NCBI GenBank assembly: GCA_963717935.1
Contig: CAVQXP010000001.1
Span: forward strand, 160,001-224,000
Length of the DNA stretch: 64,000 nt
Reading direction: 5' to 3'
Source of the DNA: Candidatus Eiseniibacteriota bacterium
Lineage (GTDB): Bacteria; Eisenbacteria; RBG-16-71-46
Shown here: piece after piece, positions 1-64,000 of the stretch
Position numbering within the stretch: position 1 is the first letter of the stretch
Layout of the letters: the number at the start of each line of letters is the position of its first letter
Translations under genes and position numbers: made by a program
Notes under the pieces: generated by a model
Told to the model about the DNA's origin: nothing
The model's input: the letters and a program-made list of their open reading frames with translations, nothing else
Database searches by the model: none

Positions 1-141
1 TCGTCGAAGTATCCCATCGAGGAACTGACGGACGCGGGCGTGGACATGACGACCCCGGCGCCCTTCGGCGCGGCGATGAAGGAGATGAACGGCATCATGG
101 ACGAGATGGAGAAGTTGCTCGCCGGAAAGCCGGGGAAGTAG
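1..141 (+). CDS. pepF: Oligoendopeptidase F paralog, C-terminal end (runs off window start)
   Basis: Frame 1 reads SSKYPIEELTDAGVDMTTPAPFGAAMKEMNGIMDEMEKLLAGKPGK*, near-identical to the C-termini of the next two genes. Confidence 0.85.
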   Translation, partial: SSKYPIEELTDAGVDMTTPAPFGAAMKEMNGIMDEMEKLLAGKPGK

Positions 142-172
142 CCCCGCAGCCCCCCACTCCAAGGAGCTTCGC

Positions 173-2074
173 ATGACGACACGACGCCTTTCCCTGATTC
201 TCGCCGCGGCGCTGACGGCCGTGTTCCTCGTCGTCCCCGCGCTGGCCGAGGAACGCTCCGCCGTCCCGGACCGCTACAAGTGGAAGACCACCGATCTCTA
301 TCCGTCCGAGGACGCCTGGTACCGGGCGAAGGACGAGATCGCCGCGCGCGTCCCGCAACTGGCGTCGTTCCGGGGCCGGCTGGGGGAGTCGGCGGACGCG
401 CTCTACACCGCGTCCTCGACCATGTCGGCGCTCTGGCTGGACCTGGAGCGCCTGCTCGTCTACGCCAGCATGCGGCAGGACGAGGACCTGCGCGTGGCCG
501 GGCCCCGCGAGATGAGCCAGGCCGCGCAACAGCTCGCCGTGCAGGCCGGGGCCGCCACCTCGTGGGTCACGCCGGAGCTCCTGGCGCTGGGCGCCGAGAA
601 GGTGAACGCGCTCGTGGCCGCCGACCCGCGGCTGGCGCCGTACAAGCCCGGGTTCGACGACCTCCTGCGCGCGGCGCCGCACACCCTCAGCGCGGCCGAG
701 GAGAAGCTCTCCTCCCAGACCGGCATGATGTCCGGTAGCGGGGGCCGCGTCTTCGGCACGTTCACCAACGCGGACTTCCCCTACCCGGAGGTCACGCTGT
801 CGACCGGCGAGAAGGTGCGCCTCGACGCCGCCGGGTACAACCGGTACCGGAGCCTCCCGGACCGCGAGGACCGCAAGCTGGTCTTCCGGGCCTACTGGTC
901 GAAGGCCAGGGAATTCGAGCGCACCCTGGGCACGACGCTCGACGCCCAGGTGCGGGCGCGCCTCTTCACCAAGGAGACCCGCAAGTACGGTTCGTGCCTC
1001 GAAGCGGCGCTGTTCGATGCGAACGTCCCCACCAGCGTGTACCACCAGCTCATCACCGACGCGCACGCCAACCTGCCGACGCTGCATCGCTACCTCCGGC
1101 TGCGCCAGCGCATGCTGGGCGTGGACACGCTGCGCTACGAGGACTTCTACGCCTCGGTCGTCAAGGCCGTGGATCTCCGATTCACGCCCGAACAGGCCAT
1201 GGAGGCGACGCTCAAGGCCGTCGCCCCGTTGGGCCCGGACTACGTCGCCGTCCTGAAGAGCGGCTTCGACAGCGGCTGGGTGGACTTCATGCCCACGACG
1301 GGCAAGCGCTCGGGCGCCTACTCGACCGGCGTCTATGGCGTGCACCCCTATCAGCTCCAGAACTTCACCGGGCTCTACGAGCAGGTCGGGACGCTGGCCC
1401 ACGAGGCCGGCCACTCGATGCAGACGTACCTGTCGGACAAGGCCCAGCCGTATCCGACGCACGACTACAAGATCTTCGTGGCGGAAGTCGCCTCGACGCT
1501 GAACGAGAACCTGCTGCTGCAGCACATGCTGGCCCAGACCAAGGACCGCGACACGCGCCTGTACCTGCTCGGCTCGGCCCTCGACAACATGCGGGGGACG
1601 CTCTTCCGGCAGGCGTTGTTCGCGGAGTTCGAGTTGAAGTTCCACGAACTGGCGGAGAAGGGCGAGCCGCTGACGGGCGAGAAGCTCAGCGCCCTGTACC
1701 TCAGCCTGATCAAGGAGTACTACGGGGTCGCCCAGGGCGTCTGCGCGATCGACGACCTGTACGCGATCGAGTGGGCCATGGTCCCGCACTTCTACCGCAA
1801 CTTCTACGTCTACCAGTACGCCACGAGCCTCACGGCCTCCGCGCAGATCGCGGCCAGCATGCGCGCCGAGAGCGCCGCCCGGAAGCCCACGACCCGTGCC
1901 CGGGACGCGTTCCTCCGGATGCTCTCGGCGGGCTCGACGAAGTACCCGATCGAGCTGCTGAAGGACGCCGGCGTGGACATGACGACCTCGGCTCCGTTCA
2001 CGGCGGCGATGAACCGGATGAACGGCCTCATGGACGAGATGGAGAAGCTGCTCGCCGCGAAGCCGAAGCCGTAG
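173..2074 (+). CDS. pepF: Oligoendopeptidase F (M3B) with N-terminal signal peptide
   Basis: HEAGH zinc motif, GKRSGAY and HFYRNFYVYQYAT motifs; hydrophobic leader ending ALA; AAGGAG RBS. Confidence 0.93.
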   Translation: MTTRRLSLILAAALTAVFLVVPALAEERSAVPDRYKWKTTDLYPSEDAWYRAKDEIAARVPQLASFRGRLGESADALYTASSTMSALWLDLERLLVYASMRQDEDLRVAGPREMSQAAQQLAVQAGAATSWVTPELLALGAEKVNALVAADPRLAPYKPGFDDLLRAAPHTLSAAEEKLSSQTGMMSGSGGRVFGTFTNADFPYPEVTLSTGEKVRLDAAGYNRYRSLPDREDRKLVFRAYWSKAREFERTLGTTLDAQVRARLFTKETRKYGSCLEAALFDANVPTSVYHQLITDAHANLPTLHRYLRLRQRMLGVDTLRYEDFYASVVKAVDLRFTPEQAMEATLKAVAPLGPDYVAVLKSGFDSGWVDFMPTTGKRSGAYSTGVYGVHPYQLQNFTGLYEQVGTLAHEAGHSMQTYLSDKAQPYPTHDYKIFVAEVASTLNENLLLQHMLAQTKDRDTRLYLLGSALDNMRGTLFRQALFAEFELKFHELAEKGEPLTGEKLSALYLSLIKEYYGVAQGVCAIDDLYAIEWAMVPHFYRNFYVYQYATSLTASAQIAASMRAESAARKPTTRARDAFLRMLSAGSTKYPIELLKDAGVDMTTSAPFTAAMNRMNGLMDEMEKLLAAKPKP

Positions 2075-2080
2075 CCCGTT

Positions 2081-2119
2081 CCATCGCCACGCGGTCACAC
2101 CGTGGCCGCGTGGCGGTGG
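2081..2119 (+). other. Intergenic hairpin between pepF paralogs
   Basis: CCATCGCCACGCGGTCAC-acc-GTGGCCGCGTGGCGGTGG, 18-bp stem with G-U pairs, no U tract. Confidence 0.5.
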
Positions 2120-2147
2120 CTCCAGACCGCCCCGCAAGGAGAACCGC

Positions 2148-4037
2148 ATGAAGCTCGACCGTCGTCTGCTCCTCCCCTTCGCCGTCGCGACGGGGATGCT
2201 CCTCGCCGTCCCGGTCTCCGCCACCGAGCGCGCCGACGTCCCGGACAAGTACAAGTGGCGGACCACGGACCTCTACCCGACCGAGCAGGCCTGGTCCGAC
2301 GCCCGGGCCGACATCGCCGCGCGCATCCCGAGGCTGGCCGGGTTCCAGGGTCGCCTGGGCGAATCAGCCGACGTCTTCTACACCGCGCTCTCCAGTTACA
2401 TGGACCTCGACCGCGACCTGAACCGCCTGGGGGCCTACGCGAGCCTGCGCGCCGACGAGGACACGCGGGTGGCCCACATGCGCGAGCTGGACCAGACGGC
2501 GTCCGCGCTGGGAGTCCAGCTGGGCGAGGCCTCCTCGTACCTCTCGCCCGAGATCCTGGCGCTGGGGGCCGCGAAGGCATGGGCTTTCGTGGCCCAGGAC
2601 CGGCGCCTCGAGTCCTACCGCCCGTGGCTCGACGACGTCCTGCGCTACGAGGCGCACACGCTGAGCGCCGCCGAGGAGAAGGTGGCCTCGCAGTGCGAAC
2701 TCATGAGCGAGGGGCCCGGGCGCACCTACGGCATGTTCGCGGACGGTGACCTGCCGTTCCCCGAGGTCACACTCTCCACCGGCGAGAAGGTGCGCCTCGA
2801 CGGGGCGGGCTACGTCCTGCATCGCGCCTCCCAGAACCGGGACGACCGGTTCAAGGTGTTCGAGGCGTTCTGGACGGCCTACAAGCAGTTCGAGCGTACG
2901 ATCGGCACGACCCTGGACGCCCGCGTCAAGACGCGCGTCGCCTACCAGCGGGTCCACAAGTTCGACTCGTGCCTCGAGGACGCGCTCTTCGCATCCAACA
3001 TCCCGGTCGGCGTCTACCGGCAGCTCATCGCCGACGTGCACGCCAACCTGCCGACGCTGCACCGCTACCTGAGGCTGCGCCAGCGCATGATGGGCCTGGA
3101 CACCCTGCGCTACCAGGACCTCTACGCGCCCGTCATCAGGGAGGTGTCCCTGGCGTTCACGCCCGAGCAGGCCGTGGACCTGGTGCTCAAGGCGGTGGCC
3201 CCGCTCGGCCCCGGTTACGTGACCCCGCTCCAGAACGGGTTCGACGGCGGCTGGGTGGACTGGATGCCCTCGACGGGCAAGCGCTCGGGCGCGTACAACC
3301 TCGGCGTCTACGGCGCTCACCCCTACGAGCTGCTCAACTTCAACGGGGTGTACGACGACGTCGCGACGCTGGCCCACGAGGGCGGGCATTCGATGCACTC
3401 CCACCTCACCTCCGCGCACCAGCCCTACGTCACCTCCGGCTACAAGACCTTCGTGGCGGAGGTGGCTTCGACGCTGAACGAGAACCTCCTCTTCCACCAC
3501 ATGCTGAGCCGGACGAAGGACCGCGACACGCGCCTGTTCCTGCTGGGGAGCCGGCTGGACGACATGCGGGGGACCCTCTTCCGCCAGACCCTCTTCGCCG
3601 AGTTCGAGCTGAAGATCCACGAGCTGGCGGAGAAGGACCAGCCGCTCACCGGCGAGAAGCTGAGCGAGTTGTACCTGGGGCTGCTCCGGGAGTACTACGG
3701 GGACGCCGAGGGCGTGTGCAAGGTCTCCGACCTGCTGAGCGTCGAGTGGGCCTTCGTCTCGCAGTTCTGGACCCACGACTTCTACGTCTACCAGTACGCG
3801 ACGAGCATCGTGGGTTCCTCCTCGCTCGCGGCGAACATGCGCGCTGAGGCGGCGGCCAGGAAGCCCTCGACGAAGACGCGCGACGCCTACCTCAAGATGC
3901 TCTCGGCCGGCGGGAGCAAGTACCCCATCGACCTCCTGAAGGACGCGGGCGTGGACATGACGACGCCAGCGCCGTTCGCCGCGGCCATGCGGGAGATGAA
4001 CGGCATCATGGACGAGATGGAGAAGCTGCTGAAGTAG
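2148..4037 (+). CDS. pepF: Oligoendopeptidase F (M3B) with N-terminal signal peptide
   Basis: HEGGH motif, GKRSGAY, FYVYQYATS; colinear with the 173..2074 paralog; AAGGAG RBS. Confidence 0.93.
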   Translation: MKLDRRLLLPFAVATGMLLAVPVSATERADVPDKYKWRTTDLYPTEQAWSDARADIAARIPRLAGFQGRLGESADVFYTALSSYMDLDRDLNRLGAYASLRADEDTRVAHMRELDQTASALGVQLGEASSYLSPEILALGAAKAWAFVAQDRRLESYRPWLDDVLRYEAHTLSAAEEKVASQCELMSEGPGRTYGMFADGDLPFPEVTLSTGEKVRLDGAGYVLHRASQNRDDRFKVFEAFWTAYKQFERTIGTTLDARVKTRVAYQRVHKFDSCLEDALFASNIPVGVYRQLIADVHANLPTLHRYLRLRQRMMGLDTLRYQDLYAPVIREVSLAFTPEQAVDLVLKAVAPLGPGYVTPLQNGFDGGWVDWMPSTGKRSGAYNLGVYGAHPYELLNFNGVYDDVATLAHEGGHSMHSHLTSAHQPYVTSGYKTFVAEVASTLNENLLFHHMLSRTKDRDTRLFLLGSRLDDMRGTLFRQTLFAEFELKIHELAEKDQPLTGEKLSELYLGLLREYYGDAEGVCKVSDLLSVEWAFVSQFWTHDFYVYQYATSIVGSSSLAANMRAEAAARKPSTKTRDAYLKMLSAGGSKYPIDLLKDAGVDMTTPAPFAAAMREMNGIMDEMEKLLK

Positions 4038-4067
4038 ACGCCCCTGTCGGACGCTCCCGCCGGATGC

Positions 4068-4101
4068 GAGGAGCGCCGGGCCTCACGGCCCGGCGCTCCT
4101 C
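4068..4101. terminator. Hairpin between convergent genes
   Basis: GAGGAGCGCCGGGCC-tcac-GGCCCGGCGCTCCTC, perfect 15-bp stem. Confidence 0.65.
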
Positions 4102-4118
4102 CGCGATCGAGGCACCAC

Positions 4119-4450
4119 TCAGCGCGCGCGCAGGTCCTTCACGTTGATCTCCCAGACGGTGCCTCGCCGGGGGTCGTCGGCGGGGATGCGGCGCGGGTCC
4201 GCGATGTCCTCGTCCTGGAGGACGAGCACGAGCCGCGCCGCCGCCGTGCAGGTAGACGTAGGCGTGCTCCGCCGTGGAAGCGGACCTCCACGCCGTCGAT
4301 GAGACCGTAGTCGTGGTTGAGGATGCTGGCCTGGTAGCGCCTGTCGTCGACGCTCCTGCCCTGGAACGTGGCGGCGCCGGCCGCCCGCGCGGCCAGCAGG
4401 CCCGCGAGCAGGACCGCGGCGGCCAGCGCGAACGGTCGGACACGGCTCAT
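4119..4450 (-). CDS. Small secreted hypothetical protein (frameshifted)
   Basis: Signal peptide MSRVRPFALAAAVLLAGLLAARAAGA; continues across apparent indels as EHAYVYLHGG...LVLQDEDIADPRRIPADDPRRGTVWEINVKDLRAR*. Confidence 0.55.
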
Positions 4451-4580
4451 GACGCCCCTTCCGCCCGCCCGGGAGAAGCTCACCCGGGCGAACGGCTCCA
4501 GTACTACACCCCGTTCGGGCCGGACACCGCCCTGGACCACCAGCGCCCCCGAAGAGCCTCCGAGCGGCGGTCCAGGGCCT

Positions 4581-6118
4581 CTACCAGGACGTCGCCAGCG
4601 CTCCGACCTCCGCCTGCACGGCCTCCAGCACGTCGCAGCGCTCGACCGCGGCCCTCATGGCGTTGTGGTCCGGGAACAGCGGCCGGTCCACGTCGAGGTG
4701 CTCGACCACCTTGCGCACCGCGGCCTGTGCCGGCGCGCGTGCCCCGGCCCGGGGTGAACTCGCGGAAGTCGAGGGCCTGCGCCGCGGCGATCAGCTCGAT
4801 GGCCAGCACGCCGTGGGCGTTCTGGAGGATCTGCTTCGCCTTGAGCGCGCCGTTCATGCCCATGCTGACGAAGTCCTCCTGGTCGGCCGCCGCCGGGATG
4901 GACTGGATGCACGACGGCGTGCTGAGGATGCGCTGCTCGACGATGAGCATGTCGGCGGTGTACTGGCTGAGCATGAGGCCCGAGAACATGCCGGCGCCCT
5001 TGGTGAGGAACGCGGGCAGCCCCACGCTCAGGGCCGGGTTCAGCAGCCGGTTGAGCCGGCGCTCCGAGAGCACCGAGACCATGGTGAGGCCCGGCCGCCA
5101 CCATGTCGAGCGGCAGACTGATCGGCGTGCCCTGGAAGTTCGCGCCGGTCAGCACGCGGCTTCTCGTCGCGCACGAAGATGGGGTTGTCGGCCACGCCGT
5201 TCAGCTCGATCTCGAACTGCTTGCGCGCGTAGGCCATGAGCGTCGCGCAGCGCGCCGATCACCTGCGGCGTCGAGCGCATCGAGTAGGCGTCCTGGACCT
5301 TGACCTTGAGCTTGCCGGTCACCAGGTCCGAGCCGTCCATCACGCGGCGCAGGTTGGCGGCGCACTTGACCGCGCCCGGGAAGCCGCGCAACTCGTGGAG
5401 CTTCGCCTGGTAGGGCTTCAGGTTGGCGAGCAGCGCCTCGAGCGTCATCGCGGCGGCGATCTCGGCCTGGGCGATCCAGCGCTCGGCGTCGTAGAGGAGC
5501 AGGCAGCCGATGCCGGTGATGAGGTTCGAGCCGTTGATGGCCGCCAGCCCGTCGCGGGCCTGGAGCCCGGGCACCGGGATCCCGGCGCGCGTCCATGGCG
5601 TCCTTCGTGGGCATGCGCTCGCCCTGGTAGAAGCTCTCGCCCTCGCCCATCAGGCTCAGGGCGATCTGGCTCATCGGCGCGAGGTCGCCGCAGGCGCCGA
5701 CGCTGCCCTTCTCGCACACCACCGGGGTCACGCCGCGGTTCAGCATCTCGACGTAGGTGAGGGTGATCTCGGGACGGCAGCCGGAGTAGCCGCGCGCGTG
5801 CACGTTGATGCGGCTCGTCATGGCGGCGCGCACGTGCTCGATCGGGCAGGGCTCGCCGATGCCCGCGGCGTGGTTGTAGATCAGGTAGCGCTGGAACTGC
5901 TGCACCTGCTCGTCGTTGAGCACCACCTCGGAGAACTCGCCGATGCCGGTGTTGACGCCGTACATGATCTCGCGGGCCTGGATCTTCTCCTCGAGCATGC
6001 CGCGGCAGGCGCGGATGCGCTCCACCGCCTCGGGGGCCAGCGCCACGGGCTCGCCCTGGCGGGCCACCCGCACCACGTCCTCGATCGTCAGGCTGCTGCC
6101 ATCCAGTCTCACGGCCAT
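4581..6118 (-). CDS. hutH: MIO-dependent aromatic amino acid ammonia-lyase (histidine ammonia-lyase family), split by several indels
   Basis: [55 protein letters not shown] motifs spread over ORFs 5201..6154, 5149..5574, 5040..5237 and 4504..5082; substrate not certain. Confidence 0.85.
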
Positions 6119-6245
6119 GGAGATCTCCTCGGAGGTCGGGCCATCGGGGAGCAAGAATCCGCGGGAGACTACACCAACCGCGGCGCCCTGTCCGGCGCCG
6201 GGCGGCGGTCACCGCCGATTCGCCTATCGACTACGCCCTTGGTAG

Positions 6246-9280
<3,035 letters not shown>

Positions 9281-9317
9281 TGCCGGCCCTGGGACGCTCG
9301 CGGAGAGACTCCGGGAG

Positions 9318-11625
9318 GTGAGCGCGCCGGGCCCGTGGGCGCGCTACTCGCACTGGCTCCACCTGCAGTGGCCGGCGGGCACGGTCGAGCCATGGCCGCG
9401 CGTGCGCGCGGACGGCAGCACCGACGTCCCGGGTCTCTACGTGACGGGCGACCTGCTCGGCAAACCGCTGCTCAAGGACGCCCTGGACAGCGGCGCGCGG
9501 ACGGCCGAGCACATCGCCCTGGACCCCGCCCTGCGGTCCGCGCCGGCGCCCCCGGGAACGCTCGACCTGGTCATCGTCGGAGGGGGCGTTTCGGGGTTCG
9601 CGGCCGCGCTCGAGGCCCGCCGGCGCGGACTCGCCTGCGAGATCGTCGAGGCCGACGAGCCCTTCTTCACCCCCGCCAACTACCCGGCGCACCGGCCCGT
9701 CCTCGCCTATCCCTCCGGCCTGCGGCCGGCCGGCGAGCTGCAGCTCACGGCCGACGTGAAGGAGACGCTCGTGGCGGAGCTGCGCGCGCAGGTGGCGCGC
9801 GCCGGGGTCACGCCACGCCACGCAAGGGCCGAGCGGGTCGAGCGCGCGGCGGACCTGCTGCGCGTGATCCTCGCCGGAGAGCCACCGCTGCTGGCGCGGC
9901 GCGTGATCGTGGCCATCGGCCGCTCCGGCTGCTTCCGGCGGCTCGAGGTGCCGGGCGAGGGACTCGAGCACGTCTTCGACCGCCTGCACGACCCGCAGGA
10001 GTACGCCGGCCAGCGCACGCTGGTCGTGGGCGGCGGCGAGCGCGCCGCGGAGTCCGCGATCGCACTCGCCGAGGGCGGCGCCGAGGTGACCCTGGTCCAC
10101 CGCGGGGCCATCCTCACCCGCCCCCGCTACGGGACCCTCTCCCGCCTGAGCGAGCGGCTCGCCGGCGCGCCCACCGAGCCCTGGCGGCGACGCATGGACC
10201 GGGCGCTCATCCCCCGCCGCGCACCCGGCCCCGGCACCGTCACGCTGCGGCTCGGCACGCTCGTCGGCGAGATCCGCGCCGGGGAGGCCGTCCTGCGGCA
10301 GGCGGACGGCACCAGCGAGGCGGTCCCGGCCGACGCCGTCTTCGTCATGGTGGGACGCGAGGCGCCCGCCGACTTCCTGCGCCGCTCCGGCGTCGCGATG
10401 CGCGGCGAGCGGAAGGCGCTGCATCGCGCTGGGACTCGCGCTCTTCCTTCTGCTGTGCGCCGCCCTGTGTGACTGGCGGTCGGGCGGCCCCGTCGCCGCC
10501 TGGTGGCGCGCACGCGGCGGATTCCCCTCCTCGCTGCCGGGGCTTCTCGCGCCCGCGGGCGGCGCCCTCGCGCGCGCCGCGGCCGAGCCACGCACGCTCG
10601 CCGGCACGCTCGCCATCAGCGCCGCCGGCCCGTCCTTCTGGTGCGCCCTCGCCTTCTCGGCGCTGGTCCTGATCTTCGGAGTGCGCCGCATGCGCCGCCG
10701 CCGCACGCCCTACGTGACGGCGCAGACGCTCACGCTGGTGGCGGTGCAACTGCTGCTCCTGTTCCTGCTGCCCGAGGTCCTGCTGCCCTGGCTCGGCCAC
10801 AACGGCTGGCTGCCGCGGGGACTCGCCGATGCGCTCTTCCCCGCCACGCTCGATGCTCACGGCCGCGAGTACTGGCGGGCCTACGGCCTGGTGCTCGCCT
10901 GGCCGCTCCAGGCCGTCAACGTCTTCACGCGCGAGCCCCTGTGGGCCTGGCTCGCGATAGCCGTGGCGCAGACCTGCGTGATCCTGCCATTCGCGGTGCG
11001 CCGCTTCGGCAAGGGCGCCTACTGCGGCTGGATCTGCCCGCGCGGCGCGCTGGCCGAGACCCTGGGCGACACGCGGCGCTGGCGGATGCCGCACGGCCCG
11101 CGCTGGAACCGGGCCGGCCTTGCGGGACAGGTCGTGCTGGGCGCGACCCTCGCGTTGCTCGCCCTGCGGATCGCGGGCTGGCTCCGGCCCGCGGACACCG
11201 CGACGGACGCCCTCTTCGCGCGACTCTGGGACCGCTATCGCTGGACCGTGGACGTCCTGCTCGCGGGAGGGCTCGGCTACGGCCTCTTCTTCTGGGCCTC
11301 CGGACGCGTCTGGTGCCGCTTCCTCTGCCCCCTCGGCGCGCTCCTGAACGTCATGGCGCGCGCGTCGCGTTTCCGCATCCTCGCCGAGAAGCAGCGCTGC
11401 ATCTCCTGCGGGCTCTGCACGACGGCGTGCCACATGGGCGTGGACGTCATGAGCTTCGCGCGGCGGGGCCGCTCCGTGGAGGACCCGCAGTGCGTGCGCT
11501 GCGCGGCCTGCGTGCACGACTGTCCCACGGGCGTGCTGGCCTTCGGACGGACGGACGCGCGGGGCGGCCGGCCTGCGCTCGACTCGCTGGCGGCCTCGCC
11601 CGTGCGGATGCGCGAGCGGCTGTAG
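9318..11625 (+). CDS. FAD/NAD(P)-binding TrxB/YpdA-like oxidoreductase fused to a membrane NapH/MauN-like 4Fe-4S domain (frameshifted near 10430-10540)
   Basis: IVGGGVSG, IVAIG, VVGGG; then TM helices, CGWICP, CRFLCP, CISCGLCTTAC and CVRCAACVHDCP. The intervening DNA reads as hydrophobic coding sequence in-frame with the downstream ORF. Confidence 0.8.
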
Positions 11626-11659
11626 GCGGCGCCGTCCGGCTCACGCCGGGCCCCCCGGC

Positions 11660-13272
11660 TCACGAACCGCCGGGCCCCCGCAGGTAGGCGGCCTCGACGA
11701 TCGGCGGCTGCCCGCTCCTGTGCTCGGCGGGCTGGAGCACGCGGAAGATGCCGATGCCGTAGCCCGCCACCCGGCCCCCCACGTAGATCAACTCCAGCCG
11801 CTGCTCGCGGTCCCGGAACGCGGCGTCGTAGAGCAGCGGCTCGAGCTGGCTGCGGAAGATCTCGGAGATCCGCTGGTCCACGACCAGGTAGCGCACGCCG
11901 CCCCGGACGGCCGCACTCACCAGCGTCTCGTAGGGCTCGTCGGGGGTGACGCGGTAGCCGCGGTTGGCGTAGAAGGCCACCCAGGGCTTGCGGTCCATCA
12001 CGACCGCACCCGGCTCCGCCACACCCGAGAGCCAGACCCCCGCGTTCCTGTGGGCCTCGATCCAGCCGTCGAAGGGCGTGTGCAGATCGCGCGCGAGGTT
12101 CACTCCGCACCAGGCCACGCCCACCAGGGCCAGCACGGCCGCGGTCAGCCGCCAGGGCCGCCGCCCGGCGGCCAGCGGCACGGCCGCGAGGATGGCGAGC
12201 GCCGGAACCGCCCCGAGCACGAAGCGCGGCTGGACCGAAAGTCCGAGCAGCGGCAGCGCCAGCAGGTGGAGCAGGGGCACCGCCTCGAGGCCCCGGCGGC
12301 GCACGAGCCCCGCCAGCGAGAGCAGCAGCAGCGGCACGGGCCACAGACGCAGCAGCGAGCGACCGTGCGCGACCGCGTTGGAAGGATACTGGCGCACGGC
12401 CGCGGGACCGTTGCGCGCGAGCGTCTCGACCAGGCCCGCCCGCGGGGCCGGGGCCGGCGCGAGGCGCGGCTCGTCCTGCCGCCACTCGGTCACCACCGGC
12501 CGCAGAGCCCCCACCTTGGGCGTCAGCGTCCACGTCCCCAGCGTGGCGTGGAACCAGAGCCAGCACGGGAACGCGACGGCGAGGAACCCGGCAGCCGCGA
12601 GCCACGGAGTGCGCGAGCGGACCCGGTCCCGCAACGCGCCGCACGATCGCCGCCGACGGCGAGCGCGCCGGCCGGGACCAGCGCCTCCGGGCGCAGCGCG
12701 AAGGCCGCCCCCAGCGCAAGCCCCGCGGGCAGGCCGCGCGCAGCGCCTGCCAGCGCGAGCCCGCCGTACAGTGCCAGGAAGTAGGCCGATTCCGACATCG
12801 TGACGGCGGAGAAGACGGCCAGCAGCGGGTGGAGCGCGACCACGAACACGGGGAAGGCGGCCCAGCGGGGGCCCAGCGCGCGCCGGCCGAGCCACCACAC
12901 CGGCCAGACCAGCGATACGCCGCACACCAGGGAGACGAGCGCGGCAGCGAACAGGCGGTCGGGCACGAGCAGGCGCGCCAGCGCGATGAGCACCGGATAG
13001 CCGGGCGGGAAGATCGAGGCGAAGGGCTGCCAGGCCCGCAACGCCTCGGCGAAGCGCACGTACTCCGTGCCGTCCACCGTGACGAAGGGCTGCCAGCGGA
13101 GCGCCCAGAGCCTCAGCGCCAGCGCCAGCGACCGAGCCCAGGACGGGCACGGCCAGGCCGTCGAGCGCGCGGAGCGCCCGCCCGCCCCCACCGGGGCGCC
13201 GGGAACGCGCTCTCGCAGCCCGCGGGCCGCCGGGCGCCTCACGGCCGCCCGGCGGTCGGATCTCTCACTCAT
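11660..13272 (-). CDS. GT-C fold membrane glycosyltransferase (ArnT/PMT-like), frameshifted
   Basis: TM helix then VTVDGTEY, FPPGYP, MSESAY, LRPEAL; C-terminal soluble region with VRYLVVD. Confidence 0.7.
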
Positions 13273-13302
13273 GCGGGTGACCCGGGCGTCGTGGAGTCGC
13301 GC

Positions 13303-13807
13303 CTACAGCTTCTTCACGCCCAGGAACTCGACCTCGAACACCAGAGTGGAGTTGGGCGGGATCACGGGCGGGTAGCCCCGCTCCCCGTAGCCGAGGTCCG
13401 GCGGGATCGTGAGCTTGCGCTTGCCGCCCGACGCGCATGCCCTTCACACCCTCGTCCCAGCCGCGGATGACCATGCCGGCGCCGATCGTGAACGGCAGAG
13501 GCGTGCGCCCGGGGTCGAGCGAGCTGTCGAACTTGGTGCCATCGGTGAGCCAGCCGGTGTAGTTGACCAGCGACCGGCGTGCCTTCCTCGGCCATGGGAC
13601 CGTTGCCCACGACGAGGTCCTGGTACTTGAGGCCCGAAGGCATCGTGACCTCCCTGCCAGCCGTCGTCTGCGGCGCCGGCTGCGGCGGACTGCCCGGTCG
13701 TGGGCGAGGTGGACCGGGGTGGCGTGGACTCGCCCGACTTGCCCTGCTGACAGCCGGCCAGCGTGATGATGGCGAGCGCGGCCAGCCAGTACGTCGATCT
13801 CGCTCAT
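13303..13807 (-). CDS. FKBP-type peptidyl-prolyl cis-trans isomerase (frameshifted)
   Basis: [62 protein letters not shown]. Confidence 0.9.
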
Positions 13808-14032
13808 GGGACGCTCCTCTCCAGGTCGAACAGCACAGGGGTTGCTCGAGCGCGGAACGCTGCCACATCCGCCTCACCTCGGCAAGCGCCGGCGGGCCGC
13901 GCGTTTCCGGTCCGCCCGCGGCCCCGCCGAGCGGCTCAAGGCCCGGCGCACTCCTGCCGATGAATGAGTGAGAACCGGCCCGGGGCCCCGGACCGGTCCC
14001 TCGCCCATTCCCGGTTCCAGGAGGAAAGTCCG

Positions 14033-14485
14033 ATGTCCGACAGCAATCGCGTCGTCGCCCACCTGCTCGACGGCAAGCTCCTCAAGGGGACGACCCAGGA
14101 CTTCTTCCCCAACCGCCCGGTGTTCCACCTCGCGCCGCTCGAGGGCGGCCTGCCCGTCGAGGTACACGCCCGGCAGCTCAAGGCCGTCTTCTTCGTCCGG
14201 CAGTTCGCGGGCGACACCGCGCGCCGCGACGTGCGCGGATTCATCGACGCCCCGAGCGAGACCGCCCAGGGCAAGAAGCTGGCCGTGCGCTTCAAGGACG
14301 GCGAGTTGCTCTGCGGCTACTCGCTGGCCTACTCGCCGGACCGGGATGGCTTCTTCATGTTCCCGTCCGACGCCGGCACGAACAACCTGCGCGTCTACGT
14401 GCTGACCGCGTCCGCCGTGGAGATCAAGGCCGGTCCGGCCGCCGAGGTGCTCGCCCAGAAGGTGCTCACCGAGCGCGCGGCCTGA
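14033..14485 (+). CDS. Conserved hypothetical protein (DUF6982-like, internally duplicated)
   Basis: GAGGA RBS; two similar halves VVAHLLDGKLLKG / LAVRFKDGELLCG; LKAVFFVRQF. Confidence 0.75.
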   Translation: MSDSNRVVAHLLDGKLLKGTTQDFFPNRPVFHLAPLEGGLPVEVHARQLKAVFFVRQFAGDTARRDVRGFIDAPSETAQGKKLAVRFKDGELLCGYSLAYSPDRDGFFMFPSDAGTNNLRVYVLTASAVEIKAGPAAEVLAQKVLTERAA

Positions 14486-14505
14486 GCGGGACGTCCCGCC
14501 CGGCG

Positions 14506-14528
14506 AGCCCCGCTCCCCGAGCGGGGCT
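14506..14528 (+). terminator. Hairpin downstream of the 14033..14485 gene
   Basis: AGCCCCGCTC-ccc-GAGCGGGGCT. Confidence 0.5.
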
Positions 14529-14638
14529 TCGCGCTCCGGGCCCTGCCCCTTCCAGGGCCCGCCTTGCGGAACGAAGGACATCTCGGCTAGATTCCCTGCC
14601 CCCACCGTGGCGGGGAACCTCTGACACCCGGGAGAACC

Positions 14639-14740
14639 ATGACCTCGTTCAAGCATCGCCTGCACCGCAAGAACGCCCGCAAGGCCGCGCGCAAGAAGGC
14701 CGCCAAGGCCCGCGCCGCGAAGAAAGCCCCCCGCCGCTAG
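14639..14740 (+). CDS. 33-aa Lys/Arg/Ala-rich small protein (not in ORF track)
   Basis: GGAGA RBS; MTSFKHRLHRKNARKAARKKAAKARAAKKAPRR*; host-like codons (AAG, GCC, CGC); TAGATT -10-like box at 14588. Confidence 0.7.
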   Translation: MTSFKHRLHRKNARKAARKKAAKARAAKKAPRR

Positions 14741-14827
14741 AGAAGAAGCACGGAGGGGAGCTTCCGATTCAGCGCACCGCCTCCAGGGGGACGGACGCGC
14801 GTGCGCGGGAGGAGCGCCTGGCGGCGC

Positions 14828-15556
14828 TCAGCTCAGGTCGAGATACTTGAGGTCGAGCGGCACGAAGAGCCCTCCACCCGGCCCCCCGAACAGATCGGCG
14901 CCGCGGCGCAGCGACTCGGACGGGATGTCCACCACCGGCACGTCGAGATCATCGGTGGCCGCGATCTTCGACGTCGTCGGCAGCGCGTAGCGCTCGCTCG
15001 CCAGGTAGTCCTCGAACTCGTCGAGCGTCCAGGCGAAGAGCGCGTCCACCTCCCACACCAGGCGCACCTCCCGGCCCCGCGTGAGATCGGGCGGGTCGTC
15101 GGGGCGCGCGGGCACGAGCGTGCCGACCGCGCAGCAATCGCAGCCGAACCAGAACTCGAGCTCGCCCTTCAGCACCAGGTTCTCCGTGATGCGCGCCTCG
15201 AGCGGCGCGTCCTTCCAGACGTTCATCAACAACTCGCTCACGGCGAACTGATAGCGCAGCAGGGCCCGCGGATCGTCGTCGGCGGCGCCCCGGAGCCCGG
15301 TCGCCAGCACGCGCAGGTTGCGGATCGCCTCGATGCGCACCCAGGGCGAGCGCCGGTCGCACAGGGCGCTCAGGTTCTTGAGCGTGCCGTCGAGCCGCTC
15401 GCGCGCGACGGCCAGCAGGTCCGAGAAGCTGCCGGTGTCCTTGTCGAGGAACTCCACGGTGCGTCGCATCGCCTGGTTCAGCGGCAGGTAGGCCGCGCGC
15501 AGCGTGGCCCAGTCCTCGGTCAGCCGCTGCTTCGCGATGACGTCCCAGTCCGCCAT
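14828..15556 (-). CDS. Hypothetical protein
   Basis: GGAGGA RBS before MADWDVIAKQRLTEDW; normal globular composition and GC3 bias. Confidence 0.7.
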   Translation of the reverse strand: MADWDVIAKQRLTEDWATLRAAYLPLNQAMRRTVEFLDKDTGSFSDLLAVARERLDGTLKNLSALCDRRSPWVRIEAIRNLRVLATGLRGAADDDPRALLRYQFAVSELLMNVWKDAPLEARITENLVLKGELEFWFGCDCCAVGTLVPARPDDPPDLTRGREVRLVWEVDALFAWTLDEFEDYLASERYALPTTSKIAATDDLDVPVVDIPSESLRRGADLFGGPGGGLFVPLDLKYLDLS

Positions 15557-15732
15557 GATGGTTCCTCCCCGACCGGCCGATGCGCTGCGATGCGTGCGGG
15601 AAGCAGTATAGCGAAGGCTCACCGCACCGGTCCAACCACCGCGGCGGCAGGGCCGGGGACACGCGGGCGCGTGCTATGCTGGGTCCGCTTCCCGTTCGGA
15701 TCCGGCCCGTCCATCCCACCCGGAGGAATGCC

Positions 15733-16852
15733 ATGCGCGACCCGCGCAACGCCCGGCTGGCCCAGGTCATCGTCCACCATTCGACGCGGCTCCAGCCCGG
15801 CGAGGCCATCCTCATCGAGGCCTTCGACCTGCAGGACGGGCTCGTGCACGACCTGGTGGAGGAGGCCTGCCGCGCGGGGGGTGTCCCGCTCGTCCAGCTC
15901 CGCACCAACCCGGTCATCCGCCAGGTGCTCGTCAGCGGCAGCGAGGCACAGATCCGCCTGCAGGCCGAGGTCGAGCTCTTCCAGATGAAGAAGGTGCAGG
16001 CCTACGTGGGGTTGCGCGCCTCGGACAACGTCTCCGAACTCGGCGACGTGCCGCGCCGGGCAGCTCAAGCTCTACACCCGGCTCCTGCAGCAGCCGGTCC
16101 ATCTCGACTGGCGCGTGAACCACACCAAGTGGGTGGTGCTGCGCTACCCCACGGCCGCGATGGCCCAGCTCGCGGGCATGAGCACCGAGCAGTTCGAGGA
16201 GTTCTTCTACCGCGTGTGCACCCTCGACTACGGCCGCATGGCCGAGGCCATCGTGCCGCTCGCGGAGCGCATGAGGCGCACCGACCAGGTGCGCCTCACC
16301 GGCCCGGGCACCGACCTGCGCTTCCGCATCCAGGGGATGGGGGTGGTGCCGTGCGAGGGCCGGCGGAACCTCCCCGACGGCGAGTGCTACACGGCCCCGC
16401 TGCGCGACTCGGTCGAGGGCACGATCACCTACAACACGCCCTCGCTCTACCTCGGCACCACCTATGGCGGGCTCTCGTTCACGTTCGAAGGCGGCCGCAT
16501 CGTGCGGGCCACGGGCGATCCCCAGGACAAGCTGGACGCGCTGCTCGACACCGACGAGGGGGCGCGCTTCGTGGGCGAGTTCTCGCTGGGCTTCAACCCC
16601 TTCATCCTGCACCCCATGAAGGACACGCTCTTCGACGAGAAGATCGCGGGCTCGCTCCACCTCACGCCGGGGCAGGCGTACAAGGCCGCGGACAACGGCA
16701 ACCAGTCGCAGATCCACTGGGACCTGGTGCTCATCCAGCGGCCCGAGTACGGCGGCGGCGAGATCTGGTTCGACGGGGAACTCGTCCGCAAGGACGGCCG
16801 CTTCGTGGCGCCCGAGCTGGAGAACCTGAACCCCGAGAGGCTCGGGGCGTAG
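15733..16852 (+). CDS. Aminopeptidase, M29 (AmpS/PepS-like) family; one frameshift near 16060
   Basis: [66 protein letters not shown]. Confidence 0.9.
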
Positions 16853-16855
16853 CCC

Positions 16856-18786
<1,931 letters not shown>

Positions 18787-18790
<4 letters not shown>

Positions 18791-20703
18791 CGAGGATGCG
18801 GAAGCCGGAACGCAGGGACCCGGAGGCCGCCGGGGCCCCGGCATCCGCGCCGGGCACCTCGCGCGGGCGCTGGATCGCGGAGGTCCTGCTCGTCCTCGCC
18901 GCGGCCCTGCTGGCCTTCTACCGCACGCGCGAGCGGGACTTCTGGTTCCACCTCGCCGCCGGCCGCTCGATCGTCGAGCATGGACTGCCCGCCACCGAGC
19001 GCTGGTGCCTCGCCGCCTTCGGGCAGTGGCCCTGGCTGGGCGAGTGGCTCTACCACGTCACCCTCTACACCGTGCGTGGCTTCGGCGGCGACGCCGGAGT
19101 GGCCCTCTGGCGGGCGGCGTGGTCCGGACTCGCCATGGCACTCGCCCTGGCGCTTGCACGGGTCACGCGGGCGGGCCTCTGCGCAACCGCACTCGCCGTG
19201 CCGCTCGTGCTGGCCATCACGCGCACACGGCTCGCCGCCCGCCCCGAGCAGGTGACGGTCGCGTTCGTGCTCCTCTTCCTGCTCGTCTTCGAGCACGCGC
19301 GCAAGAGCGGGCGGGACCGCACCGCATGGCTCCTGCCCGCGGGCATCGCGTGGGCCAACCTGCATCCCGGCTGGATCCTGGGCCCGCTGATCGCCGCGCT
19401 CTACACCGCGTTCGCAGCGCTGAAACCCTCGACCCGCGCCCGCGCTCTGCGCTGGGCGCTCCTCGCCCTCGCGCTCTTCGCGGCCGGCGCGGTGAGCCCG
19501 CGACCGCTCGACACGCTCTCCCTGCGCCTGGTGCGCGACGTGGGCGCCGACCCGATGGTGCGCACCATCGAGGAGTTGAGACCGTGGCAGTGGGCCGAGG
19601 ACCGCACCCGGCCCTTCACCGGGCTCGCATTGCTCGCGCTGGTGGCCGCGGCCCTGGGCGCCCGGCGAGCGTGGCGCGCCTCGGGCCCCCTCACGCTCGC
19701 CGCCGTGGCCGGGCTCGCCGCGGGGCTCGTCTCGTACCGCTTCCGCGGGCTGGGCGCGCTCGCCGCCCTGCCCATGGTGGCGGCCGCGCTCGACCCTGCA
19801 TGGCCGCGCGGCGCCAGCCATCCGGGGGGCGACGCGCTCGCCCGCGGCCCCGTTCCGCGCCTCGCGCTCGCGGCGCTCGTGCTCGCCGCGCTGGCAGGAG
19901 TCACCTGGATCGTGGCCGACGGCAGGTACTTCCCCCCAGGCGTCACGCCCATCGAGGATTCCGTGCCCGTGCGCGCCGTGGCCCTCGCGGACGCCCTCGG
20001 GCTCGACGGCCCGGTGCTCAACACTCCGTGGTACGGCGGCTACATCCTCTGGGTGCGGGGCGAGCGCCACCTGCCACTGCAGGACACCCGCAATCTCGGC
20101 AGCGCCGCGTTCCGCTCACGCCTCGTGCGCGCGCGGCTCGATCCGGCGGCGATGGACTCGCTGCTCGCCCGGTGGCGCTTCACCCACGCCATCCTCGAGC
20201 CCCCCATGGACGCGCGCGACCAGATGGCCCGCCAGCTCTTCGATCGCCCCGACTGGGCGTTGCTGTTCGCCGACGACGCGGGGCTCCTGTTCGTGCGGCG
20301 CGACCTCTACCCCGCCGCCACCACCACGCTCGGCTACCGGCTCCTGAGCCCCGACTACGGCGAACTGGGCGCGGTCGCCGCGCGCGCGCAGGCCGACACC
20401 ACGCTCCGGCGGGAGCTCGCGGCCGAACTCGAGCGCGCGCGCCGGGAGTCCCCGTGGAACGCGCGGGCCAGTCTCTGGCTGGGACTGCTGGCGCTCGCGG
20501 ACGGACGGGCGCGCGAGGCGCTCGGGTACTTCGAGCGCGTCGAGCGGCTCGCTCCCATCACGCCCGGCCTGGCCCTGCGGCAGGGCCTCGCGCACGAGAG
20601 GCTGGGCGACGCGGACGAGGCCCGGCGCGCCTACCGGCGCGCCCTGCGCGACACCGCGGACACTGCGGACGCACGCGCGGCGCTGGCGCGGCTGGGGCGC
20701 TAG
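18787..20703 (+). CDS. Multi-pass membrane protein (GT-C-like) with C-terminal TPR
   Basis: DFWFHLAAGRSI, WLGEWLY, ARPE, WANLHPG, TIEELRP, YGGYILW; TPR-like tail; ATGA overlap with ABC-F stop. Confidence 0.75.
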
Positions 20704-20826
20704 GAAGCGGCGAGCCCGAGAACCGGGATTTCAACCCCCGGAGGTCGAATCGCTGACTTCGTCCTCCAGAGGTCGAGCGACGCCGGACCTCCTGCGCGGC
20801 GGCGTCCCCGCACCCTCACCGGCCGA

Positions 20827-20856
20827 TTGACGCGCCACACGGCCGCGGGCTAGTCT
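20827..20856 (+). promoter_or_regulatory. Sigma70-like promoter, probably leaderless transcript for BMC-T
   Basis: TTGACG-N18-TAGTCT, 7 nt before ATG 20864, no RBS. Confidence 0.6.
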
Positions 20857-20863
20857 GCGCCCC

Positions 20864-21496
20864 ATGGCCGACGTGACCCTGCGCTCCTACGTCTTTCTCG
20901 ACGACCTGCAGCCCCAGCTCGCCGCCTTCATCGGCACGACCGCCCGGGGGTTCCTGCCCGTCGCCGGCGTGGCCTCGCTGTTCATCGAGACCGCGCCGGG
21001 GCTCATCATCAACCGGCTCATGGACGTGGCCCTCAAGGCCACGAGCTGCACGCCCGCCATCATGGTGGTGGAGCGCGCCTTCGGCATGCTCGAGCTCCAC
21101 GACTGGGACAAAGGCCAGGTGCAGACCGGCGGGCAGGCCGTGCTGGACTACCTGAAGCTCGAGGAGCACGACCGCATGACGCCGCGGGTGGTCTCGGACC
21201 ACATCATCCGCTCGGTGGAGCCCTACCATGCGCAGCTGATCAACAAGATCCGCTACGGTGATCAGTTGCTCTCGGGCGAGTCGCTGCTCATCCTCGAGAC
21301 CGAGCCCGCCGCCTACATCGCCTTCGCCGCGAACCAGGCCCTGAAGGCCGCGCACGTGAAGCTCATCGACGCGCAGCTCTTCGGCGCCTACGGCCGCCTC
21401 TACCTGTCGGGCCCCGAGGCCGAAGTCGACGCCGCGCGCGACGGAGCCCTGCGCGGGCTCGAGACCATCAAGGGCAGGGATGCGCCGAAGGGCTGA
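20864..21496 (+). CDS. Bacterial microcompartment shell protein, tandem permuted BMC-T (CcmP/CsoS1D/BMC-Tdp type)
   Basis: LRSYVFLDDLQPQLA, IETAPG, VVERAFGMLELH, LETEPAAY..AANQALKAA, FGAYGRLYLSG. Confidence 0.9.
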   Translation: MADVTLRSYVFLDDLQPQLAAFIGTTARGFLPVAGVASLFIETAPGLIINRLMDVALKATSCTPAIMVVERAFGMLELHDWDKGQVQTGGQAVLDYLKLEEHDRMTPRVVSDHIIRSVEPYHAQLINKIRYGDQLLSGESLLILETEPAAYIAFAANQALKAAHVKLIDAQLFGAYGRLYLSGPEAEVDAARDGALRGLETIKGRDAPKG

Positions 21497-21593
21497 CGGG
21501 CCTTGACTCCTCCGAGATCCGTCTCGGACGGCCTACCTGCGGGCGACCCCCGCCAAAGCACGGCAAGGACACGGAGCGTCGAACCTGCGGACC

Positions 21594-21649
21594 CCCTCTG
21601 AGCGCCAGTGGCGCTGGTGCGGAGCCGGGTGCGCGTTACCAACAGAGGG
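21594..21649 (+). promoter_or_regulatory. Candidate RBS-sequestering structured leader of DUF485-actP
   Basis: CCCTCTG (21594-21600) pairs with CAGAGGG (21643-21649, includes the RBS) and encloses two hairpins. Confidence 0.4.
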
Positions 21650-21657
21650 AACACACG

Positions 21658-21927
21658 ATGGCTGGACTGGACTTCAAGACCCCCGTGGCCAGAGAGCAGG
21701 AGGACACGGCGGTCGTCGCGCACAACACGCGCATGGGCGTGATCCTGTTCGTCGTGTACGTGCTGTTCTACGGAGGGTTCATGGCCCTGAGCGCCTTCTG
21801 GCCGGAGATCATGAGCAAGCCGTTCCTGCGCGGGGTGAACCTCGCCGTCGTGTACGGTTTCGCGCTGATCGTGGCCGCGCTCGTGCTGGCGCTGGTCTAC
21901 ATGAAGACCTGCCGCAAGTCGGCATAG
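21658..21927 (+). CDS. DUF485 (YjcH-like) small membrane partner of ActP
   Basis: Two TM helices, YVLFYGGFMALSAF, GVNLAVVYG; directly upstream of a sodium:solute symporter. Confidence 0.85.
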   Translation: MAGLDFKTPVAREQEDTAVVAHNTRMGVILFVVYVLFYGGFMALSAFWPEIMSKPFLRGVNLAVVYGFALIVAALVLALVYMKTCRKSA

Positions 21928-21937
21928 GGAGACCCCC

Positions 21938-23870
21938 ATGATTCACGCTACCTCCTGGATCGCCGTCCTGGTCTTCCTGTTCTTCGCCGGTGCCGTCCTG
22001 GCCATCAGCTTCTACCTGGGGGCCCGGGCCAAGTCGGCCAGCGGCTACTTCGCGGCCGGCGGCGGCATCCACTGGGCGGTCAACGGCATCGCGTTCGCCG
22101 GCGACTACCTCTCGGCGGCCTCGTTCCTCGGCATCTGCGGCATGATCGCCTTCTTCGGCTACGACGGTTTCCTGTATTCCATCGGTTATCTCGCCGGCTG
22201 GATCGTGGCGCTCTTCATCATCGCCGAGCCGCTCAAGCGGCTGGGCCGTTTCACGTTCGCCGACGCCCTCGACAACAAATTCAACTCCCGCGGCATCAAG
22301 CTGGCGGCGGCCATCAGCACGCTGGTGGTGAGCTGCTTCTACCTGATTCCGCAGATGGTCGGAGCCGGCGCGCTGGTGCAGCCGCTGCTGGGGTTCCCGC
22401 ACTACGTCGGGGTGATCGTGGTGGGCCTGATCGTGACCACGATCGTCACCACGGCGGGCATGGTCTCGACCACCTGGGTCCAGTTCATCAAGGGGACCAT
22501 CCTGGTGCTGTTGTGCGCGTTCATCACCGTGCTGCTCCTCATGCGGGGCGTGACCACGAAACCCACGGATGCCAACGGCAACGAGGTGCGCATCCTGAAG
22601 CGGGGCGTGCCGACCGCGGAAGTCATCGGCGCCCCGGGGGCCACCGTCCTGCCCGAGGAGGGCGCGTGGAAGGACAGGCCCTACCTGCGCGTCCAGACTC
22701 CGACGGGCGCCGTGTCCGTCTGGCACAAGGACGGCGACCTGCTGTCCGAGGCGCAGACCCTCACCGTGCGGAAGGACGGCAGGAAGCTCGTCAACGGATT
22801 GCCGCGGGGCAAGAACGAGGGCGAAGCAGACCTCGCGCCGGTGGGCTACGCCTCGAAGCTGCCGGGCGGGGTGGAGCGCACCGGGCCGCAGAGCCCGTTC
22901 GGGTTCCTGCGCACCATGCAGGAGAGCGAGGTCATCCTCTGGGGCTCGGAGAAGATCGCCGAGGCAGACGGCAGCGCCACGACGGTGTACTACCAGAAGC
23001 CCACCGCGGGCGCCGACTTCATGGCCCCCGGCTCCAGCCCGACGTTCAAGAAGGTCCGCAGCAAGAAGCTGTTCGACAAGCTCGACTTCCTGTCCCTCAT
23101 GCTCGCGCTCTTCTGCGGCACGGCGTCGCTGCCGCACATCCTGATCCGCTACTACACGGTCAAGGACCAGATCAGCGCCCGCAAGAGCACCGTGGTGGGC
23201 ATCGCGGCCATCGGGTTCTTCTACGTGCTGACGCTCTTCCTGGGCCTGGGCGCGATGACCAGCGGGAGCCTCGACGTCACCGACTCGAACATGTCCGCGC
23301 CGCTGCTGGCGCGCAGCCTGAACGAGCTCCTCTTCGCGGTGCTCTCGGCCGTGGCCTTCACCACGGTGCTGGGCACGGTCAGCGGCCTGATCATGGCCGC
23401 GAGCGGCGCGGTCGCCCATGACCTCATGACCAACTTCATGAAGATGAAGCTGGACGAGTTCCAGAAGGTGCGCGCCGCCAAGATCGCCGCCGTGTGCGTC
23501 GGTCTGCGTGGCGATCTGCCTGGGCATCCTGTTCGCCAAGATGAACGTCAACTTCCTGGTCGGCTGGGCCTTCAACATCGCCGCCTCGGCCAACCTGCCG
23601 GCGCTCGTCATGCTCCTCTTCTGGAAACGCACGACCAAGCAGGGCATCACGGCCGCCATCGTGGTGGGCATGATCTCCTCGCTGGCCTGGATCCTCCTGA
23701 GCGCACAGGCCTACAAGGACGTGTACGGGCTGGATCCGGCGCTGGCCATCGTGCCCTTCAGCCAGCCGGCGATCGTCACCATCCCGCTGGGCTTCCTGGT
23801 CCTGGTCCTCGTCTCACTGATGACGCCGCGCCCGGAGGAGCCGAGCAGGGCCGTGCCCAGTCCAGCCTGA
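21938..23870 (+). CDS. actP: Cation/acetate symporter (SSS family); one frameshift near 23505
   Basis: NGIAFAGDYLSAASFLG, YLIPQMVGAG, GMVSTTWVQFIKG, GTASLPHILIRYYTV, AFNIAASANLP. Confidence 0.9.
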
Positions 23871-23928
23871 CGTTCGCCTCAGGGCGGAGGCGCAGACACT
23901 CCCTCCCGGGAGGATTTCACAGCGGGGA

Positions 23929-23966
23929 TCGCACGGGCGTTTCGTCCCACGGAAACGCCCGTGCGA
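23929..23966. terminator. Hairpin between convergent actP and phosphoesterase
   Basis: TCGCACGGGCGTTTC-loop-GAAACGCCCGTGCGA, perfect 15-bp stem. Confidence 0.65.
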
Positions 23967-24097
23967 GGAGCGCGTGGGCGCCGGCTCCCTCGCTGCCCGG
24001 CACCGGTCGCCATCTCCGCGGCGGGCATGTTCAGGCCGACAGCGTGCCCCCGAGCACCATCACGGCCACCGTCTCGCGGGCTGCGCGGGGTGGGGGC

Positions 24098-24922
24098 TCA
24101 GCGGGCCCCATCGACCTGCACATCCCCCGCGACATCCGGCGCGCTCGGATCGGCGGGGCACAGCAGGAGCTTCTTCTCCTCGGTATCCCAGATCACGAGG
24201 GTACGAAGGGGCGAGTCGAGGTCGTCGCTGACGCACACGAAGCGGGTGCCTTCCACGGTGGCCTGGTGCGCGCGATGGAAATGGCCGAAGACCCAGGCCC
24301 GCGGCTTGTAGGCGAGATCGAGCCACAGCCAGCCCAGTTCCACCTCACCGCAGTCATCCTCCGGCCCGGGATCGAAGCCCACCGCCGTGATGTGCTCCGC
24401 GACGCCGGGCTGCATCTCGGCAGAGCTCCGGATCCCGATGCCGATCCGCGAAGGGCAGGAATGAGTGACGATGAGTTCGGGCCGCTCGCGGTTGAACAAC
24501 GCGGCGGCGTGTTCCCGCTGGCGGCGCAGGATGTAGTTGGGGAAGCCGCTGAACAGGTTGTGCCGCTGGGGCCGGTCCACGTGCAGGGCGCCGCCCAGGA
24601 AACCGACTCTGGAGCCGCCGAAGACGGCCACGGACGGGCGCGGCTGATAGATGAGATTGCTCTCCTTCTGCCAGCTCCTCGCCATGCCGAGCAGGAGCGC
24701 GCGGCGCAGCCACGGATGATCCTCGTGGTTGCCGTCGATGACGTGCAGCGGGACGGGGTAGCGGAGTCGCTCCTCGCGGGCCTGCATCATCAGGTCCCGG
24801 TAGAACCCGAAGTCGCCCACCTGGATCGCGGCCGCGATCCTGAAGTCGGTCTGGGCCTGCCGCAGGCCCTCGACCACCTTCCGGTGCTGGCCATGCACGT
24901 CGCCGACGATCAGGACACGCAT
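24098..24922 (-). CDS. Calcineurin-like metallophosphoesterase
   Basis: All five motifs: GDVHG, GDFG, GNHE, THSCP, GHFH. Confidence 0.9.
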   Translation of the reverse strand: MRVLIVGDVHGQHRKVVEGLRQAQTDFRIAAAIQVGDFGFYRDLMMQAREERLRYPVPLHVIDGNHEDHPWLRRALLLGMARSWQKESNLIYQPRPSVAVFGGSRVGFLGGALHVDRPQRHNLFSGFPNYILRRQREHAAALFNRERPELIVTHSCPSRIGIGIRSSAEMQPGVAEHITAVGFDPGPEDDCGEVELGWLWLDLAYKPRAWVFGHFHRAHQATVEGTRFVCVSDDLDSPLRTLVIWDTEEKKLLLCPADPSAPDVAGDVQVDGAR

Positions 24923-24926
24923 GCGC

Positions 24927-27470
24927 TCAGGCGGTCCGGGCGAAGTCCGTCTGCAGACGAGCCTGGAAGACGGTGATGTCCGCGAAGACCTTCTTCAGCA
25001 CCGAGCGCTCGAGATGGGTCAACTCCTGCAGCTCGATGAAGTTGTCCGGCTCGGCGCCCCGACCGATCTGCGCGGCCTGGTGCGTGAGCCGCATCTGCAT
25101 CAGGGCGGTGTAGGCCTGCGCCAGCTCGTCGTGGCTGGAGGGCAGCAGCAGGCCCTGGTCGCGCAGCCGGCGCAGCCGCTCGATGGTGTTGGTCTCCGCG
25201 AAGCGGTTCTGCAAGGCATACATCCGCGCGAAGTTCACCAGCGGGATGATCGCCGCCTTCACGTTGAACGCCGCCGGATGCTCAGCCGGACGATTCGAGC
25301 TGGATGTTCCCGAAGAACCCGCGCGGGGCCCTGAACTGCAGCGTGCTCTGCGCCAGGTGGAAGAAGAAGGAGTTCTTGTCCTCGCCTTCCAGCAGGTGGT
25401 GCAGGTGCTCTCGCAGCTGCCGCACGTACTCGGCCTCCCCGTACGCGCAACGAAAGTCGAAGAACACGTTCACGTCCAGCAGGTCCTGGGGCCGGGCCGC
25501 GGTCACGCACTCGGTGAAATACCGCCGCCATCGCGACAGGGGCTGGCACCATTTCTCGGTTGCAGGCCATGACCTCGCCCTTGCAGCGCCGGTAGCCGAC
25601 GAGATCCAGCCAGCCGCACACCTTTTCGCCGAGCCGCAGGAAATGGGCCTGCACCGCCTCGTTCTCTTCCGGAGCGACGTCGGCGTAGATGATGGCGTTG
25701 TCCTGGTCGGTGGCCAGGGTCTGTTCCTCCCGCGCCTCGCTGCCCAGGACCACAAAGGCGAACGCGGCCGGCGGCGGTCCGAGTTCGGCCTCGGCCAGCG
25801 CGATCAGCCGCACCAGGATCGCGTCCGACACCGTCGTCATGATCCGGGTGACGCTTTCCACCCGCGCGCCGCTTTCCAGCAGCGCCTTGACGAACACCGG
25901 CAGCTTGGCGCGGCTGTCGCGCAACTCCTCGGGCGACCGGGCCTCCTGGATCTCACCGAGCAGAGCGCCGATCGCGTGGCGCTGCGTGTGGAGGATCTCC
26001 GTGCCCGTGAGGATCCCGCGCGTGGCGCCGCGTTCGTCGGTCACGACCAGGTGCTGCACGCTCCGCTCCTGCATGACGCGCGCGGCTTCGAACAGCAGGG
26101 CGCGGTCCTCGATGCGGACCAGAGGGGCGCTCATGACGGTGGCGACGGGCTCGGTCGCGGGCCGCCCCGCCGCCAGCACCCGGTTGCGCAGATCCTGGTC
26201 GGTCACGATGCCGATCGGCTCCCCGGCGGGGGACTGGACGAGGATGGCGCTGGACTTCGCCCGAGCCATGGCGACGGCGGCCTTGTGGATCGGCGTGTCC
26301 AGGTCACAGGTGGCCAGCGTCAGCGGTGAGGCCTTGATGGACCGCGTGGCCAGCGGCAGCATGCTCTGCAGATCGGCCACCAGGCGGGCGAGGGTCTCCT
26401 CGGTCTTCTTGCGGGCCGCGACGTCCTTGACGGACAGGATCTGCCCCGCCTTGTCACCGATCGTCACCGGGGCGGCTGTGAGCAGCACGTCCACGGCCTC
26501 GCCGTTGCTTGTTGAGGATCCTCGCGCGCCGTTCTGTCGCCGGCGCCGAGGGGTCGCCGTTGGGGACCGACTCCATGATCTTCTCCAACGGCACCTGGAC
26601 CAGTTCCTCCTCCGTGTAGCCCAGCCGGCCGAGCAGCGTCTTGTTCGCGTACACCGGGCGGTCCTGCAGCACCAGCAGGACCCCCTCGGTCGTCCCTTCC
26701 ACCAGCAACCGGTACTTCTCCTCCGATTCGCGCAGCGCCGTTTCCGCGCGCCAGCGCTGGCGCTCGAGGTTGAGTCCCTGCTGGGTGATGTAGGCCAGCA
26801 GCGCGGCGATGATGATGGAGATGCCCACCGAGATCTGAAGGACGCGGCGGATCATCTGGCTGATCTCAGCCCACACGTCTTCGAGGTAGATGCCGGTTCC
26901 CACGATCCAGCCCCAGGGCGCGAAGCCTTTCACGTAGGACAGCTTGGGCACCACGCGTTTCTCGTCGTCCTTCCATTGCCACAGGTAGTCCACGTAGCCG
27001 TCGCCCCTGGCCCGGACCACCTTGGTGAACTCGACGAACAGCCTCTTCCCCGCCGGATCGGAATACTCGAGGAGACTCTGGCCGTTCAACTCCGGGCGGT
27101 AGGGATGCATGACCATGCACGTCTGCGTGTCGGAGATCCAGAAGTAGTCCTTGCCGTCATCCCCGTAGCGCATGTTCTGGATCCGGGCGATGGCGGCCTG
27201 CTGGGCCGCGGCCCGCGAGAGCGCACCCTGCCTTTCCTGTTCATGCAGGCCCGCCAACTCGCTCCAGGCGGCTTGCGTCAACTCGCGAATCATCTCCTTC
27301 TTCCGCTCGATGATGTTCTTCTTCATCGTCGGGATGATGACCACGAAGATCAGGCCGAAGAACAGCGCAAAGGTCAGAATGGCCGGCGAGATGATGTTGA
27401 CGGCGAAATGCCGCCAATGGGGCCGGGGCGGTTGCCGAAGGTCAGCGGTGGGCATGAGTGGGAACCACAC
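24927..27470 (-). CDS. TM-sCache-TM-PAS-CBS pair-DUF294 nucleotidyltransferase-DUF294_C fusion (three apparent indels near 26500, 25560, 25270)
   Basis: MRYG..DYFWI..MVMHP..KLSYV..WGWIVGTGIY (single Cache); YRLLVE..ANK PAS; GIVTDQDLRNRV CBS; LGSEAREEQTLATDQDNA NTase; CKGEVMA, FFDFR, KAAIIPLVNFARMYAL, TNTIERL. Confidence 0.85.
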
Positions 27471-27582
27471 TAAGGGCTCGCGGCCCGGCGGGCCAGCCTG
27501 CCGCCGGCGACGGCCGGCACAGGGCCCGCGCGCGGTCCGATCGCGGCCTGGCCGGACCCCGGGGGGCGACCTCGAGGATCGT

Positions 27583-27629
27583 TGTGAGCGTCGTCATGTG
27601 AGCGTCCACGTTCGTCCATCTCCGTCCAT
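27583..27629. repeat. Phased short direct repeats upstream of the Cache-DUF294 gene
   Basis: CGTCCA[C/T] at 27603, 27613 and 27623; TGTGAGCGTC at 27583 and 27597. Confidence 0.55.
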
Positions 27630-27845
27630 AGACACGAAGCACCCCGAGGATACATAAGTCCTTGGGCCGCATGCCATCTCGTTCTCGCGATGTCCGCTCG
27701 CTTCGCGTCATGTCGCTGATTTCGGTCCCCGCCCCGCGTGAGGAAACCGCTGTTCCATCCTTCCGAGTCATGGGCACGCTCTGTGGCCCGGCATCCGGCC
27801 GCGCAGTTGGCGCGCGACGGGCTCGCGCTCGAGGATCTCCGGTTC

Positions 27846-28928
27846 TCAGAACACCACGTACGCCCCGTCGCGGATGACCAGTTGCCGCCCCGCCGGCCCC
27901 ACCACCACGGCCTCGGCCACCTGGATCGGGTTGCCCTTCGCATAGACGATGTCCTGGTGCACGACGTTCCCGGGTTCGAGGAACGCCTTCACGCCCACGA
28001 CGCCGCCCAGGTGGTCCGAGCGCCCGTAGGCCCAGTGGAAGCCGGCCTTCTCGTCCTCGAGGACGTTGCCGGTGACGACCGCCCAGTCGTTGCAGCCGAA
28101 GGCAACCTCCGCGATGTTGGCGCGGGCCGGATCGGCGGCAAAGAGGGCGCGCAACCGCTCGGCCTCGGGGCCGCGCCCGTCGATCTCCTGGATGCGATTG
28201 GCCCTCACCGACAGGACCACGCGCTCACCGGCGACCTCCACCGGCAAGTCGCCCTCGGTGCGGGACGCCTCGCCGGCCTTCTCGCCCTCGTAGGGCACGA
28301 TGAACGTCTCGCCCGAGGGCAGGTTGATGATCCGGTCTCCCTGCTTGTCGCGGGGCAGGTAGCCGTCGTCCACCTCGGCCTTGCGCCAGCGCAGGTCGAA
28401 GGAGCAGCGCTCGCCGGTGGAAAAGCGCACCTCCAGCCGGTCGGCGCCCTTCAGGGCCGCGTCCAGGATGCCGCAACGGCGGGCCACCTCGCCGTAGTCG
28501 GCCGACAGGGCGCTCTGCTCCATGCGCCGCTCCAGACCTGGCAGCGAGGCGGCGCGGAAGTCGGCCTTTCGGCGGCAGTAGCCGTCGAGCGCGGCGGTGG
28601 CGGAGAACTCGGTCAGGAAGAGCGCCAGCGTGCAGTCCAGGAGGGCCTCGTCCATCGAGACTCCCACGCCGGCCTGGCGGCCGGCTGCGGGCAGGTCGGC
28701 GCCGTTGGCGCCCGTGGCGGCAAAGGTCAACAGCGCGTGCGTCTCGAACCCCCCCGCGCGGCCCAACTCGGCGAACGCCTCACGCCACTCGGCGGCCATG
28801 GCGCGCCGGTCCATCCACTTGGAGTTGTCGGCGATGGAGCCGTGAGGCAGGTCGCAGGCCACCAGCACCACCTCGCCCGGCTCCGTGCGGAACACGTCAG
28901 TCAGCAGCTTCTTCAACTCGAAGGCCAT
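27846..28928 (-). CDS. M29-like aminopeptidase (thermophilic metalloprotease fold)
   Basis: NLPSGETFIVP, IAEVAFGCN, LEDEKAGFHWAYG, HQDIV. Confidence 0.75.
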   Translation of the reverse strand: MAFELKKLLTDVFRTEPGEVVLVACDLPHGSIADNSKWMDRRAMAAEWREAFAELGRAGGFETHALLTFAATGANGADLPAAGRQAGVGVSMDEALLDCTLALFLTEFSATAALDGYCRRKADFRAASLPGLERRMEQSALSADYGEVARRCGILDAALKGADRLEVRFSTGERCSFDLRWRKAEVDDGYLPRDKQGDRIINLPSGETFIVPYEGEKAGEASRTEGDLPVEVAGERVVLSVRANRIQEIDGRGPEAERLRALFAADPARANIAEVAFGCNDWAVVTGNVLEDEKAGFHWAYGRSDHLGGVVGVKAFLEPGNVVHQDIVYAKGNPIQVAEAVVVGPAGRQLVIRDGAYVVF

Positions 28929-29037
28929 GTCATCTCCCCATGCAAGAGACCAGAGGACGCCGGACCGCAGGGTCCACTCGCCATGAACCCGGCGGTCCGG
29001 CGCCCGGGATGCACCACTCCATCGACCCCACCGGCCC

Positions 29038-29427
29038 TCATCCCGCCCCGCGGCTCATCATCACCAGCGCCGCGCCGGTGAAGTAGGCCACCACCCAGTA
29101 GGCGTAGGCGAGCCGCGAATAGAGGTGCAGGCGCTTCCCGAGCAACTCCGCGCCCGCGCCGAGCCGGTGGCGCCACATCAGGAACGTGTCGGTCGCCATG
29201 GCGGCCAGCGCCGAGTATCCCAGCGCGCCGTGCAGGCTCAGACCCTCGCGTTGCGTGGCGAGAATCATGAGCAGCGTGGCGGTCATGTCGAAGGCCACCC
29301 CTGCGCTGAAGGCACCGCACACGCCACGGGTGGCGCGGCGGGCACGCAACTCCTTCACCGCGCCGATGGTGTAGAGCACGAGCGCCGCGGTGACGGTGGT
29401 CACCGCGGCCATGCGCAGTGGCGTCAC
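29038..29427 (-). CDS. Small 4-TM membrane protein, HsmA/TIGR03987-like
   Basis: ALVLYTIG, GVAFDMTAT, SLHGALGYSAL, YWVVAYFTG. Confidence 0.65.
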   Translation of the reverse strand: MTPLRMAAVTTVTAALVLYTIGAVKELRARRATRGVCGAFSAGVAFDMTATLLMILATQREGLSLHGALGYSALAAMATDTFLMWRHRLGAGAELLGKRLHLYSRLAYAYWVVAYFTGAALVMMSRGAG

Positions 29428-29524
29428 GCGGTCCTCCCTCGACGCAAGCCCACTCCTCTGCCCGGAGCCGTGGCGGTCCTCCCGGTCCGTGAACGCGACC
29501 GGACCCCGGCCCGGAGCCCCCTCC

Positions 29525-30319
29525 CTACCACAGCTCCCCCTGCGGCCAGCGGTCCTTCGGATTCACCGTCGCCAGCCCCAGCCGCTTCTTCATCTCGTTC
29601 GCGCTCGCCGGCGAGTGGCCGGCCCAGTGGTTGTTGAAGTAACCGTAGACCTCGCGCACCTCGGGCAACGCACGCTTCAGATCCGCCTCCCACGCATCGA
29701 ACTCCGCCCTGCGGTCCACCTGGACCCGGTCATAGCACCCGATCTCGCGGCGGTCGCCGAGCCAGCGCACGTAGAGGAAATCGGCCGTGACCTCGGTCAG
29801 GCGCGACAGGTCGCGCCACTCGGTCCAGGTCAGCGCCGCGCGATGCCGGCGCAGCAGATCGCAGGTCTGCGCCACCTGCCAGGACGCGTGCCGGAACTCG
29901 ACCGCGAGCCGCACGTCGCGGGGTGCCGCCGCGAGGAAGCGGTCGAGCACGCCTACCGTGCCCTCGTCGCGCTCGAACTCGGCCGGCAACTGCACCAGCA
30001 GGGGCCCGAGCTTCTCCCCCAGCGGCGCCAGCGCCTCCATGAACTCCTTCAGGTGTTCGCCCATGCTCGAGAGCCGGGACTCGTGGGTGATGCGCTGCGG
30101 CACCTTGGCCGCGAAGCGGAAGCCCGCAGGCGAGTGCCGCTCCCAGGAACGCACCACCGACGGCCGCGGCGGATGGTAGAACGTGGTGTCCAGCTCGACC
30201 GTGTCGAAGACCGCGCCGTAGAAGGGCAGCCAGTCCTCCTGCTTCGCGCCCGGCGGATAGAAGGAGCCCACCCAGTCCGCATACGACCAGCCCTGGGTGC
30301 CGATGTGGATCGCCGCCAT
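29525..30319 (-). CDS. DUF72 domain protein
   Basis: IGTQGWSYADWVGSFYP, TVELDTTFY, KVPQRITH, AVEFRHASW, YFNNHWAG. Confidence 0.92.
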   Translation of the reverse strand: MAAIHIGTQGWSYADWVGSFYPPGAKQEDWLPFYGAVFDTVELDTTFYHPPRPSVVRSWERHSPAGFRFAAKVPQRITHESRLSSMGEHLKEFMEALAPLGEKLGPLLVQLPAEFERDEGTVGVLDRFLAAAPRDVRLAVEFRHASWQVAQTCDLLRRHRAALTWTEWRDLSRLTEVTADFLYVRWLGDRREIGCYDRVQVDRRAEFDAWEADLKRALPEVREVYGYFNNHWAGHSPASANEMKKRLGLATVNPKDRWPQGELW

Positions 30320-30338
30320 GGTCCCTCCTCCCCCGTGC

Positions 30339-31304
30339 TCAGCCGGCGGCGGCCGGCTCCGGCCAGGCGAATTCGCCCGCCGGCGGCCCCGAACCGCGAT
30401 CGAGCAGATGACAACCGAAGAACGCCAGGACGTGGCGTTCGTATTCCGCCGGGTGGCGCCTCCAACCCTCGTTGTGGCCTGCGTCGGGGATGATCCACAG
30501 GGGATCCTTCGCCCCGGCCGCGCGCCACAGGCGGCGGGCGTTCTCGCTCGAGAGGCGGTCGTCCTCGAGCGCGTGGATGAGGAACAGCGGCCGGCCGGCG
30601 AGCCGGGCCGCCGCGGACTCGACGTCCACCTCGCCCAGATCGCGGCCCGTCAGCAGGCGGCTCAGCGCCCGCGCGAGATGGGCGCTGCGGCGGGGCAGGC
30701 GCGCCCAGCGCTGCGAGGAGTCTTCCAGCGCGAGCGTGGCGTGAGCGAAGGCGCCGTCCGCGACGACCGCGCGGACCTCCGGGTTCTCCGCCGCGACCAG
30801 CAGCGCCACCGAGCCGCCGAGCGACTCGCCCAGCAGGCCTACGGCGTGGCCGCCCAGCGACGGTTCCGCGCGCAGCCAGTCGAGCGCGGCCTGCGCGTCC
30901 ACCACCTCGTGGTGCCCGAGCGTGGTGGGCCGCCGCCGGCGCCAGCGCGAGGAGCGGAAGTCCACGGCGAACACGCCGTACCCGGCCGCGTGGAGGAACG
31001 CGCCATAGCGCCAGGCGCGCGAGTGCTCGCGGCCGTAGCCATGCAGCACGAGGACCACCGCGCGCTCGCGCGCGGGGAGCAGCCAGCCGTCGAGCGCGTC
31101 ATCCCCATCCAGCGGGACGCGGACGCGCTGCGCCACGCGGTCGAGGTCGGGGGCGCCACCCAGGTCGCGGGGCAGGAAGGGAAAGAAGCCGAGCCACACG
31201 GCCCCGCCCAGGAGCAGGGCCGCGGCCGCGAACACCGCCGCCACCACACCGCCCGCGACGAGCGCGTCGCCCGCCGCAAGCACCAGCTCGCTCACGATCA
31301 CCAT
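30339..31304 (-). CDS. Membrane-anchored alpha/beta hydrolase
   Basis: N-terminal TM, LHGYG, GESLGG nucleophile elbow, EDD acid, AGHN histidine. Confidence 0.85.
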   Translation of the reverse strand: MVIVSELVLAAGDALVAGGVVAAVFAAAALLLGGAVWLGFFPFLPRDLGGAPDLDRVAQRVRVPLDGDDALDGWLLPARERAVVLVLHGYGREHSRAWRYGAFLHAAGYGVFAVDFRSSRWRRRRPTTLGHHEVVDAQAALDWLRAEPSLGGHAVGLLGESLGGSVALLVAAENPEVRAVVADGAFAHATLALEDSSQRWARLPRRSAHLARALSRLLTGRDLGEVDVESAAARLAGRPLFLIHALEDDRLSSENARRLWRAAGAKDPLWIIPDAGHNEGWRRHPAEYERHVLAFFGCHLLDRGSGPPAGEFAWPEPAAAG

Positions 31305-31381
31305 GCCGCGGACTATCGCACCGCAGCGAAGAGGCGGGCAAACCCCGCCCGGCGCGGCGGGCGGGTGACGAAGGCTGCGCC

Positions 31382-33028
31382 TCAGTCGACGCTGGCCAGG
31401 TCCTCGACGAACGCCGCGGCCGACAGGGCACCGCCGGTCGCCCGGTGCAGGGTCTCCCGCCAGTCGAGTGTCCGGCCCCCCCGGTAGAGCCGCTCGACCA
31501 GGAAGGCCCCGACGTCGGGGCTCGTCACGTAGCGCTCCCCCACACCGGGCCCGCCACCCAGCAGCACGCGCCGCAGGTGGGCCTGGAGCTGCGAAGCCAT
31601 CATCTCGCCGAGCATGTAGTTGTGGTAGTAGACCGGCGCGGTGCTGAAGTGGACCTTGCTCGCCCAGTCGGGCGAGCGGCGTCCCGCGGGGCGCCTGACG
31701 AGCTGGTAGCGCTCGACCAGGTCCCACCACAGAGAGTCCAGGTCCTGCCCGGGATCACGGTACAGGGCCCGTTCCATGTGGCACATCACCAGCATCCAGC
31801 GCGTCTGCACCAGCAACTGGTCGCGGGAGGCCCGCGCGCAGGCGGCACCCGCCGCGCGGGCCTCGTCCGCCGGCACCCCGGCATGGTGCTCGAGCCAGGC
31901 GGCATCCTTCGGGAGGCGCCCGAACAGCATCGCACTCGCCTCGGTCGTGAGGATGTGCGCGGGCTCGCGCAGGACGAACGGCAGCGCCCGGTCGATGTGC
32001 CGGTCGTAGACCGCGTGCCCGAACTCGTGCAGCAGGGTGCCCATCCAGTACTGCGTGGGCCTCAGGTTGCACAGCACCCGGATGTCGTCGCCGCGGTCCA
32101 TGCACATGCAGAAGGCGTGCTGGCTCTTGCCCGGCCGCTCGTAGAGGTCGGCCCGCGCCAGCAGGTCGCGCACGTCGAGTCCCACGGCCTCGAAGGAGCG
32201 CACGAGCATCTCCTCGAGCGGGCGGCCGGCGAAGTGGCGGTCGAGATCGAGCTCCAGGGCCGGTGCCTCCTGGAAGAACGGATCGGCGCAGTGCCAGGGC
32301 CGCAGCTCCGCGGGCGCGACGCCGAAACGGACCGCGAGGCGGGCGTCGAGGCCGCGCTTGTAGACTTCGAAGAGCGGGCGGGTGCCGCGCTCGAGCTCGT
32401 CCAGCAGGCCGAAGAGCCCCGCCTCGTCCAGCTCATCGAGGGTCAGGCGCATCGTGTAGTAGTTGTCGAAACCCAGAGAGCGGGCGGCCTCGTTCCGCAG
32501 CCGCACCAACTCGAGCAGGTCGGGCGCCACCTCGGTGCCGATCTGCTTCGCGGCCTCCCAGGCGCGGCGGCGCGCGGCGGAGTCTTCCGATTCGATCAGC
32601 ACGCGCCGAAGGTCGTTGTCGAGGACACGCCGGCCGTCCAGTTCGGCGCGGAAGGCGTTGAAACGGCTCTCGAGCTGCTTTTCCAGCCGCACCAGCCGCG
32701 CGATCATCGCAGGCTCGAGCTGCTGGCCCCGGTACGAGTTCAGCAGGAGCGTGAGCTGGCGCGCCAGGAGCGGGTCCTCGGCCCCCCCCGCGGCGGCCAG
32801 GGCGCGAAGCGATTCGTACTCGTCGGAACGCGAGAAGACGGTACGGATCTCCGTATCGAGCCGCGCCGCCTCCTCCTCCGCGGACGGATCGCCGGTGACG
32901 CTCGCCTGCCAGTAGGCAAGGCTGTGCCGCAGATGGAGCGGCTCGATCTCGGCGACCAATCGGCCGATGGCCACCGAGAGGGCCTGCTCGCGCTCCTCGA
33001 CGGTGGTCTTCGCGGTCTCCACGCGCAC
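31382..33028 (-). CDS. M2/M3 family metallopeptidase (peptidyl-dipeptidase-like)
   Basis: DPFFQEAP, GKSQHAFC, LHEFGH, TTEASAM, HFSTAPVYYHNY. Confidence 0.88.
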   Translation of the reverse strand: MRVETAKTTVEEREQALSVAIGRLVAEIEPLHLRHSLAYWQASVTGDPSAEEEAARLDTEIRTVFSRSDEYESLRALAAAGGAEDPLLARQLTLLLNSYRGQQLEPAMIARLVRLEKQLESRFNAFRAELDGRRVLDNDLRRVLIESEDSAARRRAWEAAKQIGTEVAPDLLELVRLRNEAARSLGFDNYYTMRLTLDELDEAGLFGLLDELERGTRPLFEVYKRGLDARLAVRFGVAPAELRPWHCADPFFQEAPALELDLDRHFAGRPLEEMLVRSFEAVGLDVRDLLARADLYERPGKSQHAFCMCMDRGDDIRVLCNLRPTQYWMGTLLHEFGHAVYDRHIDRALPFVLREPAHILTTEASAMLFGRLPKDAAWLEHHAGVPADEARAAGAACARASRDQLLVQTRWMLVMCHMERALYRDPGQDLDSLWWDLVERYQLVRRPAGRRSPDWASKVHFSTAPVYYHNYMLGEMMASQLQAHLRRVLLGGGPGVGERYVTSPDVGAFLVERLYRGGRTLDWRETLHRATGGALSAAAFVEDLASVD

Positions 33029-33124
33029 TCCTCCCGGGCCCGGCGGGTCAGCGGATCGCGGGGATTCTAGCAGAAGCCCGCCGCGCCAAGGCGCTGCGGG
33101 GCGCAGACGTCTTCGCCGCGTCCG

Positions 33125-33661
33125 CTACGCGGCCCGTCCCGTGCCGTCCCGGAAGGCCTCCTCGTCGAGGCCCGTGACGGAGGCACCCGCGCTCTCCGAG
33201 AGCCGCAGTCCGACCACGCCGGACGGATGGACCAGGTGCGGACCCACCGAAGTGAGCACGACGAAGAAACCTCCGACCTGCTGGTTCATGAAGTCCGAGA
33301 GCCGCTGGCTCTCCCGCTGCAGCGGCATCCAGACCTTGCCCTGCAGGACCAGTCCGTCGGCCAGCACGATCTCGGCCTCCTCCTCGCGCCAGGGCTGGAA
33401 GCCCCGCGTGAAGACATCGGTCTGCAGCACCAGCCGCCCGGGCGTGACGCGCACCAGCCGCGATTTGTTGAAGAGGTGGACACGCCCGTCTTCACCGATC
33501 GCGGCCGGCAGGAACGGCGTCGATTCGTTCAACTTCTCGAGGATGGTCTGGTGCCGGGCGCCGGAGGCGTCCAGATCGAGGAAGATCGAGCCGGCCACGC
33601 CCTGCAGGTCCCGGGACCAGAGGGTGACGGACACGCGGCGCTTCGGGATGTAGTGATCCAT
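33125..33661 (-). CDS. Hypothetical protein with two repeated small beta domains (DUF6812-like)
   Basis: GAGG RBS; halves GSIFL..TILEKLN..FLP / GKVWM..RLSDFMN..FFV. Confidence 0.65.
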   Translation of the reverse strand: MDHYIPKRRVSVTLWSRDLQGVAGSIFLDLDASGARHQTILEKLNESTPFLPAAIGEDGRVHLFNKSRLVRVTPGRLVLQTDVFTRGFQPWREEEAEIVLADGLVLQGKVWMPLQRESQRLSDFMNQQVGGFFVVLTSVGPHLVHPSGVVGLRLSESAGASVTGLDEEAFRDGTGRAA

Positions 33662-33739
33662 CGCGGACCTCGCCAGGCCCTTCCCGGGCCGGGATGTGGG
33701 GCAGGAATGCGCTCCTGACGACGGGGCGCGGCACCTCTA

Positions 33740-33755
33740 AGCAACCGGCCTGCCG
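33740..33755 (-). promoter_or_regulatory. Candidate sigma54 (-24/-12) promoter
   Basis: Minus strand CGGCAGGCCGGTTGCT (GG-N10-GC) about 80 nt upstream of the 33661 start. Confidence 0.45.
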
Positions 33756-34066
33756 CCATGCCGCCCGCGCCATCCGTGCCGTCCGACCGCGCGAAAACCG
33801 CGCACAGCCGGCCTGCGCTCCTCCTCCGCGGCCCGGGACGCCGGATGCCCGGCCGCGGTGGCGTTGCACTCCGCAACGAGGGGCGGGGGCGGCGCGTGGT
33901 CCTGCACGAAACCGGACATCACCCGGATGGGCCCCGCGCCATGCCCCACGGCCCTGCTGCGGACCCCCGCCGCCGCCGCACCCCCTGGCCGGGAACGCGC
34001 CCGTGGGGGAAGCCTGCCGCTGGCGCTGCGAGGAGCCGACGAGCGTGACCGCGCGCGGCCCGCGGA

Positions 34067-34732
34067 TCACCTCGGGATGACGCTCGCGACCCTGAAGCGG
34101 AAGGAGTAGGTCCGCGGCTGGTCCTCGACGCGGAAGACCAGGTCCACGCCGAACTCCTTGTCGGAGAACTGCGGGGCGGTCGTGTCCTCGGGCAGCAGCG
34201 GACGGTGCAACTGCTGGTCGCTGCCCGCCGGATCGACCAGGTAGTCCATGGGCAGCACATAGTCGCTGTAGCGCTGCAGGCCCGCGATCTGCGTCGGCGC
34301 CTGCACGTTGAAGCGGTCGGCCCAACGCGTGGTCGCATGGGCGACCTGGCCCCTCCCCTCCCGTGGATCATGGAACACCGAGCGGTCCCACTCGATCCAC
34401 ACCGGCCGGTCCTGGCGGTTCTCCACCTGCAGGTAGAGGGCCTTCGGCGCGGGCCGGAAGTAGAACGAGAGATCGCGATCCTGGAAGGTGAAGCGATCGC
34501 TCCCCGGCTGCACCTGGGTGAACCGGTAGCGGTAGAGAGCCGTGGCCGACCCCGGAGCGGAGGCCGTGGAGTCGTCGGCCCCGGTCACGAGGGTCAGGAC
34601 ATCGGCCGACGACGCGGCCACCGGCTCAGCCGCTCCGGGCGGCGCTCCGCCCGGCGGGCTGGAGGCACAGCCACTCAGGAATGCAGCCACGACAGACGCG
34701 GCAATCAGGGGCATGGGCTTCGTGGACGCCAC
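34067..34732 (-). CDS. Hypothetical lipoprotein
   Basis: Lipobox LSGC after a hydrophobic leader, low-complexity linker, beta-rich domain. Confidence 0.75.
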   Translation of the reverse strand: MASTKPMPLIAASVVAAFLSGCASSPPGGAPPGAAEPVAASSADVLTLVTGADDSTASAPGSATALYRYRFTQVQPGSDRFTFQDRDLSFYFRPAPKALYLQVENRQDRPVWIEWDRSVFHDPREGRGQVAHATTRWADRFNVQAPTQIAGLQRYSDYVLPMDYLVDPAGSDQQLHRPLLPEDTTAPQFSDKEFGVDLVFRVEDQPRTYSFRFRVASVIPR

Positions 34733-34945
34733 GGAGCGAGACTAGCCGCACGGGGAAGAACCCGTCAAGGACTCATGCGCCCCGCCGTCCGGGGGCCCAC
34801 GCCGAAGCCCGCTTCGCCCGCGACGCGTGCGCCCTGCCCACCACCCGACCGTCCGGCAGCAAGAAGGGGGGCCCGACCGTGGGATCCGGCGACGGCGAAG
34901 ATCGCCCCGCGGTCCGGCCCGCGTCCCCCGGAAGCCGGGGGCGGC

Positions 34946-35858
34946 TCAGGCGGCCACGCCTGCCCGCCCGAGCAGATGCCTGAGCGCACCCTCGAGCCCG
35001 GGGAAGCGGAATGCGTGCCCGGCGGCTTGCAGCCGCCCGGGTGTGACGCGCGCGCTCGCGAGCAGTGCCCCATCTGCCATCTCGCCGAAGAGAGCGCGCA
35101 GCGCGAGCGCGGGCACGGACACGAGCGCCGGGCGACCGAGCACGCGGCCAAGCGTCCGGGTGAAGGTGCGGTTCGTCTCCACACCGGGCGCGACCACGTT
35201 GACGGGCCCCGCGAGGCCCTCGTCGGCGAGCGTGCGCTCCAGGACGGCGATCACGTCCTCGAGGACCACCCAGCTCCACCACGCGCGCCCGTCCCCGAGC
35301 GGCCCACCCAGGCCGAGGCGGAACGGGGGCAGCAGGCGGGCGAGGGCCCCTCCCCGGGTCGTCAGGACGAGCCCCAGACGCGGGTGCACGACGCGGATGC
35401 CGCAGGCGGCAGCCGGCGCCGCGGCCTCCTCCCATGCGCGGCACACCTCGGGCAGGAAGCCCACGCCCGGCGGGCTCGCCTCGTCGAGCACCTCGTCGCC
35501 GCGGTCGCCGTAGAAACCGATCGCCGAGACCGAGACGAGCACGCGGGGCCGCCGCTCGAGGCCCGCAAGGCGCTCAACCAGCAGCCGGGTCCCGGCCACG
35601 CGGCTCTCGCGGATGAGCGCCTTGCGCGCCGGCGTCCAGCGCGCCGCGATGGGCTCGCCCGCGAGGTGCACGACCGCGTCGAAGCCCTCGATCGCGCGCG
35701 CTTCGAGCCTGCCACCCGCCGGGTCCCAGGCGACCTCGTCCGGGCCCCGTCGCGTGCCGCGTGAGGATGCTGGTCTCGTGGCCCCGGGCACGGAGCCGGG
35801 GCAGGAGCGCGGAGCCGATCAGGCCCCGCGCCCCGCTGACCAGCACGCGCAGGGGCAT
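34946..35858 (-). CDS. TIGR01777 family NAD-dependent epimerase/SDR (frameshift near 35750)
   Basis: VSGARGLIGSAL, VVHLAGEPI, ESRVAGT, SAIGFYG, GLGGPLGDG. Confidence 0.9.
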
Positions 35859-35936
35859 CAGCCAGCCCTGGCGCGCCGGAGCCGGCTCCGGCGCCGGCTC
35901 CGACCCGTTCTCCGTACGTCAGCCATGCCGGCCGCC

Positions 35937-36701
35937 CTACGCGGACTTCTTGTCCATCGAGGCCATGAAGACCTTGAGGAAGTCGATCGGCACCGGGAAG
36001 ATCGTGGTCGAGTTGTTCTCGGTCGCGATCGCCGCCAGCGTCTGCAGGTAGCGCAGCTGCAGCGCGGTCGGCTCCTTCGCCATCACGGTCGCCGCCTCGG
36101 TCAGCCGGGTGGCCGCCTGGTACTCGCCCTCGGCGTTGATGACCTTGGCGCGGCGCTCGCGCTCGGCCTCGGCCTGGCGCGCGATGGCGCGCTGCATCTC
36201 CTGCGGCAGGTCCACGTTCTTGACCTCGACCGTGGTGACCTTGACGCCCCAGGGCTCGGTCTGGCGGTCGATGACCTGCTGGAGCGCCGAGTTCAGCTTG
36301 TCGCGCTCGGAGAGCAGCTCGTCCAGCTCGGCCTGACCCAGGATCGAGCGCAGCGTGGTCTGGGCGATCTGCGAGGTGGCGTACAGGTAGTTCTCCACCT
36401 GCACCACCGCCTGCCTCGGGTCGATGACGCGGAAGTAGATCACGGCGTTCACCTTCACCGTGACGTTGTCCTTGGTGATGATGTCCTGCGACGGGACGTC
36501 CATCGTCACCGTGCGCAGGCCGACCTTGACGGGCCGGTCGATGAGCGGCCAGAGCAGCACCAGGCCGGGGCCCTTCTCGCCGATCAGCCGGCCCAGGCGG
36601 AACACGACCAGACGCTCGTACTCGCGCACGACACGGACCGCGTTCGCCAGGATGACGATCCCGAGGAACAGCAGGAACAGAAGGAAAGGTGCGAGAACCA
36701 T
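35937..36701 (-). CDS. Slipin/stomatin (SPFH) family protein
   Basis: [51 protein letters not shown]. Confidence 0.93.
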
Positions 36702-36703
36702 GT

Positions 36704-38148
36704 TCAGGCCTCCTTGGAGGGGCGCACGCGGAGGGTGAGCCCCTCGACGCCCGTGATGACCACTTCCGAACCCGTCTCCACGTTCGATTCGCTGCGTCGC
36801 ATTCCACAGCTCGCCGCTGATGCGCACCTGGCCTGCGGGCGCCAGACGGGCCACCACCACGGCCCGCATGCCCACCAGTCCCTTGCTTCCGGTCTCGACC
36901 CGGAGCCGCTGCGCGCGCAGGCCCTTGCCCACGATGAAGAGGAAGAAGACCGCCGTCGCGCCGGTGGCTCCGGCGATGATGGCCCCGGAGAGCCTCGCGC
37001 CCTCCCCGTGGAAGAGGATCATCGAGCCCAGCACGAGCGAGATGACGCCCCCGGTCGCGAGCAGACCGTGGCTCGCGACCTTCACCTCGGCGACGAAGAA
37101 CGCGATGGCCAGCACGATGAGCGCGACGCCGGCGTAGTTCACCGGCAAGGTCGAGAGCGCGAAGAAGGCGAGGATCAGGCAGATGCCACCCACCACACCC
37201 GGGCAGGATGGCACCGGGGTTCTGCAACTCGAAGAGCAGCCCGTAGAAGCCGAGCAGCATGAGGATGTAGGCCACGTTGGGGTCCACCAGCACGCCCAGC
37301 AGCTTCTGCCGCAGCCCGGGCTTGAGGGTGTCGCGCGGCAGGCCCGAGAGCGCGAGCGTGGTCTCGAGGCCGAGGCGCGAGACGGCGACGCCATCGGCCT
37401 GTTCGAGCAGTTCGTCCAGCGAGCCGGCGACGAAGTCCACGACCCCGAGGTCCAGCGCCTCGTCCTCGCTCGCTGCCACCGCCCGGCGCACCGCCTCCTC
37501 GGCCCACTGCGCGTTGCGGCCGCGCTGCCGGGCGATGGTGCGCGCGAAGGCGGCCGCGTCGCTGGTGGCCTTGCGCGCCAGCGTCGAGTCCATGCCGCCC
37601 TGCACGTTCACGGGCGTGGCCGCGCCGATGTTCGTGCCCTGCGCCATCCCCGCCACGTCGGCCGCCATGACGATGAACACGCCGGCCGAGGCCGCCCGTG
37701 CGCCCGCGGGCGAGACGTAGGCGATGATCGGCACCTCCGAGACGAGCATCCTCTTGACCATGGCGCGCATGCTCGACTCGAGCCCCCCGGGGGTGTCGAG
37801 TTCGATCACCAGCGCCTTGTAGCCCTCGCGCTCGGCGCGGTCCACGGCGGTGCCCAGCGCCTCGGCCGAGACCGGCGAGATCGCGCCCTCGAGGCGCAGG
37901 ACGAGGATGCGTCCCGTCGTCGGCGTCTTCGCCAGGCGCTCCTGCCGGCGCGCCTCCACGGACGGGCTCTGCGCCGCGCGCGCGCGGGGCGCGCTGGCGA
38001 GCAGCAGACCCACTGCGGCGAACAGGACCAGCAGGACGCTGAGCGCACCCAGGACCAGGGGTGCCAGGGGTGCGCTGCGCCGGCGCGACCGGCGCAGCAC
38101 GCGGGCCGCCCGCGTGAAGGCCCGCACGCCGCGGGATCCGCTCTTCAT
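36704..38148 (-). CDS. nfeD: NfeD family membrane-bound serine protease (frameshifted)
   Basis: [53 protein letters not shown]; adjacent to slipin. Confidence 0.88.
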
Positions 38149-39369
38149 GAAGCCTCCTCCCCCGGGCGCCGCGCCAGCGCCGCGCGCCACGCCTCGGGAT
38201 ACTTGAGTCCACTGCCGGTGTCGTAGATCACGACGCGCGCCTGTGGCCCCACCTCGCCGCTCGCCCGCAACCGCCGCAGCGCCGCGAGCGTCGCGCCGCC
38301 CTCGGGGCAGGCGAAACAACCCTCCCGTGCCGCCAGGTCGAGCATGCCGTCCAGCATCTCCTCCTCGCTCACGGCCACGCGCCGCGCCCTTGGATTCGCG
38401 CAGCGCGCGAAGGATGAGCCGGTCGGCGAACGGCGCGGGCACCCGCAGCCCGCTCGCCATCGTGAGCGCGTCCGGCCAGGGTTCGACCCGGTCGAGCGCC
38501 CTGCTCGAAGGCGCGCACGACCGGCGCGCAGCCCCGCGTCTGCACGGCCACCAGCCGGGGCAGCGGGTCCGCCGTCCAGCCCAGATCCTGTCAACTCGAG
38601 AAAGGCCCGCCACATCCCGACCAGGCCGGTGCCCCCGCCCGTAGGATAGAGAATCACGTCCGGCAGGCGCCACCCCGATTGCTCGGCGATTTCGTAGCCC
38701 AGCGTCTTCTTGCCTTCGAGCCGGAAGGGCTCCTTGAACGTGGCCACGTTCCACCACTCCGGCACGGGCGCCCACGAGGCCAGGGCCTTGCCCGCGTCGG
38801 AGAGGGTGCCGGGCACCAACCGGACCTCGGCGCCGAAGGCCCGCTGCTCGAGCACGAACGCTTCGGGCGTATCCGCGGGGACGGTGATGCGGCACCGCAG
38901 ACCCGCGGCAGCGGCGTAGGCAGCCGCCGCGCTGCCGGCGTTGCCCGCGGAGGGGAGCGCGACGGCCCGCTTGCCGAAGGCGACCGCACCGTTCACCGCC
39001 AGCGCCAGCCCGCGCGCCTTGAACGACTGCGTCGGGTTCGGCGACTCCTCCTTCAGCCACAACTCGCGGAGCCCCAGTTCCCGCGCGATCCGCGGCAGCG
39101 GCAGAAGCGGCGTGCCGCCCTCTCCCAGGCTTCACGGCCGGGAAGTCGGCGGCGAAGGGCAGCACGGCGCGATAGCGCCACAGGTCCGTGCCGAAGCGGG
39201 CGAGCGATTCGCGCGGGACCTCGCCGCGGACCCGCGCGAGGTCGTAGCGTGCGAGCAACGGCTGGCCACAGACGGGGCAGACGGTGCGCGGCTGGGACAG
39301 GTCGCACGAGCCGCCGCAGGCGGGGCAGTCGAGGGCCTGGAGATTCGGGTTGAAGACCGGGGACACCAT
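38145..39369 (-). CDS. thrC: Threonine synthase family PLP enzyme (frameshifted)
   Basis: N-terminal CxxC..CxxC, LWRYR, EGGTPL, NPTQSFKARG, SAGNAG, EGKKT, YPTGGGTG, CPEGGA, TGSGLKY. Confidence 0.88.
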
Positions 39370-39473
39370 GAGTGCGCGAATCAAGCGCCCTTTGACGCGT
39401 CGCGTCAAGCGGGCCCGGGTGACAGGAACCGCGGCCGCGCCCGGACGGGCGCCGCGCAGCTAGCCTGGACCGC

Positions 39474-40433
39474 TCATGACCCGCGCCGCGTGCGCGTCTC
39501 GGTGTGCTGCTCCTCGGCCTCGAGCTCCTCGCGCAGCCGGAGGAACGACTCGAAGCGCAGGCGTGAGACGTGCCCGGCCTCGACCGCCTCGCGCAGCGCG
39601 CAGCCGGGCTCGGTGGCGTGGCCGCAGTCGGTGAACCGGCACTGGCCGAGGAAGCGCCGGAACTCGACATAGGCCTGCTCGAGGTCACGCGAACCGACGC
39701 CCCAGAGCCCGAAGGCGCGCACCCCGGGCGTGTCGATCAACTCGAGGTCGGGGGCCGGGCGGACCAGTACCGCCGCGGTCGTGGTGTGGCGCCCCTTGCC
39801 CGTCTTCTCGTTGACCAGGCCCACGAGCAGGTCCAGCGCGGGGACCAGGGCATTGAGCAGCGTGCTCTTCCCCACGCCCGAGTGCCCGACGAAGAGCGAG
39901 CGCCGCCCGTGCAGGGCATGGCGCAGCGCCTCCACGCCCTCGCCGCGCGGCGCGCACACCGCGTGGCAGGGCACACCGGCGCGTTCGTACTCGTGCAGCA
40001 GGGCGCGCGCCTGGCCCGGGGGGCCCAGGTCGGTCTTGTTCAGCACCAGCCGTGCGGGGATGCCGGCGTGCTCGGCCTGCGCCAGCACGCGGTCGGCGAG
40101 TCCGGGCGTGAACTCGGGCTGCGCCAGCGACGTGACCAGCACGACCTGGTCGAGGTTCGCGGCCACCACCTGCTCGAGGGCCTGCTCGCCCGCGGCGCGG
40201 CGCGAGAACACGTTGCGCCGGGGCTGGACCTGGTCCACCACAGCCCGGTCCGGCCCGGCTTCGAGCCGCACGACGTCGCCCACCACGACGGCGTTGCCGA
40301 GCGCCTTCCTGCGCCCCATGACCCGCCCGCGCACGCTGGCCGTGAAGAGCGTGCCGTCCTCCGCGAACAGCACGCAGGCCCCGAAGTCCACGCGCGCCAC
40401 CAGCGCCCAGCCCACCTCAGGGATCAGCCCCAA
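39474..40433 (-). CDS. rsgA: Ribosome small subunit-dependent GTPase A (start approximate)
   Basis: Permuted GTPase: NKTD, GHSGVGKST, GRHTTT, DTPG; zinc site CRFTDCGH..EPGC. Confidence 0.93.
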   Translation of the reverse strand: MGLIPEVGWALVARVDFGACVLFAEDGTLFTASVRGRVMGRRKALGNAVVVGDVVRLEAGPDRAVVDQVQPRRNVFSRRAAGEQALEQVVAANLDQVVLVTSLAQPEFTPGLADRVLAQAEHAGIPARLVLNKTDLGPPGQARALLHEYERAGVPCHAVCAPRGEGVEALRHALHGRRSLFVGHSGVGKSTLLNALVPALDLLVGLVNEKTGKGRHTTTAAVLVRPAPDLELIDTPGVRAFGLWGVGSRDLEQAYVEFRRFLGQCRFTDCGHATEPGCALREAVEAGHVSRLRFESFLRLREELEAEEQHTETRTRRGS

Positions 40434-41860
40434 CCTCCCGACCCGTTCACGGGCAGCGTGACGGTGAAGCACGCCCCCTGCCCCGGCGGGCTCTCGGCGG
40501 TGATGCGTCCGCCGTGACTCGCGATGATGCGGTACGAGGTCGAGAGCCCGAAGCCGTGCCCTTCGGGCTTGGTCGTGAAGTGCGGCTCGAACACGCGGTT
40601 GAGGTTCGAGGCCGCGATGCCGGTACCGGTGTCGGTGACCACGATCCGCACCAGCCGTGCGCGCTCGTCGACCGAGCTCGTCACCCCGATGACCTTGCGC
40701 GCCGAGGGTCTGTCCTTCATGGCGTCGGCGGCGTTCACGAACAGGTTCAGCAGCACCTGCTGGAGTTGCCCCGGGTCACCGCGCAGCTCCGGCACCTGCT
40801 CGGCCAGCCGCAGGTCCCACTCCACGCCGTCGAAGCGGTTCTGGGTGCGCACGAACTCGATCGAGCGCCGGACCAGGGAGTTCAGGTCCACGCGCTGCAC
40901 GTTCAGCTCGGCCCGCGAGAAGTCCATCAGCCCCTTGGCCATGACCTCCATGCGCCGGGACTGCTCGATGATGATGCGACCGCGGCGTTCGACGTGCTCG
41001 AAGACCTTGCGCTCGGCGTCCTTCAGGAGCATCTGGGCGTGGCCGCTGATGGCGGCGAGCTGGGTGCGCAGCTCGTGGCCGATCTCCGCCGCCATCTCGC
41101 CCTTCGCCGCCAGGCGCTCGGTGTGGACGATCTGGCGCTGCGCCTTCTGGAGTTCGACGTAGCGCCGGCCCGACTCGTAGATGATGAAGAGCGGCGCGTA
41201 GAACAGCACCACCCCGACGTAGCCGATGGCGCGGTAGGAGATCACCATCAGGGGCGCGAGCAGGAACGCCGCGCCGTCCTCGAGCAGCCGCTCGGCGTAG
41301 AACCAGTCCTCGCGCAGCACCCGCAGGTAGGGCCGATCGGTGGACCAGGCCACCGCCACCGCCACGAACGCGCGGTTCACGAGCAGGAAGGCGGCGAACA
41401 AGCCGAGGATCGCGGGCGCCAGCCCCAGCGCCACCCACTGCCCGGCCTGCACGTCCCCCGTCTGCAGCGCGTGCAGTCCACCGGCCGGGCCTCCCAGCAC
41501 GGTGAAGGCCCAGCCCGCGACCCACATCGTGATCGCCATCTGCCCGCCGTTGAACCAGGCGCGCGTCCAGGGCTTGCGCAGCACCAGCAACTCCGCCACC
41601 ACCGTACCGAGCGCGGCGATCCACATCGCGGGCGAGCGGCCCCAGAGCATGCACGCGGCGAGCGTGGCGCTCGAGGAGAGGCTCCAGGTGGACTCGCCCG
41701 AGACGGTGCTCAGCCACAGGCTCTCGGAGAGCACGAAGACCAGGACCCAGGCCACGTAGTGACCCCACTGCGACTCGAACTCGTGCGGCACGTTGAAGCC
41801 GAGCAGCAGGGCCGCGGAGAGGCCGACCGAGACGACGTAGATCGCGAGTCTCCGGCTCAC
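40424..41860 (-). CDS. Membrane sensor histidine kinase
   Basis: Multi-TM N-terminus; ERLAAKGEMAAEIGHELR H-box, NLFVNAADA, DTGTGI, FEPHFTTK, GFGL. Confidence 0.9.
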   Translation of the reverse strand: MSRRLAIYVVSVGLSAALLLGFNVPHEFESQWGHYVAWVLVFVLSESLWLSTVSGESTWSLSSSATLAACMLWGRSPAMWIAALGTVVAELLVLRKPWTRAWFNGGQMAITMWVAGWAFTVLGGPAGGLHALQTGDVQAGQWVALGLAPAILGLFAAFLLVNRAFVAVAVAWSTDRPYLRVLREDWFYAERLLEDGAAFLLAPLMVISYRAIGYVGVVLFYAPLFIIYESGRRYVELQKAQRQIVHTERLAAKGEMAAEIGHELRTQLAAISGHAQMLLKDAERKVFEHVERRGRIIIEQSRRMEVMAKGLMDFSRAELNVQRVDLNSLVRRSIEFVRTQNRFDGVEWDLRLAEQVPELRGDPGQLQQVLLNLFVNAADAMKDRPSARKVIGVTSSVDERARLVRIVVTDTGTGIAASNLNRVFEPHFTTKPEGHGFGLSTSYRIIASHGGRITAESPPGQGACFTVTLPVNGSGGWG

Positions 41861-42891
41861 GGCACCCCGCCTTCCCGCCGCGCCGGCCCGACCCCGAGAC
41901 CGGGCCGCTCCGAGAGCGCGATCACGCCCCGCTCGAGCGGCGCGCCGACGAAGGGATCGTCCGCCAGCAGCCAGTGCCCGTCCAGGTCCAGGTAGTCGGC
42001 CAGCGGGGCGAGCTGCGCCGCCGCCGAGAGGGCGAGACTCGACTCGACCATCGAGCCCAGCATGACCTTGAGTCCCAGCGCGCGCGCCGCGTGGATCATG
42101 CGCAGCATCTCGCGCAGACCACCCGTCTTCATGAGCTTGAGGTTCACGCCGTCCACGCACCCGGCCAGGTTGCCGAGGTCCCGCAGGTGGTGCGCGCTCT
42201 CGTCGGCGAAGACCGGGATGCCGCTGCGCTCGCGCACCCAGCGCAGGCCCGCGATGTCCTCGCGCGGCACCGGCTGCTCGACCAGCTCGATGCCGAGCGG
42301 CTCGATCTCCCGCAGCACGCGCACGGCGTCGGCCGGGCTCCACGCGGTGTTGGCGTCCACCTGAAGCCTTCCGGTGTAGCGCCGCCGGATCCGGCGCAGG
42401 TTCTCCACGTCGCCGGGCGCGCCCAGCTTCACCTTGACGAGCGGGAAGTCGAGCACGGCCTCGAGCTTCTCTTCCATCTCGGCGGGCGGGGCCATGCCCA
42501 GCGTCACGCAGGAGCGCGGCGCGGCCGCCGCGTCGAGCCCCAGCAGTCGCCACACCGGGAGCCCCAGCTTCCGGCCGATCCAGTCGTGCAGCGCCATGTC
42601 GAGCGCGGCTCGCGCCGCCCACTGCCCCTCGAGCACCGCGTCGAGCCGCGCCCCGAGCGCCTCGAGCGCGAACGGGTCCTCGCCCAGGTGCGGCGCCCAC
42701 GCGTCGAGCGCGGCGCCGGCCAGGGCCCGGCTCTCGCCGTAGTAGCGCGAGGGCGCGGCCTCGCCGAGGCCCTCGAGTCCCTCGTGCTCGATCCGCACCA
42801 GCAGGTTCTCGTGGCACCTGCGTCCGCCCGTCGAGGAGATGCGGAACTCGTAGGTGGTGGCCAGGTCGAGGGGCTCATGCCGCAGGCGCAT
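41857..42891 (-). CDS. Dipeptide epimerase (L-Ala-D/L-Glu epimerase-like, enolase superfamily)
   Basis: GLGEAAP, KVKLG, VDANTAW, VEQP, ADES, NLKLMKTGG, DLDG. Confidence 0.9.
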   Translation of the reverse strand: MRLRHEPLDLATTYEFRISSTGGRRCHENLLVRIEHEGLEGLGEAAPSRYYGESRALAGAALDAWAPHLGEDPFALEALGARLDAVLEGQWAARAALDMALHDWIGRKLGLPVWRLLGLDAAAAPRSCVTLGMAPPAEMEEKLEAVLDFPLVKVKLGAPGDVENLRRIRRRYTGRLQVDANTAWSPADAVRVLREIEPLGIELVEQPVPREDIAGLRWVRERSGIPVFADESAHHLRDLGNLAGCVDGVNLKLMKTGGLREMLRMIHAARALGLKVMLGSMVESSLALSAAAQLAPLADYLDLDGHWLLADDPFVGAPLERGVIALSERPGLGVGPARREGGVP

Positions 42892-43219
42892 GGTCCCTCC
42901 GGAAGGCCGCGAGGCCCGCGCCCCGCACGGCCTCGAGCACGCACGCGCGCCACGCCGCGGGCAGCTCGCCACCCTGCGGCGCGACGCCGATGCCCCGACG
43001 GTCAGCCCCGGCCACCGCGGCCGCGGCAACATCACCCACCACCAGGCTGGTCCCTCCCACACCCGCGCGCACGGTGGCCGTCCGTCCCGGTCGGGCCGCA
43101 CCGATCACCGCCGCCGCCTCCCCGGGCCGGTGACGCAGCACGCTCCCGGCGGTCTTTGCGTCCGACGGCATCAACCGGCCTCCGGCAAGGAACTCGAGCC
43201 TGCGCGGTCGTTCGAACAT
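42875..43219 (-). pseudogene. Truncated, degenerate DUF1611 (N-terminal domain only)
   Basis: AKTAGSVLRH..AAVIG..GIGVAPQGGELPAAWRACVLEAV resembles the DUF1611 N-terminus; C-terminal domain absent; usual neighbour (dipeptide epimerase) follows. Confidence 0.6.
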
Positions 43220-43222
43220 GCC

Positions 43223-44443
43223 TCAGCGCAGCGAGTCGTAGACCTGGATGTAGCGGTCCACCATGTCGTCCACGTCAAAGCGCTCGCGCGCGATGCGACG
43301 GGCGCGGCGGCCCATGGCACGGCGCAGCCTTTCGTCGGTGAGCAACTCGAGCACGGACCCGACGTGACTCGGGACGTCCGTTGCTTCGTGCAGGAATCCG
43401 GTCACACCGTCTTCCACGACCTCGGGCAGACCCCCGACATTGGAAGCCACGACCGGGACCTCGGCGCTCATGGCTTCGAGGGCCACGAGGCCGAAGCTCT
43501 CGCTCGAGCTGGGCAATAGGAAGACATCGGCAAGCGGGAGCAATTCCTCCATGCAATCCTGGTTTCCCAAGAATAGCACGTCCCGTTCCACGCCCAGCTT
43601 GCGGGCCAGTTGCTCGGCTGCCGGTTTCTCCGGACCGTCACCGATCATGACGAGCTTGGCCGTCAGACGCTTGCGGACCTCAGCGAACACCTGAATCACG
43701 ACCGGGATGTTCTTGACGGGACGGAAGTTGGAGGCGTGCATCAGGACGCGGGCCCCGGGCGGCGCCAGCTTCAGCCCGGTCCGGCAGCGCGGCACGAAGA
43801 TCTCCGAGTCCACGAAGTTGTAGACCACCTCGATGGGCCTCGTGATGCCGAGACGTTCCCGGGCGCTGTCCGCCAGGAAACGGCTCACCGCCGTCACGCG
43901 GTCGCTCGACTGGATGCTGAACTGGGTGACGCGGAAGTACGCCGGATCGATGCCGAGCACCGTGATGTCCGTGCCGTGCAGCGTGGTCACGACGCCCAGC
44001 TGCCGCGGCAGCACCAACTGGCGCGCGAGGTAGGCGCTGGCCGCGAACGGCATGGCGTAGTGCACGTGCAGGAGGTCGAGCCCGTGGTTCTCGACCACCT
44101 CGACCATCTTGGCCGCGAGCGCCAGGTTGTTGGGCGGCTGCTCGAAGACCGGGTAGGTGACGGGCGTGACCTCGTGGAAGAAGATGCTGGACTCGAAGCG
44201 CCGCAGCCGGAACGGCAGCCGGTGAGCGATGAAGTGCACGTCCCAGCCACGCCGCGCGAGCCCCAGCCCCAGCTCGGTCGCCACCACACCGCTGCCCCCG
44301 AAGTGCGAGTAGCACGTGATGCCGATCTTCCGCCGCGCCTGCGGGCGCGGGGCCCTCACGCGTGCCTTCGTGGCTCGGCGGCCCACCGCCACTCCCCCGG
44401 CGCGGCCCTTCCTGCCGGCCCCCCGCCGCTTCGCCGCGCTCAT
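43223..44443 (-). CDS. bshA: N-acetyl-alpha-D-glucosaminyl L-malate synthase
   Basis: KIGITCY..FGGSGVVATELG, LHVHYAMP, TTLHGTDIT, SNFRPVK, ESFGLVALEAM. Confidence 0.95.
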   Translation of the reverse strand: MSAAKRRGAGRKGRAGGVAVGRRATKARVRAPRPQARRKIGITCYSHFGGSGVVATELGLGLARRGWDVHFIAHRLPFRLRRFESSIFFHEVTPVTYPVFEQPPNNLALAAKMVEVVENHGLDLLHVHYAMPFAASAYLARQLVLPRQLGVVTTLHGTDITVLGIDPAYFRVTQFSIQSSDRVTAVSRFLADSARERLGITRPIEVVYNFVDSEIFVPRCRTGLKLAPPGARVLMHASNFRPVKNIPVVIQVFAEVRKRLTAKLVMIGDGPEKPAAEQLARKLGVERDVLFLGNQDCMEELLPLADVFLLPSSSESFGLVALEAMSAEVPVVASNVGGLPEVVEDGVTGFLHEATDVPSHVGSVLELLTDERLRRAMGRRARRIARERFDVDDMVDRYIQVYDSLR

Positions 44444-45207
44444 CGCGCACCTCCTTCGAGTCCCGGCGGCAGCAGGGCCCGCGCGTCGGTGACCGGCACG
44501 GGACCGCGCACGCGGTAGCCCTCACCGTAGCGCGCGCCGATCAGCGAGCCCAGCGAGCGGGCGCGCGCTTCGATCTCCTCGAGGAACCCCGGCTCGGTGA
44601 GGTAGGTCGCCGGCCCGCGCGCCGGGTCGAGCTGGCTCTGGTGCACGCGCACGGCCCGCATGCGGCGCTCCCACGCGGCGCTCACGTCCACCACGAGGTG
44701 CGGCCGCGCCGCGCTGCGGTAGAGCGCGAAAAGCAGGCGCTCGGGACGGTGGCGCGCCAGGCTTCCTGCGGGGGGCTCGCCGGGAGCGTCCTCGACGGAT
44801 CGCGGGCCCGCGTCGAAACGCGCCAGGCCCGCCAGGTAGCAGGCACGCTCGACCAGGCGCGAGGCCTCGACGTGGTCGGGGTGCGCGTCGTCCGGGTCGG
44901 GCGCCACGACCAGCCGCGGCCGGTGCTCGCGCAGACCGGCGACGACCGCGGCCTGCTGCCCGTGGTCGTGGCGGTCGAGGCCGAGGTCCGGCAGGCCCAG
45001 GTTCCCCCGCCAGGCCACGCCCAGCTCGTGCGCCGCGGCGGCGGCCTCGGCGGCACGTTCCTCCACGTCGCCGCGCGTGCCCTTCTCGCCGCGCGTCAGG
45101 TCCGCGATCCCGACCGCGTGACCGTGCGCGGCGAGCAGCGCCGCAAGGCCACCCGAGGAGAGTTCCACGTCGTCCGGATGAGCACCGAAGAACAGGGCGT
45201 CCAGCAT
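44440..45207 (-). CDS. bshB1: Bacillithiol biosynthesis deacetylase
   Basis: GAHPDDVEL, DLTRGEKGTRG, HPDH, HQSQL; lies between bshC and bshA. Confidence 0.92.
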   Translation of the reverse strand: MLDALFFGAHPDDVELSSGGLAALLAAHGHAVGIADLTRGEKGTRGDVEERAAEAAAAAHELGVAWRGNLGLPDLGLDRHDHGQQAAVVAGLREHRPRLVVAPDPDDAHPDHVEASRLVERACYLAGLARFDAGPRSVEDAPGEPPAGSLARHRPERLLFALYRSAARPHLVVDVSAAWERRMRAVRVHQSQLDPARGPATYLTEPGFLEEIEARARSLGSLIGARYGEGYRVRGPVPVTDARALLPPGLEGGAR

Positions 45208-45209
45208 GG

Positions 45210-46883
45210 TCACAGCTCCACGAGGAGATGTTCGTTGACGCCGCGCGTCAGCGCGCGGACGTGTTCGGCGGCCAGGTCGCACAACGCCGGGACGACCGCT
45301 CGACCGCGGTGCGCCACCACCTCGAGCGAGGCAAGCCGCCGCTCCTGCAGCCGGTCCCCGGGCATCAGATAGTGGCGCAGACGAGGCCACTCCGGGTGCC
45401 TCCGCTCGAGGCGATGGCGCACCTTGCCGGTGAGACCCTCGAGCAGGCGCTGGAACTGATAGTCCACCTTCGCGCGGACCGATTCCACCAGTTGCGGCAG
45501 GCTCGCATCCACCTCGCGCGCCGAGGCGGTGAAACGCTCGAGACCGCCGAGGGCATCGGCGCGCGCCCGCTCCAGGTCCGCGCGCGGACCGACGGGCACC
45601 GACTGCTCGGCCAGCCGTCGCAGGACCGCGTCCGCGCCCGCCACGACCTCCCAGGCATCCACCTGCGCGGCCTCGATCAGCGTCACGGCAGCGGCCGGCA
45701 GCCAGGTGACCCCGAGGCGCGGCACCGGGCAGGCGGCCATGACCCCGAGAGCCTCGAAGACCTCGCGCAGCTGGGCGAGGTAGGCGATCTCGCCCGGACC
45801 GCACGCCATCGCCACCGTCGGGAAGACCGCGTCCTGCACGACCGGCCGCAGCGCCACGCTGGGCGAGAGCGCGCAGGCGTCCTGCATCGCGAGCGCCTCC
45901 GCCAGCGACAGCTTGCGCCGCGCGCCGTCCTCGATCGCGAAGACGAACGACTCGAGCGCGGCATCCGAGAGCGGACGCCGGCCCGTCCGGGCTTCCAGCC
46001 AGGCGCCCGCCCTGCGCGCGGCGCCGGCGATCTCCGCGGCGCTCGCCAGGTAGCGCTCGAGCACCGGTCGCGCGGCCGCCCGGAACGCGGGCAGCCGCGG
46101 GTCCACGACCACCAGCCCTTCCTCGGCGAACAGCGCCAGCATCAGGGCGCTGAACGCCTCGCCCAGGTCGCGCGCCTGCGCGAGCGAGCCCCGCAGCAGC
46201 TTCCCCGCCTCGCCATGCCCCCTCAGGCCGGCCCACGCCTGCAGCGCCTCCTCTCCCAGAGCCGCGAGCGGCACGACCGGGACCGCCCCGACCAGCCCCC
46301 CCGCGGCGTGCGCGCCATCGGGCAGCATGCGCTCCCGCAGCGTGAGACCGGGGTCGGCGAAGGTGGCCGAACGGATCTCGTCGAAGTCCGAATCCTCGCC
46401 GTGCATCCAGAAGAGCGGCACGCAGGCCACCCCCGTGCGCTCGGCGATGACCGTCGCGAGGCCCGCCGCGGTCGCGGTCTTGTGCAGCGAGTAGAGCGGT
46501 CCGCCGAGCGGCGCGGGCTGCTGGCCCGCCACCGCGCACGCGGCCTCGCCGCGCTCGAGCCGCCGGAGCGACTCGAGCGACCGCGACGAAGCGCCCAGGC
46601 GGCGGTGGTATTCGGCCAGTTCCACGGCGAGTGGTGCCGCGAGCGGCGAGAGCTTGGCCCGGGCGAGCGCCTGCAGGGCGGCCGTGTCGCTCCAGCGCAC
46701 GGCGAAGCGCTCCGCGGCCAGCGGCCCGCCCGCCACCAGGTCCTCGGTAATGGAGTCGAAGAGCCGGTCGTAGGGAGGCTCGGGCCGCGGCGCGACGCGC
46801 GCGCGCACGGTCACCGGGTTGCGGGCCAGCTCGGAAGGGCGACCGCGGTCGCCCGGGGACAGGAGGGCCATGGGCGAACGCAT
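45210..46883 (-). CDS. bshC: Bacillithiol biosynthesis cysteine-adding enzyme
   Basis: AGQQ..GGPLYSLHK, PLFWMHGEDSDFDEI, SPSVALRPVVQD, GPGEIAY, LQER. Confidence 0.92.
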   Translation of the reverse strand: MRSPMALLSPGDRGRPSELARNPVTVRARVAPRPEPPYDRLFDSITEDLVAGGPLAAERFAVRWSDTAALQALARAKLSPLAAPLAVELAEYHRRLGASSRSLESLRRLERGEAACAVAGQQPAPLGGPLYSLHKTATAAGLATVIAERTGVACVPLFWMHGEDSDFDEIRSATFADPGLTLRERMLPDGAHAAGGLVGAVPVVPLAALGEEALQAWAGLRGHGEAGKLLRGSLAQARDLGEAFSALMLALFAEEGLVVVDPRLPAFRAAARPVLERYLASAAEIAGAARRAGAWLEARTGRRPLSDAALESFVFAIEDGARRKLSLAEALAMQDACALSPSVALRPVVQDAVFPTVAMACGPGEIAYLAQLREVFEALGVMAACPVPRLGVTWLPAAAVTLIEAAQVDAWEVVAGADAVLRRLAEQSVPVGPRADLERARADALGGLERFTASAREVDASLPQLVESVRAKVDYQFQRLLEGLTGKVRHRLERRHPEWPRLRHYLMPGDRLQERRLASLEVVAHRGRAVVPALCDLAAEHVRALTRGVNEHLLVEL

Positions 46884-46936
46884 CCTAGGCCGGCGCTTCG
46901 GCGACGGTCAACCGGCAGGATGCCGGTCGCTTTCCC

Positions 46937-46965
46937 TTGACGCATCCGCGGAGCCGCGACAGTAT
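46937..46965 (+). promoter_or_regulatory. Sigma70-like promoter
   Basis: TTGACG-N17-CAGTAT in the divergent intergenic region. Confidence 0.45.
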
Positions 46966-47051
46966 CAGCCGCCTCTGCCCCGGCTGGCCGGCCTGCTGCC
47001 GGGTGTGCGGGCCGGCTGATGGCCCGGAGCGGGGCGCGAATTCCACCCTGA

Positions 47052-47248
47052 CCTGGACGATGCATGACCCGCTGCTGCGAACGTGATCTGACCGCGGTCT
47101 GCCGCGGCCCTGCGACTGGCCGCTCCGGGGTACCCACGCGCAGCGCGGGCCCGGGGCGCTCGACCCCGGCCGTGCCGCCACCAGTCCCAGAGCCTCGCAT
47201 CCCACGGTCATCTCGCATTCTCGCGACGCCGCTCATGAATCGTCCAGG
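47052..47248. mobile_element. MITE-like fold-back element (or structured ncRNA)
   Basis: 16-bp terminal inverted repeats, 15/16 match (CCTGGACGATGCATGA / TCATGAATCGTCCAGG), flanked by direct CTGA; nested internal complementarity. Confidence 0.5.
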
Positions 47249-47271
47249 CTGACGACGCGAGAGCCGACCAC

Positions 47272-48438
47272 GTGATCCCAGGCTCACTCTCCCCCGAAGA
47301 GACCCGCCAGGCCGCCGTCCACGCCGTCTGGACCTTCCCCTCCGTCCTGGCCAGCGCCTTCGTGGTCGCCTGGGGCGCCGAGGCCGCCCAGTTCTACATC
47401 TCCCAGGGCCTGGCCCTGGCGCTGCTCGCCTGGCTGCAGACCCTCCCCGAGTTCGCGGTGGAGGCCGCCATCGCCTGGCAGCAGGACGTGCCCCTGATGA
47501 CCGCCAATTTCACCGGGGCCCTGCGGCTGCTCACCGGGGTCGGCTGGCCGATGATCTGGGTCGTCTTCGCGGTCACGCGCTGGCAGCGCGGCAGCCGGGA
47601 CCGCTGGCCCAGCATCCAGCTCGACCACGAACATTCGGCCGAGATCGTCGGGCTCGTCCCGCCTTTGCTGTACTTCGTCTGGATCATCGTCAAGGGCACG
47701 CTCGGCCTCGGGGACGCGGCCGTGCTGATCGCGCTCTACCTGGGCTACCTGGTCCTGCTGAACCGCCTCCCTCCCAAGGAGCAGGAGGAGGTGGAAGACG
47801 TTGCGCAGGTCGCGCGTTTGGTGCTCCGCATGCCACCTCCGCTCCGCTGGCTGTCCATCGCGGGGTTGTTCCTGCTGGGGGGCACGGCCCTCTATTTCGT
47901 GGCGACCCCGTTCCTCGAGAGCATGAAGGGCCTCGCCCTGGCGCTCGGCATCGCGCCCTTCGTCTTCGTGCAGTGGGTCGCGCCGTTCCTGTCGGAGTTC
48001 CCCGAGAAGACCAGTGCCTTCTACTGGGCGCGCAGCCGCGGCAAGGCGGGGATGGCGCTCATGAACATGGTCTCCTCCAACATCAACCAGTGGACGGTGC
48101 TGGCCGCGATGATCCCCGTGGTCTACTCGATCTCGCTCGGGCACCCGGCCGCCGTCCCCCTGCAGGAACACCGGGTGGAGCTCAGCCTCACGCTGCTGCA
48201 GAGCATGCTCGGGATGGTGATCCTCGCCAACCTCCGCTTCGAAGGGTACGAGGCGGCCGGCCTCTTCGTACTCTGGTTCGCCCAGTTCCTGAAGCCGGGC
48301 TGGCGCGAGGAGATGTGCGTGCTCTACGCCATCTGGCTCGCCGTGGAGGTGGTCTCCGCGATCTGGCGGCCGGGCCGCCTGCACGCGTTCGCCGTGTTTC
48401 CGACGCTCTGGAGACAGGCGGGCCGCAGGCCCCGCTGA
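47272..48438 (+). CDS. Ca2+/cation antiporter (CaCA) family protein
   Basis: Alpha-repeat motifs QTLPEFAVE..ANFTGA and SEFPEK..NMVSSNINQ; about 10 TM helices. Confidence 0.82.
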   Translation: MIPGSLSPEETRQAAVHAVWTFPSVLASAFVVAWGAEAAQFYISQGLALALLAWLQTLPEFAVEAAIAWQQDVPLMTANFTGALRLLTGVGWPMIWVVFAVTRWQRGSRDRWPSIQLDHEHSAEIVGLVPPLLYFVWIIVKGTLGLGDAAVLIALYLGYLVLLNRLPPKEQEEVEDVAQVARLVLRMPPPLRWLSIAGLFLLGGTALYFVATPFLESMKGLALALGIAPFVFVQWVAPFLSEFPEKTSAFYWARSRGKAGMALMNMVSSNINQWTVLAAMIPVVYSISLGHPAAVPLQEHRVELSLTLLQSMLGMVILANLRFEGYEAAGLFVLWFAQFLKPGWREEMCVLYAIWLAVEVVSAIWRPGRLHAFAVFPTLWRQAGRRPR

Positions 48439-48450
48439 GCCACCGGGCCG

Positions 48451-50097
48451 TCAGCGCCCGGTGACGCGGCGGACGAACCCGCGCGCCAGGGACTCGATGG
48501 TCCGCAGCTCCTGCACGCGGAACAGGCGCATCAGGCCCCAGGTCAGGCCCATCATCAGCGCGGAGCCAGCCAGGACGACCGCGCCCTCGACCAGGAGGCC
48601 CCGGTGCCAGGCGGAGCCCAGCGACAGCAGCGCGGCCCAGCACACCAGCCCCGCCACCAGCGAAGCGGCGCCGGCGCGCAGGGAACTGTCGAGGATGCGG
48701 CGGCCGCCGAAGGGCCCGACCCGGCGGCGGATGTAGAAGAGCAGCTGCAGCAGGTTGAGCGTAACGGCCACGGAGCTGGCCAGCGCCAGCCCGCGGTGGC
48801 CCAGCCCGAGGAAGGCCAGCGGCCCGACGAAGAGCAGGTTGAGCGCGAGGTTCACCCCCACCGAGACCACGCTCGCCTTGACCGCGAGCCACGGGGCGTC
48901 GAGGGCGTAGAAGGCGCCGACCATCACGTTCACGCCCGCCGCGCCCGGCACCCCGAGGCCGTACATCACCAGGGCCCTGGCCGTCTGGACCGTGTCGACG
49001 GCGCCGAAGCGGCCGTGCTCGAAGAGCAGCGCCACGATGGGTTGCGAGAGCACGATGAGCCACACCACCGCGGGCAGGGTGGCGACGATGACCAGCCGCA
49101 GGGTGGACTCCAGCGTGTCCTTGAAACGCGGGAGGTCGGACGCGGCCATCGCGAGAGCCTGCTTCGTCATGCTGACCATGCCGAGGGAGACCCCCAGCAC
49201 GCCCACCGGCAGCTGCTGGAGCCGCAGCGCGTAGTAGAGCCACGAGACGCTGCCCTGCTGCAGATGACTGGCGATGAGCGTGTTCACCACCGTGTTGATC
49301 TGCCAGCCCGCGCTGCTCACCGTGGCCGGGACCATGAGCAGCGCCACGCGCCGCACGCCCGGGTGCCAGCGCGGCCACTCCCAGCGCAGCCGGAAGCCGA
49401 GCTTGTAGAGCGGCGGCAGCTGATAGGCGAACTGGAGCGCTCCTCCGACCAGCACGCCGATCGCCATCGCGAGCATGGCCGGCTGGCCGAAGGCCCGCAC
49501 GACCGGGATGAGACCGACCCCGACCACGACCATGCCCACGTTGAGCACTGCGGAGGCCAGCTGGGAGACGCCGTAGCGCTCGCGGGCGTTCAGCATCCCC
49601 ATGGCGACGGCTGCCAGCACGACCGCCGGCAGGAACGGCAGCATCACGCGGGTCAGGAGGATCGTGAGTCCGATCTTGCTGTAGCCGTCGAGTTCCTGCT
49701 GGACCTTCTCGAAGCCACCCGCCAGGAAGTGCACGATCTGCGGCGCGAACACCCAACCGATCGCGCACAGGCCGGCGAGCACCAGCAGCAGGGACAGCAT
49801 GAGCTGCCGGCTCAGCTCCCAGGCCTCTTCCTCCCCGCGGTTGCGGTCGTAGTCCGTGAAGGTCCGCACGAGGGAACGGGTCATCGAGCCCTCGGCCAGC
49901 AGGTCGCGCAGCAGGTTGGGGACGCGAAACGCCACGTTGAAAGCATCGGTCGCGAAGCCCGCGCCGAAGAAGACCGCCATCACCTGGTCGCGCAGGAGCC
50001 CCGTGATGCGCGAGACCAGGATGGCCGCGCCCGAGGCTCCGGCCCCCCGCGCCACACTGCGCTCGGCGCTCGCGCTGGCCGCGCCTCGGATTGTCAC
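48451..50097 (-). CDS. murJ: Lipid II flippase
   Basis: SRITGLLRD, DAFNVAFRVPNLLRDLLAEG, LYYALRLQQLPVGV, LFEHGRF, GLALASS. Confidence 0.93.
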   Translation of the reverse strand: MTIRGAASASAERSVARGAGASGAAILVSRITGLLRDQVMAVFFGAGFATDAFNVAFRVPNLLRDLLAEGSMTRSLVRTFTDYDRNRGEEEAWELSRQLMLSLLLVLAGLCAIGWVFAPQIVHFLAGGFEKVQQELDGYSKIGLTILLTRVMLPFLPAVVLAAVAMGMLNARERYGVSQLASAVLNVGMVVVGVGLIPVVRAFGQPAMLAMAIGVLVGGALQFAYQLPPLYKLGFRLRWEWPRWHPGVRRVALLMVPATVSSAGWQINTVVNTLIASHLQQGSVSWLYYALRLQQLPVGVLGVSLGMVSMTKQALAMAASDLPRFKDTLESTLRLVIVATLPAVVWLIVLSQPIVALLFEHGRFGAVDTVQTARALVMYGLGVPGAAGVNVMVGAFYALDAPWLAVKASVVSVGVNLALNLLFVGPLAFLGLGHRGLALASSVAVTLNLLQLLFYIRRRVGPFGGRRILDSSLRAGAASLVAGLVCWAALLSLGSAWHRGLLVEGAVVLAGSALMMGLTWGLMRLFRVQELRTIESLARGFVRRVTGR

Positions 50098-50127
50098 GCG
50101 CCGGACCCCATGCTAGCGTGCCGCGCC

Positions 50128-50961
50128 ATGCTCGCCGCCATTCTCGATCCCGCCGCCCAGGCCGCCGACAGCCTCACGCCCCTGCGTGCGGCCGTGCTCG
50201 GTGTGATCCAGGGCGTCACCGAGTTCCTGCCCATCTCCAGCAGCGCCCATCTGTACGCCGTGCCGGAGATGCTGGGCTGGAAGTACGGAGGCGTGGCCTT
50301 CGACGTGGCCCTCCACTGGGGCACGCTGCTGGCGCTGCTGGCCGCCTTCTGGCGCGACTGGCTCGGCCTCGCGAGCGGGGCCCTGAAGACCGGCCCCGAG
50401 GGCGGCACGGCCCGCTCGACGCTGCTGCGCCTCGCCGTCGCCAGCGTGCCCGCGGCGGTCGCCGGGTTGCTGCTCCAGGACGAGGCCTCGACCCACCTGC
50501 GCGCGCTGCCGCTGCAGGCCACGATGCTGGTGGTGTTCGGGGTCCTGCTCTGGCTGGTGGACCGCGGGCGCCAGGGCGGCCGGTACGCGGACGTGCCGGG
50601 CTGGGGCACGAGCCTGCTGGTCGGCGCGGCCCAGGCCGTGGCGCTGGTGCCCGGCGTGTCGCGTTCCGGCATCACCATGACCGCCGCGCGGGCGTCGGGG
50701 ATGGACCGCGTCTCCGCGGCGCGCTTCTCGTTCCTGCTCGCGACCCCGATCACCTTCGGCGCCGGGCTGGTCGAGCTGCGCCACCTGCCGCACGACCTGC
50801 CGGTCGCCACGCTCGCGGCGGGCGTGATCGCCTCGGCAGGGGTCGGGCTGCTGACCATCCATGGGCTCCTGCGCTGGCTCGGTCGCGCGGGTTTCGGAGC
50901 GTTCTGCGCGTACCGCGTGGCGTTCGCCGGGGCCATCGTGGCCTGGCTCGCCCTGCGCTGA
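50128..50961 (+). CDS. uppP: Undecaprenyl-diphosphate phosphatase
   Basis: QGVTEFLPISSSAHL, PGVSRSGIT, ARFSFLL, YRV. Confidence 0.95.
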   Translation: MLAAILDPAAQAADSLTPLRAAVLGVIQGVTEFLPISSSAHLYAVPEMLGWKYGGVAFDVALHWGTLLALLAAFWRDWLGLASGALKTGPEGGTARSTLLRLAVASVPAAVAGLLLQDEASTHLRALPLQATMLVVFGVLLWLVDRGRQGGRYADVPGWGTSLLVGAAQAVALVPGVSRSGITMTAARASGMDRVSAARFSFLLATPITFGAGLVELRHLPHDLPVATLAAGVIASAGVGLLTIHGLLRWLGRAGFGAFCAYRVAFAGAIVAWLALR

Positions 50962-51011
50962 CGCCGGGGAGTCCCTTCCCTTCGCATCGCGTCCTTCCTC
51001 GCCGCACGCTC

Positions 51012-51644
51012 TCAGCGCAGGCGGTCCTTCTTCGTCATCTTGTCGGCGAAGTAGCGATTGAGCCGCTCGCGCAGCGCGACGCGAGCCCGGTGCAATCGCG
51101 ACTTCACGGCCGCCACCGACAGACCGAGTTCCGTGCCGACCTCGGCGTTCGAGAGACCCCGGATGTCGCGCAGCACGAACACCGTGTGCAGCTCCTCGGG
51201 CAGGCGCTGGATGCCCTCCGCCATGACCTCCCGCATCTCCGCCGTCAGCAGTTCCTCGGCCGGCTGCGCCGACCAGTCGGGCAGCTGCAGCGGCTCGGCC
51301 TCCTCGTTCTGGCTCTGCGACTGGTCGAGCGAGATGTGGTTGTCGCGGCGCTTGCGGTACTTCATCAGGCTCGCGTTGGTCGCGATGCGGTAGAGCCAGG
51401 TCGAGAACGTGGACTCGGCCTTGAAGCCTTTCAAGCCGCGGTAGGCGGAGAGGAAGGCGTCCTGCAGCGCCTCGGCGGCATCGTCCTCGTGGCGCAGGAT
51501 CTTGTAGGAGAGCCGGTAGACCTTGTCCTGGTAACGGCGCACCAGCTCGTCGAAGGCGCGGTTCTCGCCGCCCTGGGCGAACCGCACCAGCTCCTCGTCG
51601 GGCCGCGTACGGTAGTCGATCGTCGTCCGCTGATGGTCGGTCAT
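51012..51644 (-). CDS. ECF RNA polymerase sigma factor
   Basis: AFDELVRRYQDKVY, FSTWLYRIATN, VFVLRDIRGLSNAEV..VKSRLHRAR. Confidence 0.93.
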   Translation of the reverse strand: MTDHQRTTIDYRTRPDEELVRFAQGGENRAFDELVRRYQDKVYRLSYKILRHEDDAAEALQDAFLSAYRGLKGFKAESTFSTWLYRIATNASLMKYRKRRDNHISLDQSQSQNEEAEPLQLPDWSAQPAEELLTAEMREVMAEGIQRLPEELHTVFVLRDIRGLSNAEVGTELGLSVAAVKSRLHRARVALRERLNRYFADKMTKKDRLR

Positions 51645-53272
51645 GAGTCCTGCCGCAAGGAGAAGCCCTTCTGCTGCCGCGCGAGCGGGCCCAGGTAGAC
51701 GGCCTCGCCAGCCAGGAGGGTACACGCTGGGCGAACGTTGTGCAGCAGGGAAGCAGGAAGCCGGTGCAGATCGGCGTCCCAGACCACCAGGTCGGCCGCG
51801 CACCCCGGGGCGATGCGGCCGAGCCCCGCCGAGCGGCCCGCCAGCGCCGCCCCGCCGGCCGTGTAGGCCCGGAGCGCCTGGTCGAGGCCGATGCATTCCC
51901 AGGGCGTGAAGCCCCCGGCAGGCGTGCCGTCGGTGCGCTGACGCGTGAGGGCCGCGTGCAGGCCGAGGGCCGGAACGGGGGCCTCGACCGGGGCGTCCGA
52001 GCCGAAGCCCACGGAGGCGCCCGTCTCGAGGAGGCTCCGCCAGGGGTAGGAGCGCCCGACGCGCGCGCCCCATCCCCGCTCGGCGATCTCGATGTCCGCG
52101 ACGCAGTGCGCGGGCTGCAGGCTGGCCCACACGCCCAGCCGGGCGAAGCGCGGCCCGTCGGCCGGGTCCAGCAGCTGCACGTGCTCGATCCGCGGCGGCA
52201 ACGCGAGCTTCGCGGCCGTCTCTGCGGACGCCTCGATGGCGTCGAGCGCCGAGCGAACGGCGCGGTCCCCGATGGCGTGGATCGCGACCGAGAGCCCGCC
52301 GCCAGCCGCCTGCGCCACCGCGCGCGCAAGCTCCGCCGGCGGCATCAGGTCCATGCCGGTCTCCGTGCTGCCCTCGTAGGGCTCCAGCAGGGCCGCGGTG
52401 CGCGAGCCCAGCGTGCCGTCGGCGAACAGCTTCACCGCCCCGTAGCGGAAGCGATCGTCCCCCACGCCGCTCTCGAGCCCCAGCGCCAGCGCAGCCTCGA
52501 GCCCCGCGTGCGGCAGGTGGGCGACCACGCGCAGGCACGGCAGGCTGGAGGCGCGCGTGAGCGCCCGAAGGAGCCGCAGCGCCTCGACACCCTCGAAGTC
52601 GTGCACCATGGTCACGCCGTGCTCGTGCAGCCGCCGCGCGGCGAACGCCAGGCGCTCGAGGTCCGAGCCGCGCACCGCGCGGGCCTCGAGCCCGGCGAAA
52701 AGCCGCACCGCATGTTCGCGCACGACCCCGGTGGGCTCGCCCGTCGCGTCACGCTCGATGCGGCCGCCTTCCGGGTCGGGCGTGCCGCGCGCCACGCCGG
52801 CTTCGCGCAGGGCCGCACTGTTCACCCACAGCGCGTGGTAGTCCTTGCTGTGCAACAGCACGGGCCGCTCGCCGCTCACCGCGTCCAGGCTCGCCCGCTC
52901 CGGTGGATCGCTCCAGGCGTTCGCGTCCCAGCCGCGGCCCGAGACCGGCCCGGCCCCCGGCTCCCCCGCGAGGAAAGCGGCGACCCGCCCGAGCGCCTCG
53001 CGGCGCGAGGCCGCCCCCGCGAGCGCCACCTCGTCGAGCGAGCGCGCCCAGGCCAGCAGGTGCAGGTGCGCATCCACCAGGCCGGGCGTCACCGTCGCGC
53101 CACCGGCGTCGAGACGCCCGGTGTCGGACCGCACGAGGGGCTCCAGTTCGGCCGCGCGCCCGACGGCCAGCACCCGCCCCCCCGCCACGGCGATGGCGTC
53201 CGCCCGCTCGTCCACGCGGCCGTCCGTCCAGACCCGGGCGTTCGTGACGAGGAGGCCGGCTCCCGGCTTCAT
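51641..53272 (-). CDS. Amidohydrolase (YtcJ-like)
   Basis: PGLVDAHLH, HALWVNS, KLFADGTLGSRTA, HAIGDRA, RIEHVQ, GSDAP. Confidence 0.9.
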   Translation of the reverse strand: MKPGAGLLVTNARVWTDGRVDERADAIAVAGGRVLAVGRAAELEPLVRSDTGRLDAGGATVTPGLVDAHLHLLAWARSLDEVALAGAASRREALGRVAAFLAGEPGAGPVSGRGWDANAWSDPPERASLDAVSGERPVLLHSKDYHALWVNSAALREAGVARGTPDPEGGRIERDATGEPTGVVREHAVRLFAGLEARAVRGSDLERLAFAARRLHEHGVTMVHDFEGVEALRLLRALTRASSLPCLRVVAHLPHAGLEAALALGLESGVGDDRFRYGAVKLFADGTLGSRTAALLEPYEGSTETGMDLMPPAELARAVAQAAGGGLSVAIHAIGDRAVRSALDAIEASAETAAKLALPPRIEHVQLLDPADGPRFARLGVWASLQPAHCVADIEIAERGWGARVGRSYPWRSLLETGASVGFGSDAPVEAPVPALGLHAALTRQRTDGTPAGGFTPWECIGLDQALRAYTAGGAALAGRSAGLGRIAPGCAADLVVWDADLHRLPASLLHNVRPACTLLAGEAVYLGPLARQQKGFSLRQDS

Positions 53273-54069
53273 GTCGTCGGGGCCTCGACGTGATTCACGA
53301 GCACGCCGATGCCCTGCACCTCGATCTCGACGACGTCCCCGGGGACCACGGGGCCCACCCCCGCGGGCGTGCCCGTCGCGATCACGTCGCCGGGTTCGAG
53401 CGTCATGATGTGCGAGATGAAGCTGACGAGGGCGGGCACCGGGTGCAGCAGGTCCACCGTGTTCCCGTGCTGGCGCTCCTCGCCATTCACGCGGCAGCGG
53501 ACGGCGAGTGCGCCGGGCGCCAGCCCCACCGCCACCCACGGGCCCAGCGGCGCGAACGTGTCGAAGCCCTTGGCCCGCGTCCACTGCCCATCCGTGCGCT
53601 GGTAGTTCCGCGCGCTGACGTCGTTGAAGCAGGTGTATCCCGCGACGTAGTCGAGCGCCGATTCCGAGGAGACCGCCCGCGCGCGCCGGCCGATGACCAC
53701 CCCCAACTCCGCCTCGGGGTCCAACCGCTCCACGCCGCGCGGGTACCGGATCGCCTCGCCCGTGGCGATGACGGCGCTGGGCGGCTTGAGGAACAGGAGC
53801 GGCTCGGCGGGCGCGTCGAGTCCTCCGGGCACCGCCGTCGCGCTCTCGGCGATGTGGTCGCGATAGTTGAGGCCCACGCACACGATCTTGGTGGGCTCGG
53901 CCGGGGGCAGGAGCACCGCGCGCGCCGCGGCGTCGCGCGGGCCGCTCACGCGGCCACCGAGCCAGGGCGGAGCCTCGAGGCGGACGAAGACGTCGCCCTC
54001 GCGGCGGCCCCAGCAATCCGCCCCTTCGAAACGATAGCGTGCGATGTGCTGGACTGCGGCGTCGGACAT
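53269..54069 (-). CDS. Fumarylacetoacetate hydrolase family protein
   Basis: KIVCVGLNYRDH, FLKP, EAELGVVIG, NDVSAR, KGFDTFAPLGP, TGTPAGVG. Confidence 0.93.
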   Translation of the reverse strand: MSDAAVQHIARYRFEGADCWGRREGDVFVRLEAPPWLGGRVSGPRDAAARAVLLPPAEPTKIVCVGLNYRDHIAESATAVPGGLDAPAEPLLFLKPPSAVIATGEAIRYPRGVERLDPEAELGVVIGRRARAVSSESALDYVAGYTCFNDVSARNYQRTDGQWTRAKGFDTFAPLGPWVAVGLAPGALAVRCRVNGEERQHGNTVDLLHPVPALVSFISHIMTLEPGDVIATGTPAGVGPVVPGDVVEIEVQGIGVLVNHVEAPTT

Positions 54070-54173
54070 CACCTGCCCCCCGATGCGGATGCGGCATTCT
54101 GGCGATTCCCGCACCGGCGGGCAAATCGGCTCGTTTGACCGCTCTCTGCGCGCTCTGCTAGCGTCTGCACACT

Positions 54174-55511
54174 ATGCCACGACGCCCTCCGAAGACCCGC
54201 CGAGCCTCACCTGCCGACACGCTTTCCCGCCGCATCCGGACCCGCAAGGCCCACCTCGGCGTCATCGGTCTGGGCTATGTCGGGCTGCCCCTGGCCGTCG
54301 AGTTCGCCCGGGCCGGTTTCAAGGTGACGGGCATCGACCTCAGGGAGGACCGCGTCAAGCTGCTGCTGCGCGGGCGCTCCTACATCCAGGACGTGCCCAG
54401 CAGCGACGTGCGTGACCTCGTGCGTTCCGGGCACCTGACCGCCACCACCGATTTCGCGGCGTTGCGCCGGGCCGACGCCGTGTGCATCTGCGTCCCCACG
54501 CCGCTCTCCAAGCAGCGCGACCCGGACGTCTCCTACATCGTGGCCGCCGTGGACCAGGTCAAGAGGTACGTCCACGCCGGCCAGCTCGTGATCCTCGAGA
54601 GCACCACCTACCCCGGGACCACCGACGAGCTCATCCTGCCGGAGCTCGAGCGGGCCGGGCTCAAGGTCGGCAGGGACTTCTTCCTGGCTTTCTCGCCCGA
54701 ACGCGTGGACCCGGGCAATCCGGTCTGGCAGACCCGCAACACGCCGAAGATCGTGGGCGGCGTGACGCCGACCTGCACGAAGGTCGCGGTCGAACTCTAC
54801 CGGGAGCGTCTCGACAAGGTGGTGCCGGTCTCCTCGACGCAGGTGGCCGAGATGGTGAAGCTGCACGAGAACACCTTCCGCAGCGTCAACATCGGCCTGG
54901 TGAACGAGCTGGCCTTGATGTGCGCACGGCTCAAGATCGACGTCTGGGAGGTCATCGAGGCAGCGGCCACCAAGCCGTTCGGCTTCATGCCCTTCTACCC
55001 GGGCCCCGGTCTGGGCGGGCACTGCATCCCGATCGACCCCTTCTACCTCTCGTGGAAGGCGCGGGCCAGCGGGTTCGAGGCGCGTTTCATCGAGCTCGCC
55101 GGCTACATCAACGGCCAGATGCCCGAACACGCCGTGGACCTCGTGGCGCGTGCCCTGAACACGCGCAATCGCTCGGTGCGTGGCTCGCGCGTGCTGGTGC
55201 TGGGGGTGGCCTACAAGGCCAACATCGACGACGTGCGGGAGAGCCCGTCGCTCGACATCATGAAGACGCTCGCGGACCGCGGGGCCAAGGTCGAGTATTC
55301 CGATCCCTTCGTGGCCTCGCTCGATTTCTTCGGGCACCGCATGAAGAGCACCCCGCTCACCCCGGCGCAGTTGCGCCGTTTCGACTGCACGGTGATCGCC
55401 ACCGCACACGAGGCCTTCCCCTACGGGCTCATCCTGCGTCACTCGAAGAGCGTGGTGGACACCCGCAACGCGCTCAAGGGCAGGCGCTCGGGCAAGATCG
55501 TCAGGCTCTAG
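54174..55511 (+). CDS. UDP-N-acetyl-sugar 6-dehydrogenase (WbpA/WecC family)
   Basis: GLGYVGLP, CVPTP, ESTTYPGTT, SPERVDPG, GGHCIPIDP, AYKANIDDVRESP. Confidence 0.93.
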   Translation: MPRRPPKTRRASPADTLSRRIRTRKAHLGVIGLGYVGLPLAVEFARAGFKVTGIDLREDRVKLLLRGRSYIQDVPSSDVRDLVRSGHLTATTDFAALRRADAVCICVPTPLSKQRDPDVSYIVAAVDQVKRYVHAGQLVILESTTYPGTTDELILPELERAGLKVGRDFFLAFSPERVDPGNPVWQTRNTPKIVGGVTPTCTKVAVELYRERLDKVVPVSSTQVAEMVKLHENTFRSVNIGLVNELALMCARLKIDVWEVIEAAATKPFGFMPFYPGPGLGGHCIPIDPFYLSWKARASGFEARFIELAGYINGQMPEHAVDLVARALNTRNRSVRGSRVLVLGVAYKANIDDVRESPSLDIMKTLADRGAKVEYSDPFVASLDFFGHRMKSTPLTPAQLRRFDCTVIATAHEAFPYGLILRHSKSVVDTRNALKGRRSGKIVRL

Positions 55512-55530
55512 CGTCCGTCTCACGACGAAC

Positions 55531-55558
55531 GGGGCGGCTCTCTCGCGAGGGCCGCCCC
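55531..55558. terminator. Hairpin between convergent dehydrogenase and dnaK
   Basis: GGGGCGGCTCTC-loop-GAGGGCCGCCCC. Confidence 0.6.
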
Positions 55559-55575
55559 GAGTCGTTCCCGTGGGG

Positions 55576-57487
<1,912 letters not shown>

Positions 57488-57600
57488 GGATTTCCTTCCT
57501 TCGTCGTGATGGACGGAGACCACGCCGGTCCTGGACACCCGCCGAACGGCGGGTCCGACCGGCGTGGCACGTCCGTGGGTGAACCGGGCCGCCCTTCCGG

Positions 57601-58050
57601 CTACCCGATCTTGACCTCGATCTCGCGCAGCCGGGCCTCCTCGGCCTTGGGCACGCGCACCTCGAGCACACCGTCCTTGCTGGTCGCCTTCACCTGGTCG
57701 GCGCGCACCGGCGCGCCCAGCGTGAAGGAGCGCTCGAACGTGCCGTACGTCCGCTCGCAGCGCAGCCAGTTGCCGTCCTTCTCCGAGCACTCCTGCCTGC
57801 GCTCGCCGCGGATCGTGAGCGTGTCGCCCATGACGTGCACCTTCACGTCCTTCTGGGCGACGCCCGGCAGGTCCAGGCGCAGGACGAACTGCTCGGGCGT
57901 CTCCTCGATGTCCACGACCGGCACGAAGTCGAACGCCGCGCGGGCGCTCGGCCGCCCGAAGGCGCTGTCGAACAGCCGGTTCATCTCCTCGTGCATGGTG
58001 AGCAGGTCCCGCATCGGCGGGGCCGCGGGATTCCAGCGGATGACTTGCAT
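57601..58050 (-). CDS. Hsp20/alpha-crystallin small heat shock protein
   Basis: [50 protein letters not shown]. Confidence 0.93.
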
Positions 58051-58157
58051 CGTGATGATCTCCTCTTGCTTGGACGATGACGTCTCGTCAGGCGCCGCGT
58101 CCGGACCGGCCCTGGCCGGGTCCGCGTGGCGCGTTCTCCTGGTTACCGGACCTTGAA

Positions 58158-58173
58158 CGCAGGCCGTGTGCCA
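58158..58173 (-). promoter_or_regulatory. Candidate sigma54 promoter for hsp20-dnaK
   Basis: Minus strand TGGCACACGGCCTGCG (TGGCAC-N5-CTGC). Confidence 0.55.
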
Positions 58174-58366
58174 GCAGTTCGCGAATCGGCTAATCCGCTG
58201 TCTCACAGCGATCCCGGCGACGGAGGCCCTCATCACAGGCACTCGAACGGCCGCACGCGCGCCGCGTTCACCGCCGAAACAGCCACCGTTTCGCTGCGGA
58301 ACGCGCTGTCCAGTCGGCGGACGCCGCGTTGGGCGGAGCACGTCCCTTCTGCTAGCGTGGCGCGCG

Positions 58367-59349
58367 ATGCGAATCAGCCTCTTCCTCCCCCACGTCGGCG
58401 TCTTCGGTGGCGTGCGCCGCTTCCTCGAGCTGGGCAACGTCTGGAGCGCGGGCGGGCACGCCGTCACGCTCTTCCATCCCGGGGGCGAGCCGCCCGCGTG
58501 GCTCCCCTTCGCCGGGGCACCCGCCCGTCTCGACGAGGCCGCCCCCGGGGGCGCCAGCCGATCTCGCCCTCTGCGCCGACCCGCACACCTTCGACGCCTT
58601 CGCCGCCCGCGCGCCCGGTGCGCCGTCTACTACTGCGTGATCGAGGGCGACCCGGGCGTCGCCCGCGCGCTGGCGCGCCCGGACATCCGCCTCGCCGCCA
58701 ACTCGGGGCCGCTGCGCCGCGCGCTCGAGCGGCGCTCGCGCCGGCCGGTGCTCGACGGCGTCGGCGGCATCAACACGCGACAGTTCCGGCCCGACCCGGC
58801 CCGACGCGCGGACGGCGCCGCTGCGCGTGCTGCTCAACGGACGCCGCTCGCGCCCCAAGAAGGGCACCGACCTCGTGCTGCGCGCGCTCGCCGGCGCTGG
58901 CCGGGCACGTGCCCGACGTTCGAGGTCGTGCTCTTCGACTGCGCTCGGACCGCAGAACCGGCAGGACCCGCGCGACGGCGCGCCCTGCCCGGCGCAACAC
59001 GCGCTTCGTGCTCGACCCCACGCAGGAGGAGCTGGTCGCGCTCTACCAGTCGGCGCACCTGTTCGTGGCCGCCGAGCGCAAGGCGGGCTGGTGCAACACC
59101 GCGCTCGAGGCCATGGCCTGCGGCACCGCCGTCGTCTGCACGAGAAGCGGCACGACGCGACTTCGCCCGGGACGGCGAGAACGCGCTGGTCGCGCGCTGG
59201 CGGCACCCATTCGCCTGCGCCCGCTCATCGCCCGCGTCCTGCGCGAGCCCGCCCTGCGCGAACGGCTTGGCGCCGCAGGCCCTGCGACCGCCGCCGCGTG
59301 GACCTGGGAGATCCTGGCCGCGAAGCTGCTCGCCGCGCTGGTGCCGTAG
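58367..59349 (+). CDS. Glycosyltransferase family 4 (multiple frameshifts)
   Basis: FGGVRRFLELGN, KKGTDL, ELVALYQSAHLFV, ALEAMACGTAVV, DGENALV. Confidence 0.85.
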
Positions 59350-59389
59350 CGGGAAGGGGGCGGGCCCCTCAGGGTCCGCCCCCTCCCGC
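59349..59389. terminator. Hairpin between convergent genes
   Basis: AGGGGGCGGGCCC-ctca-GGGTCCGCCCCCT. Confidence 0.6.
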
Positions 59390-59425
59390 ACCGCGCCCAC
59401 CCGCGCGCGGACGCCGGACACGCTC

Positions 59426-59872
59426 TCATCGCTGCGGCAGGTAGCCCGCCTTCTCCTCGCCCACCAGCAGCTCGTCCTTCGTGTAGATGAAGGCCTCGCG
59501 CCGGTAGTCCGCCAGCTCGTAGTCCTTCTCGAGGAAGATGGCGTCCTCGGGGCAGGCCTCCTCGCACATGCCGCAGAAGATGCAGCGCAGCACGTTGATC
59601 TCGTAGCGCTCGGCATGGCGTTCGCCGTGCGAGCGGGGGTGATCCGGGTCGTTCTCCGCGGCCTTCACGAAGATGGCGTCGGCCGGGCAGGCCACCGCGC
59701 AGAGCTCGCAGCCCACGCAGCGCTCCAGTCCGTCCTCGTGCCGCGCCAGGATGTGCAGCCCCCGGAAGCGCGGGAACATCACCAGCTTCTCGTTCGGGTA
59801 CTGCAGGGTCACCGGCTTCCTGAAGAACTGATCGAGCGTGACACCGAGCCCCGTCGCCAACTCCTTGATCAT
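59426..59872 (-). CDS. nuoI: NADH-quinone oxidoreductase subunit I
   Basis: VTLQYP, RFRGLH, CVGCELCAVACP, CIFCGMCEEACP. Confidence 0.92.
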   Translation of the reverse strand: MIKELATGLGVTLDQFFRKPVTLQYPNEKLVMFPRFRGLHILARHEDGLERCVGCELCAVACPADAIFVKAAENDPDHPRSHGERHAERYEINVLRCIFCGMCEEACPEDAIFLEKDYELADYRREAFIYTKDELLVGEEKAGYLPQR

Positions 59873-60019
59873 GCTGCGGACTCCTCGCAGGCCGAGACGG
59901 TTGCCATCCGGACACCGGAGGCAGGATAGCCGGGGCTCGAACCCGGCGCAAACGAGGCGGCCCCGATGCCGGCGCCCGCTCCCGCCCGGCCTCGTGACTG
60001 TCGGGCCTGCCCGCCGCCC

Positions 60020-60580
60020 CTACAGCCTCGGCAGCGTGATGCCCCGCTGGGCCTGGTACTTGCCCGCCTTGTCCTTGTACGAGACCTCGCAGGGCGAGTC
60101 GCTCTCGAAGAAGAGCACCTGGGCGATGCCCTCGTTGGCGTAGACCTTCGCGGGCAGCGGCGTGGTGTTGCTGATCTCGAGCGTCACGAAGCCCTCCCAC
60201 TCGGGCTCGAAGGGCGTAACGTTCGTGATGATGCCGCAGCGGGCGTAGGTGCTCTTCCCCAGGCACACCGTGATCACGTTGCGCGGGATGCGGAAGTACT
60301 CGACGCTGCGCCCCAGCGCGAAGGAGTTGGGCGGGATGAGGGCGACCGGTCCCTTGAAGTCCACCATCGAGGCGGGGTCCATGTTCTTGGGGTCCACGAT
60401 GGTCGAGTTCACGTTCGTGAAGATCTTGAACTCGTCGGCGATGCGCAGGTCGTAGCCGTAGGACGAGACACCGTAGGAGATGGCTCCGGAGCGGACCTGC
60501 TTCTCCTCGAACGGATCGATCATCTTGTGCTCGCGGCACATCTGCCGGATCCAGTGGTCGGGACGGATGGACATCCTCAT
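60020..60580 (-). CDS. dcd: dCTP deaminase
   Basis: [46 protein letters not shown]. Confidence 0.96.
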
Positions 60581-60937
60581 TCCTCCGAAGGGTTGAAGCG
60601 GCCCAGCATCCGGACCGCATGGACGAGTTCGGGCAGCAACAGCCGCTTCAGCGCCAGCTCCACGGCGGCGCGTGAGCCGGGCAGCAGCACGACGAGGCGG
60701 CCGCGCGCGACGAAGGCCTCGGCGCGCGAGAGCCAGGCGGCCGCGCCGACCTGCCCCGCCGAGAGCACGCGGAACAGCTCGCCGAAGCCGGGCACGGACC
60801 GCTCGGCGAGTGGCGCCAGCGCCTCGGGCGTGCGGTCGCGCGGGCCGAGGCCAGTGCCGCCGGTGACGATGAGCACGTCCACTTCGGCGCGCGCCAGGGC
60901 CGCGCGGGCCGCGCGCCGCAGGGCGGCGGGCTCGTCG
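60577..60937 (-). CDS. MogA/MoaB molybdopterin adenylyltransferase-like protein, N-terminus cut off at junction
   Basis: [31 protein letters not shown]; the upstream part of ORF 60577..61200 is antisense of unrelated DNA. Confidence 0.85.
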
Positions 60938-61130
60938 AATAAGAACATGAAATTCATTCCAAGAGGATGATCTCGGTCATGGTGGAAGATGAATTCGTCC
61001 CGGCAGTGGTGGCAGTCATCACCAAGGTCAACCGCACCGGCAACTTCGGTGACGGCAGGATCTCGTCTGTCCGGTGGAAGAGTCAGTCCGCATAAGGACC
61101 GGCGAGAGGGGGAGCGTGGCCATATCATGA
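60938..61130 (+). CDS. nifI2: NifI2-type P-II family nitrogen regulator, C-terminal fragment with indels
   Basis: [53 protein letters not shown]; stop overlaps the nifD ATG. Confidence 0.75.
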
Positions 61131-62712
61131 GCGGAGTCGAAAAAACCGTGGAGAGCGTAGTGGAAAGTGCGATTCCCCGCGCCAAAGATCCGGTAACCAT
61201 CGCTCACAGCAAACAGGTGGTGGAGGGAATGCTGAAAGGCTTTCCCAAGAAGACGATTGAGGTGAGAAGCAAGCACGTGGTGGTCAAAGATTCCTGCGAG
61301 GTCGAGCAGAAGATCGATGCCAACAGCCGTACCATTCCCGGCATCCTCACCAATCGGGGCTGCGCTTACGCCGGCTCCAAGGGCGTGGTCTTCGGGCCCA
61401 TCAAGGATATACTGCATATCACCCACGGCCCTATCGGCTGTGCGTATTTCACCTGGGGCACCAGAAGAAATCTCATGAGCAAAGAAGAAGGCAGAGACTG
61501 CTTCGCCGGCTATTGCCTGAGCACTGACGTCAAGGAGACGGATATCGTCTTTGGAGCGGAGAAGAAGCTGGCTGCAGCCATTCGAGAGGCTTATGCCATC
61601 TTCAAGCCCGAGTGTATCTCGGTCTTCTGCACCTGCCCCATCGGCCTTATTGGCGACGATATCGAGTCCGTCTGCCGCAAAGCCGAGGCGGATCTGAGGA
61701 TCAAGGTCATCCCCGTGCGATGCGAAGGCTACCGCGGCGTCAGCCAATCGGCAGGCCACCACATCGCCTCCAATGCCCTGATGGAGCATCTGGTGGGCAG
61801 CGAAGAGCTGGAAGACCCCGGGCCCTTTGACGTCAACGTCTTCGGCGAATACAACATCGGCGGAGACTACTGGGTGGTCAAGGATCTGCTGGAGAAGGTG
61901 GGATACAGAGTAGTCAGCCCCTTCACCGGCGACGCCTCCTTCCATGATATCGCCAAAGCCCATCGGGCCAAGCTCAACATCCTGCTCTGCCACCGCTCCA
62001 TCAACTACACCAACCGCATGATGGAAGAAAAGTACGGCGTTCCCTGGCTGAAGGTCAACTACCTGGGCGTAGAAGACACTATCAAGACCCTGCGGGACAT
62101 GGCCGTCTTCTTCGACAACCCGGATCTGACCAAAAAGACAGAGGCAGTAATCGCCGAGGAGATGGCCAAAATCCAGCCGGTCATTGATATGTACAAAAAG
62201 AGGCTGGCCGGAAAGAGGGTCATGATCCTGGTGGGAGGATCGCGTGCTCATCATGTCCGCAATATGTTCGAGACCCTGGGCATGGACGTGGTCGTGGCCG
62301 GCTACGAGTTCGCCCACCGGGATGACTATGAGGGCAGAAAAGCGCTCTCCAGCATCGTTCATACCGGACAGTCCAAGGTCCTGGCCGATATCCACTACAA
62401 ACGCGATCCCAATGTGGTTTCGCCCTACGACGATGCCGCTATCCAGAAGAAGAAAGAAAAAATTCCAAGACTGATGGACTATGAAGGCCTGCTGCCCGAT
62501 ATGAAAGACGGCCAGGTCATGATCGACGACTACAGCCATCACGGTGCGAGCGCCTGGTGAAGGATCTAGGAATAGATCTCTTCTGTTCGGGAATCAAAGA
62601 CAAGTACGTCTTCCAGAAGATGCACATCCCCTCCAGGCAGATGCACTCCTATGACTACAGCGGTCCTTACACCGGATTTGAAGGATTCGTTCAGTTCGCC
62701 AAGGACATCGAA
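61127..62712 (+). CDS. nifD: Nitrogenase MoFe protein alpha chain (group II, anaerobe/methanogen type); frameshift near 62545, C-terminus cut off
   Basis: P-cluster Cys in RGCAYAG, PIGC and [14 protein letters not shown]; FeMoco ligands LCHRS and QMHSYDY; GGSRAHH plus the group II insertion after HRDDYEGR. Confidence 0.92.
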
Positions 62713-62766
62713 AATGAAGGAGTTAGTAAATTGAACGCGTTAGAAAATAAAGGAGCTGTAAAATGA
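62713..62766 (+). CDS. C-terminal fragment of the gene preceding rnfE (probably RnfG)
   Basis: AT-rich [17 protein letters not shown] overlapping the rnfE start; assigned from gene order only. Confidence 0.4.
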
Positions 62767-63455
62767 AAAAACAAGTTACACTCCTGCGCGAATTCACAAA
62801 AGGTTTATGGGAAATAAACCCGACGTTCAAACAAATACTTGGAATGTGCCCTACACTTGCTGTTACTGTCTCTGCAATAAATGGAATTGCAATGGCGCTT
62901 GCAACAACTTTTGTGCTGGTATTTTCAAGTTTACTCATATCGCTAATAAGAAAATGGATTCCAAGTCAGGTTAGAATTGCAGCATACATTGTTATCATTG
63001 CAACATTTGTAACAATAGTAGATCTTGTGATGAAGGCTCAGTTTCAGGAATTAAGCAAAGCTCTCGGACCATTTATTCCGCTTATAGTTGTAAACTGTAT
63101 TATTCTCGGAAGAGCTGAAGCGTTCGCATCAAAAAACAATGCGCTAAGATCGGTTCTGGATGCACTTGGTAATGGTGCCGGATTTTTAATTTCACTTTTT
63201 GTTCTTGGCGGAATCAGGGAAATTATAGGTTCAAGAACAATTCTTGGCTACCAGGTCTTACCAAACGGATTTGAACCATGGTTAATTATGATTCTTCCGG
63301 CTGGTGCATTTTTAACTCTTGGCTTAATGATGGGTTTTGCAAATATGTATATCGAACGTAAGAAAAATCTTGAACGTGATGCTTTGATTGCTCAATATAA
63401 GCGGGTTGGCAGAGATGAAATTACGGATGAAGTATTAAAAGAGGCAGGAGTATAA
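62763..63455 (+). CDS. rnfE: Rnf electron transport complex subunit E
   Basis: [45 protein letters not shown]. Confidence 0.93.
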
Positions 63456-63457
63456 TT

Positions 63458-64000
63458 ATGGAACTGTTAATAATTTTTATTTCCGCGGCCTTAGTTAACA
63501 ATTTTGTTCTTTCATACTTCCTTGGAATTTGCCCTTTTATTGGAGTATCAAACAAAACATCTTCTGCTATTTCAATGGGAATGGCAACAACTTTTGTAAT
63601 GGTGCTTACGGCAATTGTAAGCTGGCTGCTTTTTAATCTGATTCTTGTTCCTTACAAATTAGAATTCTTGCAGATTCCATCGTTTATTCTAGTTATTGCT
63701 GCATTAGTTCAGTTTGTTGAGATGGTAATTAAAAAAGTTTCTCAGCCATTATATAGAGCTCTTGGAATTTTTCTTCCGTTGATAACAACTAACTGCGCGA
63801 TACTGGGCTTAGCATTGCTTGCATCTATGAGGGAATATAATTTTCTTGAAAGCGTTATTTTTGGATTTGGCGCCGGTGCTGGTTTTACTCTTGCCTTGGT
63901 AATTATGGCTGGAATAAGAGAAGAGCTTGATTTAGCAGATGTTCCAAAACCATTTCAAGGTGCACCGATTACTTTAATTGTTGCCGGAATTTTAGCGCTT
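63458..64000 (+). CDS. rnfA: Rnf electron transport complex subunit A (runs off window end)
   Basis: MELLIIFISAALVNNFVLSYFLGICPFIGVS, LGIFLPLITTNCAILG, MAGIREEL. Confidence 0.93.
   Translation, partial: MELLIIFISAALVNNFVLSYFLGICPFIGVSNKTSSAISMGMATTFVMVLTAIVSWLLFNLILVPYKLEFLQIPSFILVIAALVQFVEMVIKKVSQPLYRALGIFLPLITTNCAILGLALLASMREYNFLESVIFGFGAGAGFTLALVIMAGIREELDLADVPKPFQGAPITLIVAGILAL

Follow-up and report, generated by a model that had tools for sequence, protein, structure and literature searches.

The window, a 64,000-nucleotide stretch of contig CAVQXP010000001.1 from a Candidatus Eiseniibacteriota assembly (GCA_963717935.1), contains a four-gene cassette that may link the import of acetate-like acids to a reversible nucleotidylation switch, a reading in which our confidence falls slightly short of even. 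The cassette comprises a receptor with a nucleotidyltransferase (NTase) output, an esterase, a DUF485 protein and an ActP-type symporter, and across 72 loci conservation around the receptor is limited to these four. As a whole, the interpretation proposed in the initial annotation is partly supported, and each part within reach of the present comparisons turned out as it had predicted.

Extent, frame and family of the receptor gene

The receptor-nucleotidyltransferase gene lies on the minus strand (24927..27455) and encodes 841 codons plus a stop after three extra bases are skipped, as read from six-frame translation and from Pfam searches run on four separate minus-strand pieces of the receptor and esterase region. 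From the ATG at 27455 to the TGA at 24927 the gene measures 2529 nt, which minus 3 bases gives 842 codons including the stop. The start was previously placed at a GTG at 27470 and the length at about 850 aa; we correct these to the ATG at 27455 and 841 aa. The reading frame follows the path 0 to 1 to 2 to 0, with breaks near 26505 (within PAS), 25557 (within the DUF294 core) and 25284 (at the start of DUF294_C). Across the three sites the consensus of 20 intact homologues (set A1) reads K-x-G-E, N-x-K-W and S-G-E-H, so each break amounts to a single surplus base. In short-read contigs that four runs yielded for close relatives, exactly one base is absent at 25284, 25556/25557 and 26505; as these contigs come from relatives, they do not settle error versus mutation in this organism. 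Among sequencing runs compared with the source DNA, the best shared a fraction of 0.18 of its words. The single reading path through three indels, one of them in the PAS domain, that the initial annotation had drawn is thus upheld by Pfam, the six-frame read and the homologue consensus, and the joining of Cache-PAS and NTase parts in a single ORF is what the homologues display.

In the single receptor protein, two membrane segments flank an sCache_2 domain, and the domain order on the minus strand (27455-24927) is TM-sCache_2-TM-PAS-CBS pair-DUF294-DUF294_C. A Kyte-Doolittle scan places the first hydrophobic segment at 27318..27410 (minus strand, residues ~16-46) and the second at 26772..26855 (minus strand, residues ~201-228). 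The PAS domain (26425..26720, minus strand) is split by the extra base at ~26505 and gives weak PAS_8/PAS_9 matches on the broken piece; the intact relative P0001 gives 50.4 bits for PAS_9. Directly ahead of the NTase sits the CBS pair (25985..26332, minus strand), detected by Pfam at 53 bits in two stretches (piece 25259-26494) and by CBS matches in the PDB.

Assembly errors are the likeliest cause of the frame breaks, and the gene is consequently probably intact in the organism. At least nine further breaks affect seven more conserved genes in the window (HAL, malic enzyme, EamA, M29, actP, NfeD and dnaK), and 11 of 12 breaks, i.e. 8 of 9 elsewhere and all three in the receptor, shift the frame in the direction of a one-base insertion, which fits a systematic error process. 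Were the breaks real, receptor and actP would be recently inactivated pseudogenes, remnants of a transferred cassette. The cassette does look foreign to the lineage, its esterase having been found in this genome alone among 206 from the phylum, its GC content is 0.63-0.69 against 0.70-0.78 in the flanks, and three breaks per 2.5 kb exceed the window average of about one per 5 kb. Three extra bases aside, however, identity to intact homologues stands at 84-90% and there is no in-frame stop, dnaK and six other conserved genes are broken in the same manner, and the same pair is broken the same way in a metagenome-assembled locus (L035). We consider the pseudogene explanation improbable; the cassette itself was probably acquired horizontally.

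Contrary to the first impression of an unusual architecture, the receptor belongs to a large family that is generically annotated in public records. A search with the Cache-PAS piece returned 3266 proteins at E<=1e-20. The best 120 of these are 63-90% identical and carry sCache_2, CBS, DUF294 and DUF294_C; 118 of the 120 measure 798-881 aa, with a mode of 841. The family is public and widespread but uncharacterised, and the gene in the window is ordinary for it.

Sensor and nucleotidyltransferase modules

The extracytoplasmic sCache_2 domain (26847..27311, minus strand; Pfam 140.9 bits against a cut-off of 25, piece 26454-27470) has its fold placed between the two membrane segments. Its PDB sequence matches are 4K08 (E 1e-37) and 5G4Y/5G4Z (E 3e-32). 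In the available text of PMC5062169, Tyr90, Trp92, His103, Phe126, Tyr143, Trp145 and Lys156 are given as the propionate contacts of PscD, and the same seven residues as identical in the acetate-binding Adeh_3718 and in McpP. All seven are identical in the window's domain by HMMER alignment and invariant in the A1 consensus set. By sequence, the pocket thus matches those of acetate/propionate-binding chemoreceptor domains residue for residue, and the outer part of the receptor should bind acetate-like acids. The carboxylate-sensing Cache domain suggested earlier is consistent with this predicted C2/C3-carboxylate sensor type. The likeness to PscD (5G4Y/5G4Z), Adeh_3718 (4K08) and McpP comprises the sCache_2 sequence and the contacts; their domains feed an MCP signalling domain, whereas that of the window has a nucleotidyltransferase output.

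The output module consists of the DUF294 core (25480..25903, minus strand, with the extra base at ~25557) and DUF294_C, the HEPN-related helical domain of GlnE/DrrA-type enzymes (24930..25400, minus strand, extra base at 25284). DUF294 (PF03445) scores 129.3 bits against a cut-off of 21 on piece 25259-26494, and DUF294_C (PF10335) 111.3 bits against 22.5 on piece 24927-25262. A G-S-x10-D-x-D motif is read in the sequence at 25700-25744 (minus strand), and its residues G75, S76, D87 and D89 (G75-S76-x10-D87-x-D89) are invariant in 71 sequences. GlnE/DrrA-type protein adenylyltransferases combine a pol-beta NTase core and the motif G-x11-[DE]-x-[DE] with a helical substrate-binding domain; the module of the window contains this core, the helical domain and G-x11-D-x-D.

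We modelled the DUF294 and DUF294_C module at a pLDDT of 92.2. Foldseek with this model returned GlnE-N (4e-8), GlnE-C (8e-8) and DrrA (8.5e-8), with the next match at 0.017. In VIA comparisons the two GlnE halves reached Z 27.2 and 26.2 and DrrA Z 25.3, over 308, 302 and 299 residues, and the next match Z 12. The GlnD/GlnE-like NTase with an intact GS...DxD motif that had been recognised at the outset is therefore recovered both as motif and, in the predicted structure, as GlnE/DrrA fold.

Two other assignments were weighed against this fold. HEPN and MNT chains match the NTase model only partially (Z 8.6-9.9 by VIA), and MNT-HEPN pairs are separate small proteins whereas the window's module has both parts fused in the manner of GlnE; because of the partial match and this fusion, an MNT-HEPN toxin-antitoxin reading was set aside. 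The R-x4-6-H RNase motif is given as not conserved in DUF294_C in Table 1 of PMC3710099, as far as the available text goes. The NTase might instead nucleotidylate a small molecule, as aminoglycoside nucleotidyltransferases do, possibly an imported metabolite that the esterase recycles. Behind GlnE and DrrA, the nearest structures are those of ANT(4'), AadA and AAD(9), and the cassette includes a transporter. Yet ANT and AadA reach only Z ~8, far under 25-27, Cache, PAS and CBS are sensors of signalling proteins rather than of a detoxifying enzyme, and no resistance context appears across the 72 loci. We hold this alternative to be very unlikely.

The hydrolase partner and the transporter genes

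The metallophosphoesterase (24098..24922, minus strand, 274 aa; Pfam Metallophos 37.8 bits against a cut-off of 21.5) begins with an ATG at 24922, 4 nt past the receptor TGA (24929-24927), so that the coordinates bear out the spacing first noted. Calcineurin-like metallophosphoesterases bind their metals through the motifs D-x-H, G-D, G-N-H-[ED] and G-H-x-H. The esterase's metal-ligand columns D8, D37, N65, H66, H214 and H216 are invariant in 46 sequences, as are the motifs G36-D37, G64-N65-H66 and G213-H214-x-H216, and H10 is nearly so. The esterase model (pLDDT 85.2) has Dbr1 (Z 18.4), aq_1956 (17.7), GpdQ (16.9) and Rv0805 (15.4) as practically tied fold neighbours; a PDB sequence search with the esterase yielded nothing beyond Dbr1 at E 0.57. 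Of 22 loci at >=59% identity, 21 have an orthologous esterase directly downstream of the receptor, with a gap of 3-61 nt in 20 of the 21. In the reverse test, on metagenome loci with an esterase of >=48% identity and >=300 nt of upstream sequence, an NTase ends 6-205 nt ahead of the esterase in 44 of 45. The co-occurrence of receptor and phosphoesterase claimed earlier thus holds in both directions.

Across the 72 loci the partner is a Metallophos gene in 35, an N-terminal fused PHP domain in 18, an HD_5 gene in two and an RNase_T domain in one. The remaining 16 show no esterase; five of these end at a contig edge, and the gene seems absent outright from L030 and from a Bacteroidales clade with an upstream TPR protein. 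On the NTase tree the partner class switches at least seven times, other clades having a PHP domain, another metallophosphoesterase, an HD protein or an RNase_T gene in place of the esterase of the window. PHP is present in 90 of the best 120 relatives of one PHP-fused protein (from G033). Desulfosediminicola flagellatus (L041), the sole named strain in culture among the loci, has a variant with an HD partner, and no cultured member of the window's clade was found. Among the best 150 of 1769 esterase representatives at E<=0.001 there is no Cache-DUF294 fusion, and the longer matches P0472 and P0464 contain Metallophos alone. The description of the phosphoesterase as a replacement eraser is, on the sequences, consistent with its being replaced elsewhere by PHP, HD or RNase_T proteins.

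These partners would fit a different product equally well. The NTase may make a nucleotide-derived signal or extend an RNA or oligonucleotide end, which the esterase then degrades or trims, like a cyclase/phosphodiesterase pair. All partner classes (RNase_T, PHP, Metallophos, HD_5) are known to cut nucleotide phosphodiesters, and the top esterase fold is Dbr1, a phosphodiesterase of RNA 2'-5' bonds; cyclic-nucleotide and glycerophospho-diesterases come next. These neighbours are nucleic-acid and small-molecule phosphodiesterases, not protein phosphatases. Removal of nucleotides from proteins is not known for RNase_T-type exonucleases. On the other hand, it is the protein adenylyltransferases GlnE and DrrA that match the whole two-domain module at Z 25-27, with the oligonucleotide synthase HalB at Z ~7 alongside ANT and AadA, and hydrolysis of Tyr/Thr-O-NMP would be the same chemistry as 5'-NMP release from a 3'-OH. 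A nucleotide or RNA product is in our view unlikely, with more in its favour than the small-molecule substrate.

On the plus strand, a DUF485 (YjcH-type) small membrane protein (21658..21927, Pfam), the only DUF485 in the genome, precedes the ActP-type SSF symporter (21938..23870, Pfam), which has one extra base at 23481-23506. As evidenced by tblastn with the ActP of a related locus (L017), the match runs at 83% identity in frame 2 and then on in frame 3; a Protein Atlas search with the ActP insert gave no usable match. The stops of esterase (24098) and actP (23870) face each other with 227 nt between them, confirming that the receptor-esterase pair converges on DUF485-actP. An SSF match occurs in 61 of the 72 loci and DUF485 in 43.

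Further out lie a BMC-like gene (20864-21496), an M29-like gene (27846-28928), a TM protein (29038-29427) and a DUF72 gene (29525-30319); a TPR membrane protein is also among the flanking genes. None is conserved beside the cassette in the 72 loci, where a single weak DUF72 match was found. Over 20-29 kb there was no promoter-like site, terminator-like sites numbered four against 2.4 expected, and Rfam returned one sub-threshold snoRNA match only. The genes of the relatives are covered by an RNA-library run (X19), which by itself does not show that they are transcribed.

Proposed mechanism and comparison with known systems

In the reversible nucleotidylation switch that we favour, an external C2/C3 carboxylate and an adenine-nucleotide signal received by the CBS pair would jointly switch the NTase, which would move AMP or UMP onto a protein hydroxyl, and the esterase would hydrolyse the resulting protein phosphodiester and release NMP. 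The most economical target would be either the ActP/DUF485 transporter, which is inherited along with the receptor, or the receptor, with acetyl-CoA synthetase next. Against this stand the partner set of DEDDh, PHP, Metallophos and HD proteins and the fold neighbours of the esterase, as set out above, as well as the 16 loci without a visible esterase. The literature searched holds no functional or biochemical datum on any DUF294 protein, and P. putida mutants deleted for the soluble homologue pair showed no more than weak phenotypes, according to the available part of that report. The stronger proposal, a class of transmembrane one-component receptors that set the reversible AMPylation or UMPylation of ActP/YjcH according to an external acetate-type ligand and adenylate state, with erasure by an interchangeable phosphodiesterase (Metallophos, PHP, HD or DEDDh), we regard as speculative and rather doubtful.

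If true, the output of this receptor class would be neither phosphorylation nor a cyclic nucleotide, and the long-orphan DUF294/COG2905 family would gain its first function. Should the writer/eraser model hold, bacterial transmembrane receptors would gain protein nucleotidylation as a further output, and there would be an explanation for how short-chain-acid uptake is controlled post-translationally. To the soluble form, the Cache-fused form adds a ligand that is predictable because the pocket is identical to those of acetate/propionate binders, a fixed four-gene context, and a hydrolase partner that has been exchanged in nature, the exchanges pointing to a phosphodiester as the common substrate. 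A single cassette offers ligand, enzyme, eraser and candidate target, making a defined experiment possible. For the window itself the message is smaller, namely an ordinary family gene, breaks that are probably errors and a cassette that was probably transferred.

The closest known relatives are soluble COG2905-type proteins (cNMP_binding-CBS-CBS-DUF294-DUF294_C). The available texts place DUF294/COG2905 proteins within the regulons for acetate in Pseudomonas and Vibrio, and describe the soluble cNMP-CBS-DUF294 protein and its exonuclease partner beside actP as an uncharacterised target of CrbS/R (MxtR/ErdR), so that this pairing, given as known in the initial annotation, is already in print. 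The targets named there are PP_0354/PP_0353 (P. putida/alloputida), Pflu5625 and the PA3232-PA3235 cluster, and the accessible portion of a September 2026 preprint still calls the function of DUF294/COG2905 unclear. Both forms share the CBS-DUF294-DUF294_C output module, the link to yjcH(DUF485)-actP and short-chain acids, and an operon hydrolase partner. Where the soluble proteins have a cNMP-binding domain, the window's has TM-sCache_2-TM-PAS and is a membrane receptor, and Pfam found no cNMP_binding match in it. Their partner is an RNase_T-like DEDDh exonuclease, that of the window a downstream Metallophos protein; an RNase_T partner occurs in 1 of the 72 related loci. On the NTase tree, three soluble copies adjoining Cache-type genes (L047, L052 and L053) form the outgroup to the Cache-type clade.

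Within the membrane form, PHP-fused members (PHP-TM-sCache_2-TM-PAS-PAS-CBS-DUF294-DUF294_C, ~1190-1240 aa, e.g. the G033 and G003 copies) are the sister clade of the window's clade on the same tree. They have the same receptor and NTase, with a Cache part that is 48-52% identical, and the same actP neighbourhood, but carry their esterase as a PHP domain fused at the N-terminus plus a second PAS, both of which the window's protein lacks.

With GlnE/GlnD the window's protein shares the fold of NTase and helical domain (Z 27.2 and 26.2 to the GlnE halves), the G-x11-D-x-D motif and, as proposed here, a writer/eraser logic. GlnD carries its own HD hydrolase, whereas the eraser of the window would be a separate or differently folded esterase; identity is ~13-15%, the sensor domains differ and the nitrogen-regulation context is missing here. 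DrrA/SidM, the Legionella AMPylase of Rab1/Rab8, matches the fold over 299 residues (6YX5, Z 25.3); it AMPylates proteins and has as its eraser a second protein, the de-AMPylase SidD. DrrA is secreted as an effector and also has GEF and lipid-binding domains, while the protein of the window is an integral membrane receptor without secretion context.

A single receptor gene with three frame breaks

Once three single bases are skipped, the minus strand encodes a single protein from 27455 to 24927, with a six-frame read following frames 0, 1, 2 and again 0. Pfam places sCache_2 (140.9 bits) and weak PAS matches on the piece at 26454-27470, a CBS pair (53 bits, two stretches) and DUF294 (129.3 bits) on the piece at 25259-26494, and DUF294_C (111.3 bits) on that at 24927-25262. 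On either side of the Cache domain lies a hydrophobic segment (residues 16-46 and 201-228). A 274-aa Metallophos gene assigned by Pfam (24098-24922), here called the esterase, starts 4 nt after the receptor stop. Its own stop is convergent with that of actP (21938-23870), which is paired with a DUF485 gene (21658-21927), and 227 nt separate the two stops. As Pfam domains, frame path, esterase spacing and the convergent DUF485-actP pair agree, the anatomy described in the initial annotation is right, save that the gene starts at ATG 27455 and not at GTG 27470.

Its reading as one ORF rather than separate genes is borne out by single-chain homologues. The Cache-PAS piece retrieved 3266 proteins at E<=1e-20; the best 120 of these are 63-90% identical and carry sCache_2, CBS, DUF294 and DUF294_C in one chain, and 118 of them measure 798-881 aa, most commonly 841. 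The consensus of 20 homologues is continuous across the three break points (K-x-G-E, N-x-K-W and S-G-E-H), thus each break is one extra base, and 2529 nt less 3 give exactly 841 codons plus stop. One base is also absent at 25284, 25556/25557 and 26505 in short-read contigs from four runs, which represent close relatives and not the source sample (the best run shares 0.18 of words).

By GC3 frame plot and Pfam scans, at least seven further conserved genes of the window are broken in this way, namely an aromatic amino-acid lyase, malic enzyme and an EamA transporter (the last two with two breaks each), an M29 peptidase, actP, NfeD and dnaK (broken stretches 4500-6210, 6580-8130, 8460-9280, 15700-16850, 23481-23506, 35900-37960 and 55580-57500). 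One-base insertion is the direction of 8 of the 9 breaks in these genes and of all three in the receptor. Because dnaK is broken and the insertion bias is one-sided, the frame breaks point to an error process; that the three breaks mark a real pseudogene is unlikely. Other broken genes of this genome should be suspected of assembly error first. The same receptor-esterase pair is frame-shifted in L035, a locus from another MAG, which looks like a similar assembly-quality problem.

Sensor domain and predicted nucleotidyltransferase

By sequence, the Cache domain matches the solved sCache_2 domains 4K08 (E 1e-37) and 5G4Y/5G4Z (E 3e-32). Passages of PMC5062169 list glycolate, acetate, propionate and pyruvate as ligands of the chemoreceptor sensor domain PscD, report acetate in the crystal of Adeh_3718 (4K08) and name Tyr90, Trp92, His103, Phe126, Tyr143, Trp145 and Lys156 as ligand contacts, identical in PscD, McpP and Adeh_3718. 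Alignment to the solved domains showed all seven to be identical in the window's Cache domain, and they form invariant columns in a 20-sequence family alignment. The small-carboxylate sensor proposed initially is therefore a prediction tested, and in agreement, at the level of the pocket.

The DUF294 part matched no solved structure by sequence. We modelled the last 345 residues of an intact homologue in locus L030 from a 71-sequence alignment (pLDDT 92.2); P0124, encoded by this locus, is 89% identical to the window's protein over the Cache-PAS piece. Foldseek returned four significant matches at 4e-8 to 1.5e-7, to the GlnE N-domain, the GlnE C-domain (two chains) and DrrA, the next being at 0.017. 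VIA-align superimposed the module on these protein adenylyltransferases with Z 27.2, 26.2 (both GlnE) and 25.3 over ~300 residues, the next matches having Z 12 and below. G-S-x10-D-x-D is invariant in the 71-sequence alignment and lies at 25700-25744 in the window. Modelled fold and intact motif mark the module as a GlnE/DrrA-type enzyme, consistent with the GlnD/GlnE-like domain first noted, and we infer nucleotidyltransferase activity. A published HEPN analysis places DUF294_C with GlnD/GlnE C-terminal domains.

Esterase linkage, partner exchange and cassette origin

The esterase keeps all metal-binding motifs. Its model (pLDDT 85.2) is closest in fold to phosphodiesterase-type metallophosphoesterases, with Dbr1 (Z 18.4), aq_1956 (17.7), GpdQ (16.9), purple acid phosphatase (16.5) and Rv0805 (15.4) nearest; as the top matches are practically tied, no subfamily is assigned. 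Its orthologues are free-standing, 251-277 aa long and annotated as 'metallophosphoesterase' or 'predicted phosphodiesterase'. At E<=1e-30 there are 58 cluster representatives, and the best 150 esterase representatives include no NTase fusion.

Among 72 loci drawn from species-representative genomes of many phyla, the orthologous esterase lies directly downstream in 21 of the 22 with at least 59% identity to the family, at 3-61 nt in the 20 loci measured. The one locus lacking it, L030, branches next to L016 inside the tree, so that its case reads as a loss. The co-occurrence also holds in reverse: a search of metagenome contigs with the esterase alignment gave 48 loci at >=48% identity, 45 of them with at least 300 nt upstream, and in 44 of these the NTase ends 6-205 nt before the esterase. 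Distant esterases (28-46%) have a DUF294 match in only 3 of 32 loci. The one exception among the 45, L133 (748-1554, 52% identity), is the only orthologue found without a receptor and neighbours SBP_bac_3, CDP-alcohol phosphatidyltransferase and uvrC.

In the remaining loci of the 72, a PHP domain is fused to the N-terminus in 18, a different Metallophos gene lies upstream, downstream or after actP in 14, and an HD_5 gene occurs in two and an RNase_T domain in one; 16 of the 72 have no visible esterase, five of these ending at a contig edge. The PHP fusion is directly visible in the relative G033, and PHP occurs in 90 of the 120 proteins that best match the G033 one. The NTase-module tree shows at least seven changes of esterase class, and one well-supported clade in it contains both HD-type and Metallophos-type partners.

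Two Desulfobulbales loci, from a cultured strain and a MAG (L041:5699-6865 and L044:5778-6944), have the gene for an HD_5 (HD-GYP-like) protein directly upstream of the receptor, one of the two with a GAF domain. In the loci most closely related to them, L034 and L038, a Metallophos gene lies downstream instead, a partner swap between close NTases. A Bacteroidales clade (L060, L065, L066, L069, L085) carries in the esterase's place an upstream TPR protein (ORFs ~255 aa) whose N-terminal 190 aa have no Pfam match, with no esterase within 2.6 kb.

Across the 72 loci SSF/actP occurs in 61, DUF485 in 43 and porins (DcaP-like, Porin_O_P) in nine; no further gene is conserved around the receptor. 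The window's ActP-type symporter has an insert of ~175 aa (22562-23086) between hydrophobic segments ending at residue 208 and starting at residue 384, which is absent from the short ActP of G033 and Ignavibacteria loci and has no Pfam or usable Atlas match. Directly upstream of DUF485, a 210-aa protein (20864-21496) has a weak BMC (microcompartment shell) match in its C-terminal part (E 4e-6); it is not conserved beside the cassette in the 72 loci.

The whole genome contains one DUF294 and one DUF485, both at this locus, and among 206 genomes from the phylum it is the only one in which the esterase was found. Searching 40 relatives with the Cache piece gave full matches only in G003 and G033, both of the PHP-fused type. 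GC is 0.63-0.69 across 21000-27500 and 0.70-0.78 beside it. On short branches, the clade to which the window's receptor belongs brings together records labelled Verrucomicrobiota, NC10, Acidobacteriota, Kiritimatiellia, Lentisphaeria and Planctomycetota. With the lower GC, and with the esterase found in none of the phylum's 205 other genomes, the simplest account is that the four-gene cassette was probably acquired horizontally. Elsewhere in the window, two full-length M3 oligopeptidase F genes stand in tandem (89-2071 and 2022-4034).

Proposed mechanism and known relatives

Domain order, membrane topology, ligand pocket and NTase fold and motif are established, as are an intact esterase, its tight reciprocal gene linkage and its non-homologous replacement. 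In the proposed mechanism, NTase activity would respond to an external C2/C3 carboxylate and to an adenine nucleotide bound by the CBS pair; the NTase would attach NMP to a protein hydroxyl and the esterase would take it off. Candidate targets are the receptor and the two transporter proteins, since these are the only co-inherited genes. Releasing 5'-NMP from a phosphodiester is an ability common to all partner folds, so that a rival in which the NTase makes a nucleotide product is less likely but plausible. The esterase's nearest folds and the DEDDh exonuclease that accompanies the soluble proteins speak for this rival; the match to protein AMPylases at Z 25-27 speaks for protein modification and its removal. 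The interpretation put forward in the initial annotation is supported at each point tested; at the biochemical level it is still a hypothesis, attractive and testable for an orphan family.

The receptor family is common and already in public records, the window's copy being error-laden. A whole-word search of a limited paper collection for DUF294, PF03445, DUF294_C and PF10335 found nothing on function or Cache fusion. Published studies describe a soluble cNMP-CBS-DUF294 protein with an RNase_T neighbour as CrbS/R (MxtR/ErdR) targets beside actP and acs, with PP_0354/PP_0353, Pflu5625 and the PA3232-PA3235 cluster as examples, and report weak mutant phenotypes and a function called unclear. 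In three Myxococcales-labelled loci (L047:5048-6913, L052:4455-6278, L053:5048-6976) a soluble CBS-DUF294 gene, with cNMP_binding detected in L052 only, adjoins a Cache-type gene, hence both forms coexist in one locus. Compared with the COG2905 NTase, the window's protein is a membrane form that its Cache domain would gate, and compared with the COG2905 system its esterase has been swapped.
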